The position numbers were made by a program, and so were the translations under genes. The notes under the pieces are model-generated. The model was given only the letters and a program-made list of their open reading frames with translations. It was not told the DNA's origin and ran no database searches. A stretch of DNA of 64,000 nt, from the IMG/VR virus record IMGVR_UViG_2788500287_000116; one strand, written 5' to 3'. Below are positions 1-64,000 of the stretch, piece by piece; position 1 is the first letter of the stretch, and every line of letters begins with the position of its first letter. Source of the DNA: an uncultured virus (IMG/VR IMGVR_UViG_2788500287_000116) (taxonomy: Duplodnaviria > Heunggongvirae > Uroviricota > Caudoviricetes).

Positions 1-3000
1 TTAACCTCAGAAGATATAGGCGCTTTTGATGTTCTAATTGATAAAGATGGCAATGAAATGGTTGTTAGAGATTTATTGCGAAATAGAGTTGATGATATGA
101 TTGTGAAAATGCGAAACAACATACTGAATTCATCAAAAAAAATCAGCAGAGCTTTAATGATAAACGACAACTACAAAAAATTTTCATTATTAGACAATCC
201 AGAAGGTAATAAAAACTTCTACTATTTAAGTGAAATTGTCGGTATGGATGTTTATAATCATATGCCAAGTGAAGCTTTTAAAATAGATGGCAGGGTAGTA
301 GCTTTTACTGATATATATAATTTAGTTACTGACCCATCTAATGTACAAGCTATTAGAAAAGGAGAAATAAAAGTAGAAATAGGAGAGCCTGAAAATTACG
401 GTTTGATGGAACCTGTTGTAAAAGAGGCTAAAAGGTTAATGGATAGAAATGATGCGGATGAAGTTTATAATAATGAATTTTATAGAACAGCAGATAACGT
501 TGCTGATTATACAGGAAACTTAGCTAAGGGTGTTTTCTTTGAAATCTCTGATTTAGTCGGATATGCTATCGAAACAGGAAATGGATTAATTGCAAATNCA
601 TTTGGATTNNTTGATGAAGACTTCGGTAACGCATACAGAACTACTTCTAATATAAACATGATTACAACTGGATTAGGATTCAAGCAGATAGGTTTTGATA
701 ATTTAGGAGAATCTTTTATGGTTTCAGGCGCTACAGGAGATATGAACGCAGGAGTCAAAGTTTTAAGAGACGAGTACCTACCACTATGGACGACACAGAT
801 AAGCGACGCAAGCACCTTGTCGGAATTTTTCTACTTAGGAAATGAAACACTAGCTACATCAATACCTTATTTAGGGGCATTACTTTATAACCCCTATCTA
901 GGATATTCTTTAATAGGTGCAAATGCATACAATGAGCATGTTGACAACTACTTTCAAATGAAAGAAAATTTTAAACAAAACATGTTTAATGGTGAGCCAT
1001 TGTTGTCTACTAATTTAGAATTAGTAAATTCATCTGATTTCAAGTTAAGAACTATGGGGCTAACAAAGGCCGCAACAGAAGTTCTTATTACAAGATTATT
1101 NACAGGACAATATTTAAAAAACGCAAATATATTTAATAAAACCAAAATACCTAAAACATTAGAAAATTCTAGACTTTTAGCTCAACAATATAAATTAAGA
1201 TTTGACCAAGGGACTTCAAACGTCTTAAGAAGAATATATGGAATTGAATTAAAGGCTTTTGCAAACGAGATAACAGAGGAGAATAGTATTATGGCTTTCA
1301 ACTATTTATTCGACTCTCTGTTAGGTATTGAAGAATTCGATGCAGCAAAGATGCAGAAAATGGCAGCAAACACAACTTTAGCTTCTGTTTTTAGTTCTGG
1401 AGGGATGGCTGTTATGTTTAGAATGAAAGGAAATCAGAACACAAGAAAAACTGCAGAGCTTTATATATCATCTAATCTATCGAATGGAATGAGTCATCAA
1501 TTGATGTACGAAAAGTTGACATATGAAAAGCTACTTCAAGACATGATTAAAAAAGGTCAAAGCGAAGGCATTAGTGAGAGTGAAACGAAAAGCTCAGAAA
1601 GTTATCAAGCTGTTTTAGATGCTTTGAAACCAATAAACAGACAGTTGTTAGAGTTTGANAATGCAAAAGATAAGCTTGTACAAAATATGACGACTGAGCA
1701 AAAAATTGATTTTCTTGACAACTTAGCTTTGTTAGAAAAGCAAGAAATCATCTTAAATGATACTTCGAATCCGATGATTCAAAGAGAAAATGCAAGAAAA
1801 GAAATAGGGATTATTAGAGATAAACTACAAAGAATTGTAGATGAGCAGGGAACAGCAGAAGCTTTTTTCTTTTTAAGTGATAATACAAAACAAAAATATA
1901 TCAACGAAGCTTACGTTTTATTAGAAGGGCANATTGATGAAATGCTGAATACAGAAATGACTGAAGGCTCTCAAACCAATATTTCAGAATTGTTAATTAA
2001 AAAAGCAGAACAGCTTTACATACAAGACGCAAATAACAAAAACTTATACACAGGGATGGATTTAGACTTGACCTTAGACCTCGACGCAGGAGCTAGGTAT
2101 GGCAACCTTGACGTAAATCAAGGGCAAGTTTTTGATATGGATAAAAACTATGAATTGGAGTTTGAATTATCTTCTGAAATAAATAATGCTAAGGGAGTTT
2201 TAAACCAGGCTGTTATGTTTCCTTCNAGGGCAGATGTTATAGCTCAAACAGATGCAGATGCAAGAGCAGAGCAAGGAGAAACGGATACAGATACACCTGT
2301 AACGTATAGAGAGNAAATGCTNAACCTTGTATCTAGAATAGAAAGGNTGATGACTGGTACGCTTATGGAAAACGAAAACGCTAAAAACCCAACTAGTCGT
2401 TTTTATAATTCATTAAGTCCNTTTCAACAAAAACAATTAAAACAATTCTTCAGTGATATTACAAACCCAAAAGANGGNAGGAAGCCACAGGTTTTGAGAA
2501 TCAAATCAATTCTTGATGCTTATGAAATGATTTATGATATAGCTGGTAGAGTTGATAAACCCATTGAGTTGTTTCCAAAAGGAAATTATAAACCAGGTGA
2601 AATAATGAAAAGTTTGACACAAACTATTACTAGTTTTTGGCAACAAGTAAATTTAGGTTTTAATCCTCTGGGTAAATCTTTTGTAAGTAAAGATATTCAG
2701 ATGAATATGTTTTTTAGAGATAAAACACAAGGAGCTCCATTGCAAAATCTCTANAGTGAGTTGATGAGNAACATATCTGAAATTCAACAGAAAAACAATA
2801 AAAACTATATAGACATTGTAAAAAAATACCATCGAGGTAAGAATCCAGGTTTTAGTATAAAAAGATTTTTAGGTCAGGAGGATTTAAGTATAGATATATA
2901 TGATGATTATGAAATGCAAATTTTATCTGGACTTAGTAGAATCAATTTAGATTANAGGGATGAGCAAGGAAATGAAAATAAAAACTATGAGTTTAATAGG

Positions 3001-5622
3001 TATAAAAATAATTTACTAGAAGAATTAGATTTAAGAGAACAAGAATATAAAAATGAAAACAATATTAGTAGAAAAAACATACTNAAAAAACGATACGAAA
3101 TATTAAAAGATGTTGTAGATAGGCTTGGTGTTGTTGGCGCACAAGACATTGATGCTGTTCTTGCAAACGCACAAAGCTACAATATTGAAACGGTTAATTT
3201 TATACAAGGTTTGTTTAAAAACAATGAGCAGAATTCTTTCGATAGGCTTGATGGATTTGGACATAAATATACAAGGTTTGACAACTACATGCCAATATTT
3301 GTAAAGAAAGATGGTGAGAGTTTTACAGACCAACAATACAACAGTGTTGACAACAATCCTAATACAATAAACAACACAGGGTCTTTACAATATGCTCCTA
3401 CACCAGATAGTTATAGAGACCAAGGTTTTAGAATGCAATTCGGTCATTATNTACATAATTCTTTTCATGCTTTACAAGGAACAGAGATAGATTCAAAATT
3501 GAGAGTGAACGCTGAAACATTAAATATATTAATAAATAGTCCTGAGTTCAAACAATTATTTTCAGATGAAAGTCAGTTTGAAATGTTTAGAAAGGTGTTT
3601 GGAGATGAATTCAANGACCAATTTAATAAGTTGGTTACAGGTGGTAGGTCTGAGTATACAGACTTTGGTGATGCATCATTAGGGGGTAAAGATGGTAGTG
3701 TTACAACATTTATAACTGATAAACTAGCTAAAGTATATAATTTAGCTATAGGTGGAGCTGCTTACTGGAAGTTGACAGCTTTAGACCAACCTTTGAAACA
3801 ATTTTATTCAGCTGTAGGAAACAATTATTTTAGAGTTAATACTTCAGAAGCAAAAGAATTTTTATTAAATAAAAGTAGGCTTTACGGAACATTTTTAGCT
3901 GGAACTACAAATGGTAAAAAAAGAACAACAATCATAGGTGAATACTTTCAAGATGTTTTTGGTCAGGGTGATAAGTCTGAATTGTATGCTATGTCTAGAA
4001 CAGGACTTAGAAATTCAATATTAGCTGAGCTTCCTCTTGATAATAATGGTATGATGGATAAAAGCTATTATGAAAAGTTTTTAAATAAAGAAATGCCTTT
4101 CATACCTAATGGCTCATATACTATTGACCAAATAATAAATCTAATATCAAAAAACACAGAGTTTTCTCTTGATATCATGNTAGCTCGTTCAGATAGAGCA
4201 GCTGCAAATGCATCCTTTGAAGCGCATTACTTAGATTATGTACTTCAAAATAGAAGAACTCCAGAAGGAGATTTAGTTACATACCCTAGCGATAAAAAAG
4301 GTCGAAAGGAATGGTGGGCTAATGAAAAGAAAAGAGGTTACGATAAAAACGCTATAAATTATGCTGATAGTATAATCGCAGAATTGATGCGTTCTGGTAA
4401 TGATTTAGCTGAAGGTTCCTTTTTTAGAAGTGATGCTGATGGTTCCACTAGATTTTTGTCGCAAACATTTTTCCCATTTGGTAGATTTGAGGTAAACGCA
4501 AGAACAAATTTCCAATATCACCTACAGAGATATTTAGACCCAAATGTACCACAAGACCAAAAGGATGATTCTGCTAGTGCTATGGCAGGCTTAGCTTTGG
4601 AGGTAGCAAGTTTTGATGCGATAGGCAAAACATTTGGAGCAATAACAATGGGAACGGTTTTAACTTCAGTATTAGGTGGTGATGAAGAAGCAATCGAAGA
4701 ATATGGTGGGCTACAACCTTATTTGTTTACACTTATAGGATATAAAGACAGAGATGCTATTGCACAAATAGAAAAATTAAAAAGTGAGGGCGCTACAACT
4801 AAAGAGATGCTAGAGTTTATACAAAAAAGAAATATTTCAAATGTAGAAAACTTAGATTTTGTAGCAAGCATTCAGGAATTAGAAAACTACATGTTTACTT
4901 ACTCTAAAAAACCAGATATATCACCAAGAACTGGTAACTGGAAAAAAGGTGTAATTACAAACATAGCAAAACTTGTAGACCCAAGTGCCTCAATACCACC
5001 CCCAGTTAGAGATGGTGTTTTAGCATTTGTCAATGTAATAGCTGAGGAGACTGGGTTAATCAAACCAGGCTCACAAATATTTCAAGAATTTCAATCCGAA
5101 GATATAAAAGCATATCGTGAAGGTAAAATTACATCAGAAGCTTTATTTACTTCTATTGTAGAAAATAACTTAGGACTACCTGGCATCATAGTGGAGCAAT
5201 ACAACAAACTGGATAGAGCTAGAGGGATTTGGGAAGAAAACGTTATTGAAAAAGAATTTAGAGGTGTACCTTCGAAACAATATCATGGAACTGGTATTGA
5301 AGCTATTGATGAACAATATAGAAAAGGTGCAGCTGTGTTATATATAGCTAGGTTAATGGAAACTTTTGGTATGTTGCCAGGGCCTGCAGCAGAACTTAGC
5401 ACCACATTAAACCAACTTGAAAGAAGTATTGAAAAGTATATGACTCCAGGTGCATTCCCTGATAATCAACCTGTTCCAGGAGTTCCAACTAGTGAAAGAG
5501 AAATGATTTTTGGATTAGATTCTAAAGCAGACGCGTTTTTTACAGTTTATGATTTCTTGACAGGAGAATATAAAAACAACCCTAATTATGTTCCTGGTGG
5601 AACTGGGCCTTTACCTGAGTAA
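1..5622 (+). CDS. Very large probable internal virion (ejection) protein, 5'-truncated
   Basis: The frame is open from base 1 (LTSEDIGAFD...) to the stop at 5622, giving >1870 aa of helix-rich sequence. It sits at the end of the late arm, like podovirus core proteins, and is probably the C-terminal part of the ORF starting at 62690. Confidence 0.6.
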   Translation, partial: LTSEDIGAFDVLIDKDGNEMVVRDLLRNRVDDMIVKMRNNILNSSKKISRALMINDNYKKFSLLDNPEGNKNFYYLSEIVGMDVYNHMPSEAFKIDGRVVAFTDIYNLVTDPSNVQAIRKGEIKVEIGEPENYGLMEPVVKEAKRLMDRNDADEVYNNEFYRTADNVADYTGNLAKGVFFEISDLVGYAIETGNGLIANXFGXXDEDFGNAYRTTSNINMITTGLGFKQIGFDNLGESFMVSGATGDMNAGVKVLRDEYLPLWTTQISDASTLSEFFYLGNETLATSIPYLGALLYNPYLGYSLIGANAYNEHVDNYFQMKENFKQNMFNGEPLLSTNLELVNSSDFKLRTMGLTKAATEVLITRLXTGQYLKNANIFNKTKIPKTLENSRLLAQQYKLRFDQGTSNVLRRIYGIELKAFANEITEENSIMAFNYLFDSLLGIEEFDAAKMQKMAANTTLASVFSSGGMAVMFRMKGNQNTRKTAELYISSNLSNGMSHQLMYEKLTYEKLLQDMIKKGQSEGISESETKSSESYQAVLDALKPINRQLLEFXNAKDKLVQNMTTEQKIDFLDNLALLEKQEIILNDTSNPMIQRENARKEIGIIRDKLQRIVDEQGTAEAFFFLSDNTKQKYINEAYVLLEGXIDEMLNTEMTEGSQTNISELLIKKAEQLYIQDANNKNLYTGMDLDLTLDLDAGARYGNLDVNQGQVFDMDKNYELEFELSSEINNAKGVLNQAVMFPXRADVIAQTDADARAEQGETDTDTPVTYREXMXNLVSRIERXMTGTLMENENAKNPTSRFYNSLSXFQQKQLKQFFSDITNPKXXRKPQVLRIKSILDAYEMIYDIAGRVDKPIELFPKGNYKPGEIMKSLTQTITSFWQQVNLGFNPLGKSFVSKDIQMNMFFRDKTQGAPLQNLXSELMXNISEIQQKNNKNYIDIVKKYHRGKNPGFSIKRFLGQEDLSIDIYDDYEMQILSGLSRINLDXRDEQGNENKNYEFNRYKNNLLEELDLREQEYKNENNISRKNIXKKRYEILKDVVDRLGVVGAQDIDAVLANAQSYNIETVNFIQGLFKNNEQNSFDRLDGFGHKYTRFDNYMPIFVKKDGESFTDQQYNSVDNNPNTINNTGSLQYAPTPDSYRDQGFRMQFGHYXHNSFHALQGTEIDSKLRVNAETLNILINSPEFKQLFSDESQFEMFRKVFGDEFXDQFNKLVTGGRSEYTDFGDASLGGKDGSVTTFITDKLAKVYNLAIGGAAYWKLTALDQPLKQFYSAVGNNYFRVNTSEAKEFLLNKSRLYGTFLAGTTNGKKRTTIIGEYFQDVFGQGDKSELYAMSRTGLRNSILAELPLDNNGMMDKSYYEKFLNKEMPFIPNGSYTIDQIINLISKNTEFSLDIMXARSDRAAANASFEAHYLDYVLQNRRTPEGDLVTYPSDKKGRKEWWANEKKRGYDKNAINYADSIIAELMRSGNDLAEGSFFRSDADGSTRFLSQTFFPFGRFEVNARTNFQYHLQRYLDPNVPQDQKDDSASAMAGLALEVASFDAIGKTFGAITMGTVLTSVLGGDEEAIEEYGGLQPYLFTLIGYKDRDAIAQIEKLKSEGATTKEMLEFIQKRNISNVENLDFVASIQELENYMFTYSKKPDISPRTGNWKKGVITNIAKLVDPSASIPPPVRDGVLAFVNVIAEETGLIKPGSQIFQEFQSEDIKAYREGKITSEALFTSIVENNLGLPGIIVEQYNKLDRARGIWEENVIEKEFRGVPSKQYHGTGIEAIDEQYRKGAAVLYIARLMETFGMLPGPAAELSTTLNQLERSIEKYMTPGAFPDNQPVPGVPTSEREMIFGLDSKADAFFTVYDFLTGEYKNNPNYVPGGTGPLPE

Positions 5623-6060
5623 ATCATTTATTATTTTAACGACTTCTAAGCAGTCTTTTTGATTCCTTGGCACAAATAGTACAGGATTCATATTATTCAT
5701 CGTTAAATAGCGCTTAAAAAGCTTCCAAACCATAGGAAACCTTTCATTTGGGTTNCCTTTACACTCTATTATGAATCTTGGGGGGTCTTGTACATCAACA
5801 AAATCTGGAGTGTATGTTATGGGTAAAATCTTTTTATTACCCTTATCATGCAGAAATTTTTTCTTTGGTGTTTTTTCGTAAGAACTGAACGGCAACTGAA
5901 AGCCGTCGATGATTGTGAATTTACGTGATTCGTAACCAGCTTTTATTTTGTGCGCTTTCAATAACAGATACATATGTGATTCGAGCTTCGATTGAAATTG
6001 TATGCCGTCTATCTTGGTTTTTTTATACCTAGTTATTTGTCTTTTTTTTCTGCGATACAT
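5611..6060 (-). CDS. DUF1064-like PD-(D/E)XK endonuclease
   Basis: Motifs DGIQFQSKLE, YTPDF and IIECK. Confidence 0.75.
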   Translation of the reverse strand: MYRRKKRQITRYKKTKIDGIQFQSKLESHMYLLLKAHKIKAGYESRKFTIIDGFQLPFSSYEKTPKKKFLHDKGNKKILPITYTPDFVDVQDPPRFIIECKXNPNERFPMVWKLFKRYLTMNNMNPVLFVPRNQKDCLEVVKIINDLLR

Positions 6061-6505
6061 CTTCTAAATATAGATAATCAAAAAAAGATATACTTGTAAG
6101 TGTTCTTGCAGCCTCTATTATTGTGGGTGAATACACATTGAAGTTGCTATATATTTTTTTAATTCCTTTCCTAGTTATTTTTTCTTTTTCAACAGGCCTA
6201 AATTTTTTGAAAGAACCTATTCGATTATCGTATAAAATTTTATTAACCATCTGTTCGATTTCAACTTGTTCTATCAGGTATTCAATAGCCATTTTATTGT
6301 TTACTTGCAACTCAGCTGATGCAATATACACATAATCATTTTCAAATGAAAGTACTTCAAAGTTTCCGTCTTCATGCATAAGTACATACACAAAGTTGTC
6401 TTCTAAAAATTCTTTTAAATCTATTTTATTTAATAGGTTTTTTATGACTATGACTTCTTCATCACTTGGCTCTCTATTACAATAAAACTTTTCTGCAAAC
6501 TTCAT
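6029..6505 (-). CDS. Hypothetical protein
   Basis: 158-aa ORF. A TAAATTAG promoter-like box lies at 6510-6517, just upstream. Confidence 0.65.
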   Translation of the reverse strand: MKFAEKFYCNREPSDEEVIVIKNLLNKIDLKEFLEDNFVYVLMHEDGNFEVLSFENDYVYIASAELQVNNKMAIEYLIEQVEIEQMVNKILYDNRIGSFKKFRPVEKEKITRKGIKKIYSNFNVYSPTIIEAARTLTSISFFDYLYLEDVSQKKKTNN

Positions 6506-6519
6506 ACATCTAATTTAAT

Positions 6520-6549
6520 AAAAAAACCCCCAACATATGTGGGGGTTTC
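6520..6549 (-). terminator. Intrinsic terminator
   Basis: AAACCCCCA-n-TGGGGGTTT stem with a U tract on the minus strand. Confidence 0.8.
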
Positions 6550-6607
6550 TACATTATGAAAACATAGTCCAGAGAACAATTAAAAAAACTCTAAACTTTC
6601 AAAAACT
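6520..6607 (-). ncRNA. Candidate ~85-nt small RNA carrying an anti-start-codon motif (GUUUUCAUAAU)
   Basis: Bracketed by a TATATTTG box (6612-6619) and a terminator (6520-6549). No meaningful ORF lies between them. Complementary to early-gene start regions. Confidence 0.5.
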
Positions 6608-6611
6608 AATA

Positions 6612-6619
6612 CAAATATA
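6612..6619 (-). promoter_or_regulatory. Bacteroidota-type -7 promoter box (TATATTTG)
   Basis: Intergenic match to TAnnTTTG. Confidence 0.65.
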
Positions 6620-6629
6620 CAAAAAAATT

Positions 6630-6803
6630 TTAAAAAGGTGATTCTCCGAATCCCCATTCGTATCTCAATGTAACAAACCAAAAATGTAAGGAGAATGTAA
6701 AATGCTCTACATTTTCATCTGGCTCCCAGAATTCATAGCCAAAAACCATGGCTTCAAAAGGATGCCTTAAACTAAACGATACTTGTTCCCATTTTTCTTC
6801 CAT
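6630..6803 (-). CDS. Small hypothetical protein (57 aa, MEEKWEQVSF...; not in ORF track)
   Basis: Its ATG overlaps the upstream stop (TAATG). Confidence 0.65.
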   Translation of the reverse strand: MEEKWEQVSFSLRHPFEAMVFGYEFWEPDENVEHFTFSLHFWFVTLRYEWGFGESPF

Positions 6804-7900
6804 TAGAATATATGTGTTAATCTTGCAATTTGACCATGGTCTGGATGATGTATGAAACCTTCTATTGCTTTTGGGTTATGTTGATATCCATTCCTATGAT
6901 GCCAAGAGTCTGCAGCACTTGGACTTCTTAAACTTTCTACAGTTACACCTGTATAATCTTTTGCATTTTTATGATGCACGTGGTGTGTGTATATGTATCT
7001 ATGCTTACAGCTTGACCAATTATCCTTCGATTCAACAGCCATAAGCAAAGGTAAATTTGCGACACGCGCGCCATCACCGTGTGTTGTGCCGATTAAATTA
7101 GCTCCATACTTGTAGTACTTTCTATGTGTAATAGAGCAATCAAATGTTACGTTTTTTGCATGTCTAAACCATGACTGAATTACGTCAGCGAGAAAGAAAC
7201 CATGCGTATAGTCGTGATTTGAAGGGTTGTACATTACATGAACATCCGAAATAGAACATAGTGTTTCTATGATTTCAACATACAATGCTTTTGCCTTCAA
7301 GAAGTTTTCATACCACATACCGTCAGTATCTTGAGGTGTGCCTGATGTTGTCGTTCTTTTTGGTGTGTCTATATGTAATATATCGTTACCTATAATCAAA
7401 ACTATCATATCAAAATTAAATCCTTTAGATTTATCTAAAATACCTTTTACNCCTTCTCTTACTCGATTCACCGCTATTTCTTGGTTGTAATCTTCACCTG
7501 TTTCAAAAGCTGAAGACAACTTCCCCAAATGTATATCAGCAGGGTCAACCACTAATAAGTGAGGGCTATCTATTTTTTTTCTTTTAATAGTTTTATACCT
7601 TGGCGAATGCTCATCCATTTCTTTGATAATATCTTTACTTATTTCATTGTAAGACATTATCGCTGGTCTAACACGCACAGAATATTCTTTAGTTTTATCC
7701 CAATATTCTGTTACACTATTAAAATCTATACCTCTAGCCTCGCAGTAAGCCGCTACTCCGCTATGTTTTATTTCGTTTAGTTGTTTGATTTGGTCTTGTG
7801 AAATGTAGGCTCTAAATGTGTTTCTCCCTACTTCCAATCTTTTTAGAGGCACTCCTAATGCTTTTGCCTCATCATGAGTTAAGCGAACTCTTTTATTCAT
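6803..7900 (-). CDS. Calcineurin-like metallophosphoesterase
   Basis: Metal-binding motifs ADIHLG, GND, SNHD, THGD and HHVHH. Confidence 0.85.
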   Translation of the reverse strand: MNKRVRLTHDEAKALGVPLKRLEVGRNTFRAYISQDQIKQLNEIKHSGVAAYCEARGIDFNSVTEYWDKTKEYSVRVRPAIMSYNEISKDIIKEMDEHSPRYKTIKRKKIDSPHLLVVDPADIHLGKLSSAFETGEDYNQEIAVNRVREXVKGILDKSKGFNFDMIVLIIGNDILHIDTPKRTTTSGTPQDTDGMWYENFLKAKALYVEIIETLCSISDVHVMYNPSNHDYTHGFFLADVIQSWFRHAKNVTFDCSITHRKYYKYGANLIGTTHGDGARVANLPLLMAVESKDNWSSCKHRYIYTHHVHHKNAKDYTGVTVESLRSPSAADSWHHRNGYQHNPKAIEGFIHHPDHGQIARLTHIF

Positions 7901-8067
7901 GGTTCCATCGTTTTTTTCAAATCCTTTAAATCGTATATTAAAGAATTTATAGTGTTCTTACACTCATCGAATTCCCCATCAAAAACATCTTCGAAAGCGG
8001 AGTCTAGCTTAGTATGCATTTTNTTAAATACATTTACTAGATATTGCTCTCGTGATGTTGCTGCCAT
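7897..8067 (-). CDS. Small hypothetical protein (56 aa, MAATSREQYL...)
   Basis: Its stop overlaps the next start (ATGA). Confidence 0.55.
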   Translation of the reverse strand: MAATSREQYLVNVFXKMHTKLDSAFEDVFDGEFDECKNTINSLIYDLKDLKKTMEP

Positions 8068-8108
8068 TTTACACTTTGTGTAGGAACATGATTCCTTTTA
8101 ATAATTTA

Positions 8109-8489
8109 TCATTCATCTAAAAATTGTTTTAAATTTGGTTTAAAATACTCAGAACCTTTCATAACCTTGCCGTCTGACCTTTTTAATACCTTTCCATTTT
8201 CTAATTTACTCATGTTTGATTTATGTACTTCTTCAAACATATCGTAAAAAACTTTTTCTAACCCATGCGAAACGACAGCGCCATACAAAACGTATGCTAT
8301 GTCGATAATTGCATCACTTACTTTCACTAAATTTTCTTGCTCACACGCATCCTTATATTCATTTATTTCTTCTAAAAGCAAATTATATCTTAAATTAAAT
8401 TCATTTTTTTTNAGCAAACTTGGTTTCCTATTAACAGGAACGTTAAACGCCTTATTGAAATTAGTTAACATTGTGGTTAGTTCTGACAT
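8109..8489 (-). CDS. MazG-like / PRA-PH all-alpha NTP pyrophosphohydrolase
   Basis: Motifs LLEEINEY, DAIIDIAYV, FEEVHKSNMSK and DGKVMKG. Confidence 0.85.
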   Translation of the reverse strand: MSELTTMLTNFNKAFNVPVNRKPSLXKKNEFNLRYNLLLEEINEYKDACEQENLVKVSDAIIDIAYVLYGAVVSHGLEKVFYDMFEEVHKSNMSKLENGKVLKRSDGKVMKGSEYFKPNLKQFLDE

Positions 8490-8533
8490 TTTGTAAATGA
8501 ATTCCTCTAATTTAGAAAAAAATTATTGAATTC

Positions 8534-8764
8534 TCAACATTTTGTTAATTTTTCACTAATGTGATAATATAAATCACCTATTTTTTGCTGCATTTTTTTC
8601 TGGTCTGTTTTTTGATTATACAATTCTTGACCTCTTTTTTTCTTACCCTTGTAATTTATTTCCAGTTGTAAATGATTTTTATCATAGATGACTGGATATA
8701 TTTTTATATCATTGTCAAAACATACTTTCATTACTTCATGAACATTGAAATCTACACTTTTCAT
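8534..8764 (-). CDS. Hypothetical protein
   Basis: 76-aa ORF within the operon. Confidence 0.6.
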   Translation of the reverse strand: MKSVDFNVHEVMKVCFDNDIKIYPVIYDKNHLQLEINYKGKKKRGQELYNQKTDQKKMQQKIGDLYYHISEKLTKC

Positions 8765-9170
8765 TACCCCATTTTTTCCCTAATTGATTTACAAACCAAA
8801 CTAGACTTGCTCTTTTTTCAAAGTTATGCCATTTTTTGTTGTAATAAAATCGAGTAACAAAACATTGCTCTAAAGGTATATCTTCTACGATATCATAGAC
8901 GTCAAAGTATTCTACTTTTAAGACAACTGACTTGTGTGTTCGCCAGCTGTCGCATATTCTTTCAAGCAATAAACGCTGTCCAAGCGGTATTTTTATACCT
9001 CTTTTTTTAACTTCAATAAGTATAAGTATTTGATTATCAAACTCTAAGACAGCATCTATATCGGATGGATGCATGGCTCCATTTTGCACCATTGTAAAAT
9101 CTATTGTGCGTCGTACTTCTGCGCTATTTCTGATAAGGCTGTCCAATGATTGTGAATTAAAATTTACCAA
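8736..9170 (-). CDS. PD-(D/E)XK-like nuclease fold protein (start uncertain)
   Basis: SDIDAVLE...LIEVK motif. Confidence 0.55.
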   Translation of the reverse strand: MVNFNSQSLDSLIRNSAEVRRTIDFTMVQNGAMHPSDIDAVLEFDNQILILIEVKKRGIKIPLGQRLLLERICDSWRTHKSVVLKVEYFDVYDIVEDIPLEQCFVTRFYYNKKWHNFEKRASLVWFVNQLGKKWGNEKCRFQCS

Positions 9171-9245
9171 AAGTTGTTTTATGCAAACCTTTTAATAATA
9201 TTTTGTTAAGCCTATTTAGGTAGGCTTTAATTTTTTTTATTGTTT

Positions 9246-11003
9246 TCATAGTTCTATGTTATCAAATTCTATGTCTAGTGTTTTAGATATTTCAAATGGA
9301 TTTCTTTTGTTTACAAGCCAATTAGTATTGTCCCATGCAGGATTACCTTCTTTAATTGTGGTATACCTTCCATTGTTTACATTCCATCCATAGAAAACTT
9401 GCGCTTGATTTTCTCCAAGATTACCAAACTTTACTTTTAAAACTTTAATTTTAACAGTGCCTTTTTCATAATCTCTATGCACAAGTAAACCGTGCGGACT
9501 CATGTCATAGAACTCACCACCACCCTTCACGTCGTAAAATGTGGGCTCAAACAACTTCCCTTTATCTGATTGAGGTTTTGTTGGGTGTGCAACTAAAATG
9601 CACACAACGTCATGTTTTTTACAAAAGCTATCAATTTTATTTAAATAAATATTTGTGTAGTCAGTAATACTTAAATTTAAATTCTCTTTATCTCTTACTT
9701 TGTTATATGGGTCTATCACCAAGCATCGAATACCTAACCTTTTTACTAGTTCCTCAGCTTTCTGAAGAACGTTATCTAGATTAAAACCTTGCTCATAATC
9801 AATAAAGAAAAAGTTTTTGTTAATATGCTCTAAACAAGCTAACCAGTTTTTAGTTTTTGTTTCTTTATAATTAGGTGTTGCGCCATAAAGTTTTCTAACC
9901 AACTTATCTACATGTAGGTATTGTGGGTAGTTTTCTGTAGAGGCATATGCAGTTTTCCAACCATACATCATGTTGTATCCTATAGTCATTTGGTCTACAA
10001 AATCAGACTTTCCGCTTGAAGGAAAACCTGTTACAACAATAAATTGTTTTGTGTATGTCGAAAAAATATTATCAAAACCATTTAGTCCAATCTTGTATCC
10101 ATTCTTGATACCATGCTTATAGAAATCATCAAGGTCTGCTATGACATCTGACACTCTCAAAACATTTTCTATAGGGCAAGGCACTGCTTGATTTATTGTT
10201 TCTTTTAGTTCAGCTTTACCGTATTTAATTAGGAATTCGTTTGCATCCTTACAATCTTTTAAATCAACTAAGTATATTTTATCAGAACCTAATCTTCTTA
10301 TAAACTCTTGCTTACCATTCTCCCCTGCCTCATCATTATCCAAAGCCAAGTAAATCTTTTCTTTATTTTCAAAATAACTATAGTAATCTGTTAGGTAGTC
10401 TAAATTTATTTGACCACTAGCATTGAATCCGTTTGGAACACTTATTACATTATGAACACCAGCCTCATGATATGATGCGCAATCTATCTCCCCTTCAACT
10501 ACGACACACGTGTCGGTTTCTTTTATACTGTCGATATTGTAAAAGGTTTTTTGCGCCCCTTTGTATAGCTTAAAGTTCTTACGAGAGTCCCTGTATTTAA
10601 TGTTAACTAATTGATTATCAACAAGATAGTTAAACATAATTACATTTACTTCTTTATTTACTTGTGGCATATACTCTTGGCCGTGTGAAATTTTCAGCGT
10701 GTCGATTGTTGATTTGGATATACCTCTTTTCATAAACCAACTAACAACTTTGTCCACCATTTTTATTGGCTTAGCTTTTGGTATTGTGTATTTCTTTTCC
10801 GCTAATGAAGACTTGTACGAGTGCAGCTGCAAGACTTCGCCGCAGTGCTGGCATGTACCAAGCCCTCGTTCCCAATCAAGCATTAAACATTTCTGTGTTT
10901 TCTTTTTCCTAGTGTGTGAACATTTAGGGCATGTAGATTTTTTAGCCCTTGTGTCTAAACCATAAAGGTTGAAGGTTTCTATTTCGAAGCCGTTAATTTC
11001 CAT
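9246..11003 (-). CDS. Twinkle/T7 gp4-like DNA primase-helicase
   Basis: Zn finger CPKC...CQHC; TOPRIM motifs EGEID and LDND; Walker A GFPSSGKS; SF4 motifs VIDPY and VAHP. Confidence 0.93.
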   Translation of the reverse strand: MEINGFEIETFNLYGLDTRAKKSTCPKCSHTRKKKTQKCLMLDWERGLGTCQHCGEVLQLHSYKSSLAEKKYTIPKAKPIKMVDKVVSWFMKRGISKSTIDTLKISHGQEYMPQVNKEVNVIMFNYLVDNQLVNIKYRDSRKNFKLYKGAQKTFYNIDSIKETDTCVVVEGEIDCASYHEAGVHNVISVPNGFNASGQINLDYLTDYYSYFENKEKIYLALDNDEAGENGKQEFIRRLGSDKIYLVDLKDCKDANEFLIKYGKAELKETINQAVPCPIENVLRVSDVIADLDDFYKHGIKNGYKIGLNGFDNIFSTYTKQFIVVTGFPSSGKSDFVDQMTIGYNMMYGWKTAYASTENYPQYLHVDKLVRKLYGATPNYKETKTKNWLACLEHINKNFFFIDYEQGFNLDNVLQKAEELVKRLGIRCLVIDPYNKVRDKENLNLSITDYTNIYLNKIDSFCKKHDVVCILVAHPTKPQSDKGKLFEPTFYDVKGGGEFYDMSPHGLLVHRDYEKGTVKIKVLKVKFGNLGENQAQVFYGWNVNNGRYTTIKEGNPAWDNTNWLVNKRNPFEISKTLDIEFDNIEL

Positions 11004-11685
11004 AACTTAATATTTTAAATTCAAACCCTGGCTTATCAAAAATTGTTTTGTCTTTTTCTAATTGTTTTTTTGTTCCAGATTTTAAGGCTTGACCTTTCCA
11101 TTTCCATTTATATATACCACCTGTATTCTGCACTTCTTTTTTATTATACTTTATCCAATTTATAAAATGTGTTTTATATTCACGCATGTTTCTTTTGAAA
11201 TCACTTGTCATAGATAAGTGTTCATGAAATTTTTTCAATGCAGAGTGTAGAATATCTTTGTCTATGCTTTGATTCATACATACTTGCTCAATCCAAATCG
11301 AGTTAGATAAACATTCTTTGTGGTATTTGTCGTTATTTGTAGGGTATATTGTTACAGGTTTTTTTTGTACGCTTTCTTCTACTTGGTAGCTGCTATAATT
11401 AGCTATGGTGATAAGTGTGTACTTGTTTGTCGCATCTGTAGTTATCTCTCCTGTTCTTTGTAATCGTTTTAATGATGTCCTTAGCTGTCTGATAGGTATA
11501 TCTAAATCTTTAGATAATCTTGTAAGAGAGGTTATGTATTGTCCTTTCTTTACAGATACACCCATAAATTTGCATTTATCAAAACATGCGTTTAAAAGTA
11601 AATGTATAAATACGTTTTTTGTGTTTTTATCTCTATACCATTCCCAATCTAGAATGCTCCTGTGCAACTTTATGTACCCTTTCAT
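10993..11685 (-). CDS. Phage replication initiator / replisome organiser (winged HTH)
   Basis: N-terminus MKGYIKLHRSILDWEWY, HTH SLTRLSKDL...RTSLKRL, adjacent to the primase-helicase. The ATG at 11685 is preferred as the start. Confidence 0.75.
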   Translation of the reverse strand: MKGYIKLHRSILDWEWYRDKNTKNVFIHLLLNACFDKCKFMGVSVKKGQYITSLTRLSKDLDIPIRQLRTSLKRLQRTGEITTDATNKYTLITIANYSSYQVEESVQKKPVTIYPTNNDKYHKECLSNSIWIEQVCMNQSIDKDILHSALKKFHEHLSMTSDFKRNMREYKTHFINWIKYNKKEVQNTGGIYKWKWKGQALKSGTKKQLEKDKTIFDKPGFEFKILSYGN

Positions 11686-12178
11686 TTGTTTGTTTTTGAT
11701 TCTCAATTAAGTTTTTTAAGTCTTCAATGTTTTTGTATTCGTATACCTCTGATATAAGATTTGTCAATTGTTCTAAATATTCACAATTTTTTTCATAAAA
11801 TATTTTATCTAATACTTTTGAAATATATTGTGCGCTTTGTGCTGAGATATATTTATCATATGAAATTTGTTTTACGATTTCCATGTCTATATCTTCAACT
11901 AATTTTTTAAATGTCTTATCAGAAAAAATTAAGTTCTTAACTTTCTTTTTACTGTGTAAAACTGCTGCATGATGGTGCGCTCTTTTTCTTCCCATTTTCG
12001 TACTGAAGTCGCCAATAATTCTAAGTTTAGTATTTGTATGTTTCATGCACATATAATGAAATACTGCTCTTATATCAGCAACTTCTTGTCTTTTTGAGTT
12101 TTGAAATATGAACTCAATGTTGACCTCATACTTATCGGCAACAATTTTTGCTATTTTATAAATTGTGGTTTCTTTCAT
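11633..12178 (-). CDS. Protein with DnaA C-terminal (domain IV)-like HTH
   Basis: IAKIVADKYEV...SKRQEVADIRAVFHY...IG...HHAAVLHSKKKV parallels the DnaA domain IV signature. Confidence 0.7.
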   Translation of the reverse strand: MKETTIYKIAKIVADKYEVNIEFIFQNSKRQEVADIRAVFHYMCMKHTNTKLRIIGDFSTKMGRKRAHHHAAVLHSKKKVKNLIFSDKTFKKLVEDIDMEIVKQISYDKYISAQSAQYISKVLDKIFYEKNCEYLEQLTNLISEVYEYKNIEDLKNLIENQKQTNERVHKVAQEHSRLGMV

Positions 12179-12188
12179 TTGATTTAAT

Positions 12189-12256
12189 AAAAAAGGGGGG
12201 CCAAGGATGTAGTAAACGAACTATCTAAATTATGATTATGACTTACAAGCCCCCCT
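12189..12256 (-). ncRNA. Terminator-like stem enclosing a 47-nt region antisense to start codons
   Basis: 8-bp AGGGGGGC/GCCCCCCT stem with a U tract. The enclosed RNA contains GUCAUAAUCAUAAUUU. Confidence 0.5.
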
Positions 12257-12261
12257 ATGAT

Positions 12262-12591
12262 TTAAAATGGTAAATCGTCAAAGTCTGAGTCAGAGGCCTG
12301 CGATGTCGCATCTGTCGTAGCAGGTGATGATTGTGAATCTTTTTGACCTTTGACAATTTTGCCATCAGTCCAAATGACACTGCCATTACCAAGATAATGC
12401 TTGTCGGCTTTTCTTTCTCTTTCCTCCTGTGATTGTTGCATGGTAATTGTTACGTTTTTACCATACTTTGATTCATCATTTACAGATATTAAGACTGGTA
12501 TATAACTATCTTTTTCACCCTTAATGATTTTTGTTTTGTCAATTTTCTTCAATTCTGAAGCCTTGATTGACGCTGAAATTAATGTACTCAT
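12262..12591 (-). CDS. Probable single-stranded DNA-binding protein
   Basis: Acidic C-terminal tail DFDDLPF after a flexible linker, located in the recombination module. Confidence 0.7.
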   Translation of the reverse strand: MSTLISASIKASELKKIDKTKIIKGEKDSYIPVLISVNDESKYGKNVTITMQQSQEERERKADKHYLGNGSVIWTDGKIVKGQKDSQSSPATTDATSQASDSDFDDLPF

Positions 12592-12607
12592 ATTTATATA
12601 TTTAAAA

Positions 12608-12715
12608 TTAAATTTTTAGTAAGCTATAAGCTATAATCATACAAAAGATTATAACCATTATACGTTCCATCCACGAATCTAAAGAATCGTATTTAGTGTT
12701 TCTATATTTCTTCAT
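12608..12715 (-). CDS. Small membrane peptide (35 aa)
   Basis: MKKYRNTKYDSLDSWMERIMVIIFCMIIAYSLLKI; fills the intergenic gap. Confidence 0.4.
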   Translation of the reverse strand: MKKYRNTKYDSLDSWMERIMVIIFCMIIAYSLLKI

Positions 12716-13427
12716 ACTTCATAAAATCTTTTAGCTTGTCTGTTTTATCTAGGAAATACTTTTTATAGTTATCCTCTGCTTGTTCTACTTTTTCTTGCCC
12801 TTTGGTATATGAATTATCGGACACATCAAACAAACCAATACAACCTGTCTTCTTTTCGATGACTATGAACCTCATCGGTTTTTGAAACATTTTTGAGTAT
12901 ATGAAGGCTTGTGAATCATAATTATATGTAAAAAAACTATGACGGAAACCTTTCAAATTACTTGTAGTTTTTATGTCGTACAACCAGTCGTTAGTAACTA
13001 TGTCGGCTTTACACTTCCATTCTATGTTGTTGTCTGTAAGTACATCGACGTTAGGGACTTCAAATTGTACATCAGGATTGTTCAATACTTCTGCGACAAA
13101 CTCGTTGTCTTTAGCTTTGTTGACTTCATTTATAAGCTGCTCCGCTTCGCTTTCCAGAAGCATCATATCCAGATTCTTTTCTGCTAAAGCCTCTTTGTAT
13201 ATGTTTGTTCTCCTTGAACTACACGAAATAAACTGTGGCTTTGTGCCAAACATCAACATCTCATGAAATGCTTGTCCATATTCAAAAGCTACACTTTGTT
13301 CCTTCGGCTTTTGAAAGTCGTTAGGATTGTTGATTAAGTCGTATATGTCGGAATTAGATAAATACTTTTTACCTAACTCGCCGTAATAGTTCTTATCATC
13401 TTTAAGTTGTTCAATTATTTTTTCCAT
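12702..13427 (-). CDS. RecE/DUF3799-like PD-(D/E)XK exonuclease
   Basis: Motifs LSNS, GQAFH, KCKADI, YDIKTT and YDSQAFIY. Confidence 0.85.
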   Translation of the reverse strand: MEKIIEQLKDDKNYYGELGKKYLSNSDIYDLINNPNDFQKPKEQSVAFEYGQAFHEMLMFGTKPQFISCSSRRTNIYKEALAEKNLDMMLLESEAEQLINEVNKAKDNEFVAEVLNNPDVQFEVPNVDVLTDNNIEWKCKADIVTNDWLYDIKTTSNLKGFRHSFFTYNYDSQAFIYSKMFQKPMRFIVIEKKTGCIGLFDVSDNSYTKGQEKVEQAEDNYKKYFLDKTDKLKDFMKYEEI

Positions 13428-13891
13428 ACCTGTGCCTCCTGTCTTTTGAAGTCTTCGCTTTCATCTTCACCAAACACACCTAGTTCATAGAAACCAGTCA
13501 ATTTTAAGACTGCTCTACTCATTGCGCGTTTTTCTGCCATTTCCATAACATACCAAGTGTTACAGTTTCCAACTCTTGTTTGTTTTATATCATCTACAAG
13601 ATTGCCCTCAGAATCTTTCTTCTTTATTATCTCTTGCTTATACTCTTGAATCAGTGCGGAGCCAAATGTCTGTATATTTTTATTGCCATCGTATCCGTGT
13701 GAAGCTCTTGCTTTTACGACACAGAAGTTAGCTTCACAGTTTATAACGTCATATTCGATATGTATTGCTGCTTGTGCTTGTATTTTATCAATACCACTCC
13801 TGGTGATGATTACGTAATGTTGATGCTTGAAAACATCACTTTTGTCTAGACCATACTTTTTGTATAGTTCTTTTAGTTTTTCGATTTTCAT
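13415..13891 (-). CDS. Putative single-strand annealing protein (recombinase)
   Basis: MAEKRAMSRAVLK and FGEDE motifs; directly upstream of the exonuclease and SSB. Confidence 0.45.
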   Translation of the reverse strand: MKIEKLKELYKKYGLDKSDVFKHQHYVIITRSGIDKIQAQAAIHIEYDVINCEANFCVVKARASHGYDGNKNIQTFGSALIQEYKQEIIKKKDSEGNLVDDIKQTRVGNCNTWYVMEMAEKRAMSRAVLKLTGFYELGVFGEDESEDFKRQEAQVWKK

Positions 13892-13932
13892 AATATTAAA
13901 TTAAATTATTAACAATAATACGCAATATAATG

Positions 13933-14355
13933 TTAGTATCCTAACAAAGTGCGTAATTTTTTTATTCTGCGTAAGGTTTTTCTGAAATAAAATTCTTTTT
14001 CCTTTTCGCTTTTTTTTGCGATAGCTATATGAAACATATTCCTATTTATAGCTATGGATTCAACAGTGTTTTTTGTAGCTAAATCTTGTGCAAATTGTTC
14101 GACACCAACATGTATCATGTCCGCTATCTCGTAATTTGAAAGTGGTCTGTATATGTCTGTTGAGGTATCAAAAATTTCCATTGTAAAACTTTTTGTGTTG
14201 GATTGATTCTTAATAGAACTTTTACTTATCTTGATTGTTTTATAAAAAATATGTGTAGTCGGTGGAAAATTAACTATTTTTGAGTTTCTGTTACTAGCAA
14301 GCAAGTTCCATGCTTTGTCTAGCAAGCGATTTCGTTCTCTTATTTTTTCTATCAT
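13933..14355 (-). CDS. Hypothetical protein
   Basis: 140-aa ORF coupled to the upstream ORF. Confidence 0.6.
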   Translation of the reverse strand: MIEKIRERNRLLDKAWNLLASNRNSKIVNFPPTTHIFYKTIKISKSSIKNQSNTKSFTMEIFDTSTDIYRPLSNYEIADMIHVGVEQFAQDLATKNTVESIAINRNMFHIAIAKKSEKEKEFYFRKTLRRIKKLRTLLGY

Positions 14356-14612
14356 TTTTGAAAATTGTGAATTGTATAATTGATTAAATTGATTACTGTC
14401 TGCCCAATTATTTCAGCATTCTTAGTTTCTAGTTCTTGAGCCAACCTGATATCATTAGGTTTTTTTGTACCTAATTTTACGCCATGATGCTTCATTTCAG
14501 CATGTGTAACGCGTTTTGTAATTTTATTGATGGTATTGTAAACTGCTTGAAAAACCTTATCATTTTTTTCATGTGAGAGTAAGGTAGAATGTAGGTAGTC
14601 TGGTGCTTTCAT
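14352..14612 (-). CDS. Hypothetical protein
   Basis: 86-aa ORF; TAAATTTG box at 14618-14625. Confidence 0.6.
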   Translation of the reverse strand: MKAPDYLHSTLLSHEKNDKVFQAVYNTINKITKRVTHAEMKHHGVKLGTKKPNDIRLAQELETKNAEIIGQTVINLINYTIHNFQK

Positions 14613-14640
14613 ATTAACAAATTTAATAAATTTTTGTGAA

Positions 14641-14967
14641 TTAATCTAATTTTAATGTATCTTTCTTTATAACTAGGCTGTCTTTACGTGCCAATATTAA
14701 CCCATTATATGTAGGCGAAAGTATTGTATCTATGTTTGTCGTGCCGTAATAATAGGTATCAACTTTTCGATAATATGTGTTATAAAATTGTTCGTGTGTT
14801 ACAAGTGGCGGCATCTGTGATTTACAGGATGCAACCAGCAGCAATAGGCATAAAATCACGACAATGTTCCATATAAATGTTGCGGTGTCGTATCTGTCGT
14901 ATCTGTCGTATCTGTCGGATTTGCCGTCGCGTCTGTCGTATCTGTAGTGATTGTGATTTTGATTCAT
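14641..14967 (-). CDS. Putative lipoprotein / membrane protein with N-terminal RYD repeats
   Basis: Hydrophobic stretch ending LLVASC (lipobox-like). Confidence 0.5.
   Translation of the reverse strand: MNQNHNHYRYDRRDGKSDRYDRYDRYDTATFIWNIVVILCLLLLVASCKSQMPPLVTHEQFYNTYYRKVDTYYYGTTNIDTILSPTYNGLILARKDSLVIKKDTLKLD
14886..14945. repeat. 9-bp tandem repeat TGTCGTATC (four perfect copies plus degenerate ones)
   Basis: Read directly: tgtcgtatc x3, tgtcggatt, tgccgtcgcgtc, tgtcgtatc. Confidence 0.85.
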
Positions 14968-14976
14968 AATTTTTTT

Positions 14977-15219
14977 TTATTTATTAGCGTCCATGTTTTC
15001 TATTTTTAGTTGTTTTTCTGCATTACTTTGCATATATCTATTTAGCATTTTTTCGAGAAACTTTATTTGTCTAGTAGATGCTTGTAATAGTGTGATAGCA
15101 GATACAAGTATTTCTTTTTCGTCTGTAGTTTTGTATAGCCATTTTTTTGGCTCTTTGCCAAACAATGCTGTGTCGTTTTCACGCATTGCTTTGTTGATGC
15201 TTTTGATAAGTGCGTCCAT
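14977..15219 (-). CDS. Hypothetical coiled-coil protein
   Basis: 80-aa ORF. Confidence 0.55.
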   Translation of the reverse strand: MDALIKSINKAMRENDTALFGKEPKKWLYKTTDEKEILVSAITLLQASTRQIKFLEKMLNRYMQSNAEKQLKIENMDANK

Positions 15220-15231
15220 TGTTTTGATTTA

Positions 15232-15381
15232 TTAGTTAATATTTAATGCTCTCAATTTGAACATTGCTTCTTCATATTTTGCTACGATTTTATCATAGTC
15301 AATATGTTTTACACCATCAGCATCCACCCAATAGTGTATTGGAATGGTTAAGACGGATGGTAAAAAGTTTTCTGATTCCAT
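15232..15381 (-). CDS. Small hypothetical protein (49 aa, MESENFLPSV...)
   Basis: ATTATG start; fills the gap between neighbours. Confidence 0.5.
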   Translation of the reverse strand: MESENFLPSVLTIPIHYWVDADGVKHIDYDKIVAKYEEAMFKLRALNIN

Positions 15382-15383
15382 AA

Positions 15384-15497
15384 TTAATTAGTTAATAAGT
15401 GTGACTTGATGATTATATAAATGATTGTGATTAGCATTCCTAAATAAGATAGGAATGTTGCGTAAACTTTTGCTTTGTATTTTTTGTCGTCTTTCAT
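15384..15497 (-). CDS. Small membrane peptide (MKDDKKYKAK...)
   Basis: ATTATG start at 15497; one hydrophobic helix. Confidence 0.5.
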   Translation of the reverse strand: MKDDKKYKAKVYATFLSYLGMLITIIYIIIKSHLLTN

Positions 15498-15499
15498 AA

Positions 15500-15583
15500 T
15501 TAGTATTTTAGGAAGTATAGCCATAAAAGGATATACAATATAATAAATTCTATTATTCTTATTAAGTATTTTTTTATTTTCAT
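15500..15583 (-). CDS. Small membrane peptide (27 aa, MKIKKYLIRIIEFIILYILLWLYFLKY)
   Basis: Its ATG overlaps the stop of the 839-aa ORF. Confidence 0.4.
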   Translation of the reverse strand: MKIKKYLIRIIEFIILYILLWLYFLKY

Positions 15584-18102
15584 TATTCTTGATTTTGTTG
15601 TTGTAATAGTTCTGTATAAAAACCATCATCGTTGTTATATTCTTCTAGATAGCTGTCAATGTCTTCTTGTGGTGTATTTGTATAACATAACACATATGAA
15701 CCTTCTTGATTGGTATCGAGACTGTGGTACATATTTTCCGTATTATCAATATGTGTGTATGACCCTGTTACCTCACAGTAGTGGCTATCATCTATATGTA
15801 TATTGAAGTCTTCCCATTCGTCGTAGACTGTATCATCATTACTGTAATAATCTTGTGCATTACCATTGCTGTCGTGTGTTAGAGTACAGTTACGTATGTG
15901 TGCGTGTTGTTGTGTGCTTTCATTGAATACAACGTCCTCGCTAAATTCTGTGTGATATTCCCCTTCGTCTTCAAGCCATACCGAATCATCATGATATATG
16001 TAATCATTTACGTCTTCAGCAAATACAGCTTCACTTTCGTGTATCCATTCACTGTGTGTTTCAGACCACCTGCATTCATCTTCTGGATATTCAGTTTCGT
16101 TGATGATTACCATACCCTCCACTGTGGGATGAGATTGTCTATGTTCATGCATACCTGTGAAGCCTCGTACCTGTCCACTTGTAGATGTGAGAATAAACTT
16201 GTTCCATTCTTCTACATGCCATTCTCGTATTTTGTCAACACGGTTTGTTAGTGTTACTGTGTCAAATGTTTTGTTTACATATGCGTGTTTCATTGTGTCA
16301 ACATATGGAACGTACTTTGGATAGTCGTATGGTATTTGTAACCATAATGTCAAATCGCATTCATCACCTTGAGGTGTGTACAAGAGCTCACCTTCTTCAT
16401 ATGATTGATAGCGTTTGTAGTACATATTGTTTTTTTCAGCGTAACCTTTGAATGCGCTGATTGTTTTATCGTTACCATATATTCTGTCCATGAACGTGAT
16501 TTCTTGGACACCTGATGATTCTGGTAAAGATGCATTGAGTTTCCATATCAATGCACGACCTGTTACGTGGCCGTCTTCGTTCAGTGATATTAGTAGTTTA
16601 CAATGTTTTTCATACAAGTCAAAGAATTTTGTACATGAGTCATAACGCATACATGAGCTGGATAGTGAGCCTGTATTATCGTTTGAGTATGTTTGATAAT
16701 GATAGTATTTGGTTATGTCTGAACCCTCAACAATTTTGAATGTATCGGTAAACGTATAAACACTTTTGATGTGGTTTTGTATGATTTCAATAGCATAGTC
16801 TGGTATATCAATTAGTTTGTATGCTAGTAGTTTTTTGATTGCTTTACCAAACTTTGTCACTTGTCGACCGTTACCAGATAGCCATGTGAAATTACTGGTT
16901 AGTATTGTTGGCTTGCCTGCTGGTGTGTATGTGCATTGTCCACGGTTGTTGATTGTGAAATGTCTATCATGTTGTATTGAACATTGATGTTTTGATAGTA
17001 AGTTGAAATATTGCCATGCAATAGCATAATCAACTTGTGCCTGTGCATTTGGTATTTTTTTGGGTTTACGCGTCTCGATATATTTGCATGCTTGTAGCAG
17101 CGTTGAGTGTAGTGAGCGTGATATAAATGAGTTAGGTATATCAGCGGTGTCTGGATTTAGATGAATTGAATACTTTGAATATTTCAGCATTCCTTTATCG
17201 AAACCTATAAAGAAACAATTACCTGGCCGACCACCACCCAAATCGATTGATTGTAGAAGTTTTGATATGCGGTGATATGCAGGAAATTTAGACATTACAC
17301 TATGATTGTGCATATTCATAAATCTAAATTCAAAGTTGTGTGTAGAATTATTCATTGAGTGTAAATGTTTTACGTCTGCAAAGTGTAAGTATTGTTGAAA
17401 CCCTTTTATTACATTACGATACATTTTTGCATGAAACATAAATATTTTGTTGTAAAGTAGGTTTGCAGTATTGTAGTGCCATTTACAGTATTCAATGGTT
17501 GTTTCAGATTGATTGGAATATACAATGTCCATGTAATCGAGCATACTTTGATGTATATCGCAATCTGTTGCAAATTTGTCTGGTGTAATATGCCATGTAT
17601 ACATATTTGCTACCCATGTACGATTGCTATCATTTGTTAGATTGCTTTGGTACAGATGTTTGAATTTTTCATGTCTTGTTTCGTTAGTGAGTTGTCTGAT
17701 ATCACGTTCAGTTAGTATGTCTTTGAGACCGTGACGTATAAGTTTTTGAACGTTAGTTGACATAATAGTCCTGTCTGAAGATATTACTGCTTCACCCAAA
17801 TCATTCAACCATGATGGTACTTTCACTCGTTTTTGGTAACTAGCAGTTTGTATACCATTGATTATGTTCACGTAGTCTTCAATCTTGAAGCGTATTTTAC
17901 TGATGATTTGTTTTACAGTGATGTACGCAGTATAATCTCGTCGTAGTATACGATGAATAATATTTGTTAGATATTTTTTTTCAGTGTACGATAAATGGCT
18001 AGCTCTTTTGATTAGATGTAGCCACACGTCTGCAGTAAACGTTGTATCTTTTGGCAAGAAGCATAGTTCACGTTTGTTTGTTGATATGAGTTTGAATGAC
18101 AT
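15583..18102 (-). CDS. Large early phage protein with SSCM / GRALIW / MDRIY / PYVDT motifs and an acidic repetitive C-terminus
   Basis: 839-aa ORF. The motif set is one I recognise from an uncharacterised phage protein family. Confidence 0.65.
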   Translation of the reverse strand: MSFKLISTNKRELCFLPKDTTFTADVWLHLIKRASHLSYTEKKYLTNIIHRILRRDYTAYITVKQIISKIRFKIEDYVNIINGIQTASYQKRVKVPSWLNDLGEAVISSDRTIMSTNVQKLIRHGLKDILTERDIRQLTNETRHEKFKHLYQSNLTNDSNRTWVANMYTWHITPDKFATDCDIHQSMLDYMDIVYSNQSETTIEYCKWHYNTANLLYNKIFMFHAKMYRNVIKGFQQYLHFADVKHLHSMNNSTHNFEFRFMNMHNHSVMSKFPAYHRISKLLQSIDLGGGRPGNCFFIGFDKGMLKYSKYSIHLNPDTADIPNSFISRSLHSTLLQACKYIETRKPKKIPNAQAQVDYAIAWQYFNLLSKHQCSIQHDRHFTINNRGQCTYTPAGKPTILTSNFTWLSGNGRQVTKFGKAIKKLLAYKLIDIPDYAIEIIQNHIKSVYTFTDTFKIVEGSDITKYYHYQTYSNDNTGSLSSSCMRYDSCTKFFDLYEKHCKLLISLNEDGHVTGRALIWKLNASLPESSGVQEITFMDRIYGNDKTISAFKGYAEKNNMYYKRYQSYEEGELLYTPQGDECDLTLWLQIPYDYPKYVPYVDTMKHAYVNKTFDTVTLTNRVDKIREWHVEEWNKFILTSTSGQVRGFTGMHEHRQSHPTVEGMVIINETEYPEDECRWSETHSEWIHESEAVFAEDVNDYIYHDDSVWLEDEGEYHTEFSEDVVFNESTQQHAHIRNCTLTHDSNGNAQDYYSNDDTVYDEWEDFNIHIDDSHYCEVTGSYTHIDNTENMYHSLDTNQEGSYVLCYTNTPQEDIDSYLEEYNNDDGFYTELLQQQNQE

Positions 18103-18104
18103 AA

Positions 18105-19097
18105 TTATATTTTTGGATTAGATATATATTCTTGACATGAGTAGCACCAGAACTCTTGTACCGTNTCATCGTATTCTTGAACGCAGTCCCTTCCGCANCT
18201 TGGACAAGGCGGTGCATCATCATNATCAAATGTNTCTGTTGTGAAATCATCATCGTAAAAGTCCCATGCACGTGATTGTGATACACCGATTNTTTTTGGT
18301 TTATAGTTTGAGAAGTTGAATTGATTGTAGTTGTGGCGACTATCTTGTGGTGACCACTTGATTGGTTTTTTGATTGTATCAAATATTTCAATACACAACT
18401 GTCTCGTTAGCTCAACCTCGTCGACTTTGATATACTCTGTGTCTGTGTGAGGATTGTAGTAACCGCATGACATGTTTGCACCCATGATATCTAGCTTGGG
18501 TAGTATTTCACCAACGTCTGTGATACCACCAGTACAAATGTCACGTCCGTATTTTTTTAGTATGGGTTTGATNAGGTTGTGNTACTTGTCGTTGAATAAT
18601 TTTTTACCACTGATACTGTTNACAAAATCTTTGTAGCCACGTCTGTCACATTCTAGNACAGTTGTGCAGTCTTTGAAGAATGATAGTTCTGCGTGTGATG
18701 AGCCGACACAACCAGATTCTTCATCAAGAAAGAATACAGCTTTGAAGTTGTTGTAATGTCGTAGCATTTCTAGTGTAATNAATATACCAACTTTGTCGTC
18801 ACCACCAGTACCGATTTGTTCTTTGGTATGCATGTCGAATGCAACCATGATGTTTTCATGTTCGAATATGCGTGGTGATTTNGCAATGTTATGTACTGTG
18901 TCGATGTGGCATACCATACATGGATAATANTCTGCATGACCTTTNGCGCAGTATATANTGCCGTANCTGTCTTTTGTATATGTTAGNTGTAATTTGTCAA
19001 GCTCGTTGCAAATGTATTTAGCCATTCGTTGTGTCTGATACGTTTTGCTTTGTATTGCAAGTAGTTTCTTCAGACGATTCTTTCTCTTGATTTTCAT
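18105..19097 (-). CDS. M20/M28-family zinc peptidase with C-terminal Zn ribbon
   Basis: Motifs HIDTVH, GGDDKVG, DEESG and YYNPHT; C-terminal CPxC...CYSC. Confidence 0.85.
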   Translation of the reverse strand: MKIKRKNRLKKLLAIQSKTYQTQRMAKYICNELDKLXLTYTKDXYGXIYCXKGHAXYYPCMVCHIDTVHNIXKSPRIFEHENIMVAFDMHTKEQIGTGGDDKVGIXITLEMLRHYNNFKAVFFLDEESGCVGSSHAELSFFKDCTTXLECDRRGYKDFXNSISGKKLFNDKXHNXIKPILKKYGRDICTGGITDVGEILPKLDIMGANMSCGYYNPHTDTEYIKVDEVELTRQLCIEIFDTIKKPIKWSPQDSRHNYNQFNFSNYKPKXIGVSQSRAWDFYDDDFTTXTFDXDDAPPCPXCGRDCVQEYDXTVQEFWCYSCQEYISNPKI

Positions 19098-19148
19098 AAT
19101 TGATTCGTATTTGGTTCATAATAATTTTNGTTATCTCGCTTACGTGTT

Positions 19149-19379
19149 TCATACTTTACGTGGTTTAAATGTTAGTATTGCAGAGTGACTGGTTATGTCT
19201 GTATCATTTGGTGATAAACCTAACCCTGATTGTATTTCTTCACGAACACCTGTGAGCAAGAAACCACAACCTTTTGCAGCTGTNTTCTCGTCGGCAACGT
19301 ATACGTCTACGTTTGTACCCATTTTTTCAGACGTTTTTTTGATGGCTTGAAGCCATAGTATAAGATTATCTATTTTCAT
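19149..19379 (-). CDS. Hypothetical protein
   Basis: 76-aa ORF with an ATTATG start. Confidence 0.6.
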   Translation of the reverse strand: MKIDNLILWLQAIKKTSEKMGTNVDVYVADEXTAAKGCGFLLTGVREEIQSGLGLSPNDTDITSHSAILTFKPRKV

Positions 19380-19671
19380 AATATATATCTTTTAGAATGT
19401 TAGGCGAGTTGTATAGCATGATTGTGATNAGGTATAACATACCGCAGAACACAGGGGACAATGCGAGAATGAGAAACAATTCGAGAGAGAATATTAGTCG
19501 CATTAGAAACCCTGTGATGCCTGCGATAGCCAAACCAAATAACAAACCTGTTATTGTCGCAATGATTTTGTTTGCCGTCTTTGTTTTGTTTACGGTGATT
19601 ACGGTGACACCGTGTTTGTTTTTTCTGTGTGATATAGTCACACCTGTCGAAAGTTTTTTGGTTTTAGACAT
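19366..19671 (-). CDS. Two-TM membrane protein
   Basis: Two hydrophobic segments after a basic N-terminus. Confidence 0.6.
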   Translation of the reverse strand: MSKTKKLSTGVTISHRKNKHGVTVITVNKTKTANKIIATITGLLFGLAIAGITGFLMRLIFSLELFLILALSPVFCGMLYXITIMLYNSPNILKDIYYENR

Positions 19672-19693
19672 GATAGTAATATTAATTGGTTAG

Positions 19694-19764
19694 TAGCGCG
19701 TGCAGGGAACGAACCTGCATTTTCACCGTGAAAGGGTGACGTCCTGACATTAGACGAACGCGCC
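19694..19764 (-). tRNA. tRNA-Glu(UUC), atypical D- and T-loops
   Basis: Acceptor GGCGCGT/ACGCGCT, D stem GTC/GAC, anticodon arm TCACC-CTTTCAC-GGTGA, T arm GCAGG-TTCGTTC-CCTGC. No encoded CCA. Confidence 0.88.
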
Positions 19765-19769
19765 ATGTT

Positions 19770-19879
19770 CTCTAGTAATGCGAACGAAGTGAGGAATATT
19801 TGAGGCCGCTCACAACGTNCGACTTACACTACTAGAGCATACAACACGGAATTGCACCGATATCATATTTAGTTGTATG
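19770..19879 (-). ncRNA. Candidate structured RNA (two hairpins) upstream of the tRNA
   Basis: 11-bp stem 19770-19780/19827-19837 with inner helices; 8-bp stem 19838-19845/19872-19879. Confidence 0.45.
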
Positions 19880-19887
19880 ATGCATNA

Positions 19888-20190
19888 TTAGAAAGGTAAG
19901 GAAGCAAGCTCTGCTTGCGAATACCTTTTCTGTAACAATTGCATTGCAATGTTCTCGTTGTTTTGTTCATCGAAGCGTTGTTCAAGAACCCATGCTTCAA
20001 CAGAAGCTTTGGTGATGCCCTTGGATGTCGCATCGATACGAGTGTACATTTTTGGAAGTACTGTGTCGGCAATGTAATCTTGACCCAAAAGTGTTAGGTT
20101 TTTCACGATGTATGCTTTTTCAGTTTCCATGCTGATTGTGAACTCAACAGCAACTGGCTTGTCGAGTGCTACTTGATTTGATTTTGACAT
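19888..20190 (-). CDS. Hypothetical early protein (ETEKA motif, C-terminal LPF)
   Basis: The ATG at 20190 has an ATTATTATG context. The track's longer start runs back into the terminator. Confidence 0.65.
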   Translation of the reverse strand: MSKSNQVALDKPVAVEFTISMETEKAYIVKNLTLLGQDYIADTVLPKMYTRIDATSKGITKASVEAWVLEQRFDEQNNENIAMQLLQKRYSQAELASLPF

Positions 20191-20280
20191 AATAATAAAT
20201 TTAGTACAGAGAACTAGTAAACTCTGTGTTAGTAATCTAGTTTTTAAAAAAAATTCATAAAGAAATTGTTCGAAGAACAT

Positions 20281-20306
20281 AAAAAAAAGAGGGGCAAAGC
20301 CCCTCT
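20281..20306 (-). terminator. Intrinsic terminator
   Basis: AGAGGGGC-TTT-GCCCCTCT followed by a long U tract. Confidence 0.85.
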
Positions 20307-20311
20307 AATTC

Positions 20312-20887
20312 TTACTGATACTCTGGGTTATCAATTTCCCATTGCGCTAGTGCAGGTTCAATTGAGTTGAAACCCATGTTGACCCTGTCCTCCATGTAAT
20401 CAAAGAGCTCCTGCTCGTGAGATAGAAGGCAAGTTTGTTCAGCAACGGATGTTGGATTGTCGTCGTTGTGAAAGTATTCTTCATCGACGACTGGTACAGC
20501 TGTGAACTTGAGCTCAAATGTACGCATCAACCATGTAGGAATNTAGACGACAAATCTATCAATCATAGTGTAGTAAGTTTGCACTTTACCGTCAACCAAA
20601 CGTGATTTGAAGTTGGATACATTACGAGTGTTGTAATCGTCAATGACCATAGATTCAGTGATGAGGTTTTGTGGAAACTCTACATATGATTGTGAATGGT
20701 GTTTCCATTCAATAGTACGTTGCGTGGTACCAGACTCGTTCCATGAGATTGGTATCCATTTGTTCTTGTACTGTTTCTTGCCGTCCAACGAAGTTGGATT
20801 GACAATGAACATTGATTTGCGCGACTTGGAACCGATGATAGATACTACCATAGGAACCGATTTGTAACTTGATTTGTAAGTTTTCAT
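20312..20887 (-). CDS. First gene of the early arm, hypothetical
   Basis: 191-aa ORF with an A/U-rich leader and a terminator downstream. Confidence 0.7.
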   Translation of the reverse strand: MKTYKSSYKSVPMVVSIIGSKSRKSMFIVNPTSLDGKKQYKNKWIPISWNESGTTQRTIEWKHHSQSYVEFPQNLITESMVIDDYNTRNVSNFKSRLVDGKVQTYYTMIDRFVVXIPTWLMRTFELKFTAVPVVDEEYFHNDDNPTSVAEQTCLLSHEQELFDYMEDRVNMGFNSIEPALAQWEIDNPEYQ

Positions 20888-21725
20888 AATATAAAATTTA
20901 AATTAATTGTAAGTGACTCTCACTTACACACGTGGAAGTGTAACAGGATTCGAAATAAATTGTGTCAAGGGCGAGCTTGCTCGCTTGTATACCCTTGACA
21001 TTTTTATTTGAACTCCTGTATTTTTGCAAAAACAGNNCNNNAAGCNNCNNATTTGTATTGCTTCNATGCATGCTTAGCATGCTNCNGAAAGATGCAAATT
21101 TTTTGCTACGTGTGTGTGAGAAGATGAACGGAATATCCGAGACAAGTAGAGGTTCCCTCCTGCGCTTGCGCAGACTTGTCGAGAAAATAAATAATACAGA
21201 ATGATATGGTTGTGAGTGCACAATGAAGAACTGGAACGGTATGAGCGATGTGCTGAGCGTAGCTCGAACACAGCGAATATAGTGTAAGTTTGGAATTGAC
21301 AACGAGCAAATTTATTGAAGATATGATGTGATACCTTTGACACGTGATACTATTCATGGAAGACGCGAAGCGTATTGGGGTACAAATGTTTANGTTNTTG
21401 AAATGGATAGGGGTGGTTATCGAATGATTGTGAACACAAGAGAGAGATAAATTATAAAATACCGAAAGAACTTGTTTCTTGAGACCGCTTCAAAGAGTGT
21501 ATTTTTTCAAAGGCTACAAAAAAAGGTAAAAAATTTNGAGATATGTAAAAAAGATAGCAAGGGGGTGGGGTTAGAAAAAGCAGTTTGCAAGTATGCTATA
21601 GGTGTATAAATAGTATGTTACCCAAACACTACGTATATCTGGTGGCCTAAAAACTTCAAAGCTTATAACTATATAATATAGTGTCCATTAATTTACAGGA
21701 ATGCGCCACATTAATTATTTTTACC

Positions 21726-21733
21726 TATATTTG
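21726..21733 (+). promoter_or_regulatory. -7 promoter box TATATTTG
   Basis: TAnnTTTG at the head of the plus arm. Confidence 0.6.
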
Positions 21734-21762
21734 TAGTATGTTAGATACCTCAACGCAGACAT

Positions 21763-21927
21763 ATGAGCAAATTAGTTACAGCGCTGATGCGAGAAATTGT
21801 ACGGTTGAAACTGTCGAAGGCGGACAAATTGCATATACAATTGTTACAGCAAAAGATTGATAAATTGGTGCGACAAGCAAGTGACACGCAAGCGACAGAC
21901 AGAAACTCCTCATCTTCAAATAGTTAG
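21763..21927 (+). CDS. Possible small protein (54 aa, MSKLVTALMREIVRLK...)
   Basis: Helical-looking ORF downstream of the promoter; overlaps an alternative 40-aa frame starting at 21738. Confidence 0.35.
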   Translation: MSKLVTALMREIVRLKLSKADKLHIQLLQQKIDKLVRQASDTQATDRNSSSSNS

Positions 21928-22029
21928 ATGCGGAAAACTCATGCTCATATAAAAACTTAAGGTAAATCGACATACATAATAATATATAGTTTATATAAAC
22001 TATAAAAAGAAGTATAAAAATATAATTAA

Positions 22030-23637
22030 ATGATTGAAAAAAACATAAGTTTTGACGATGCTGGTCGAAACTCTCTGAAAGTTGGGATAGATACACTTTC
22101 CCAGGCGGTGGCCTCAACCCTAGGGGCATCAGGAAAAACCGTAATAATCGAAGACCAATTTGGAAACCCACATATTACAAAAGACGGAGTGACCGTAGCT
22201 AATTCTGTAATACTATCAGACCCTGTGGAAAACTTAGGAGTCAGTATTTTGAGACAAGCTTCACAAAAAACCGCCACGGAGGCTGGTGATGGNACAACAA
22301 CTTCATGTGTATTAGCAAAAGCTATCATAGATAGATGTTTTGATGCTATAGATTCAATAGAAAACGTTACACAAGCAAAAGAAGGTATTGAGGTAGCAGC
22401 TAAAAATGTGGTTTTGGCACTAGAAAAAATGAAAAANGAAGTAACAGACAAGAGTTTGGTTGAGGTTGCAACAATATCGGCAAATGGCGACAAGTATCTT
22501 GGTGAAATGATAGCTGACGCATATTTNCAAGTAGGAAAAAATGGTGTGGTAACTATGGATGAGTCGCCTACCAATGATGATTACACTGAAATAACNAATG
22601 GAACTCGTATAAATAGAGGATATGGTACTCCATTTTCAATAAATAACTTAAGAAACAAGTCAGTTGAGTTTCAAAACCCACTTATTGTAATAAGTGATAC
22701 AAAANTAGACATGCATGAAAGACTGCATTTTGCCTTTGAAGCCTCTATNAAACAAAAAAGACCTCTACTTATCATCTCAGAACTTGATGATAGGGTAAAA
22801 TTATTCATTACGCAGAATATTAATAAGAAAAATTTGACTGGTAACTTCATTACCCCAGAGGGAATAGGTATAAAACGCCTAGAATTGCTGCAAGATTTGT
22901 GTGTAATGACTGGAGCGAAGCTAATTTCTGAAATGTCAGGTGATTCTGCTCAAAATATTGACGCATCTTACCTTGGAACGTGTAAAACTATGATTTCAGA
23001 CAGCACAGAAACCATTTTAGTCTTTGAAAAAGAAGAAAATCAGAAGAAAAATGACATAATTGAGTGGTTGAAGGCTGAAATTAAGCTTACAAAGAATAAA
23101 ACTAATAAATGGCACCTACAAGATAGGTTGTCTAAACTTGCTGGTGGCGTTGCTACTATAAAATTAGCTGGAAACTCAGAAGTAGAGCTAAAAGAAAAGA
23201 AAGATAGGGTTGATGACTCTATCCATGCAACCAAAGCAGCATTAGAAGAAGGAATTGTTGCTGGTGGAGGAATTGCACTTATGAGATGTGCTCAAAAAAA
23301 ATTCCGCAAAAAACCTCCGCGAGTCAGTTCCGCATCATTCCTGAAGGGATATAGTATTGTTTATGACTCACTACAAGACGTATTTAAAAAGATTGTCGAA
23401 AACAGTGGTGAAGAACCAGATTCAATTTATGGAATATGTGCGCAAGCAAAGGATAGGTATGGATATGATGTAAAAAACAAAAAATTTGGTGATATGTATA
23501 GAATGGGGATTATTGACCCATTTAAAGTCACCAAGAACGCAGTACTTAACGCAGCATCAGTTGCTGGAATAATTCTAACAACTTCCTGTGTTATTTCAAA
23601 CAAAAGAGTAAAAAAAGAAGATATAATTAAAAATTAA
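22030..23637 (+). CDS. groEL: Chaperonin GroEL (phage-encoded)
   Basis: Motifs TLG, TKDGVTVA, AGDGTTT (codon ggn), KLAGGVA and EKKDRVDD...ALEEGIVAGGG. No GGM tail. Confidence 0.97.
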   Translation: MIEKNISFDDAGRNSLKVGIDTLSQAVASTLGASGKTVIIEDQFGNPHITKDGVTVANSVILSDPVENLGVSILRQASQKTATEAGDXTTTSCVLAKAIIDRCFDAIDSIENVTQAKEGIEVAAKNVVLALEKMKXEVTDKSLVEVATISANGDKYLGEMIADAYXQVGKNGVVTMDESPTNDDYTEIXNGTRINRGYGTPFSINNLRNKSVEFQNPLIVISDTKXDMHERLHFAFEASXKQKRPLLIISELDDRVKLFITQNINKKNLTGNFITPEGIGIKRLELLQDLCVMTGAKLISEMSGDSAQNIDASYLGTCKTMISDSTETILVFEKEENQKKNDIIEWLKAEIKLTKNKTNKWHLQDRLSKLAGGVATIKLAGNSEVELKEKKDRVDDSIHATKAALEEGIVAGGGIALMRCAQKKFRKKPPRVSSASFLKGYSIVYDSLQDVFKKIVENSGEEPDSIYGICAQAKDRYGYDVKNKKFGDMYRMGIIDPFKVTKNAVLNAASVAGIILTTSCVISNKRVKKEDIIKN

Positions 23638-23641
23638 AATT

Positions 23642-23854
23642 ATGCCAAAACATGAACATCACCCTTTCGAAAACCAAATATTTGGACATTTCAGAAAGGA
23701 AGCAAAAAAAGTTAATGGAGCTATTAAGCTTCTAGCAAGACAAGGCTATACTGTAATAGACTTAGAAGGTCAAATTATTACAAAATGGAATATTGATGAT
23801 GAAGAAAGGCCAAACATAAGTTATAAAAGAGCGCCAAAACTACCGCAAACATAA
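23642..23854 (+). CDS. Hypothetical protein between groEL and groES
   Basis: 70-aa ORF, TAATG-coupled to groES. Confidence 0.65.
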   Translation: MPKHEHHPFENQIFGHFRKEAKKVNGAIKLLARQGYTVIDLEGQIITKWNIDDEERPNISYKRAPKLPQT

Positions 23855-24132
23855 TGAAGGCAGTAGGTAAGTTTATAATTGTACAAGACGACGAAGTTGT
23901 GCAAAAAAATGAATTAGGTCTTATAATTACACAAGACTCTGATATAAACATACGATACGTAATTGGAAAAGTAATTACTGTTGGAGGTGAGGTGAAAGAA
24001 GTTGAAGCTGGTGATTTCGTCTATTTTGATAAAGTTGCTGGCTCTAACTTTAGATTCAAAGGTAAAAAGTTAAAAGCAATAAGGGAGCAAGATGTGGTCG
24101 TAACAATGAAGGATGTTAATACCGCTATTTGA
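23854..24132 (+). CDS. groES: Co-chaperonin GroES
   Basis: Motifs GLII (mobile loop), GKVITVG, VEAGDFVYF and IREQDVV. Confidence 0.9.
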   Translation: MKAVGKFIIVQDDEVVQKNELGLIITQDSDINIRYVIGKVITVGGEVKEVEAGDFVYFDKVAGSNFRFKGKKLKAIREQDVVVTMKDVNTAI

Positions 24133-24859
24133 TTATGAACCACATAGAATTATCATGGAATCTTATTTTAGGTTTGATGGTAAACAATACCTATATTTTC
24201 CAAAAGGCGTAAGATATTATAAGCTTTATAGAACTACACGAAAGATAAATTCGTTTAATGAGCTAAAATATATAGCAGAAAAGTTTTTATACTTAAATCC
24301 TGACTTTGATATAGATTTAATGAAAAAACTATTCATACAGCTATCGGATAGAGGAAACGGACACATTATACGAACTTATGGAGATGAGCGTGTAGAGAGC
24401 ATGATAGACGCTGTAGATAGGCAAAGACCACTACCTTATTGTCCTAGATACAGAAAAATCATATTTAATCCTGGAAAAAGGATATCTAGAGCAGATAAAA
24501 TGAAAATTGTAGGAAAGCTAATCAATGCAAAAGAAAAACCTACAAAACAAGAGCTTGACCAAATAATTCAAGAACTTTGGACTGAAAATATAAAAATTAC
24601 AATATCTGAAGTTTCAAAGAGAGCAAAGTGCTCTAGATACATGGTTGGCTGGTATTTTGACGAAAACAAGAAAAATGAAGTCAAAAACCTCAACGAAATG
24701 ATAAGAGAAACCTATTTGATATCAAAAGCTATCGAAGCTATAGATATTTTAACTGAAGGCGGAAATAAAATNAAAATGAGAGAGCTNAAAAAAATTACCT
24801 CTATCCGAGACTACGCGTTACTGAAAAATGCAGTTAAAAAATATGAAGACGCTATCTAG
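24113..24859 (+). CDS. Hypothetical DNA-binding protein with C-terminal HTH
   Basis: ITISEVSKRAKCSRYMVGWYF resembles an HTH. Confidence 0.55.
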   Translation: MLIPLFDYEPHRIIMESYFRFDGKQYLYFPKGVRYYKLYRTTRKINSFNELKYIAEKFLYLNPDFDIDLMKKLFIQLSDRGNGHIIRTYGDERVESMIDAVDRQRPLPYCPRYRKIIFNPGKRISRADKMKIVGKLINAKEKPTKQELDQIIQELWTENIKITISEVSKRAKCSRYMVGWYFDENKKNEVKNLNEMIRETYLISKAIEAIDILTEGGNKXKMREXKKITSIRDYALLKNAVKKYEDAI

Positions 24860-25319
24860 CGTTCATCTTTTCAATAATGCTTCTGTAAACCTTATCAGTG
24901 TAAGTTTCTTTTTTAAATATAGGATTCAAACGTGGATTTTCAGATATCAACTCCTCTTGAGTTAGTTTTTTATATGTAATCGAGCAAATAGACTTACCCA
25001 GGTGTGTAAGCTCATATAATTTACCTCTTGCATACTTACCTGAGTCAGTTCTCCATTGTTTTATCAAACCCTTATCCATCATGCTCTTGAATCTTTTTTT
25101 ATCCCATGACATAGAGTTTTCATAGTATTTGAATTCTTCTTTCTTAAAAAACGGAACATCATATAAAAAAAGGAGCATGTCTAATTCAGAAGAAGATATA
25201 TCATACTTTCTTTTTACATAGTACCTAACAACCCTTAAGTATTTTAAAAAATTAAATTTTCGTTCTCTTGGCTGAACTCTGTCTTTCTTTCTGATATTAA
25301 CTTTTGTCAAAATATTCAA
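24852..25319 (-). CDS. MarR-like winged-helix protein (start uncertain)
   Basis: SSSELDMLLFLY...DKGLIK...LYELTHLGK; the only convincing minus-strand gene in the plus arm. Confidence 0.65.
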   Translation of the reverse strand: MNILTKVNIRKKDRVQPRERKFNFLKYLRVVRYYVKRKYDISSSELDMLLFLYDVPFFKKEEFKYYENSMSWDKKRFKSMMDKGLIKQWRTDSGKYARGKLYELTHLGKSICSITYKKLTQEELISENPRLNPIFKKETYTDKVYRSIIEKMNAR

Positions 25320-25332
25320 TTAGATTTTTATT

Positions 25333-25340
25333 TATCTTTG
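25333..25340 (+). promoter_or_regulatory. -7 promoter box TATCTTTG
   Basis: Intergenic TAnnTTTG. Confidence 0.6.
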
Positions 25341-25365
25341 TTACAAAATAACGAAATTTTATTTT

Positions 25366-26601
25366 ATGAGTCGCCATAATAAAAGAAACAAAAACAAAGA
25401 CCCTTTTTTCGCAGGGAGATTTGATGATGAGTTCGTATCGAAGTACGGAGCATATATGAACCCTGAAGGTCAAATGGTAGATTTAAATAAAATTTACGGA
25501 AGGATTGGTCAAAATACATCTAGAATAGGGNCAGGNAATGCTACAGTTGTAGGAANTAGATTTGCTAGCGGTAATTACTATGGAAATGCAGGCGCAGGAA
25601 CAGGAGGAAACGTGGGGGCTGATATGGATGGAGACGGATTTTTTGACAATAATCCTCAACTAGAATCTTATTTTCAAGGATACTCAAGAATGATGGAAGG
25701 CTATGCAGGTGCTGAACAAATGATTGGCCAAGCAGAGTTTGCAATTCAAGGATTAAACGAAAAATATACAGATATAATAAATAAAAATGCAGGTATATTA
25801 GCTATGTCGGCATCAAATGCTATGATGGGTACATCTCCCATGTATAGTAAAGAAGAAATAGAAAATGCAAAAAATGCATTGATTCAGGCTGAACAAGATT
25901 ACAAAAGTGAAATAAGTGGCATCACAACTAAGTTTGGTACAGAGGCATACAACTTTAAAAAGAATTTTTATTCAGAAGCATTCCCATTTATAAACGCAGC
26001 ATTTGAAGGGGATAACATGACTCGTTTTATAGGTGGTGGAGATGACTTTTACTATAGAACTGCATACGCACCTGACTTATTAGACCAAATAACAAGATTT
26101 GATATTCATGGTACAGCAAGAGACCAGTTCAAACCAAAAGTACCTTTATTGTATGGAGATGATGAACTTTACACAAACCTATACGATGCTAGGGGGCTTT
26201 CCAATACTCATATGAGACAAGAAATAGAAGATGCTGCAAATGAAAATAGACCTATCAATGAAGAAAACTTTTTGTATGACTCTGAAACAGGAGGTATCAG
26301 GCCTGCAGGTCTAACAAATGTATATAACATTGAAGCTTATGCCCCTGGTAAAGGTATGGGATACAAATCGCCTGCTTCAGCTGTAGGAGTAAAAACCAAA
26401 CCGTTTGCTGACATGAACTTGTTTACAGACCCTAATTTCCTAGACAAGTATGGTGTAAACAATGATGAAGACCACGACTACGTAGCACCTACAGAACCTA
26501 GGTGGAATATCTCTACAGATGCATATGACGCTAGGTTTAAGGAAGTTGAAAAGGCTGAGTATGATAGTCGACGAGTAAACCAAACTTTTAGAAGAAATTA
26601 A
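25366..26601 (+). CDS. Hypothetical protein (Gly-rich, DMDGDG motif)
   Basis: 411-aa ORF. Confidence 0.65.
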   Translation: MSRHNKRNKNKDPFFAGRFDDEFVSKYGAYMNPEGQMVDLNKIYGRIGQNTSRIGXXNATVVGXRFASGNYYGNAGAGTGGNVGADMDGDGFFDNNPQLESYFQGYSRMMEGYAGAEQMIGQAEFAIQGLNEKYTDIINKNAGILAMSASNAMMGTSPMYSKEEIENAKNALIQAEQDYKSEISGITTKFGTEAYNFKKNFYSEAFPFINAAFEGDNMTRFIGGGDDFYYRTAYAPDLLDQITRFDIHGTARDQFKPKVPLLYGDDELYTNLYDARGLSNTHMRQEIEDAANENRPINEENFLYDSETGGIRPAGLTNVYNIEAYAPGKGMGYKSPASAVGVKTKPFADMNLFTDPNFLDKYGVNNDEDHDYVAPTEPRWNISTDAYDARFKEVEKAEYDSRRVNQTFRRN

Positions 26602-26603
26602 TT

Positions 26604-26768
26604 ATGGCAAGAAAAAAGAAAAAGAAAAAAGGAAATAAAATTTGCGCAGCTGGTATAGCTTGGGCAAAAAGAACATTTGACACATATCCGTCCGCGTATG
26701 CGAATATGGCAGCTAGTAAATATTGTAAAGACCCTAATTACGCTAAGGGTAGCAAAAAAAAGAAGTAA
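26604..26768 (+). CDS. Small basic protein with PSAYAN motif (54 aa)
   Basis: MARKKKKKKGNKICAAGIAWAKRTFDTYPSAYANMAASKYCKDPNY... Confidence 0.7.
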   Translation: MARKKKKKKGNKICAAGIAWAKRTFDTYPSAYANMAASKYCKDPNYAKGSKKKK

Positions 26769-26770
26769 TC

Positions 26771-26851
26771 ATGGTATATCATTCAAAACCAAAGAAAAAG
26801 AAAGTAGCAAAAAAGAAAAAGAAAAAATCTAAAAAGAAAAAAGCATACTAA
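26771..26851 (+). CDS. Tiny poly-Lys peptide (26 aa)
   Basis: MVYHSKPKKKKVAKKKKKKSKKKKAY; TAATG-coupled to the next ORF. Confidence 0.55.
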   Translation: MVYHSKPKKKKVAKKKKKKSKKKKAY

Positions 26852-27000
26852 TGAAAGTAAAAGCACCAAAAGGTTATCATTGGATGAAGATGGGAAAAGG
26901 AATGCCTGTTCTCATGAAAAACCCTCCAGGGGGATACAAAGCTCATAAAGGGGCTAGTCAATCGTTCAATTTTGCCATACATAAAACACATAAGAAATGA
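26851..27000 (+). CDS. Small basic protein (49 aa)
   Basis: MKVKAPKGYHWMK...; coupled to ORFs at both ends. Confidence 0.65.
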   Translation: MKVKAPKGYHWMKMGKGMPVLMKNPPGGYKAHKGASQSFNFAIHKTHKK

Positions 27001-27110
27001 AACTATCAAAAAAGCAATTAGCTATAGCAAGATTAGCACCTCCTAGAAATAAAATTACAGGAGCAGATTTTGCTGTGCTAAAGAAAATGAAAAAGAAAAA
27101 GAAAAAGTAA
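26997..27110 (+). CDS. Small basic protein (37 aa)
   Basis: MKLSKKQLAIARLAPPRNKITGADFAVLKKMKKKKKK. Confidence 0.65.
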   Translation: MKLSKKQLAIARLAPPRNKITGADFAVLKKMKKKKKK

Positions 27111-27364
27111 TGGGAGAGCTGAAGAANTGGAGAGAAGAAAAATGGGTTCGCATTGGAACTGATGGCTCTATCAAAGGAGCATGCGGTACAAGTAAAAACA
27201 AGAAAAACCCAGACAGATGCTTGCCTTACAAAAAGGCTATATCCATGACAAAGGCAGAAAGAGCTAAAACAGCTCGTAAAAAGAAAAGAGCTGGAGCAAA
27301 AGGAAAAACTGTTGTTGCTAATACAAAAGCAGGAAAAGTAACAAAAAAATATACAAAAAGATAA
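27110..27364 (+). CDS. Small basic protein (WxxEKWVRI...CG...CLP; DUF5872-like)
   Basis: 84-aa ORF. Confidence 0.65.
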   Translation: MGELKXWREEKWVRIGTDGSIKGACGTSKNKKNPDRCLPYKKAISMTKAERAKTARKKKRAGAKGKTVVANTKAGKVTKKYTKR

Positions 27365-27366
27365 CT

Positions 27367-27636
27367 ATGGCAAAAATAAGTACATATACAAGCGATGGGA
27401 CTATCGAAGCTGCAGACAAGTTGATTGGCACAGATGGTTCTTCTGGTGTGGATTCTGGAAAGACTAAAAACTATTCAGTGGCCGCCCTTACAACATATAT
27501 AGCGTCTAACCTAGCAAATCCAGTTAAAATATCAGGTGTTGTCGATGCAGCAGATGATACTGCAGCAGCAAGTGCTGGAGTACCAGTTAATGGTATTTAT
27601 AGAACAGGAAGTGCACTAAAAATAAGAGTATCATGA
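27367..27636 (+). CDS. Short virion fibre/appendage protein
   Basis: Shares the N-terminal MAxISTY...DKxIGTD...TxNY module with 32474. C-terminus DDTAAASAGVPVNGIYR. Confidence 0.6.
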   Translation: MAKISTYTSDGTIEAADKLIGTDGSSGVDSGKTKNYSVAALTTYIASNLANPVKISGVVDAADDTAAASAGVPVNGIYRTGSALKIRVS

Positions 27637-27911
27637 GTTTAACATTCGGAAGAAAAGGAAAAAATACAGTACCAGGGGTTTCCTCTAAAATGCTTAATGA
27701 GGCATTTAACGTGAAGCCATCAGACAGTTTATTGATTGCACCAAATTTAAGTGAGTTAAAGCTTAATATAACAGATGCTACAAGAAAAACAGGAGAAGAT
27801 ATTTTCGATTACCCAATAAAAAATACAATACTGCAACAGACAAACAAACAAGGGGAAAGTTTAATGGGTAGTTTCAAATATACTATTGTTCCAAAAGAAG
27901 ACATAAAATAG
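27633..27911 (+). CDS. Hypothetical protein
   Basis: 92-aa coupled ORF. Confidence 0.55.
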   Translation: MSLTFGRKGKNTVPGVSSKMLNEAFNVKPSDSLLIAPNLSELKLNITDATRKTGEDIFDYPIKNTILQQTNKQGESLMGSFKYTIVPKEDIK

Positions 27912-27919
27912 AAAAAGTA

Positions 27920-28210
27920 ATGGCAGACAAGGCTAAAATGAAATGTAACGTTGTTCGAGCTAGTGATAGAGCTGGTAAGAAAAAGATGGTTAAAGCCTGC
28001 GCAAATGGTAAAGAAAAAATCATACACTTTGGCGCAAAAGGTTATGGGCACAACTATTCTGCAGCGGCTAGAAAATCATTTAAAGCTAGACACAAATGTT
28101 CCACTGCTACCAACAAATTAACAGCAAGATATTGGGCTTGTAAAAAACTTTGGGCAGGAAAAGGTGGTTCCACTAAGTCTTCTCCAAAGAGTAGAAGGGG
28201 TAAATATTGA
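27920..28210 (+). CDS. Small basic protein (IHFGAKG...RKSFKARH...ARYW)
   Basis: 96-aa ORF with a recurring phage motif. Confidence 0.65.
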   Translation: MADKAKMKCNVVRASDRAGKKKMVKACANGKEKIIHFGAKGYGHNYSAAARKSFKARHKCSTATNKLTARYWACKKLWAGKGGSTKSSPKSRRGKY

Positions 28211-28224
28211 TGCGTATTTTTTCT

Positions 28225-28232
28225 TAAATTTG
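28225..28232 (+). promoter_or_regulatory. -7 promoter box TAAATTTG (near-leaderless ATG)
   Basis: TAnnTTTG 4 nt before the ATG at 28237. Confidence 0.55.
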
Positions 28233-28236
28233 TAAA

Positions 28237-28389
28237 ATGCAAAGCAGAGGATTAGGAGATACTATAGAAAAAGTTACAAAAGCGACAGGAGTTAAAAAAG
28301 TTGTTGAAACTATTTCAAAAAAAATGGGGAAGCCATGCGGTTGTAGCGAGCGTAGAGATTCTTTAAATAGAATGTTTCCTTACAAATAA
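28237..28389 (+). CDS. Small protein with GLGD...CGC motif (50 aa)
   Basis: MQSRGLGDTIEKVTKATGVKK...PCGCSERRDSLN. Confidence 0.7.
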   Translation: MQSRGLGDTIEKVTKATGVKKVVETISKKMGKPCGCSERRDSLNRMFPYK

Positions 28390-28398
28390 AAGGAAGCT

Positions 28399-28644
28399 AT
28401 GTTAGGAAGAACGGCAAGATATTACAGAGAGAATCCTGAAGCAAGGAAAAAGCACAGAAAGACAAGTGCTAAAGCACAGAAGAAAAAAGAAGCTGTGCGA
28501 AAGAGAGTTGAATGTAATCGATTTAATAGAAAAAGTAAAAAGTCTCGTAAAGGAGATAAAATGGATTGTTCCCACCGAGGAAGTAGATTGGTTTTAGAAA
28601 GACAAAAAACCAACAGAGCCAGAGGGGGAGGTAAAAAGAAATAA
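28399..28644 (+). CDS. Small basic protein, degenerate HNH-like
   Basis: GDKMDCSH...NRAR. Confidence 0.5.
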   Translation: MLGRTARYYRENPEARKKHRKTSAKAQKKKEAVRKRVECNRFNRKSKKSRKGDKMDCSHRGSRLVLERQKTNRARGGGKKK

Positions 28645-28645
28645 T

Positions 28646-28936
28646 ATGGCATTTGATTATAACAAAATAAGTTTTAAAAATTCACTAATTGATAAACTAG
28701 GCGTTTCCAAATCAACGGACACAACGTCTACTGACCCACCAAAATTTAAAAACTATCACAACTTACCAAGCATACCTTTGAAAGAAGAAGAATTTAAAAC
28801 ATTTATAGATACTACATCACAAGAAAATTATAACAAGATTCCATTCATGTTTCAATTAGGCGACACACTAAGACCAAAAAATGAAAGAATTGAGGAGTTT
28901 AAGAAAAGATACAATATTAATAAAAAGAAAAAGTAA
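28646..28936 (+). CDS. Hypothetical protein
   Basis: 96-aa ORF. Confidence 0.55.
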   Translation: MAFDYNKISFKNSLIDKLGVSKSTDTTSTDPPKFKNYHNLPSIPLKEEEFKTFIDTTSQENYNKIPFMFQLGDTLRPKNERIEEFKKRYNINKKKK

Positions 28937-29241
28937 TGGCAACAAAGATTTCAGAAGACACTAATGTGCAGCTAGACCTTAAAACAATAGGAATGATAAT
29001 AGGTGGTGCAGTTATGTTAGCTGGAACATATTTCACACTTCAAGCACAAATACAAGAAGCAAAAGAGTTACCTGCGCCAGAGGTAAGCCAAATAGAATTT
29101 CAATATAAAGATGAATTAGTTAGAAGTACAGTCGAAAAAATAGAGTTAGATGTAAACTCTGTTAAAGAAGATGTAAAGGAGATGAANGATAAACTAGACA
29201 AAATTGATGAAAGGCTTTATGATATAAGCAAAAAAAGATGA
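28936..29241 (+). CDS. Membrane-anchored coiled-coil protein
   Basis: One TM helix (IGMIIGGAVMLAGTYF) followed by a heptad-rich region. Confidence 0.6.
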   Translation: MATKISEDTNVQLDLKTIGMIIGGAVMLAGTYFTLQAQIQEAKELPAPEVSQIEFQYKDELVRSTVEKIELDVNSVKEDVKEMXDKLDKIDERLYDISKKR

Positions 29242-29582
29242 GGTCTTTAGTTAATATTATAGTTTTTTTATTTATATCAAATTCATTATTTAGTCAAAGT
29301 TGGAAAGACGATATATCAGTCGTACAATTTAGTGCACCATTTACAAAAGCAAACGAAATATCATTAAAGGTTTTTGATGATTGTTATACTTATAGATTTG
29401 ATATAACAAAAGATAAAAAAATCTTTGATGAAGAAAATATTAAATACTTACCTACCATCGTTTTATATCATGACGGTGAAGAAATATATAGGATAGAATC
29501 TGGAATATCCCTAAAACTTCCAGACGACACAGAAGAAGCTATTAATAGCAGAATTCAAGAAATAATAGAAAGTAAATTTTAA
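29238..29582 (+). CDS. Exported thioredoxin-fold protein lacking CxxC
   Basis: Signal peptide ending SLFS-Q; VVQFSAPF; IKYLPTIVLYHDGEEIYR. Confidence 0.65.
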   Translation: MRSLVNIIVFLFISNSLFSQSWKDDISVVQFSAPFTKANEISLKVFDDCYTYRFDITKDKKIFDEENIKYLPTIVLYHDGEEIYRIESGISLKLPDDTEEAINSRIQEIIESKF

Positions 29583-29585
29583 AAC

Positions 29586-30830
29586 ATGAAAAAATTATTA
29601 TTAATTATCATATTGTTTTTATCGCATTCTGTTTTTGCTCAAGTAGTTGTGCAAGAAAAAGTAAAAAAGGTAAGACAAAAAAATAGTATTTTTAAAGCAA
29701 TATATAATGAAGTTTTCAAATATGGAACTTTATATGTTGCAGGTGACGCNAGGTCTTCTAATGTACCTGAAAGATTAGATTATTTTATCAGAACAAATCC
29801 TGACGATTTATACGACGTACCACAGGTGATAGATGAAACTATATATCATCCTTTTGACTACAGATATGGATTTGGTTTTAGAAAACTAGCAAGATTTGGN
29901 TATGANATGAAAGCTAANCATTATTATGATGGCTTAGAAAACAACAAAAGTTTATCTGCCCCTACTGCTGCAGTGAAAGGGTTTGAATATTTGTTGCATT
30001 GGGAGAAAGAAAGAGAAAGAGGTTTTGTGTTTACTAACTCTAGATATTTTATTAGGCACACAGGTAATTATCATATTATAAAGCTAGAGCAACGAGAAAG
30101 GGGAAACTTAGATTTCAAATATCAATCAGCAGAGGCAAGNTTAAGATTACCTATTGGTAAAAAGTTTAGTATATCNGCTGGTGCTATCTTTCGTACTCAT
30201 GAGCGCGCCTATGGGTATAATCCAATTGAAATATGGCTTAATGAAAGTGAAACGTGGACAAATCCACAAACAGGAGAAATCATAGAATATCCAGCAAACC
30301 CATGGTATAGCCTGGGTTATGAGTATGGGTATACAGATGAACCAACAACTTTTACTAACGAAGCAACAGGCGAGGAGTTTTTTGATTGGATATGGAGAGA
30401 CCCAGACGGTAATATAGTTGCATACGGTGACAGAGATTTTAGAGATAGAATTTTTGGAGACCTAATGAATAGATATAATGATGAAATCTTTGACCAGCTT
30501 GACGGTTACGGTGAAGTTGCTCCTATAGTTGGATTTGATTTTTATCATTACAAAAGAAAATTCTGGTTACACGCGTACGGTAGTTGGATTTTACCACACC
30601 ATAAATACGTGATGGGCGACGAGGATTTTAGTTATTTAAATAGAAATAATTGGGGATTAGGTGGATTAAGACAAGACTCTAGTCCAGAACAATGGTCTGA
30701 TTACCAAGGCGGTATCATATTTGGATGGAAGATATCAAAAAATTTAGGATTCTTTTTTGAAGGAGAGTATACTAAGTTTTGGGATTCAGAGCTATTTATG
30801 TCCTCAGCAGGAATTAATATAAGATTATAA
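29586..30830 (+). CDS. Predicted outer-membrane beta-barrel protein
   Basis: Signal peptide VFA-Q; many alternating aromatic/hydrophobic strands; terminal strand SAGINIRL. Confidence 0.6.
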   Translation: MKKLLLIIILFLSHSVFAQVVVQEKVKKVRQKNSIFKAIYNEVFKYGTLYVAGDXRSSNVPERLDYFIRTNPDDLYDVPQVIDETIYHPFDYRYGFGFRKLARFXYXMKAXHYYDGLENNKSLSAPTAAVKGFEYLLHWEKERERGFVFTNSRYFIRHTGNYHIIKLEQRERGNLDFKYQSAEAXLRLPIGKKFSIXAGAIFRTHERAYGYNPIEIWLNESETWTNPQTGEIIEYPANPWYSLGYEYGYTDEPTTFTNEATGEEFFDWIWRDPDGNIVAYGDRDFRDRIFGDLMNRYNDEIFDQLDGYGEVAPIVGFDFYHYKRKFWLHAYGSWILPHHKYVMGDEDFSYLNRNNWGLGGLRQDSSPEQWSDYQGGIIFGWKISKNLGFFFEGEYTKFWDSELFMSSAGINIRL

Positions 30831-30832
30831 TT

Positions 30833-31069
30833 ATGTGGAAATTGACAAAACAATATTGGAAAGATGTATGGACTCTTTTATGGAGTAAAACAACAGTTGA
30901 TGAAAAAGCTGTTGCAACTGTAAAAGAAATCAAAAGAAGATATAAGCTNACAGCACAAGAATTAGCAGATGTTGCTGTTGCTATCAAAGAGGTAGGAAAC
31001 CAAATTGGTGATATTGATGATGCTGTAAAAGGCAGAAAAAGAAAAGGAAGAAAGTCTTCCAGTAAATAA
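30833..31069 (+). CDS. Hypothetical amphipathic/coiled-coil protein
   Basis: 78-aa ORF. Confidence 0.6.
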   Translation: MWKLTKQYWKDVWTLLWSKTTVDEKAVATVKEIKRRYKXTAQELADVAVAIKEVGNQIGDIDDAVKGRKRKGRKSSSK

Positions 31070-31072
31070 AAT

Positions 31073-31396
31073 GTGAAAAAAGTATGTGTAGTTTTAACTG
31101 TCCTATTTGTGGCGGTTCTTGTGGGTTGTGCTAGTTCACAAACTATTGGAACCGATAAGTATTATCATTTTGCAGCAGGGGCAACAAGTGCGTCTGTAGC
31201 AAATGAAATAAATTTTCCTGAAGTAACTTCTGCTTTTGTAGCAGGATTTGCTAAAGAAACTTATGACTATATTAAGTATGGAAAATTTGATACTAGGGAC
31301 TTGATTGCTACTACACTAGGAGGAGTGGTGATAAAATGTATAATTAAATTAAAAAAAATTATAGATGGAAAAGATATCAAAAAACATATCGTATAA
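31073..31396 (+). CDS. Lipoprotein, YfiM/VanZ-like (DK..H...KE..D...D)
   Basis: Lipobox LVGC; motifs DKYYHFAAG, KETYD and DLIATTLG. Confidence 0.6.
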   Translation: MKKVCVVLTVLFVAVLVGCASSQTIGTDKYYHFAAGATSASVANEINFPEVTSAFVAGFAKETYDYIKYGKFDTRDLIATTLGGVVIKCIIKLKKIIDGKDIKKHIV

Positions 31397-31838
31397 CGAA
31401 GCTGTGCATTCAAACACAGCAAAAAGAAAAGGATTAGACAATACTCCAAATGATAAACAGATAGCGGCTATGATGACTGTTGCAGAAATGGTTTTTCAAC
31501 CGTTAAGAGAGTGGGCTGCAGGGCCTATAAAAATAAATAGTTTTTTCAGGTCAGAAGCTGTAAATCGAGCAGTTGGAGGAACTGGCAAGTCACAACACTG
31601 CAAGGGTCAAGCAATTGACCTGGATGATGTATTCGGATACAAAACAAATGCAGAAATGTTTGGTTACATAAGAGAAAACTTAGATTTTGACCAACTAATA
31701 TGGGAGTTTGGAACAGAGTATCCAAGAGGTAATCCAGCATGGATACACGTAAGCTATGTAAGTAAGGATAAGAATAGGAATAGATGTTTGAAGGCTTACA
31801 AAGATAAAAATGGGAAAACAAAATATATGGTGATATGA
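31365..31838 (+). CDS. Peptidase M15 endolysin
   Basis: Motifs SFFRS, SQHCKGQAIDL, DQLIWEF and WIHVSY. Confidence 0.9.
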   Translation: MEKISKNISYNEAVHSNTAKRKGLDNTPNDKQIAAMMTVAEMVFQPLREWAAGPIKINSFFRSEAVNRAVGGTGKSQHCKGQAIDLDDVFGYKTNAEMFGYIRENLDFDQLIWEFGTEYPRGNPAWIHVSYVSKDKNRNRCLKAYKDKNGKTKYMVI

Positions 31839-32296
31839 GNGAAAAAAAGAAGTTTAAAGACACAACTGTAGGCAAACTTTTATTAGGAGCTGCAGGAATG
31901 ATAAACCCAACACTTGGTAGTGTTTTAGAAGGAGTTACTAGTCCGAAAGAAGCTATAGCAGCTATCTCTAAAGCCGATGTATCTACAGAGGATAAAATAA
32001 AACTACAGCAACTTATATATGACCAGCAAAACAAAGAAATTGAAGCCATAACAAACAGGTGGCAAGCAGACGCTAATAGCGATTCATGGCTTAGTAAAAA
32101 CGTAAGGCCACTTGTTTTAGTATGGTGTATTACGATATTTTCATTAGCTGGTATTTTAGATAGTGTTGAGTCAATACCTTTTAATATAGGGGTAACATGG
32201 AACGATACTTTTGAGAAGGTCATGATGGCCGTCGTTCTAGCCTACTTCGGAGGGCGTACAACTGAAAAGGCAACTAGCTTAATAAAAAAGAAGTAA
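31835..32296 (+). CDS. Holin (3TM/GTA-type)
   Basis: RWQAD...SWLSKNVRP, two TM helices, AYFGGR; adjacent to the endolysin. Confidence 0.75.
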   Translation: MXEKKKFKDTTVGKLLLGAAGMINPTLGSVLEGVTSPKEAIAAISKADVSTEDKIKLQQLIYDQQNKEIEAITNRWQADANSDSWLSKNVRPLVLVWCITIFSLAGILDSVESIPFNIGVTWNDTFEKVMMAVVLAYFGGRTTEKATSLIKKK

Positions 32297-32430
32297 TGCC
32301 AAAGATTATCTATAAACCATACGTAAGGGCAAACAGAAAAAAAAGACCTGGCGTTCATGCAAAAACTAAAACTTCTAAAGTAAAGTCGTCAGTAAATTAT
32401 CTTAAGAGTTATAGAGGTCAAGGCAGATAA
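32296..32430 (+). CDS. Small basic protein ending YRGQGR (44 aa)
   Basis: TAATG-coupled to the holin. Confidence 0.65.
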   Translation: MPKIIYKPYVRANRKKRPGVHAKTKTSKVKSSVNYLKSYRGQGR

Positions 32431-32448
32431 ACATTTTATTAAAAATAT

Positions 32449-32456
32449 TATCTTTG
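32449..32456 (+). promoter_or_regulatory. -7 promoter box TATCTTTG
   Basis: Upstream of the tail-fibre cluster. Confidence 0.6.
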
Positions 32457-32473
32457 CAATATAATAAAACTAC

Positions 32474-33181
32474 ATGGCTCGAATTAGTACATATGCGTTA
32501 GATTCTGATGTAACTGCGAATGACAAAGTTATTGGTACGGATTCAGCAGGCACGATAACTAGAAACTATAAAATATCAGATATAATAGATTTTTTAAATA
32601 GAAATGGAAAAATAGATATTGCAGGTTCAAGATTCAAATATATAAGACCATCATCCAGTCAAACATATGGTTTTTTAAGATTTACTGTAGACCAAGGAGA
32701 CACTCCAAAATTTTCTATTATCAACAATCTACAGTTACATAAACAAGATTTATCAGAAACCGAATTACCAGCTTTTTACGAAGCTATAGAAGGAAGTCTC
32801 GTTTTAATACAGAAATCAGATGACCCTTCTCAGTTTGGTGTTTTTGACTGGAATAGTTCAACACAAAACTCAAGCGATACAAATGTATACGATATTGCAC
32901 TTACTTTTAAAGGTGGCAATGGTACCTTAGAAAACGAAAAAGATTATTTAATATCTTTGTTGTTGTTTAGATTTGATGACTACAGAGATAAAAACAAAGT
33001 TATAAATCAAGCAACACCAGCTACAACTTGGAGCATGAATCATGGTCTGAATAAAAAACCTAGTGTAACCGTTGTGGATAGTAGCGGTGAAAAGGTTGTA
33101 GGATTAGTAGATTATGTAGATTTAAACAACGTAACTATAACATTTATAAACCCAGCATCAGGTGATGCTTATTTTAACTAA
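32474..33181 (+). CDS. Tail fibre adaptor / structural protein
   Basis: MARISTY N-terminal module; C-terminal WSMNHGLNKKPSVTVVD domain. Confidence 0.65.
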   Translation: MARISTYALDSDVTANDKVIGTDSAGTITRNYKISDIIDFLNRNGKIDIAGSRFKYIRPSSSQTYGFLRFTVDQGDTPKFSIINNLQLHKQDLSETELPAFYEAIEGSLVLIQKSDDPSQFGVFDWNSSTQNSSDTNVYDIALTFKGGNGTLENEKDYLISLLLFRFDDYRDKNKVINQATPATTWSMNHGLNKKPSVTVVDSSGEKVVGLVDYVDLNNVTITFINPASGDAYFN

Positions 33182-33195
33182 AAAAAGAACATAAA

Positions 33196-35025
33196 ATGGC
33201 TATAAAATTTTTACACAATATATCTCTAGAAAACCTAGAATTAAAAAATGCAAAGCTCGACGTAGTATCTTCAGACCCAAATTTACAGGGAGGGGATTAT
33301 GAAGGTAGAGTGATATACAACTCTACAGACAATGCTATCAAGTATCACAACGGTGGTAGCTCAAATCAATGGGTAACTTTAAATGGTTCAGGTGATATTT
33401 CATCTGTAACGGTTCAGGCAGGAACAGGTTTAGAAGTTGAATCAGGTTCTGATTCAGCATCAAGTGGTGACTTTTCTGTAACTCTAGGGTTAGCAGACAT
33501 TTCTGGTGTTTCTGGGACTCATGGTTCCGCAACAGCTGTTCCAAGAATTACAGTAAACGCCCAAGGACAAATAACTGGAGTAACAACACAATCTATCTCA
33601 TCGTATTCAGGATGGAGTATTGAAGATGACGATGGTAATAATCAAGCTATTGCTTCAGGAAACACATTAACTGTTTCTCGAAGTGATGAAATAGAAGCAA
33701 CAGTTTCAGCAACAGACCAACTAACTATTGGCCACGCAGATGTTTCTAGAACTAATACAACAGGTTCAGCCTTAACACCTGGGTACGGAGGAAGTTTTAA
33801 TGTAATAACAGGAATAACTTCTAATGCTAGAGGTCACATTACTGGAGTAACTACTCAAAGCGTTTCATTACCAGCGTCTGACCAGGATGATACAACATAT
33901 GATTTAAGAGTAGAATCTGGAGGTGCTAATACAGCTGTTTTAAAATTAGACGCAAGTTCTGGTGATGACGACACTGTAACATTTACAGCAGGTTCAAGTG
34001 GTGCAGCACTTTCTATTTCAGAAACAACTACTGAAGGAAGTGAAGCAATCACTTTTGATTTAAAAAGTTCAATCAGTGGAGATAGAACATTTAGTGATAA
34101 TATAACGATTAGTGGTAACCTTACTGTAAACGGAACAACAACCACTGTAAACTCAAATACAGTTTCAGTTGGTGATAATATTATAGTATTAAATTCTGAT
34201 GAAACAGGCACACCTTCTCAAAATGCAGGTATAGAAGTAGAAAGAGGAACTTCAACTAATGTTTCGCTTCTTTTCGATGAGGGAACAGATAGATGGAAGT
34301 TTACTGGTGATGGCTCTACGTTCTACAATATCCCTATAACAGGAGAGTTTAATCCAACAAGCGGAACTAATAGTGATATTGATTTCGACGGTGCAGTAGT
34401 TTTAGAAACTATGGATTTCACTAATGGAGTTTGTACATCTTTTACATCAAGAACCTTAACTTTAGCTAATTTGGGGTATTCAGGTGCTGNAGACGCAGAT
34501 AATTATGGAGGATGGGTCTTAAAATTAGATGGAAGTGCTACTACAGGTGNAGCATCTGTAACAAGTGGTGAAAACGTAGAATTTTTAAGCACAACCAATG
34601 AGAATGGTGGGGTTACAATAACAAACCCAGGTTCCAACCAATTAGAATTTAACGTTGTCCAAGGGTCAACAACAAAAAGAGGAGCTCTAGAATTAGCAAC
34701 AAATACAGAGGCGACTACAGGTACAGACACNGTTAGAGCAGTTACTCCAGCTGGTGTTGCTGCTGCACTTGCTGCAACAGGATTTGCTGTAGATTTAGAC
34801 GCAAATGAGAGCGCTGTAACTAAGTCAAGTAATACTTATACAGTAACACATGGATTGGCCTCACAAGACTTAATTGTACAGGTTGTAGATATTTCAGCAG
34901 GTACTCCAACATTTGACACAGTTCATGTAGATATAACAAGACCAAATACAAGTACTATTAAAGTTGAGTTTGCAAGCTCTGTTACAGATGACGATTATAG
35001 AGTTCTTATTACTAAAGTAATGTAA
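33196..35025 (+). CDS. Tail fibre protein
   Basis: G/S/T-rich; motifs GNLTVNGTTTTVNS, GIEVERG and LELATNTEA. Confidence 0.75.
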   Translation: MAIKFLHNISLENLELKNAKLDVVSSDPNLQGGDYEGRVIYNSTDNAIKYHNGGSSNQWVTLNGSGDISSVTVQAGTGLEVESGSDSASSGDFSVTLGLADISGVSGTHGSATAVPRITVNAQGQITGVTTQSISSYSGWSIEDDDGNNQAIASGNTLTVSRSDEIEATVSATDQLTIGHADVSRTNTTGSALTPGYGGSFNVITGITSNARGHITGVTTQSVSLPASDQDDTTYDLRVESGGANTAVLKLDASSGDDDTVTFTAGSSGAALSISETTTEGSEAITFDLKSSISGDRTFSDNITISGNLTVNGTTTTVNSNTVSVGDNIIVLNSDETGTPSQNAGIEVERGTSTNVSLLFDEGTDRWKFTGDGSTFYNIPITGEFNPTSGTNSDIDFDGAVVLETMDFTNGVCTSFTSRTLTLANLGYSGAXDADNYGGWVLKLDGSATTGXASVTSGENVEFLSTTNENGGVTITNPGSNQLEFNVVQGSTTKRGALELATNTEATTGTDXVRAVTPAGVAAALAATGFAVDLDANESAVTKSSNTYTVTHGLASQDLIVQVVDISAGTPTFDTVHVDITRPNTSTIKVEFASSVTDDDYRVLITKVM

Positions 35026-35029
35026 TTAA

Positions 35030-35224
35030 ATGATAATTAGAGTAGAGTATAATAAAGAAGATACTACTTTAACGCTAACAAAAGATGATGATATAGTTGC
35101 TGTTATAAACGAAACAAATATTGTAGATAATAGCGAGAAACTATTATTCGAGATAGCGCTAGACGTATCACAATATCAAGAACAATATAACGAGTTAATA
35201 GTAGATGGCGACAATAACGAGTAA
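35030..35224 (+). CDS. Small acidic hypothetical protein
   Basis: 64-aa ORF between fibre genes. Confidence 0.5.
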   Translation: MIIRVEYNKEDTTLTLTKDDDIVAVINETNIVDNSEKLLFEIALDVSQYQEQYNELIVDGDNNE

Positions 35225-38006
35225 TTCATCAGGAAATTGGGCTACGGCATCTACGTGGGTAGGAAATTCTGTTCCTGCCGCTGATGACTTGGTGGTTATT
35301 GCGCATGGCCACAAAGTTACTTTAAGTTCAAATATACAATCAACAAGAACAGGAGACGTTACTATAGATGGTAATTTACATTTTGCTAATGGTGGTAAAA
35401 TGCACTTACATGGTCGGATGACTGTTAAAAATACCAGTAACTCTAACAATACTGCTGGCGAATTTGTTGAAGGCACTAGCACTTCAGGTTCGCTACTTAG
35501 TATGGTCGGTGGTACTGAAATAAAAATTTCAGGCGACCAAGCTGCACAACACGGTATACAGGTTGATAGTAGAAGATGGTGTGGTGTTCAGATAGATGGC
35601 AGCGAACCAACTTTAATAACAACTGTTAATGGTAATCAAGCGCCAGACGCTACATACATATCAGTAGCAGACGCTTCAAATTTTGCGGCTAACGATAGAA
35701 TATCACTTTACAAAAGAGAAGAAGATTTTTCACTTGTAAATGACGAATGCTTTTTTGTTCATGACGTAGACACTACGAATGATAGGATTTATGTTAGAAG
35801 ATATGTTGGCCCTGAAGCAACAATACAGTCTGTTAGTGGTTCTACAATAACAATATCTGAGGATGCAGAAATATTTAGAGTTGGTTATTATTTAATATTT
35901 GGTACTGGTAGTAATAGAAACGTACTACGTGTCACAGATATAAGCAAAAATACCATAACCTTTGGTAGTACTGTAGACAACGACCCTTCCTTAATTGGCA
36001 CAAAAGTATACCAAACTGGCACCGAAAAATATCACATAGATGGAAAATTCTGCAGAAGAATTGCAAGCGCTATAGCAACAGAATACGTAGGTGCTACTAA
36101 TCTTAGGACTATTACACTTAATGATGTAACTGATTTTTCAACTGGCGACACAGTTTATATACATGCTAGTTTTGATAAACTNGGTGGTAATCTTGTTGGT
36201 GATTATTATTACAGCGCTAGCGGTTTTGGAAGCACTTCGGTAAGCGCTAATGAAGGGCAGTGGAGGCTCAAAGCTAACTACACAATAACAAGTGTTGATT
36301 CTAGTGCTAAAACTATAACNGTTGATAGAGATATAATTTTTAATGGCGCAGTAGGTGACCCTGTTGTAAAAATGAAAAGAGATATTGTTATTAAAGCTTG
36401 TGATAGTAGTGGTAANGATATAGCTGATGCAGATAACTCTACAGCAAGAGTCTTTTTTAATGTAAAATATTGGACAAACAACAGTTGGAATAACGCACCA
36501 ACAAGAAGGGTTAAAATAAAATATGTAGAGTTTATAGGGTTAGGTAATAACACTAATGATGGTACAAATTTTAGGTCAGGTGTAAATATAGCTGGTTATA
36601 ATGGTTATTTCAGAAAATCTACAACAGGTAGTGCCGCAGACAATACAACAATACATAATAGTAACGGTATTACGCAAACAGGTGAAAACTATTTAGATGG
36701 ATGTAGTTTTACAGCATACAACCATGCTGGTAATGATGATAGNGATGGTGAAACTTATATTGGTATAACTGTAAGACACCCTTATGGTATGGTTAATAGA
36801 AATCATATAGTAGTTGGAGCAGGTAGAGGTATTTGGCATTGGAGTTCACAATACTTTGTAAAATCACATGGACATATAACAGCACACTGTAATTATTCTA
36901 ACATGTCTTATGAAGCTGCGTATGAATATGCTAATGAATACTCATATATGCAGGGTTACAGTTCTGAAGATTATGGTTNTTTATTTCATAATCTTGGCAG
37001 ACAAAACGACCAAACATTGGTTGCTTATTTAAGAAGTGAAAATCAACGTGGGTATGCTTTTTATTTTGGAGGAAGCACCGTANGNCCTCATTNNAAAAGA
37101 TTTTTTGCCGATAAATTTAGTCAAGCAACGTATATAGCTGATAGTGTTAGTAATTTCCATGTATATGATTCTAAAATATATCCTAATTCTTGGGATGCAA
37201 CTTCTAGTATATATAAAACAGGTTCTATTGGTAGAAAATACCCAAATGTTGTTTTAAATCACGCGAGTGGTCATCAAGCTTTATATAGAGGCGGTACTGG
37301 TTGGAAAGCTGTTTGTTGTTTTAGTGAACAAGGGTTTAAAGAAAGTGAAAAAGTATTTATATATTACAATATAACAAGATTTAAAAATTTAAAAGGCTAC
37401 GCTCGTGACTTATATGCTTCTGCATGGAGTGGTAATCCTAACGCTTTTGGTATAATTCAAGTACCAGCAAACTGTACTGTTAAAATAAAATCTGTAATTA
37501 AAATAAATGAAACAGAGTGGGATGGAACAAGTAGAGGGGTTGACTCATCTTCTCCACCTCATCTAATAGCAGCGTATGCTTTTAACGCAAAATATGGCGC
37601 TAATGAATATGATGTTAACTCTAATAATCATATATTTTATCAAGATAATCTAGATTTAGATGATTCAAACGAAACAGCAGATTTAAAAAATAGTACGCAA
37701 GCTCAAGGAAAACTATATAATGGTTTTATAGAATACGTGCAACACACTACAGATGCAATTGGAGCTTTTGAAACAAAAATATTAACAGTACAGCCTCAAT
37801 ACACNAGTTACTATTTAAGATTTGGTTATCATTTTAACGACCATGATTTAGTTCATGAAGGTTTTGAAGCAGAAGATATACATGTAGCTATGTCAAAAGC
37901 ACCTGCTAATGGATTGCAAATGTGGCCAATGAATTTTGCAAAAGTAACAATTAGACCATCAGCAAATTTTGCTGTTGGGAAAAAAAGAATATCAGGAAGA
38001 ATATAA
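35205..38006 (+). CDS. Tail spike with G8-like N-terminus and probable beta-helix
   Basis: SGNWATASTWVGNSVPAADDLVVIAHGHKVTL; beta-rich sequence. Confidence 0.6.
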   Translation: MATITSNSSGNWATASTWVGNSVPAADDLVVIAHGHKVTLSSNIQSTRTGDVTIDGNLHFANGGKMHLHGRMTVKNTSNSNNTAGEFVEGTSTSGSLLSMVGGTEIKISGDQAAQHGIQVDSRRWCGVQIDGSEPTLITTVNGNQAPDATYISVADASNFAANDRISLYKREEDFSLVNDECFFVHDVDTTNDRIYVRRYVGPEATIQSVSGSTITISEDAEIFRVGYYLIFGTGSNRNVLRVTDISKNTITFGSTVDNDPSLIGTKVYQTGTEKYHIDGKFCRRIASAIATEYVGATNLRTITLNDVTDFSTGDTVYIHASFDKXGGNLVGDYYYSASGFGSTSVSANEGQWRLKANYTITSVDSSAKTIXVDRDIIFNGAVGDPVVKMKRDIVIKACDSSGXDIADADNSTARVFFNVKYWTNNSWNNAPTRRVKIKYVEFIGLGNNTNDGTNFRSGVNIAGYNGYFRKSTTGSAADNTTIHNSNGITQTGENYLDGCSFTAYNHAGNDDXDGETYIGITVRHPYGMVNRNHIVVGAGRGIWHWSSQYFVKSHGHITAHCNYSNMSYEAAYEYANEYSYMQGYSSEDYGXLFHNLGRQNDQTLVAYLRSENQRGYAFYFGGSTVXPHXKRFFADKFSQATYIADSVSNFHVYDSKIYPNSWDATSSIYKTGSIGRKYPNVVLNHASGHQALYRGGTGWKAVCCFSEQGFKESEKVFIYYNITRFKNLKGYARDLYASAWSGNPNAFGIIQVPANCTVKIKSVIKINETEWDGTSRGVDSSSPPHLIAAYAFNAKYGANEYDVNSNNHIFYQDNLDLDDSNETADLKNSTQAQGKLYNGFIEYVQHTTDAIGAFETKILTVQPQYXSYYLRFGYHFNDHDLVHEGFEAEDIHVAMSKAPANGLQMWPMNFAKVTIRPSANFAVGKKRISGRI

Positions 38007-38015
38007 ATTTTAATT

Positions 38016-41000
38016 ATGCCAATACCATTTTTACATAACATACTAATAAAAGACGAAAACCATATACAGTTTACTACTTCAGCAGGAGCTAATGCTGGTA
38101 AAATTGACCAAAGTGGCAATGACCTAGTTTTAAGTAATGCTGTTGGTGATATTATTATTGGTAATGGTAGTGATGATGTTTTTATTGGTGATGGTACAAA
38201 CACTGTAGATATTAGGTTTGAACAGAACATGGCTATATTTGCTGATTCTAGTTCAACAAGAACCTTAACATTAGGTGGAGCAAATACAAGTGTAGTAATA
38301 GAAAGTCCAACTATTAATGGTAGTTTGAGCTTAGGCGCTACAACCATGAGTGATAATCTTATATTTACTACAACCAATGGTCATATAGTGTTTGACTATG
38401 AAACATCAGACACAGGTGAATATGGCTCAGAAGTAGCCTTGTTAAAAATAGATAGAGGCGGCACAGAAAAAACAATACTTAGTAGAGTTAGTAAAGAAGG
38501 TGGAATTGCATTAGGGGCTGACGATACAGTTGCTATTGTAGCTGGAGATACAAAATCTGTTATTAAAGATAATCTAAACCTTGTAAATGAAAATGTAGTG
38601 CTTGCCTCTGAAGGTGGTTTTACTGCTTATGGTTTTCCTGGGAATGATGTAACTTGGTCAAATAGAAATGTGTTTCAATTTAGGTCTGATAGCACTACAG
38701 CTAGTGAAAATGGATTATATATAGGTGATGGTGGNCAAACACAATTNATAGATTTAAGTAGNAACTTAGTAAATATTGCTAGTATAAGAAGTAATACTAA
38801 TATACCATTTTTAACATTAACAGGTGGTGCTCAAAAAATTAGAGTTAGTAGTTTATATGCTGGAACAACATATGCTGATGATGGTTCAAGTGCTGGTGAA
38901 ATTGATGCTTTAAATGGATATAGAGTAGCTGGTACATTAGTTATAGACTCATCAAGAAACTTAGCAAATATTGGAACAATAGGTTCTGGAGCTATAACAT
39001 CTACAGGTAAAATACAAGGTACGGAATTAGAAGGTACTAGTTTAGATATAAATGGTAACGCTGATATAGCTGGTGAACTACAAGTAACAGTAAATGGAAC
39101 TGCAACATTAATATTAAGAGGAGACAATAATAACTCTGGTGATACTGGCCAACTAGATTCTACTATTAAAATGCTTCATGATGACGGAACGCATGGTGTA
39201 TTAATGGAAACTAAAAACTATGCTGGCAAGCAGTCTTTTGAAATAAAATCTTTAGCAGCTGGAACAGAAAGTAGCAGGTTTTTAATACACCAAGATGATT
39301 ATATAACTACATCAGGTGATATTCTTCCTCAAACAGATAATTCAAAAGATTTAGGTAGTAGTTCGTATAGATGGCAAAATGTTGTTGCTGTTAATCTACA
39401 TGGTGATGGTAGTAATATAACAAACGTTGCAGCTAGTTCAGCTAGTAATGCAGATACGGTTGATAATTTACACGCTTCTTCATTCTTGAGAAGTGATGAA
39501 GCTGACACAGCAACTGGTAAAATAACGTTTACCCAAAATGCCGCTACAATAGCTCTTGCAGGTACAAACCATACTTATGCAGAATTTTACAAAACAGGCA
39601 CAGATAACAGCAGAAGTGCTTATTTAGGTTTTGGTTCAAGTGGTACCAATCATTTTAATATTGCAAATGAAATATCAAGTGGTAAGGTTATAATAGATAC
39701 TAATGGAGGTAGTGTTGAAATAAACGACAATACATCTATAGCTGGTAATTTAAGTATAACTGGTACAGTTGATGGTGTTGATATAGCTGCACTTGCTGCT
39801 GCAAACACTGGAACAAATACTGGTGACCAAGATTTAAGTGGATTATTACCATTAACTGGTGGTACGTTAACAGGTGATTTAACTTTAGATGATGGCTCAG
39901 GTGAATCGCCACATATTATTTTTCAAGATGATGACGATATAAAATTTAGAGTTTACAATGCAGATAATAATGATTTGATTATTACTAGACAGGATAATGG
40001 TGGTGCTGATTTTGTAATACACGCTGACGCAAGCGCACACACAAGTAGTTATTTAACTATTGGTGGCGCTACTGTTAGCCCTACGAAAATAGGTCAATGG
40101 AACACAGCGTATACATACTCTCAAGTTGGGCATGTACCTTTAGCTGGTGGTACTATGACTGGTGATTTAACTATTACTCATGCTAGTACTCCTAGAATTG
40201 TAATTACAGACACTACTAATGATGTAGATTTTAGAATTAGAGCAGCTAACTCATATGTGTTTATAGAAGCTGATACTGATGATGATGCGGCTTCTACTAG
40301 AATACAGTTCAAAGTAGATAATGTTTTAGTTCATGAATATTTAGCAGCCAGCCAAATAGCCCATAAGGATATTACTATAAGAAAAGAACATGCAACGTCT
40401 AAAGCAGTTCTTGATATTTCAACAAGAAAAGACCATACTGGTAGCGGTAACTTTTCTACTGGTGATGATGTTGGTGCAGTAAATTTTAGAGCAAGAGATA
40501 GCGTTGTTACAAGTGACTTAACAGTTGGTACTATTTTAGTAGAAGCAGATAATGTATTTACAAGTTCAGATAAGAAAACAAGAATGAAAATGCAGGTATA
40601 CACTGGGTCTGCTTTAGAAAATGTTTTGTTTTTAGACTCTGACAAAAGCGCTACTTTTTATGGTAATATAATTACTAGTGGAACAATTGATGGGCGAGAC
40701 GTTGCTGCAGATGGAACCAAACTGGATGGTATTGCTGCAGGCGCAACCGCAAATACAGGAACGGTGACAAGTGTAAGCGCAACAGCACCATTAACATCAA
40801 CAGGAGGAACAACACCAACTATCGCTGCTGATACAGCTGACGTAGGTAGCGGTTCATCTAAATTAGCAACAGGTGCTCAAATACAGCATGCAATTGATAC
40901 TGCTGTATCAGGGTTAACATCTAATGCAGGTACAGTAACTAGTGTAACAGCTGGTAATGGTATGACACAATCTGGTACTAGCACTGTAAACCCAACATTA

Positions 41001-41636
41001 AATGTTGTAGGTGGTGATGGTATTACTGCTAATGCAGATGATATAGCTATTGATTATAGCAATGGAAGTGATAATGTAATTAATAGTGCATCAACAGGAA
41101 CACCTACTAGTGGCTCCACTATTTTATTCAATGATTCTGGAGGTGTAAATAAAGTTTCTTTTAGCAATCTTTTTTCAAGTAATATGGTAGCGGACATAGC
41201 TATGGCAAGAGATGTACCTATGGTAATTCATGCGTCTTTTGATGATACAACATCTTCTACAAGTAATTTAATAATACCTTTAGCAGGGAGTATAACAGAA
41301 ACAAGCGTATCAGGTGCGTCTGCGCCACACTTCTTTACCATTCCATATGCATGCGTATTAAAAAAAGTAATAATGAAAACAGTGTCAGGCTCTCAGAGTT
41401 CTTCATTTACAACAGAATTAAAAGCTTACAAAAATGGTTCAGTTTCAGGTAATTCTTCAAGTGGTGAGTTGACACATGTGAGTTCCTCAATATCATGGAC
41501 GCCTACTGCCAACAGTGATATTACATACGCAGCTGGTGATAAATTTTCTTTAGTTTATCAAAAAAGCTCAACTAGTAAATATTGGCAAGATGTTGCAGTA
41601 ACAATAGTATTTACGTTAACAGATTATGATATATAA
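38016..41636 (+). CDS. Long tail fibre protein
   Basis: PLxGGTxTGDL twice, ADTVDNLHASSFLRSD, DGRDVAADGTKLDGI and GTVTSV repeats. Confidence 0.8.
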   Translation: MPIPFLHNILIKDENHIQFTTSAGANAGKIDQSGNDLVLSNAVGDIIIGNGSDDVFIGDGTNTVDIRFEQNMAIFADSSSTRTLTLGGANTSVVIESPTINGSLSLGATTMSDNLIFTTTNGHIVFDYETSDTGEYGSEVALLKIDRGGTEKTILSRVSKEGGIALGADDTVAIVAGDTKSVIKDNLNLVNENVVLASEGGFTAYGFPGNDVTWSNRNVFQFRSDSTTASENGLYIGDGXQTQXIDLSXNLVNIASIRSNTNIPFLTLTGGAQKIRVSSLYAGTTYADDGSSAGEIDALNGYRVAGTLVIDSSRNLANIGTIGSGAITSTGKIQGTELEGTSLDINGNADIAGELQVTVNGTATLILRGDNNNSGDTGQLDSTIKMLHDDGTHGVLMETKNYAGKQSFEIKSLAAGTESSRFLIHQDDYITTSGDILPQTDNSKDLGSSSYRWQNVVAVNLHGDGSNITNVAASSASNADTVDNLHASSFLRSDEADTATGKITFTQNAATIALAGTNHTYAEFYKTGTDNSRSAYLGFGSSGTNHFNIANEISSGKVIIDTNGGSVEINDNTSIAGNLSITGTVDGVDIAALAAANTGTNTGDQDLSGLLPLTGGTLTGDLTLDDGSGESPHIIFQDDDDIKFRVYNADNNDLIITRQDNGGADFVIHADASAHTSSYLTIGGATVSPTKIGQWNTAYTYSQVGHVPLAGGTMTGDLTITHASTPRIVITDTTNDVDFRIRAANSYVFIEADTDDDAASTRIQFKVDNVLVHEYLAASQIAHKDITIRKEHATSKAVLDISTRKDHTGSGNFSTGDDVGAVNFRARDSVVTSDLTVGTILVEADNVFTSSDKKTRMKMQVYTGSALENVLFLDSDKSATFYGNIITSGTIDGRDVAADGTKLDGIAAGATANTGTVTSVSATAPLTSTGGTTPTIAADTADVGSGSSKLATGAQIQHAIDTAVSGLTSNAGTVTSVTAGNGMTQSGTSTVNPTLNVVGGDGITANADDIAIDYSNGSDNVINSASTGTPTSGSTILFNDSGGVNKVSFSNLFSSNMVADIAMARDVPMVIHASFDDTTSSTSNLIIPLAGSITETSVSGASAPHFFTIPYACVLKKVIMKTVSGSQSSSFTTELKAYKNGSVSGNSSSGELTHVSSSISWTPTANSDITYAAGDKFSLVYQKSSTSKYWQDVAVTIVFTLTDYDI

Positions 41637-41639
41637 GAT

Positions 41640-42134
41640 ATGGGATATTTTGAAAATTTAAATATAGATAATTACAACCTTGACACTGATGGAGAGGTAA
41701 GATATATAGATGGAGCGCTTAGATTTGTTCCTTGGCTGGAAGGCATTGAAGACACAATATACAAAGGGTGTGTTGAAGATTTATTGGCATTAGATTGGAC
41801 AGGTTATAAATTATATTTAGTTGGTGGCTTGTTAGAGGGTTGGAAAACTACAGATATAGATATTTGTATTACAGGAGATATAGGTGATAATCTATCAACT
41901 TTAATGGAAGATGCAACAAAGCTAGGGCCATTTGATGTATACTATGTAAAGTCTTTGGATGAAATAAAAGGCAATGCAAATAGGATATGGGAATTCGCAA
42001 AACACACTGACAGAAGGGGTGTTAGAGCTCCTAGGTGGCACGGTCAATGGAAAAGCGATGGATTGTTTTGGATGACTGAAAAATTTAATGATAAGGGTAG
42101 AACTTACACAAAGGAACCTCTGGCCTTAAATTAA
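41640..42134 (+). CDS. Pol-beta-superfamily nucleotidyltransferase-like protein
   Basis: LYLVGG...TTDIDI and a later FDV. Confidence 0.55.
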   Translation: MGYFENLNIDNYNLDTDGEVRYIDGALRFVPWLEGIEDTIYKGCVEDLLALDWTGYKLYLVGGLLEGWKTTDIDICITGDIGDNLSTLMEDATKLGPFDVYYVKSLDEIKGNANRIWEFAKHTDRRGVRAPRWHGQWKSDGLFWMTEKFNDKGRTYTKEPLALN

Positions 42135-42169
42135 TTTTGTATATTAGTAAATAATTTAATTTTAATAAA

Positions 42170-42448
42170 ATGGCAACAAAAAAAGTAGAACCTAATGTCG
42201 TTAAAGTAGACGACAAATCACTAGAAGAATTAAGAAACCTTAGACTAGGGCAACAAAGACTTCAAATTGAAGTTGGAGCTGTTGAAGCCCATAAGGCTGC
42301 ACTTGTAACTGAAATTGGAAAATTTGCGGACAAAATAAGCGCAATTATGAGAGAGTTAGAAGAAAAGCACGGTAAGGGTAATTTAAACTTAGAAACAGGC
42401 ATTATTATTCCTCTAGAAGAAAAAGTAGAGGAAAATGTTAATTCGTAA
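42170..42448 (+). CDS. Small coiled-coil protein
   Basis: LEEKHGKGNLNLETG. Confidence 0.6.
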   Translation: MATKKVEPNVVKVDDKSLEELRNLRLGQQRLQIEVGAVEAHKAALVTEIGKFADKISAIMRELEEKHGKGNLNLETGIIIPLEEKVEENVNS

Positions 42449-42659
42449 AATTTCAGTAGGTGCCGACTACAAAGGTAGTTGTATGCACTACTTAGTAGGG
42501 CAAAAAGTTTTAAACGGCACATATACAATTCATTTGATTGAATACTCAGCTAAATCTGATTCTTATATTATATATATAGAAAGAAACAGAGAGGTTGTTC
42601 AATGGAAAGAATTCAATAAAAATATGCCTATATCAATTGAATTTAATATTGATTTTTGA
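42435..42659 (+). CDS. Hypothetical protein
   Basis: 74-aa coupled ORF. Confidence 0.65.
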   Translation: MLIRKISVGADYKGSCMHYLVGQKVLNGTYTIHLIEYSAKSDSYIIYIERNREVVQWKEFNKNMPISIEFNIDF

Positions 42660-43219
42660 TGAAATCCCCTTTTTATTTTTTAATCAAATCAAAAGGCAAT
42701 CATTACAATAACGAAATCACATTGGCAGGTCAGAAGATGATTGTGAACAGCAGTGTTGCTGAGCATATGCATGTCAATAGGTTTGCGGAAGTTTTACAAA
42801 CTCCAACATACTACAAAGGAGAAATCAAAAAAGGTGACACGATTATAGTTCACCACAACGTCTTTCGTATTTATTACGACATGAAAGGACGACCAAGGAA
42901 ATCACCTAATTACTTCAAAGGTGATGTTTATATTATAGACCCCTATCAATTTTATTTATATCACGATGGTGAAAACTGGTATTCTGTAGATGATTATTGT
43001 TTTGTAAAACCTACTGAAATGGAACACAAGTACTTACATGAGGAGGGGCTAGAAGAAAACACAGGCTATGTAACATACTCTAATAAAAATTTAGAATCTA
43101 TAGGTATTAAAAAAGGCTCTAAAGTAAACTTTAGAAAAGACAGTGAGTATGAGTTTGAAATCAATGATGAAAAAATGTATAGAATGAGCACCAGAGATAT
43201 ATGTACAATTTTAAATTAA
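42656..43219 (+). CDS. GroES-like (tandem) protein
   Basis: IKKGDTIIVH and IKKGSKVNF...INDEKMYRM suggest two Cpn10-like units. Confidence 0.5.
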   Translation: MMKSPFYFLIKSKGNHYNNEITLAGQKMIVNSSVAEHMHVNRFAEVLQTPTYYKGEIKKGDTIIVHHNVFRIYYDMKGRPRKSPNYFKGDVYIIDPYQFYLYHDGENWYSVDDYCFVKPTEMEHKYLHEEGLEENTGYVTYSNKNLESIGIKKGSKVNFRKDSEYEFEINDEKMYRMSTRDICTILN

Positions 43220-43223
43220 CTTT

Positions 43224-43502
43224 ATGAGTGTAAATGATATAAAAGAAAGAATAATAAAAGCAGGGCACGAAGCTGTCAAACAATTAATTAAGGTTGCAGA
43301 GGAGGAAATAATAAAGCCTGACCCTGAAGACGAGCTTGCTGCAGATAGATTGAAGAATGCAGCAGCTACAAAAAAGCTTGCAATATTTGATGCTTTTGAA
43401 ATTTTAAATAGAATAGAAGTAGAAAAAGCATTGATTGAAGGTAAGCCAGTAGAAGAAAAACAAAAATCTTTTTCAGGTTTTGCAGAAAGAAAATCTAAGT
43501 AA
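43224..43502 (+). CDS. Probable terminase small subunit
   Basis: Helical 92-aa protein coupled to the large terminase. Confidence 0.55.
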   Translation: MSVNDIKERIIKAGHEAVKQLIKVAEEEIIKPDPEDELAADRLKNAAATKKLAIFDAFEILNRIEVEKALIEGKPVEEKQKSFSGFAERKSK

Positions 43503-45724
43503 TGTATCAACAAACTCTATATGGCATTGTAAACCCTATTGACGAAGAAGTTATAAATAAACTAAATAAGTCAAAAAGCTGGAAGTATGGATATAATTCT
43601 GAACATGATGTTGTCGTGATATCGAAAACAGGAATGATTGGTGAAGTATATCAAATACAAAACCTAAAAATAGCTTTACCAAAGAAACCTAAAAAGGTTT
43701 TTAGATTCAAAGAAAATAAATGGCAAGCTGCTGAATACCCTAAAGAGCTCAATCGTATTAAAAGTATTTTTGATTGGAGAGAATACCCAAGTGATTTTAA
43801 AAACAAATACATTGATTATATTGAAAGTGAGTTTGAAAAAAGAGATGAGGGCTTTTGGTTTTACAATAAAGGAATACCTACGTACATTACTGGCGCACAC
43901 TACATGTATTTGCAGTGGTCTAAAATAGATGTCGGTAAGCCAGATTTTAGAGAGTCAAATAGATTATTTTACTTTTTTTGGGAAGCGTGTAAAGCAGACC
44001 AGCGTTGTTATGGTATGTGTTATCTTAAAAACAGAAGAAGTGGCTTTTCTTTTATGGCGTCAGGTGAAACTGTAAATCTTGCCACAATAAATTCAGATTC
44101 TAGATTTGGTATATTGTCTAAGTCAGGGGTTGATGCAAAAAAAATGTTTACAGATAAAGTTGTACCAATATCAGTCAACTATCCGTTTTTCTTCAAGCCG
44201 ATACAAGACGGTATGGATAGACCAAAATCAGAACTAGCATATAGGGTGCCAGCATCAAAACTCACAAGAAGAAATATAACAAGCACAGATAAAGTTGAGG
44301 AGCTTTCAGGTTTGGATACAACAATAGACTGGAAGAACACAGGAGACAATAGTTATGATGGAGAAAAATTAAAACTGCTTGTTCATGATGAAAGCGGAAA
44401 ATGGGAAAAGCCAAATAACATTTTGAATAACTGGAGAGTTACAAAAACTACATTAAGGCTCGGTAGTAGAATTATAGGTAAATGTATGATGGGCTCAACA
44501 TCAAACGCTTTAGATAAAGGTGGTGATAATTTCAAAAAATTATATTATGATTCAGATGTTACAAAGCGAAATAAAAATGGGCAAACTAATTCTGGATTAT
44601 ATTCGTTTTTCATTCCTATGGAGTGGAATTATGAAGGTTTCTTAGATGAGTATGGATGGCCAGTTTTCGATAATCCTGAAACAGAAGTATTTGGCCCTTA
44701 TGGAGACGCTATATATGGAGGTGTAATTGACCATTGGAAAAATGAAGTAGATGGTTTGAAAAATGACCAAGATGCTTTGAATGAGTTTTACAGACAGTTT
44801 CCAAGGACAGAGTCACATGCTTTTAGAGATGAATCAAAAAACACTATATTTAATCTTTCTAAAATATACGAACAAATTGATTATAATGACTCTTTTGCTA
44901 TTAAGACAAGTATTACTAGGGGTTCTTTCACGTGGAGGAATGGACAAAGGGATACAGAAGTTATATGGGTTCCTGATAGTAATGGTCGTTTTTTTACTTC
45001 TTGGACTCCTTCTAATAGTCTAGCGAATAATGTAATACACAGAGGGACAAGAAAAATACCTGGTAATGCGCACTTAGGTAGTTTTGGTTGTGACTCTTAT
45101 GACATATCAGGTACGGTTCAAGGAGGTGGGTCAAAGGGTTCGTTGCATGGTATGACTAAGTTTCATTTGGAAGACGCGCCGTCAAACTATTTTTTTCTAG
45201 AATATATATCTAGACCCCCTACAGCTGAAATATTTTATGAAGACGTTTTGATGGCTTTACATTATTATGGTATGCCAATATTGGTTGAAAATAATAAACC
45301 CAGGCTTTTATATTATCTGAAAGAAAGAGGGTACAGAGCTTTTTCTTTAAATAGGCCTGATAAACACAAGAACGTTTTATCTAAAGCAGAAAGAGAGTTA
45401 GGTGGTATACCTTCATCTTCAGCAGTCATATCAGCGCATGCAGAGTATATTGAAGCGTATATTCAAAATCATATCGGTGTTATTAATGATGAAGATAATA
45501 TGGATTTTGGAAACTGCGGTTCCATGTTTTTTAACAGGACTCTTTTGGATTGGTCAAACTACGATATTAACAATAGAACTAGGTTTGATGCCACTGTAAG
45601 TTCAGGATTTGCCATAATGGCTAACTTTTCTAAACAAAAAGTTGTTGACAAAAAAGATAATCAAATAAATCTTAACTTTGCAAAGTATAGCAACAAGGGA
45701 TTTGTTAGTAAAATTATATCATAA
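43502..45724 (+). CDS. terL: Terminase large subunit
   Basis: Walker A KNRRSGFS, Walker B LLVHDESGK, GST coupling motif, nuclease motifs GCDSYD and VENN. Confidence 0.92.
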   Translation: MYQQTLYGIVNPIDEEVINKLNKSKSWKYGYNSEHDVVVISKTGMIGEVYQIQNLKIALPKKPKKVFRFKENKWQAAEYPKELNRIKSIFDWREYPSDFKNKYIDYIESEFEKRDEGFWFYNKGIPTYITGAHYMYLQWSKIDVGKPDFRESNRLFYFFWEACKADQRCYGMCYLKNRRSGFSFMASGETVNLATINSDSRFGILSKSGVDAKKMFTDKVVPISVNYPFFFKPIQDGMDRPKSELAYRVPASKLTRRNITSTDKVEELSGLDTTIDWKNTGDNSYDGEKLKLLVHDESGKWEKPNNILNNWRVTKTTLRLGSRIIGKCMMGSTSNALDKGGDNFKKLYYDSDVTKRNKNGQTNSGLYSFFIPMEWNYEGFLDEYGWPVFDNPETEVFGPYGDAIYGGVIDHWKNEVDGLKNDQDALNEFYRQFPRTESHAFRDESKNTIFNLSKIYEQIDYNDSFAIKTSITRGSFTWRNGQRDTEVIWVPDSNGRFFTSWTPSNSLANNVIHRGTRKIPGNAHLGSFGCDSYDISGTVQGGGSKGSLHGMTKFHLEDAPSNYFFLEYISRPPTAEIFYEDVLMALHYYGMPILVENNKPRLLYYLKERGYRAFSLNRPDKHKNVLSKAERELGGIPSSSAVISAHAEYIEAYIQNHIGVINDEDNMDFGNCGSMFFNRTLLDWSNYDINNRTRFDATVSSGFAIMANFSKQKVVDKKDNQINLNFAKYSNKGFVSKIIS

Positions 45725-45729
45725 CTTAT

Positions 45730-48354
45730 ATGAATAAAAACAAATATAGTGGAGGTGGTGGTTTCCCAAATCAATTCGCTCCTGATGAGCAAAAAGCATC
45801 TTTAGAGTACGGACTAAGAGTAGGCCAAGCAATTGAGTCAGAATGGTTCTCAAATGACTATGGTAGTTCGTCTTATGGAGAGGTTCGTTCCGAATATCTA
45901 AAAAGGAGATTGTATGCACGTGGAAAACAACCAATAGAAAAGTATAAAAACGAACTAGCTATTAATGGTGATTTGTCATACCTTAATCTTGACTGGACAC
46001 CAGTCCCTATCATACCAAAATTCGTTGACATAGTTGTAAACGGTATTTCTAATAGACTTTTAAAAGTAGATGTAGAAGCAATTGACGAGCTTTCTAGTGT
46101 TGTAAGGCAAAACTTCAAGCAAGAAGTAAGAGCAGATATGCTTGCAGCACCAATGCTTAATATGCTAAAAGAAAAAACTGGGGTGAATGCATTTAACTTT
46201 GATGAAGAAATGCTTCCACAGTCAGATGAAGAATTAAACCTATACATGAAGCTAAGGTTTAAGCAAGGTGTTGAAATAGCGCAAGAAACAGCAATAAACA
46301 CCTTATTAGAACTAAACAACTACGATGAGATTAAAAGAAGGGTTGACGAAGATAATGTTGTGTTAGGTATTTCAGCGGTAAAACATTCTTTTGATGTTCA
46401 TGATGGTGTAAAAATAGAATATGTAGACCCTATAAATCTTGTATACTCGCAAACAGAAGACCCAAACTTTAGAGATTGCTATTACTTCGGAGAGGTTAAA
46501 TCTGTGCACATAAATGAAATAAAAAAAATAAATCCAAATCTTACACAAGAAGAAATAGAAGAAATATCTAAAATTGCTGGAAGACATGATGGTTATAGAA
46601 GCACAATAAACTTACAGACCAACAGTGGTTTGGACAAATCAAACGTATCGTTGCTTTATTTTTGTTACAAAACCGATAAAGAAATTATTTATAAAGTTAA
46701 AAAGACTATGAATGGTGGTGAAAAAGCACTAAAAAAAGATGCTGATTTTAATCCACCAGCAACAGCTCAGGCAAGATTTGATAGAGTAGCAAGAAGAATA
46801 GATGTTTGGTATGAAGGTGTTATGGTTTTAGGAACAAACCGAATACTAAAATGGCAGTTAATGTCAAACATGGTTCGACCAAAATCAGCTTTTCAACAAA
46901 CGATACCACCATATTTAGTTAATGCAATCAAAATGGATAAGGGACATATTGATTCTTTAGTAAAAAGAATGATACCTTTTGCAGACCAAATACAGCTTGT
47001 CCATTTAAAATTACAACAAGTAGTGTCTAAAATGATACCAGATGGTGTATTTATAGATGCAGATGGTTTGAATAGTGTAGATTTAGGTAATGGAGCTTCA
47101 TATAATCCATCAGAAGCTTTATCTATGTATTTCCAAACAGGTTCTGTTATAGGTAGAAGCTATACTGAAGATGGTGAATTTAATAACGCTAGAGTCCCTA
47201 TACAAGAATTAACAAGCAGTGGTTCTAATGCAAAAATCAACAGCTTAATAACTATGTATAATTATCAATTAAACATGATACGTTCTGTAACTGGTATTAA
47301 TGAGGCAAGAGACGGTAGTATGCCTGATAAAAATGCATTGGTTGGTGTACAAAAACTAGCTGCACTAAATTCTAACACAGCCACAAGACATGTGTTACAT
47401 TCAGGTGTATCCTTAACAAAAAGATTGTGTGAAGCAATGTCTTGCAGAATTAGCGATATACTTATGTATTCAGATTTTGTTGAAGACTTTACACGAATGA
47501 TTGGTAAGAATAATATGGAACTTATAGCGGAAATGGAAAACATGCATCTTCATGACTTTGGTATATATATTGAATTAGAGCCAGATGAAGAAGAAAAGCA
47601 AATTCTCGAAAACAACTTACAACAAGCTATAGCCGCAAAAATGATAGATTTTTCTGACGCAATAGATGTTAGAGAGGTGAAAAACTTCTCTTTAGCAAAC
47701 CAATTGTTAAAAATTAGAAAAAGTAGAAAAGAAAAAGCTGATATGAAGAAACAGCAAATGAATATTCAGATGCAAGCTAAAGCTAATCAACAATCAGCAC
47801 AAGCTGCTTCACAAGGTAGAATGCAGGAGGAACAAATGAAAACTAAAGGTGAAGCGGAGCTTTTACAATTAAAAGCGCAACTTGATATGCAGAAAATGGA
47901 GGCAGAAGCGAAAAAAGAAGCAGAAATGATGAAGTTAAAGTTTGAGTATGATATGCAGCTTAGAAACGTAGATTCTAAGAATCTCAAGAAAAGAGAAGCG
48001 TCAAAAGAAGATAGAAAAGATAAAAGAACTCAAATGCAAGCAACTCAGCAAAGTGAGATGATTTCGCAAAGAAAACAAAATCTTCCACCAAAAGACTTTG
48101 CAAAGAAAAAAACAAAAGTAGAACAACTGACATCTAAAGGTAATATGTTTGGGCCAGCAGGATTAAATCTAATTGGCGCACAAGACAAGAAACCAATGAT
48201 GATGCCTAGTAATAATAACAATCCAATGCCTATACCTGAAGAACAACCGCAAAATATGGAACCTCAAGCACCACAAGCTATGATGTCACCAAAGCAAGAA
48301 GAAGGCGGTTTAGCAACACTTTTGACTAAACTACAGGGTGGCCAAAACATGTAA
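45730..48354 (+). CDS. Portal protein
   Basis: Follows terL; PIIPKFVDIV and TGINEAR motifs; Gln-rich C-terminal coiled coil. Confidence 0.85.
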   Translation: MNKNKYSGGGGFPNQFAPDEQKASLEYGLRVGQAIESEWFSNDYGSSSYGEVRSEYLKRRLYARGKQPIEKYKNELAINGDLSYLNLDWTPVPIIPKFVDIVVNGISNRLLKVDVEAIDELSSVVRQNFKQEVRADMLAAPMLNMLKEKTGVNAFNFDEEMLPQSDEELNLYMKLRFKQGVEIAQETAINTLLELNNYDEIKRRVDEDNVVLGISAVKHSFDVHDGVKIEYVDPINLVYSQTEDPNFRDCYYFGEVKSVHINEIKKINPNLTQEEIEEISKIAGRHDGYRSTINLQTNSGLDKSNVSLLYFCYKTDKEIIYKVKKTMNGGEKALKKDADFNPPATAQARFDRVARRIDVWYEGVMVLGTNRILKWQLMSNMVRPKSAFQQTIPPYLVNAIKMDKGHIDSLVKRMIPFADQIQLVHLKLQQVVSKMIPDGVFIDADGLNSVDLGNGASYNPSEALSMYFQTGSVIGRSYTEDGEFNNARVPIQELTSSGSNAKINSLITMYNYQLNMIRSVTGINEARDGSMPDKNALVGVQKLAALNSNTATRHVLHSGVSLTKRLCEAMSCRISDILMYSDFVEDFTRMIGKNNMELIAEMENMHLHDFGIYIELEPDEEEKQILENNLQQAIAAKMIDFSDAIDVREVKNFSLANQLLKIRKSRKEKADMKKQQMNIQMQAKANQQSAQAASQGRMQEEQMKTKGEAELLQLKAQLDMQKMEAEAKKEAEMMKLKFEYDMQLRNVDSKNLKKREASKEDRKDKRTQMQATQQSEMISQRKQNLPPKDFAKKKTKVEQLTSKGNMFGPAGLNLIGAQDKKPMMMPSNNNNPMPIPEEQPQNMEPQAPQAMMSPKQEEGGLATLLTKLQGGQNM

Positions 48355-48364
48355 AAATTTTATA

Positions 48365-48372
48365 TAAATTTG
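48365..48372 (+). promoter_or_regulatory. -7 promoter box TAAATTTG
   Basis: Upstream of the scaffold and capsid genes. Confidence 0.6.
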
Positions 48373-48394
48373 TAATAATTTAATTTAATCAACT

Positions 48395-49549
48395 ATGAGT
48401 GAAAATCAAGAAAAAGTTGACTTCAAAGTAGACTTGACTAAAACTCCTGAAGAAATTCAAGAGCAGCATCAAGCAAAAAAAGAAGAAGAAGCTAAATCCA
48501 AAAAAGAAGTCAAGGAAGAAGTTAAGGATGAGGCTGAAGAAAACGTAGAGGTAAAAGAAGAAGTAGCTGAAGAAGAAAAGAAACCTGAAGAAACACAGGA
48601 AGAAGTAAAGGCTGAAGAAAGAGACCTCACGGATAAAGAAAAAATTATAAAAGAGTATTTATCATCCACATATAATATGGATGAAGCTCAATTAAAAGAC
48701 GTTCTTTCAAATAAAGAAGATAAGGTAGAATTACCAGAAGAAGTTCAAAAATACCTTGCGTACAAAAACGACACGAAAAGAGGTATGGCTGACTTTGTCG
48801 CTGCACAAAAAGATTATTCAAAGATGAGTGACATAGATTTAATAGGTCATTATATGGCGCAAGTAAATCCAGAATACTCAACGGATGACATAAATTATCT
48901 TATGGGTCAAGAATTTGGCTATCAAAAAGATGATGAAGAAAATGTAAAGCGAGGTAAAATTCTAGCTATGAAAAAAGAATTGCGAAAAGCTAAAGAATAC
49001 TTTAGTAATGTAAAGGATAAATATCATGCTCCTCTTGAGTCAAGTGCCGAGAATGTTCCTGAAAATTATAAAAAAGCTTTAGATTTTTATAAGCAATATA
49101 GTGATGAGTCTACTAGAGCTAAGGCTAAAGAAGAAAAGAGTAGAGAGCTGTTCACTAAAAATACGAAATCGTATTTCAATGATGAATTCAAAGGTTTTGA
49201 ATTTAAAATGGGTGATAAAAAATTATTTTATAAACCAAAAAACATTGAAGAAACAGTAAATGCTCAATCCGACCTAAGTAATTTTATTTCAAAATACTTA
49301 GATAAAGATGGAAATTTAGTTAAGGCTAAAGAATATCATACAGCGCTTTCAATGGCTATGAACCCAGAAAGCTACGCTAAGTTCTTTTATGAGCAAGGCA
49401 AAGCAGATGCGGTTAACGACGTAGTTAGAGACGGCAAAAATGTTGATATGAATGTTCGAACAAATGTAGAAGCATCTAAACCAGGGCCAAAATTCAGAGT
49501 CTTACAAGATTCTAATGATTTTAGCGGTGGTTTGAAAATTAGGAAATAA
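48395..49549 (+). CDS. Capsid scaffolding protein
   Basis: E/K-rich N-terminus; lies between the portal and capsid genes. Confidence 0.7.
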   Translation: MSENQEKVDFKVDLTKTPEEIQEQHQAKKEEEAKSKKEVKEEVKDEAEENVEVKEEVAEEEKKPEETQEEVKAEERDLTDKEKIIKEYLSSTYNMDEAQLKDVLSNKEDKVELPEEVQKYLAYKNDTKRGMADFVAAQKDYSKMSDIDLIGHYMAQVNPEYSTDDINYLMGQEFGYQKDDEENVKRGKILAMKKELRKAKEYFSNVKDKYHAPLESSAENVPENYKKALDFYKQYSDESTRAKAKEEKSRELFTKNTKSYFNDEFKGFEFKMGDKKLFYKPKNIEETVNAQSDLSNFISKYLDKDGNLVKAKEYHTALSMAMNPESYAKFFYEQGKADAVNDVVRDGKNVDMNVRTNVEASKPGPKFRVLQDSNDFSGGLKIRK

Positions 49550-49574
49550 GTATAAACATTAAAAATTATTTAAA

Positions 49575-50966
49575 ATGGCACAAAGTATTAATTTTGACGG
49601 TAGTTCATCGATATCAAATGTCGGTGGTTCTACTTCGCTTACGCCTGCTCCAGTAAAATCTGTACTACAGAAATCTTACTTAGGGAGTAGTGATTACACG
49701 TTTGCTCAACAATACTTACCTGACTTATATGAGAAGGAGTTTGAAAAATATGGAAATCGTTCTGTAGCTTCTTTTTTAAGAATGGTAAGCGCTGAGCTAC
49801 CTTGTTCTTCAGACTTAATAAAGTGGAGTGAGCAAGGAAGGTTGCATATTTTAGCTACAGGTACTGTCACAGACGGTAACACGTTAGCTGTAACTGCACA
49901 CAAATTTAGAAATGGACAAACAATTATCATTAAGAAAACTGATGGCACAGGGCCTACGTTACACGCAATTGTAACTGACGCTTCTGCTGCTGACGCTGTT
50001 GATGTTGCTTGTTTAAATTTAGCGACATTAGTTGCGGTTGGTGGTTTTTCAGCTTCTGACGCAGTTTCTATGTTCGTATATGGTTCTGAATTCAAAAAAG
50101 GAACAAATGGTATGGATGGCTCTTACGATGCAGATTTCGCAGCGAAGGAAAACAATCCTATCATCTTAAAAGAGAAGTATGAAGTTTCTGGTTCTGAATT
50201 AGCTCACATTGGATGGGTTGAGGTAACAACTGAAAACGGTGCTTCTGGATACCTTTGGTATTTGAAATCAGAGCATGAAAGTAGATTAAGATTCGAAGAC
50301 TATATGGAATTAGCTATGGTTGAAGGTGTTCCTGCTGCGTCAGGTTCTGCTGCTGCATCAGCTGGATTCAAAGGTACTAAAGGTCTTTTCTATGAGGTAG
50401 AAAACAATGGTAATGTAACTTCTGGTACAATCGACGCTAGATTAGACTTAGAAGATATTGCAAAAGTTTTAGACAAAGAAGGTGCAATTCAAGAGAATGT
50501 AATGTTCGTCAATAGAGGAACAGGATTCGACATTGATAAAGTATTAGCAGCTCAGAACAACTTTGGTTCTTCAGGAGCTTCTTATGGTTTATTTGACAAT
50601 GACGAAGACATGGCATTAAATCTTGGATTCTCTGGATTTAGAATTGGATATGACTTTTATAAGAGTGACTGGAAATACCTAAATGATGCTTCTACAAGAG
50701 GTAACATTGGTGGTGTTGATGGTATTATTGTACCTGCTGGTACTATGACAGTTTATGACCAAGTACTTGGACAAAACGCTCAGAGACCTTTCTTACACGT
50801 AAGATACAGACAATCTGCATCTGAAGACAGAAAGTATAAAAACTGGGTAACAGGTTCTGCTGGTTCTGCTGGTATGAGTAGTGACTTAGATGCAATGCAA
50901 GTACACTTCTTATCAGAGAGATGTCTTGTTACGATGGGGGCAAATAACTTCATCTTAATGCAGTAA
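49575..50966 (+). CDS. Major capsid protein
   Basis: Position, 463 aa, strong terminator downstream; motifs WSEQGRLH and GTKGLF. Confidence 0.85.
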   Translation: MAQSINFDGSSSISNVGGSTSLTPAPVKSVLQKSYLGSSDYTFAQQYLPDLYEKEFEKYGNRSVASFLRMVSAELPCSSDLIKWSEQGRLHILATGTVTDGNTLAVTAHKFRNGQTIIIKKTDGTGPTLHAIVTDASAADAVDVACLNLATLVAVGGFSASDAVSMFVYGSEFKKGTNGMDGSYDADFAAKENNPIILKEKYEVSGSELAHIGWVEVTTENGASGYLWYLKSEHESRLRFEDYMELAMVEGVPAASGSAAASAGFKGTKGLFYEVENNGNVTSGTIDARLDLEDIAKVLDKEGAIQENVMFVNRGTGFDIDKVLAAQNNFGSSGASYGLFDNDEDMALNLGFSGFRIGYDFYKSDWKYLNDASTRGNIGGVDGIIVPAGTMTVYDQVLGQNAQRPFLHVRYRQSASEDRKYKNWVTGSAGSAGMSSDLDAMQVHFLSERCLVTMGANNFILMQ

Positions 50967-50974
50967 TATTTAGT

Positions 50975-51009
50975 GAGATAGGGGAGCTTCGGCTCCCTAT
51001 TCTCTTTTT
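50975..51009 (+). terminator. Intrinsic terminator after the capsid gene
   Basis: GGGAGC-TTCG-GCTCCC (UUCG loop) followed by a T tract. Confidence 0.85.
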
Positions 51010-51031
51010 AATTTAATTTAATTTTAATAAA

Positions 51032-51808
51032 ATGGCAAAAGCAAATAGTAAACAAAAGTATGGGTATGAAACAGTTTACCCAAACCTAGAAATAAAACCT
51101 AGAATATTTCTATTACACGGAAACAAAAGACCACTAAGGTTTATGTTACCTGTAAAACATTCAAATTCAAAACCTCTTTTATATTTTGACGGCAGTATGA
51201 ATAGAGCTCTTAGATGGGCTACTAATCAGACGAGTCCTTTTGTTGATGAGCAAGATGGTTTGGCTACAGTTGAACCAATAATCTTTGAAGATGGTAAATT
51301 AATGGTGCAAGAATACAACTCAAATCTTGTAAAGTTTTTGTATTTACATCCAGATTTCAATCAGAAGTTTTATGAGTTTGATGCAGAAAGAGACGCAAAC
51401 AAGCAAGTAGAAGATTTAACATCTTCTCTAGATGCGCAAGTAGCAGCAAAAGACTTGGATATTAGTGACTTAGAAGCTATCGCAAGAGTAGTTATGAAGT
51501 CAGGGGTTAGCAATTTAACATCTTCAGAGTTAAGGAGAGATATGATTATATATGCTAGAAATAACCCTGTCGAGTTTAATAATTTATTGAACGATGAAAA
51601 TCTTAAGTTAAGAAACCTAGCAGTTAGAGCTATTGAAGAAGGAATTTTAATTTTAAAAGGAGACCAAAGGACAGTAGTTTGGGCTGGAGAAAAAAACAAA
51701 ACAGTAATGGTAGCTCCTTTTGGAGAGAACGTATATTCAGCTTTAGCTTTGTTTTTTAAGACGGACGAAGGTTTAGATGTAATGCAAAACATTACCAATA
51801 AGTTATAA
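51032..51808 (+). CDS. Conserved hypothetical protein downstream of the capsid gene
   Basis: 258-aa ORF. Confidence 0.65.
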   Translation: MAKANSKQKYGYETVYPNLEIKPRIFLLHGNKRPLRFMLPVKHSNSKPLLYFDGSMNRALRWATNQTSPFVDEQDGLATVEPIIFEDGKLMVQEYNSNLVKFLYLHPDFNQKFYEFDAERDANKQVEDLTSSLDAQVAAKDLDISDLEAIARVVMKSGVSNLTSSELRRDMIIYARNNPVEFNNLLNDENLKLRNLAVRAIEEGILILKGDQRTVVWAGEKNKTVMVAPFGENVYSALALFFKTDEGLDVMQNITNKL

Positions 51809-51836
51809 AACTAGAAGAAACCGTGGAAGGGTAAAG

Positions 51837-51866
51837 AGGGGTCTCATTTATTGAGCCCCTTTTTTT
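51837..51866 (+). terminator. Intrinsic terminator
   Basis: AGGGG-T-CTCA...TGAG-CCCCT followed by a T tract. A TATTTTTG box follows at 51869-51876. Confidence 0.75.
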
Positions 51867-51890
51867 ATTATTTTTGTAAAAAATATACTC

Positions 51891-52643
51891 ATGATTAACA
51901 GCGTAAGAAACACAGTATTGTTTTTATTAAATAAAGATAATAGAGGGTATATATCACCACTAGAGTATAATCAATATGCTAAATTAGCTCAACTAGAAAT
52001 ATTTGAATCATATTTTGGAGATTATGCGAGACAAACGCAACTTCAAAATACAAGAAAAAGAGCATTAGGTTATGGAGATATAGTAGCACAAACTCGAAAT
52101 AAAATTGATGTTTTTTCAACCTCAGCAACACTCACTTATAACGACGTACAAGACGGAGGTGTTGCGAGTGTCGGAGAAGCTAGAGATTATTTTAACCTTC
52201 CAAATAATTTTTACAGATTAATCAATTTAACATATAACGGAAAAGTATTAGAAGAAATACCGAAAGTAAAATTTGATATGATTATTGATAGCAACTTAAA
52301 TACGCCATCATTAACATACCCTATATATTACCAGCAAGATTCGAGAATCTATGCTAGACCTCTCAGTATAAACTATACAGCATCAACACCACAAGGTAGC
52401 GAAATACCACTGATAATGAATTATATCAGGAAGCCAAATGACCCAATATGGGGGTATAACACTATACAAGGAGACCCTGTTTATAATTCAACAACAAGTA
52501 CGCCTTTTGAAATATCAGAAGCGCATGAAATAGATTTAGTTATTAAAATTTGTGGATACGCTGGTTTGGCAATAAGAGAGGCTGATGTTGTAACTGTTAT
52601 GCAGGGTAAGGAGCAACAAGAAGTACAACTAGATAATTCATAA
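51891..52643 (+). CDS. Head-tail adaptor / ring protein
   Basis: Position; motifs AQLEIFE, YIRKP and HEIDLV. Confidence 0.65.
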   Translation: MINSVRNTVLFLLNKDNRGYISPLEYNQYAKLAQLEIFESYFGDYARQTQLQNTRKRALGYGDIVAQTRNKIDVFSTSATLTYNDVQDGGVASVGEARDYFNLPNNFYRLINLTYNGKVLEEIPKVKFDMIIDSNLNTPSLTYPIYYQQDSRIYARPLSINYTASTPQGSEIPLIMNYIRKPNDPIWGYNTIQGDPVYNSTTSTPFEISEAHEIDLVIKICGYAGLAIREADVVTVMQGKEQQEVQLDNS

Positions 52644-52645
52644 TT

Positions 52646-53533
52646 ATGCCGACAATAGGACAATCAATAACGCAAAGAGAGTATTACACTAACAGTGGTG
52701 ATAATCCAACCTATGACAATTGGGGGACTTATCAGTATATGTTACTAGAGGATATTATAAATAATTTTTTACTAACCTATGTTGGGGATGATAAACTAAT
52801 AAATAAAGTAGAGAGATATGAAGTTATATTCCACGCAAAGAGAGCTATACAGGAGCTTCATTATGATGCTCTAAGAGAGATACAAGGGTTTGAACTTGAG
52901 GTTCCTGATACTCTTAAAATACCACTACCACACGACTTTGTTAGTTTAGTGAAGGTTGGGTATGTAAGTGAAGATGGGATGATATTTACTATAAATCAAA
53001 ATTTTAACTCCTCAACACCAAAATCATATTTACAAGACGGTACTGTTCACAAGAACATTTTGTTTGATAACAATGATAATGCTTTGAGAGGTACGCCTGT
53101 AGTAGAAGAAAACTGGAGAGAAGGAACAGAGGGTGATGTAGATAAGCCGACAAGAGAGCATGCTGGAGGTAGATATGGTTTAGACCCAGCTACGACAAAT
53201 GGTAATGGTAGCTATCTAATAGATAAAGACCAAGGATTTGTTTTATTTAGCTCAAATTTAAAAGGTAAAAATATAGTCATTGAATATGTTTCAGATGGAT
53301 TATATGGTTATGCTGAAAGCGAAATAAAAATACACAAACTTGCAGAAACTTTTATGTATGATTACCTTGTTTCCACAATATTAAAAGGTAAATTTGGAGT
53401 TCAGGAGTTTGTTGTAAGGAGAGCTCAAAAACAAGCCTCAGCATCACTTAGAAACGCGAAGATAAGGCTCAACTCTATAAAGCTTGGAGAACTAACCCAG
53501 TTATTGAAGGGTAAAAATAAGTGGATAAAGTAG
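52646..53533 (+). CDS. Structural (ring/adaptor) protein
   Basis: Position before the nozzle gene; LPHDFV motif. Confidence 0.6.
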   Translation: MPTIGQSITQREYYTNSGDNPTYDNWGTYQYMLLEDIINNFLLTYVGDDKLINKVERYEVIFHAKRAIQELHYDALREIQGFELEVPDTLKIPLPHDFVSLVKVGYVSEDGMIFTINQNFNSSTPKSYLQDGTVHKNILFDNNDNALRGTPVVEENWREGTEGDVDKPTREHAGGRYGLDPATTNGNGSYLIDKDQGFVLFSSNLKGKNIVIEYVSDGLYGYAESEIKIHKLAETFMYDYLVSTILKGKFGVQEFVVRRAQKQASASLRNAKIRLNSIKLGELTQLLKGKNKWIK

Positions 53534-53534
53534 C

Positions 53535-56500
53535 ATGAAGATAAAAAATATATTTTCCGCAGGTCGAATGAATAAAGATTTCGACGAAAGAATAGTACCA
53601 AAGGGAGAGTACATTGACGCTTTAAATGTCAGAGTTGTAAATAGCGCAGATGGTGACGCTGGAGCAATTCAATCTACAGAAGGAAACACACAACTAAGCA
53701 ACATAAGTGTTACAGGTTCTCCTAGAGTTATAGGTTGTGTTACTGACGAATCTACAGAAAGAATTTATTGGTTTGTTGTAAACAATGTTGGACATAGTTA
53801 TGTTTTCGAGTACGATACACAAAGTAATTTTCAAAGAACAATATTAGAGGATACAAGAGCGGCAGCTACAAACGTATTGAAGTTTGATGTGATGCACAAA
53901 GTATATGGTAACGTAATATATAATGTAAGTAAGAAAGAAAATATATTATTGTTTACAGACGGTTTAAACTCACCAAAACTAGTAAATATTGAGAGAGCTA
54001 TATCTTATGGGCCAAATGGGTTTGAAGAAGATGATATTTCTTTGATAAGAAAGCCACCATTTGAAGCCCCACAAGTTACTCCTTTCTTTACTAATGATAA
54101 AACAGAAAACTCTATAAAAGAAAACTTTTTTGCATTTGCCTACAGGTATAAGTACTTAGACGGTCAATATTCAGCATTATCATCTTTTACAAATTATCAG
54201 TTTCATCCTTCACCATTCAAACTTGATTTTGGAACCATGGAAAACAAAGGAATGGTAAATCTTTACAATGGTTACAACATACAATATAATACTGGAGATA
54301 AAAGAGTAACTGACATTGATTTATGTTTTAAGTTTGCTAAACAAAATACCGTTTATGTAATTGAAAGCATAAACAAAGCAGATAGTGATTTTGGAGATGA
54401 TATGACTAAAACATATCAATTTACCAACAAAAAAATATTTAAAGCTTTACCAGCTGATGAGTTGTTTAGAATATTTGATGACGTTCCTTTAACTGCAAAA
54501 ACTCAAGATTTTATAAAAGATAGGTTGATTTTTGGAAATACAACCTCTCAATATGATTTGAGACAAACGAATGATGACAAAACTCCACCAATAAAAATAG
54601 ATTATAATGTTGAATTAGAATCAAAGGATATTGATGCAACTCAACTTACAACAACACTAAGTAACAGCAACCAAAATATAACAATAGATGTAAGTAATAT
54701 TATTTTCGAAGTAAATAGTGAATTAGTTTTTGGAGTAGATTTAACATCACCTGAAGATACGTATTTATCTGCTGCTTTTGGAAATGGTAGTGCTAGTTTT
54801 GCAGCAGGAGCAGTTCTTACAGCTACATATTCTGGAGTAAATGCTTTTGTAAATTCAGACGATTTTTCAATTTTCCTGCAATCACTAAATTCAAACTTTG
54901 CTGCTCAAGCAACTGTTACAAACCCAACCAACCTTTTGTCTACTGACTTTGGAGAATTTACTTTAGTATCATCTTCGACTACCACTATTGTTTTAAAAGC
55001 CCCAAAAATTACATTTACTATAGACACAACACCAGCTGATAGCACTGATAACACAAACCCAGGATTTCAGTTAATTAGAGAAAATCAGTTTACTTTTCAA
55101 AGCACAACAGTTGCTTCATTTGCAGCATTAGGCTCTACCTTATCGTTAAAAAGCAATAGAAGTTTCGAATTTGGTATTACATATTTAGATGAGTTTGGAA
55201 GATATACTTCAGTTTTATTACCAAAAGAAAGCGTAACGTCAACTTCTGAAATATTCGTTCCAGTAGGTAACTCTATGAAGCAAAATAGAGCAAAAATAAC
55301 AATCAACAGCAGACCACCTTTTTGGGCTAATAGATATAAGTTTTTTGTAAAAACAAATAAAGAAGTTTACTACAATTTATTTGGAACAATTTTTTACGAA
55401 GATGGAGTTTACAGATGGATTTCATTAGAAGGTAATAATATAGGAAAAGTAGAGCCTGGAACCATGCTTTTAGTTAAAAGAGATGATGATGGAGCTCTAG
55501 GAGAAGAAGTAAAATGCAAAGTTTTAGAGGTTGTAGATAAAAAAGCAACTGATGAGTTGTCAGCTGGACAATCATGGATTGAGGGTAACACTGATGGTGC
55601 AGGAGAGCCTATAGTAGAAAAGGCTGGGTTACACATGAAGATAAAACCATCTAAATTTAGTATGGATTTTGACCCAAACAATTTTATTTCTTACGACCAA
55701 ACTGACCACAAAAGTAGAGGTAAAAAAACAAGAAGAACAAAAGTTCACTTACCTTCTTTACCTCGTAATTTTACAATCAGCCAAAATAGTGGAGATGATT
55801 CCACTTTTGGGTTTTTACAAAGAATCAACGCAGCTGGAAGTGCTTACAATGATTTAAAGTTAAGCACAGGAAGTAGGATAGATATTGATTGGTCTTTAAA
55901 TGGTTTTAATGCAGACCCATCTTTCCATTATGAAAAAGGTTTTACAGTAGAAAATGATTATGAATCGACAGCAACTGTGAATGCTTTTGAGCTTTGGGCT
56001 GATGCAGAAACAAATTGGGCTAAAACATCAATTACTTATGCAGTGAATGGTGTAACACACACCGTCAATCAATTTACTGTTCCATCTCAAAACAATGAGA
56101 ACGAGGAGTTTACTTTTTTCCTATACAAAGACACAGGAAATCCCAATCAAGCCAATCAAACTAGATGGACAATGCGAATTGAACCATCTGAAAGTGCAGC
56201 TTTTTTTGAAAGAAATACTCTAAACTGTAAAATTGATATAATCCTTTTAAATGGAGTCATTGTGTTTGAAACAGACCCACAAGAGCTCAATAGCGAAGTA
56301 TATTATGAAACAGATGAAACATTTAGAATAGAAAGTGGATTTCATCAAGGTTCAGAGCAAAATCAAGGCAGTTCACAACCAGCTATAGTAAAACTTAATT
56401 TTGGTAATTGTTTCTCCTTTGCTAATGGCGTCGAAAGTATATCTATTAGAGATGATAGATTCACTCCTTTTATGGATTTGGACACAAGACCTAACATAAA

Positions 56501-58919
56501 TTTATTAGAAGGCTACGAGGCTTTAAATAGCACGAATAAGCTTATATACAGCGGCTCTTTTAATGAAAACAGTAATTACAATAGCTTAAATGAGTTTAAT
56601 GCTAGTAGAGGTATAACAAAGTTTATGGATATGAAGTTTGGTTCTGTTCAAAGAGTTTATTCAAGAGAGGATGATGTTATAGTTTTCCAAGAAGACAGAG
56701 TATCTAGAGTTTTATTTGGCAAAGGAGTTATTAATCAGCCAGATGGCACAGGTAGTTTAACCAGAGTTGAGCAGGTATTAGGCCAGGATGTGCCTTTTAC
56801 TGGAGAATACGGTATAGGTAAGAGTCCAGAAAGTTTTGCCGCTTATGAAAATAGTTTATACTTCGCTGACCCATTTAGAGGCGCTGTTCTTCGTTTAGGA
56901 CAAAACGGAATAACACCTATATCAGCACAAGGTATGAAATCGTATTTCAAAGAGAATCTATATGCAAACAGAAATAATTTTAATCCAGGAGGATATGACC
57001 CAAGAAACAATCAGTATGTAATTACACCAGGAGAATCTGTAAAAACACCTATTATACCTGTAACAACATGTAATTCACAATTAGATGTTAGAGTTTCTAA
57101 AACTCTTGGGTTCTCATACGTTCTGAATATAGGAGAAACTTCTGGAACACACACTATAGCCTTGACAATTACAGGTGGTTCTGTAGATGTATCGGTAGAT
57201 TATAATGGTACAACAACAACAACTACAGTTTCAGGTTCTGGAAACGTAACTTTTTCAGGAAATCCTGCTAACGACGACACTGCCTCAATCACTGTAATTA
57301 CGACAAACGACTCAAGTAATCCGTCGGCGTCGGTTGTTTCAATACATAATCAGTGTCCTGTTCCTGAGACGATGAGTGTGACAATACTTGTTGTGAACGA
57401 CGCTTATAAATCTAATCAAACAATAGTAAACAGGTTTAAAAATTCAAGCGCAAACATATTTAATGAAGCTACAGATACATTTGATGTAGATACTGTAACT
57501 AGATTTGAAACCTTCAGCGGCCCTATGGGAAGTACAAATATTCCAGATAATGGTGATACCGTTACAATTTCCTCTTTAAAACTTGCAGGTGTACATACAG
57601 GAGATTTCAACCCATGTAATGATTTAGGATATTGGGTTACTGCAGCTATAAATCCAACAGCAGCTGATATACTTACAAATGCTAATTTTACTGGCAATAC
57701 TACACAAACAGAAACCTCATCACAAGAAGAAAATACACTTCAGTTTACCTTTAATAGAAGTTCAGCTAGTGAAAACTTATATTTAGTGTATGACTATAGA
57801 GACCAACTACCTGTTCTAGTAGATGACTCTATAACTGGTATATCGAATGGAGGTAGCTCTACTATAAACGTAGTTAACAATGATACACTACCAAGTGCAT
57901 ACACATTAACCATTGAAACTCCTCCTACCAATGGTACAGCAACTATTGTAAGCGGAAGCCCTACAACAAGTATATTGTACACACATACATCAGGAAATGC
58001 CTTGACGGATGAGTTTACTTATAAAGTGACAAGAGGCGGTACATGTTCGCAAGTAGCAAGGGTAACTACAGAGGCACTATCTATTAATGAAAACACATAT
58101 ATATATATTTATTTTGATGGCTCAGGTTCTATGGATAACACTGAAATAGCTTTGAATGCTATGAGAGATAACTCTTTAAAATCTGTGCTACAAGATTTAT
58201 ATGCTACTGGAGGTACTGAGTCTAGCGGAAATACAAACCCAGCAACAAATGGTAGTAATGAATATGATAGCCACGTTACAATAGTTTACACTGGTGAATC
58301 TGAAGAATACGGTGTCGAAAGAACTTGGGCAGCTTTATCAGATAATGATGTAAATGATTTTATTTTAAACGGTCATAACGACTTCCCTAGTGATGCTACC
58401 AACGTTGTGATTATGGTATTTCAAGATGAGGCAGAAGGCTCCGCAGGGATAGCAGCTGGCTATCACCTAACCACTTATGATGGTGCAATTAGAGGATATC
58501 ATTCTGCAGATATTGCTTCGCTTAGAAGTAGAATTAATACATTAAATTCTTCTAATAATAACTTTTATAGAGGAGTCGTTTTTCATGTACAGGGTGGTAC
58601 TAAATCTGCAGCTTTCAAACAATACTTACAAGCTGTTGAAGCAAGCTCAGGTAATTTTACTGGGACAAATGGATTAAATGATTATGCATCAAGTCCAAAT
58701 AACTATATAGGATTTACATATGACCTTGAAGATGCTGTAGTAAATAGTGGTACAACTACCTTNAATGATAGTNTGGCGCCATACAANCCAGGAAGTACNA
58801 CTGATAGATTTGATAAGTGGGAATATTACTATTTATACCACATTACAAATGAGTTAAAAAATTTAGGATTTGANGATGGTGGTGCGTTAGGTTGGCCACG
58901 AATATTAGATGACGGATAA
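53535..58919 (+). CDS. Tail nozzle/stabilisation protein with C-terminal Ig-like and vWA-like domains
   Basis: Motifs GRMNKDFDER, FAYRYKY, YGIGKSPESFA and GGYDP; late YFDGSGSM (MIDAS-like). Confidence 0.7.
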   Translation: MKIKNIFSAGRMNKDFDERIVPKGEYIDALNVRVVNSADGDAGAIQSTEGNTQLSNISVTGSPRVIGCVTDESTERIYWFVVNNVGHSYVFEYDTQSNFQRTILEDTRAAATNVLKFDVMHKVYGNVIYNVSKKENILLFTDGLNSPKLVNIERAISYGPNGFEEDDISLIRKPPFEAPQVTPFFTNDKTENSIKENFFAFAYRYKYLDGQYSALSSFTNYQFHPSPFKLDFGTMENKGMVNLYNGYNIQYNTGDKRVTDIDLCFKFAKQNTVYVIESINKADSDFGDDMTKTYQFTNKKIFKALPADELFRIFDDVPLTAKTQDFIKDRLIFGNTTSQYDLRQTNDDKTPPIKIDYNVELESKDIDATQLTTTLSNSNQNITIDVSNIIFEVNSELVFGVDLTSPEDTYLSAAFGNGSASFAAGAVLTATYSGVNAFVNSDDFSIFLQSLNSNFAAQATVTNPTNLLSTDFGEFTLVSSSTTTIVLKAPKITFTIDTTPADSTDNTNPGFQLIRENQFTFQSTTVASFAALGSTLSLKSNRSFEFGITYLDEFGRYTSVLLPKESVTSTSEIFVPVGNSMKQNRAKITINSRPPFWANRYKFFVKTNKEVYYNLFGTIFYEDGVYRWISLEGNNIGKVEPGTMLLVKRDDDGALGEEVKCKVLEVVDKKATDELSAGQSWIEGNTDGAGEPIVEKAGLHMKIKPSKFSMDFDPNNFISYDQTDHKSRGKKTRRTKVHLPSLPRNFTISQNSGDDSTFGFLQRINAAGSAYNDLKLSTGSRIDIDWSLNGFNADPSFHYEKGFTVENDYESTATVNAFELWADAETNWAKTSITYAVNGVTHTVNQFTVPSQNNENEEFTFFLYKDTGNPNQANQTRWTMRIEPSESAAFFERNTLNCKIDIILLNGVIVFETDPQELNSEVYYETDETFRIESGFHQGSEQNQGSSQPAIVKLNFGNCFSFANGVESISIRDDRFTPFMDLDTRPNINLLEGYEALNSTNKLIYSGSFNENSNYNSLNEFNASRGITKFMDMKFGSVQRVYSREDDVIVFQEDRVSRVLFGKGVINQPDGTGSLTRVEQVLGQDVPFTGEYGIGKSPESFAAYENSLYFADPFRGAVLRLGQNGITPISAQGMKSYFKENLYANRNNFNPGGYDPRNNQYVITPGESVKTPIIPVTTCNSQLDVRVSKTLGFSYVLNIGETSGTHTIALTITGGSVDVSVDYNGTTTTTTVSGSGNVTFSGNPANDDTASITVITTNDSSNPSASVVSIHNQCPVPETMSVTILVVNDAYKSNQTIVNRFKNSSANIFNEATDTFDVDTVTRFETFSGPMGSTNIPDNGDTVTISSLKLAGVHTGDFNPCNDLGYWVTAAINPTAADILTNANFTGNTTQTETSSQEENTLQFTFNRSSASENLYLVYDYRDQLPVLVDDSITGISNGGSSTINVVNNDTLPSAYTLTIETPPTNGTATIVSGSPTTSILYTHTSGNALTDEFTYKVTRGGTCSQVARVTTEALSINENTYIYIYFDGSGSMDNTEIALNAMRDNSLKSVLQDLYATGGTESSGNTNPATNGSNEYDSHVTIVYTGESEEYGVERTWAALSDNDVNDFILNGHNDFPSDATNVVIMVFQDEAEGSAGIAAGYHLTTYDGAIRGYHSADIASLRSRINTLNSSNNNFYRGVVFHVQGGTKSAAFKQYLQAVEASSGNFTGTNGLNDYASSPNNYIGFTYDLEDAVVNSGTTTXNDSXAPYXPGSXTDRFDKWEYYYLYHITNELKNLGFXDGGALGWPRILDDG

Positions 58920-58930
58920 AATATAAAATT

Positions 58931-59722
58931 ATGTCTTTNAGAAAAACTGTTACATATGATGAAAGAAATAATGGGTGGACTTCGTTTCATTCATGGACAC
59001 CAGAGTGGATGGCAAGGATTGGTACACGATTTTTCACATTCAAAGGTGGAGAACTGTATGAACATCATGTTGATACTGTTGCCAGAACTACGTTTTATGG
59101 AGTAGGTTATGGTGTTGATATAACATTTGTTGCTAATGAATCGCCAGGAGAAGTAAAATTATTTAAAAACTTGACACTCGAAACTGAGTCAAACAACTGG
59201 GCAGCAGTGCTTACGACGGATTTAGAATCAGGNTTGATTGATGAAGGTAAGTTTGANAGATTTGAATCTTATTACTCAACATACATAAGGCAAAACGGTG
59301 CTGGAAGTATAGATGGAAGGTTGAATTTCAACGAATTATCTGTTATTGGAATAGGTAATTTAGCAGAAAAAATAAACGCAAAAAGATATAGATTTGCAAA
59401 CTCTATATCCTCAAACGCTAATGTTGGAGATTTCTTGTATTTGAACGGTACATCAGGAACACAACTTGTAGGAGAAATACAATTGTTTACTTCAGATGCA
59501 TCATCTGGTGTTATAAGAGATACGGTTCAGGTGTTACAAACACCCAATAACAGTACTACTTTTGAAGCAAGTGTTGGAGAATATATGTTTGTTGGAAAAG
59601 ACCTTAGTGCAGAGTCTAGAGGTATCAGAGGATACTACTGCCAAATTAAACTTACAAATGACAATCCAAACGCTTATGAGTTGTATTGCGCATCTACTGA
59701 AGCTGTTAAGAGCAATTTGTAA
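58931..59722 (+). CDS. Separate C-terminal part of the nozzle/stabilisation protein
   Basis: TVTYDERNNGWTSFHSW...IRGYYCQIKL. Confidence 0.6.
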   Translation: MSXRKTVTYDERNNGWTSFHSWTPEWMARIGTRFFTFKGGELYEHHVDTVARTTFYGVGYGVDITFVANESPGEVKLFKNLTLETESNNWAAVLTTDLESXLIDEGKFXRFESYYSTYIRQNGAGSIDGRLNFNELSVIGIGNLAEKINAKRYRFANSISSNANVGDFLYLNGTSGTQLVGEIQLFTSDASSGVIRDTVQVLQTPNNSTTFEASVGEYMFVGKDLSAESRGIRGYYCQIKLTNDNPNAYELYCASTEAVKSNL

Positions 59723-59728
59723 TTTTTG

Positions 59729-59736
59729 TATATTTG
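59729..59736 (+). promoter_or_regulatory. -7 promoter box TATATTTG
   Basis: Upstream of the internal-protein genes. Confidence 0.6.
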
Positions 59737-59756
59737 TATAACTTAAAAATAATAAT

Positions 59757-60761
59757 ATGCCATTTTTGACTACATTAGGTATGATTGTTGGTGGCGCAAG
59801 CGCTGTAAATAGCTTTTTCAAAGGTGGAAATTTAGCAGCAGAAGCTAGAGCTGGCNTATCAAAACTTAAAGACCAAGAACTTACGAATGCTTTTGCAGGC
59901 CTGAAACCTAGTTTAGCTGCTGAGCAGAGAATTTTATCACAACAATCAACACAACTTGGAACAATAGCAGATGTAGCGCAAGGTATGGATGCTGCTTCAG
60001 CTATGGGATTACTTCAAGCTGGACAAGCTAATATACTAGACGCTGAAAACAAAGCTTTTGAAAGCATGTTAGATAAAGAATTCCAGGCAGATGTACTAAG
60101 AGGTCAAGATGAGCAAGAAATGAGAAGAATTCAGGAGCAGAGGACACAATTACAAAGACAAACACTATCACAACAAATGATGGCTGGTGAACAAATGCAA
60201 GCAGACGCATTAATGGATGTAGCAACACTTGCAGTTTCAGCAGGTACTGCGCAAGAAATGGCTGATGCACAAAGAGGTCTTGATAAAGGTGTTAAAGTTG
60301 CAAAAAAAACTGGCTCTAATATTTTCAAAACAGCATTTGGTAAAGGCACACAGAAAGCTGGTGGTTCATTCTTTGGTAATGCACTGAGAAGCACTGCAAC
60401 TTTCGGAAAAGAAATTGGAAAAGGAGCAGTAGGATTATTTAAAGGAGCAGCCCCTGTGGTGGCTCCTGCAGTTCAAAGTGGTAATAATACAACGACTCCA
60501 TTAACAGGAGGCCCTAATTTTACATCTAACGTAGTAAGTGGTGCTTTTCCAAATATGAGTTTGAATACTGGAGGAGTTTTTTCAAACTCTATAATTCCTC
60601 CTCAATCAAGTTTTCAAATTACTGGAACTACTCCATTTCAATTTCCATTACAAGACCCTTCAAAGCCAACTATGTCGATAAATGGTATTACATTCCCAGA
60701 TAGGGCAGCAGAGTTTAATCTGAACATGAGAAAACAATACCCTGGACTTTTTCAATTATAA
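59757..60761 (+). CDS. Probable internal virion/ejection protein
   Basis: Gly/Ala/Gln-rich with a hydrophobic N-terminus. Confidence 0.6.
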   Translation: MPFLTTLGMIVGGASAVNSFFKGGNLAAEARAGXSKLKDQELTNAFAGLKPSLAAEQRILSQQSTQLGTIADVAQGMDAASAMGLLQAGQANILDAENKAFESMLDKEFQADVLRGQDEQEMRRIQEQRTQLQRQTLSQQMMAGEQMQADALMDVATLAVSAGTAQEMADAQRGLDKGVKVAKKTGSNIFKTAFGKGTQKAGGSFFGNALRSTATFGKEIGKGAVGLFKGAAPVVAPAVQSGNNTTTPLTGGPNFTSNVVSGAFPNMSLNTGGVFSNSIIPPQSSFQITGTTPFQFPLQDPSKPTMSINGITFPDRAAEFNLNMRKQYPGLFQL

Positions 60762-60770
60762 AAAAAAAAT

Positions 60771-62687
60771 ATGGCTAAATACGGATATATAACACAACCA
60801 ATAGAAAGTAAAATATCAGGTCTAGCAGCATTATACTTGCAAGGGCAAGAAAAGATAAATGCTATAAGGACTAATGTAAGAGAGATGCGAGCTGAAAATA
60901 TGATGCAGCTTGGTAAAAAAATTGATTCTATTGCTCTCACAGGTATACAGGATTTAGATAAAATGTATAATGAGTCTGGAGTTTTGTTAAGAAATAGAGT
61001 TATGCAAGCGGAGGCTGATAATAGAAGTGGTAAAATTAGCATGGCAGATTATACAAGGATATACAATAATGCCATGACAGAGATGGGGATGATTGTGAAC
61101 GGAAACGAGGTCATAGGTAAAAATTATGAAACTTTAAAGAAAAGAAATAAAGATAGAGAAATTAGTGGCGCGAGTTTAGATTTGTTTGAGCAAGGTTACT
61201 TTGGTAATAAAAATGCCTTATTAGACCCAGCTAGATTTTCTATTTTAGATGATACACCTAACGGTTTAGCTTTTACACAATACTACACGTACACAAACTC
61301 AAAAGGTCAAAAAGTTGCAGGCACTCCAATATCGGTACCATTTGCTAACAATATGAATCCTGAGTTTGGTAATATTGCATATTTTGACCCAGATGCCTAT
61401 GCTAAAAGCATTAGAAATCAAATTGGCAAAAAGTATGGTTTTTTCCCTGGTGATTTCGAACAACTTGACATAAAAGGTAAAGGGACTTTTTTATCAAGAG
61501 TGTCTGAACCTGAAAATCTAGAAATGATTAGAACTCATATAGAAGGGTTTGTAAACTCTTTTGTTGATTCTGATTTAATTGGTGTGTTATACGAGGGTCT
61601 TGGAGCAAGGGCTCCATATTCAAACTCATATGTAAAAACTTTAAATCAACAAGAGTGGGAGGCAAAAACTACATTTGATTTTATTGACTCAGATGGAAAG
61701 GTAAAAACACTGCCAATGTATGCAGATGCAGATGGAAATGGGTTTACATTTACTGAAGACCCTTTTACATTAAGACACTCACAAAGTGGAGAAATCCAAC
61801 TTAGTGATGAACAAAGAGAACTAGCAAGAGGGTTTCTTAGAGCTAATGCTATAGCAGCCTTAAATGTTACAAGAGATAAGTATTTCTATAAAAATCCTAA
61901 CTACAAAGGCTCAAGCAGTAAGCCTCCTGAATTGGCAGATAATTTTACAATAAACCCAATGTTTACACCAGTAAAGAACGGTAACGATGCACCTTTATTT
62001 TCATTTATCTATGGTAATGCAGAGAGGATAAACTATAGAAAAGGTGTCCTTAAAGGACAAAATAAAACTTTATCAACAACTAACGCTGGAATACTGAGCA
62101 ACCCAGCAGCTACTGACTGGAAAAATGTGATTCCATCTGGTCAGGCGGCTTGGAAAACAAATGACTTTACTGCATTTGAAAAAGTTTTAGGCATCGGTAC
62201 TGGTGATTTATCAAAAACAAATATTTCACAAGGATTTATAGAGCATGTTGATATGGGACAGTTATTAAATAAAAAAGACTTCCCAAGTCTTAAATTAACA
62301 ACATTTGAAAACACACCATTTGAAACTTTACAAGGTGTTGGCTATATAAAAACAGAAGAATTGACTGATAACGGTATGGTTGATAGATATGCTGTAGTTG
62401 TTTCAGGAACATCTAAACTTGGTGATACAGCAAGTAAATATACTCAGCAAGGTGGAATACAATTACAAGCAGGAGATGAGGTTATAGAGCAATCTACAGG
62501 TTATGTTGCTCCAACACAAACTGTTGCTTTATTAAATGCTCTACGTAAATATCCAGAATTCAATAAACATGTTGAGAAATTCTTTAATACCAAGGGGTCA
62601 ATAAACACAAGTGCGTTACCACCAGGTCTTGATAGCAGATATCACGCCTCATATATCATTAGTATCGGAATAGATAACCTTAAATAA
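60771..62687 (+). CDS. Probable internal virion protein
   Basis: 638-aa ORF; position. Confidence 0.55.
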   Translation: MAKYGYITQPIESKISGLAALYLQGQEKINAIRTNVREMRAENMMQLGKKIDSIALTGIQDLDKMYNESGVLLRNRVMQAEADNRSGKISMADYTRIYNNAMTEMGMIVNGNEVIGKNYETLKKRNKDREISGASLDLFEQGYFGNKNALLDPARFSILDDTPNGLAFTQYYTYTNSKGQKVAGTPISVPFANNMNPEFGNIAYFDPDAYAKSIRNQIGKKYGFFPGDFEQLDIKGKGTFLSRVSEPENLEMIRTHIEGFVNSFVDSDLIGVLYEGLGARAPYSNSYVKTLNQQEWEAKTTFDFIDSDGKVKTLPMYADADGNGFTFTEDPFTLRHSQSGEIQLSDEQRELARGFLRANAIAALNVTRDKYFYKNPNYKGSSSKPPELADNFTINPMFTPVKNGNDAPLFSFIYGNAERINYRKGVLKGQNKTLSTTNAGILSNPAATDWKNVIPSGQAAWKTNDFTAFEKVLGIGTGDLSKTNISQGFIEHVDMGQLLNKKDFPSLKLTTFENTPFETLQGVGYIKTEELTDNGMVDRYAVVVSGTSKLGDTASKYTQQGGIQLQAGDEVIEQSTGYVAPTQTVALLNALRKYPEFNKHVEKFFNTKGSINTSALPPGLDSRYHASYIISIGIDNLK

Positions 62688-62689
62688 TT

Positions 62690-64000
62690 ATGTCTAATAA
62701 TATAATTCCAGAAAACACCTCGCAAAATACAAATGGGTTGCAAAATGCTTACGACCCAAATAACGATAGTGTTGTTATTACACCTATAATTGATATTAAT
62801 AAGCTTAATTCATGGAATACTGACTTTTTAAACAAAAATGTACCCAATCAAAACTATAGAAATGAGCTTCTTAATAGTGGTCTGATGGATAAAATTGTAA
62901 ACAATGGTAATTTTACTCTTTTTAAAAATCATGTAGATAACATAAATTTTTTTGCTGGAAATCCCATAACACCAACAGAAGAACTAGAAGACTTATTCAA
63001 TAGTTTTCGTGATACAAAAAAAGAGGAGTATAAGAAAAATGAATTGAAAGCCAATTATATTCTTAATAACAAAAAAGAATATAAACCAGAGGGAACTATA
63101 TTTACAGATACAGATACAAAAGCTGATTTGTTGCCTAGGAATGAAGTAAGAAAAGATAACATACCTGATTTAGAATTGTTTCCTTTGAAGACATCTGGTG
63201 GCGCGATTACATTTAAACCTATTTATTCAGAAAAACCAAAAGATACTGGAATTGCTTATTCATTTGATGACAATATTATAAAAATGCATAACGATTCAAC
63301 TGTGTGGCAAAACCAGTACAATGTAAATAATACAAAATCAAATGCACAATATGACTCTGACTTTGATTATAGTGCGTATCAAAACACAGAAGTTTTAAAT
63401 GGTTTGTTAGATTCTTTGGGGCCGTCTTTTTTATTTCAAGACCCATCTGATGCTGCTGAACTATTCAACAAAACATTATCATCATACGGTTTTGAAGCTG
63501 AACCATATTCAAACCCAGAAACATCTGGTGCTTTTGATATTTATGGTGAAAATGAAAGGTTGTTGAGAATTGTAAATCCAGCAGGACAAGAACAAATAGT
63601 AAGACTTTACAAACCAATTACAGAAACTTTTATACAGCAATTTGGCACCCCTTTACAAGATGAAGTAGGTGGATTTGGAAGTGTTGTAAGGCCAGAGTTT
63701 GCTACACAAAAATTTGCAGATTTTAAAACTTTGTTGCTTACAAATGCAAATAATACAAGTATAACAGGCTCAATAGCAAATATTATTTCACAAAGTGAAG
63801 CGCCAGCACTTGACCTCAAAGTTCAGTTTAATAAAATTTCTGACCTTGGGTTTTTTAATATGAATGACATAATTGATATGGGCGACTATTTAGATTTAGA
63901 TATTGTTGAAACTGATTTATTTGATTTGAATACAACTCCTGGAATGCCTGAAGTTTTTAGTGTAACAGGTAATCAAAATGCTTTAAATAGGATATCAGTT
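62690..64000 (+). CDS. Large probable internal virion protein, 3'-truncated (not in ORF track)
   Basis: ATG at 62690 (MSNNIIPENT...); the frame appears open to the window end. Confidence 0.65.
   Translation, partial: MSNNIIPENTSQNTNGLQNAYDPNNDSVVITPIIDINKLNSWNTDFLNKNVPNQNYRNELLNSGLMDKIVNNGNFTLFKNHVDNINFFAGNPITPTEELEDLFNSFRDTKKEEYKKNELKANYILNNKKEYKPEGTIFTDTDTKADLLPRNEVRKDNIPDLELFPLKTSGGAITFKPIYSEKPKDTGIAYSFDDNIIKMHNDSTVWQNQYNVNNTKSNAQYDSDFDYSAYQNTEVLNGLLDSLGPSFLFQDPSDAAELFNKTLSSYGFEAEPYSNPETSGAFDIYGENERLLRIVNPAGQEQIVRLYKPITETFIQQFGTPLQDEVGGFGSVVRPEFATQKFADFKTLLLTNANNTSITGSIANIISQSEAPALDLKVQFNKISDLGFFNMNDIIDMGDYLDLDIVETDLFDLNTTPGMPEVFSVTGNQNALNRISV

Follow-up and report, generated by a model that had tools for sequence, protein, structure and literature searches.

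According to our analysis, the large-loop hairpin behind the ssb-like gene of this phage is interpreted, with moderate confidence, as a leaky terminator or 3′ stabiliser of the ssb-like message, whose loop is exchangeable and is either cis-acting or a passenger. A signal at the transcript end is the most likely function because related phages swap the loop for other shapes. An earlier sequence-only reading took the loop for a second antisense RNA directed, like an element at 6.5 kb, at the start of the first early gene (gene 20887); an antisense role of the loop, against this or any other target, appears possible, at a distinctly lower probability.

The window (the whole stretch of DNA analysed) comprises the first 64,000 bases of a phage genome of 64,653 bases with 34% GC, and this genome is complete, since the end of its sequence repeats the start. 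Genes for a terminase, a portal, GroEL/GroES, a primase-helicase and a DnaD-like initiator were found, and the early and replication genes are carried by the minus strand, from 20887 down to 5611. Two features orient the early region and its surroundings:

22030 to 24132, plus strand: phage-encoded GroEL and GroES genes.
19694 to 19764, minus strand: tRNA gene of the early region (Rfam, 57.3 bits), present at the same place in the relative L030.

A capsid-region protein matched 85 phage records, 84 of them phages of Flavobacterium, Cellulophaga and Maribacter; it is 48–54% identical to its counterparts in the Maribacter phage Panino and in Elemo phages, and Cellulophaga phages were matched too. 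The chaperonin gene cpn10, a core gene of the Pervagoviridae (PMC8776804), is common to the Pervagoviridae-like podoviruses of Flavobacteriia treated there and to the window phage. Judged by gene content and protein matches, the window represents a complete marine phage of the Flavobacteriia type that appears Pervagoviridae-like. The largest contigs of the same assembly have about 64% GC, in comparison to 34% for the phage contig (C66), which is probably a binning contaminant; the organism of the assembly is therefore unlikely to be the phage host.

The hairpin and its neighbours are arranged as follows:

12608 to 12715, minus strand: unannotated ORF for a hydrophobic peptide of 35 aa, between the exonuclease and ssb genes.
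12262 to 12591, minus strand: ssb-like gene, 109 aa, with an acidic DDLPF end, just upstream of the hairpin.
12189 to 12256, minus strand: large-loop hairpin with a G6/C6 clamp stem of 8–9 bp, an open loop of 45–47 nt and a U6 tail.
11633 to 12178, minus strand: gene with a DnaA C-terminal HTH, directly downstream of the hairpin (PF08299, 38.3 bits, cut-off 31.5).

The ssb-like gene sits between the exonuclease VIII and initiator genes, and the HTH gene is the first of the initiator/primase-helicase block. The DLPF tail is invariant in 32 homologs of the ssb-like protein, and this tail together with synteny makes the ssb label probable. The structural model of the protein (pLDDT 65, pTM 0.46) gave a best Z of 3.9 and no named SSB in fold searches, family searches brought no confirmation, and Atlas searches returned no name for either this protein or the product of gene 20887. 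A peptide similar to that of the 35-aa ORF is found in 52 of 54 segments of relatives.

The anatomy of the hairpin is as the sequence-only reading had described it, namely an 8-bp stem with a U tail around 47 nt. The 5′ arm AGGGGGGC (12256–12249) pairs with GCCCCCCU (12201–12194) on the minus strand and encloses 47 nt (12248–12202); a ninth pair, U-G, would leave 45 nt. Six U follow the stem at 12194–12189, and the U-rich tract reads UUUUUUAUU in both the window and the relative L003. The hairpin is GC-rich (seven G-C pairs) with a folding energy of −18.2 kcal/mol, and equally stable folds were obtained in 5/200 shuffles. The loop is indeed oversize, as had been claimed: its 45–47 nt compare with the 3–10 nt used as a selection rule for intrinsic terminators in bioRxiv 10.64898/2026.05.29.728758. 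Folding shows it to be accessible as well; the centroid fold leaves the loop unpaired, and opening CAUAAU costs less than 1 kcal/mol. Two halves can be distinguished:

12225 to 12248, minus strand: 5′ half of the loop; it contains two copies of UCAUAAU, is the complement of start-codon regions and forms the part common to the G001 lineage (see below).
12203 to 12224, minus strand: 3′ half of the loop, outside the three-block duplex described below, yet also unchanged in L003.

In a scan of the contig for large-loop GC stems with a U tail, the post-ssb hairpin was the only intergenic match at the stringency applied; the other large-loop match (47804–47857) lies inside the portal gene. A terminator scan did not report the hairpin. 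No TAnnTTTG box precedes it, the minus strand being free of this box from 14625 to 8826, and an Rfam scan of 5000–23000 with E up to 1 found only the tRNA and a weak unrelated match at 20282–20337. Two further ideas about the hairpin were discarded. A small plus-strand ORF (13 aa; 9 aa in L003) is not conserved. A captured gene junction, with a plus-strand ...VNELSKL-stop overlapping MIMTYK, had no donor: the search returned 12 viral 18-mer, 4 genome 20-mer and 18 viral 17-mer matches, the non-self ones could not be extended, and there was no convincing gene start among the matches.

The main evidence for an exchangeable loop comes from the relatives. The ssb-like protein was found at 153 loci, 142 of which had enough downstream DNA, yielding 76 distinct segments; in 56 of these an HTH homolog comes next, and they form the syntenic set. 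A strict scan detected a GC hairpin in 50/56 syntenic post-ssb segments, and in the six that it missed, all of the pseudoknot or GAAA/AGUA type, a closing stem can still be seen. The loops of the 56 segments fall into 20 of the GAAA/AGUA type, 14 UUCG, 12 other, four pseudoknot, four open with UCAUAAU and two other open loops. In L038 and L039 the flanking proteins are nearly identical and the stems and loops differ. Taken with the hairpin in 50/56 segments, this exchange indicates a conserved stem around exchangeable loops.

Several of the other loops deserve a description of their own. Internal-loop hairpins of the form GAAA...AGUAG with variable tips occupy 20/56 segments (L013–L035, L244–L266); we take the GAAA/AGUA module to be a bulged-G-like motif, and Rfam gave no match among the scanned hairpins of this type from relatives. 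A second module in the post-ssb slot consists of a stem with a bulge-loop pseudoknot (CUGG/CCAG) and occurs in L239:10331–10400, L010, L011, L041, L272 and L290. Two of its pairs change on both sides among four distinct rows, a value reached by 31/500 shuffles, and Rfam had no match for L010 and L041.

Like intrinsic terminators and 3′ stem-loops of operons, the window hairpin combines a GC stem with a U run, lies between a stop codon and the following gene, and is conserved in position; it differs in its loop of 45–47 rather than 3–10 nt, which is swapped among relatives, with a U run of six. Going by this position and by what is generally known of terminators, we propose that the hairpin ends the ssb-like message as a leaky intrinsic terminator and also blocks exonucleases. 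The ssb-like message would thus be kept abundant, and less transcription would enter the DnaA-HTH/initiator/primase block. Small RNAs and partial termination are known in Flavobacterium, according to PMC9723704. From the comparison of relatives, the closing stem would be the part conserved in the phage family and the loop an exchangeable insert. The A/U-rich open insert of the window lineage seems to be selected, most likely in cis, through folding, termination strength, stability or protein binding.

Some observations count against this cis reading. The complete lack of changes in the loop relative to L003 would need explaining, the loop size is outside the norm, and at least five T within 10 bases at the stem end were present in only 26 of the 50 hairpins. 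Furthermore, an open UCAUAAU clamp occurs in two separate lineages, and the start of gene 20887 ranks first of 68 for the loop and second for the seed of the 6.5-kb element.

The constancy of the loop was compared with the surrounding divergence. Between the window and L003, 146/698 four-fold silent sites differ (21%), as against 0/46 loop positions; in the two flanking genes 14/78 silent sites differ, which gives P about 1e-4 at this local rate, with the caution that the locus varies in identity along its length and that intergenic DNA elsewhere is equally conserved (11/250; Fisher p 0.22). This alignment suggests selection on the loop. The UCAUAAU seed is unchanged within the window lineage and is present in 4/56 syntenic segments.

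An antisense role was first assessed on the target that had been proposed for it:

20312 to 20887, minus strand: first early gene (gene 20887), 191 aa, of unknown function, with 35 homologs.
20874 to 20900, minus strand: proposed target, the start region of gene 20887, with its ATG at 20887–20885.

The claimed three collinear blocks across the AUG are present. The start reads TAAATT-ttat-ATTATGA-aaa-CTTACAA (20900–20874), and 20 loop bases in blocks of 6+7+7 are complementary to it. With a target named in advance this match is strong; with a free choice of start it is borderline (by score) or ordinary (by energy). Within −22/+18, gene 20887 ranks first of 68 starts at −16.0 kcal/mol. With gene 20887 as the fixed target, the energy was reached by 0/300 shuffled loops and the Watson-Crick score by 2/2000; with all 68 starts open to choice the corresponding numbers were 173/300 and 101/2000, and with the 25 early starts 62/300 and 34/2000. 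Random real stretches of sequence reached the Watson-Crick score 8 (gene 20887), 83 (any start) and 38 (early starts) times per 2000. Gene 20887 becomes second of 68 within −35/+30 and second of 71 among automatically called starts, and its site is outside the 25 best of 6460 stretches of the genome. Among pooled starts of related phages it ranks 15/2658 by energy, and its Watson-Crick score is equalled by 15/2658, the target included.

The duplex itself is weak: of its −12.1 kcal/mol, 3.5 and 3.05 are spent on opening, and a net value of about −6 kcal/mol remains. The window loop scores −19.0 and −16.8 against starts of the complete phage genome G001, −16.1 against G002 and −16.0 against G003, in comparison to −16.0 for its own, and a preference for the own genome was seen for none of the four open loops against shuffles (35, 46, 37 and 64 of 100). 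Scored as an anti-start sequence, the window loop reached z 2.1 against shuffles; for a pattern-selected set from low-GC phages with a weak trend, at least 33 different large loops behind genes that end in DLPF, the mean anti-start z was 0.43 vs 0.15 for the sense control. We infer from these comparisons that the fit to gene 20887 stems from a general likeness of the loop to the complement of A/U-rich Bacteroidota starts rather than from a dedicated pairing.

The best non-self duplex of the loop in the genome involves another site, 12641–12624, with 17/18 contiguous pairs and −27.8 kcal/mol. Pairing with this ssb leader was rejected: the site is inside the coding 35-aa ORF and is mutated in L003, where the loop is intact. 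Such matches thus arise without being conserved. If the loop is no guide, the lesson would be one of caution, namely that three-block matches to starts arise readily in A/U-rich phages of Bacteroidota, and a better but unconserved duplex only 400 bases away underlines it.

The element at 6.5 kb is the real context for anti-start RNAs in this phage:

6518 to 6619, minus strand: candidate sRNA gene, with a TATATTTG box at 6619–6612, the seed TGTTTTCAT at 6564–6556 and a terminator at 6548–6524.

Its comparison across relatives points to a candidate conserved unit of promoter, seed and terminator, better supported than the post-ssb hairpin. GTTTTCA precedes the terminator in 27/29 distinct segments of relatives (52 loci), L040 being without it and L265 having it only at another place. 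Most seeds read GTTTTCAT, others have CAC or CAA, and the three versions GTTTTCA(T/C/A) correspond as complements to ATG, GTG and TTG starts. A TAnnTTTG box, which PMC7366714 gives as the Bacteroidetes −7 consensus, is found 28–67 bases upstream of the seed in 25/29 segments, with a variable spacer. The seed forms the complement of ATGAAAACA, a common start present at 74/2658 pooled starts, and stays fixed while the start of the first gene varies among relatives. Gene 20887 is the second-best start for this seed in the window (16 contiguous pairs), but since the seed fits a common start and ignores the changes of the first gene, gene 20887 is not singled out. Of the two-RNA shut-off of gene 20887 suggested earlier, the conserved 6.5-kb unit and the high rank of the gene for its seed have held up, whereas no conserved circuit emerged. 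Pairing of the loop CUACAU with the 6.5-kb RNA was also considered and rejected, as an insertion in L003 breaks it. Whichever reading of the hairpin is correct, two better-supported RNA candidates result from this work, the 6.5-kb anti-start sRNA gene and the covarying post-ssb pseudoknot.

A second lineage whose G6/C6 clamp holds UCAUAAU bears on every antisense reading. It consists of L030, L048, L270 and L271 and includes the complete genome G001; whole-genome tblastn gave no gene 20887 homolog for it among the matches listed. In a tree of 46 ssb and HTH pairs (pairs below 55% ssb identity and incomplete genes omitted), this lineage falls within the UUCG phages (support 0.93–0.99), apart from the window lineage; the UCAUAAU loop therefore arrived twice or was exchanged. 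The similarity of the window and G001 loops is borderline (117/2000 shuffles). Where the window duplex has its AAA bulge, the G001 loop carries three additional bases; this loop ranks the gene 20887 start 56/2658, its anti-start score does not reach significance (p 0.11), and a change in L271 lets CAUA pair within the loop, as seen by eye. A search for G6-TCATAAT-C6 hairpins revealed no third lineage; among 22 pattern matches, only the two known lineages had post-ssb clamps.

A tentative and rather doubtful assumption is that the post-ssb hairpin is a cassette slot in which a conserved clamp holds swappable RNA modules, with at least two lineages bearing an anti-AUG guide on an RNA of 62–68 nt. 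The modules (bulged-G hairpin, bulge-loop pseudoknot and open guide loop) would ride on an abundant replication message, and the RNA would be released by termination at its 3′ end and perhaps by a cut of the RNase P type at the 5′ G run. The guide would then join the conserved 6.5-kb sRNA in curbing the translation of host mRNAs or early phage mRNAs. Should this be true, it would be a case of an sRNA just emerging within the loop of a terminator; for a guide of any kind, phages of Bacteroidota, which do without SD sequences, would gain translational regulators through a seed inserted in a terminator loop.

Known systems offer partial parallels. GibS and FopS of Bacteroides thetaiotaomicron likewise use a single-stranded A/U-rich seed around starts in SD-less Bacteroidota (PMC7366714, PMC11697453); FopS sRNAs have 65–70 nt, and FopS-14 is 3′-derived (PMC11697453). 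The seed of these RNAs is a conserved free 5′ region behind a promoter (PMC7366714, PMC11697453), whereas the window loop is enclosed by a stem, lacks a TAnnTTTG box and is specific to its lineage; a better fit to the GibS/FopS type is the 6.5-kb element. The c4 antisense RNA of phages P1 and P7 (PMC5320573) resembles the window hairpin in size, in a closing stem that starts with GG and in loop seeds to the ribosome-binding region, and by analogy a c4-like processing from a longer transcript would apply to the window RNA. That RNA has three stem-loops and two short seeds, and its processing by RNase P has been shown (PMC5320573), whereas the window hairpin has one closing stem, a single open loop and no Rfam match; its 5′ G run is compatible with an RNase P cut, and no CCA follows the stem. 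The hairpin is a member of neither the GibS/FopS nor the c4 type, as an Rfam match, a three-stem fold and co-occurrence with a target are all absent. Our literature search, with supplements and most subscription papers outside its scope, returned nothing on this hairpin or on sRNAs behind ssb in phages of Bacteroidota.

The specific proposal that the hairpin is freed as a 3′-UTR RNA that, alongside the 6.5-kb RNA, covers the AUG of gene 20887, as a young addition of this lineage, is unlikely. It would shut off the first early gene once the replication genes are expressed. Besides the top rank among 68 starts, the fixed-target tests and the pooled rank given above, it draws on the energies against homologs: the loop scores −16.0 with its own first-gene start and only −7.9 to −10.1 with the starts of five homologs, and the MKTYK start of gene 20887 is lineage-specific, being common to 1/35 homologs. 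The invariance of the loop in L003, the extra G001 bases at the AAA bulge and the G001 rank of 56/2658 would also fit. However, with a free target the energy is not significant and the score borderline, the gene falls to second place in the wider start region and its site outside the 25 best, and the net binding is low. The conserved 3′ half of the loop has no part in the duplex. Among the relatives with both an ssb and a gene 20887 homolog (8 loci, 7 distinct), the open loop occurs in 0/8, G002 is also without it, and the G001 lineage has the core and no target gene; the expected co-variation of loop and target was not borne out, and one lineage cannot show it. By these results, the outcome that the sequence-only reading had named as its refutation has largely come about. 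The openness of the loop and its first place among 68 starts thus stand, and an antisense relation to gene 20887 in particular finds no counterpart in the eight loci or in a preference for the own genome.

A hairpin just upstream of the gene 20887 start region (20908–20928, minus strand) has a GAGAG/GAGA tip. Its stems are changed in L004, L008 and L261, and ACUUACA at +6 of gene 20887 is a possible second partner for its 5′ arm.

Even less likely is a trans-acting antisense seed, carried on an abundant phage message, for host mRNAs or for starts of the (G)AUUAUGA type. The UCAUAAUC core occurs in two lineages, its complement has G at −4 where gene 20887 has U, the entire loop is conserved relative to L003, and the anti-start scores of the window loop and of the set of at least 33 loops lean the same way; GibS and FopS of Bacteroides work so (PMC7366714, PMC11697453). 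Against this stand the borderline similarity of the two loops, the G001 anti-start p of 0.11, the L271 change with its pairing inside the loop and the 22 pattern matches with no further family member. Exact 17–20-mer scans found no gene-start target, and a search of 301 genomes near a Gracilimonas-titled record, which may not be the group of the host, gave six matches with no shared gene start.

Binding of a protein to the loop as DNA or RNA, for example to a tandem TCATAA operator of the HTH protein and with no base pairing, is improbable: the tandem TCATAA-TCATAA adjoins the gene for a DnaA-type HTH and its sequence is conserved, but the HTH gene is present in 56/56 syntenic segments and the repeat is confined to the window lineage. 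We give marginally less credence still to a sensor in which an early transcript pairs with the loop, stiffens it and opens the clamp for read-through into the initiator/primase genes, since the loop is not conserved, the duplex is weak and relatives have tetraloops at the same junction, even though the hairpin lies directly before the replication block and gene 20887 has its own strong terminator (20306–20288), so that its message is probably short.

Hairpins in comparable places were also seen in other phages. In a cultured Elemo phage (NC_055852.1, L334:9320–9356), a possible model for bench work, GGTTTTCAT lies in a hairpin after the ssb-like homolog, followed by a terminator-like stem; 40 starts were compared with it and gave no clear target. 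The loop motif ATTAAATGTTTT recurs in large clamp hairpins that follow genes with a DLPF end in other low-GC phages (L094, L098, L104, L112, L113, L128 and L149); the 12-base complement of this motif is found at 0/2658 start regions, and its 9-base core at 8, vs 1.3 expected.
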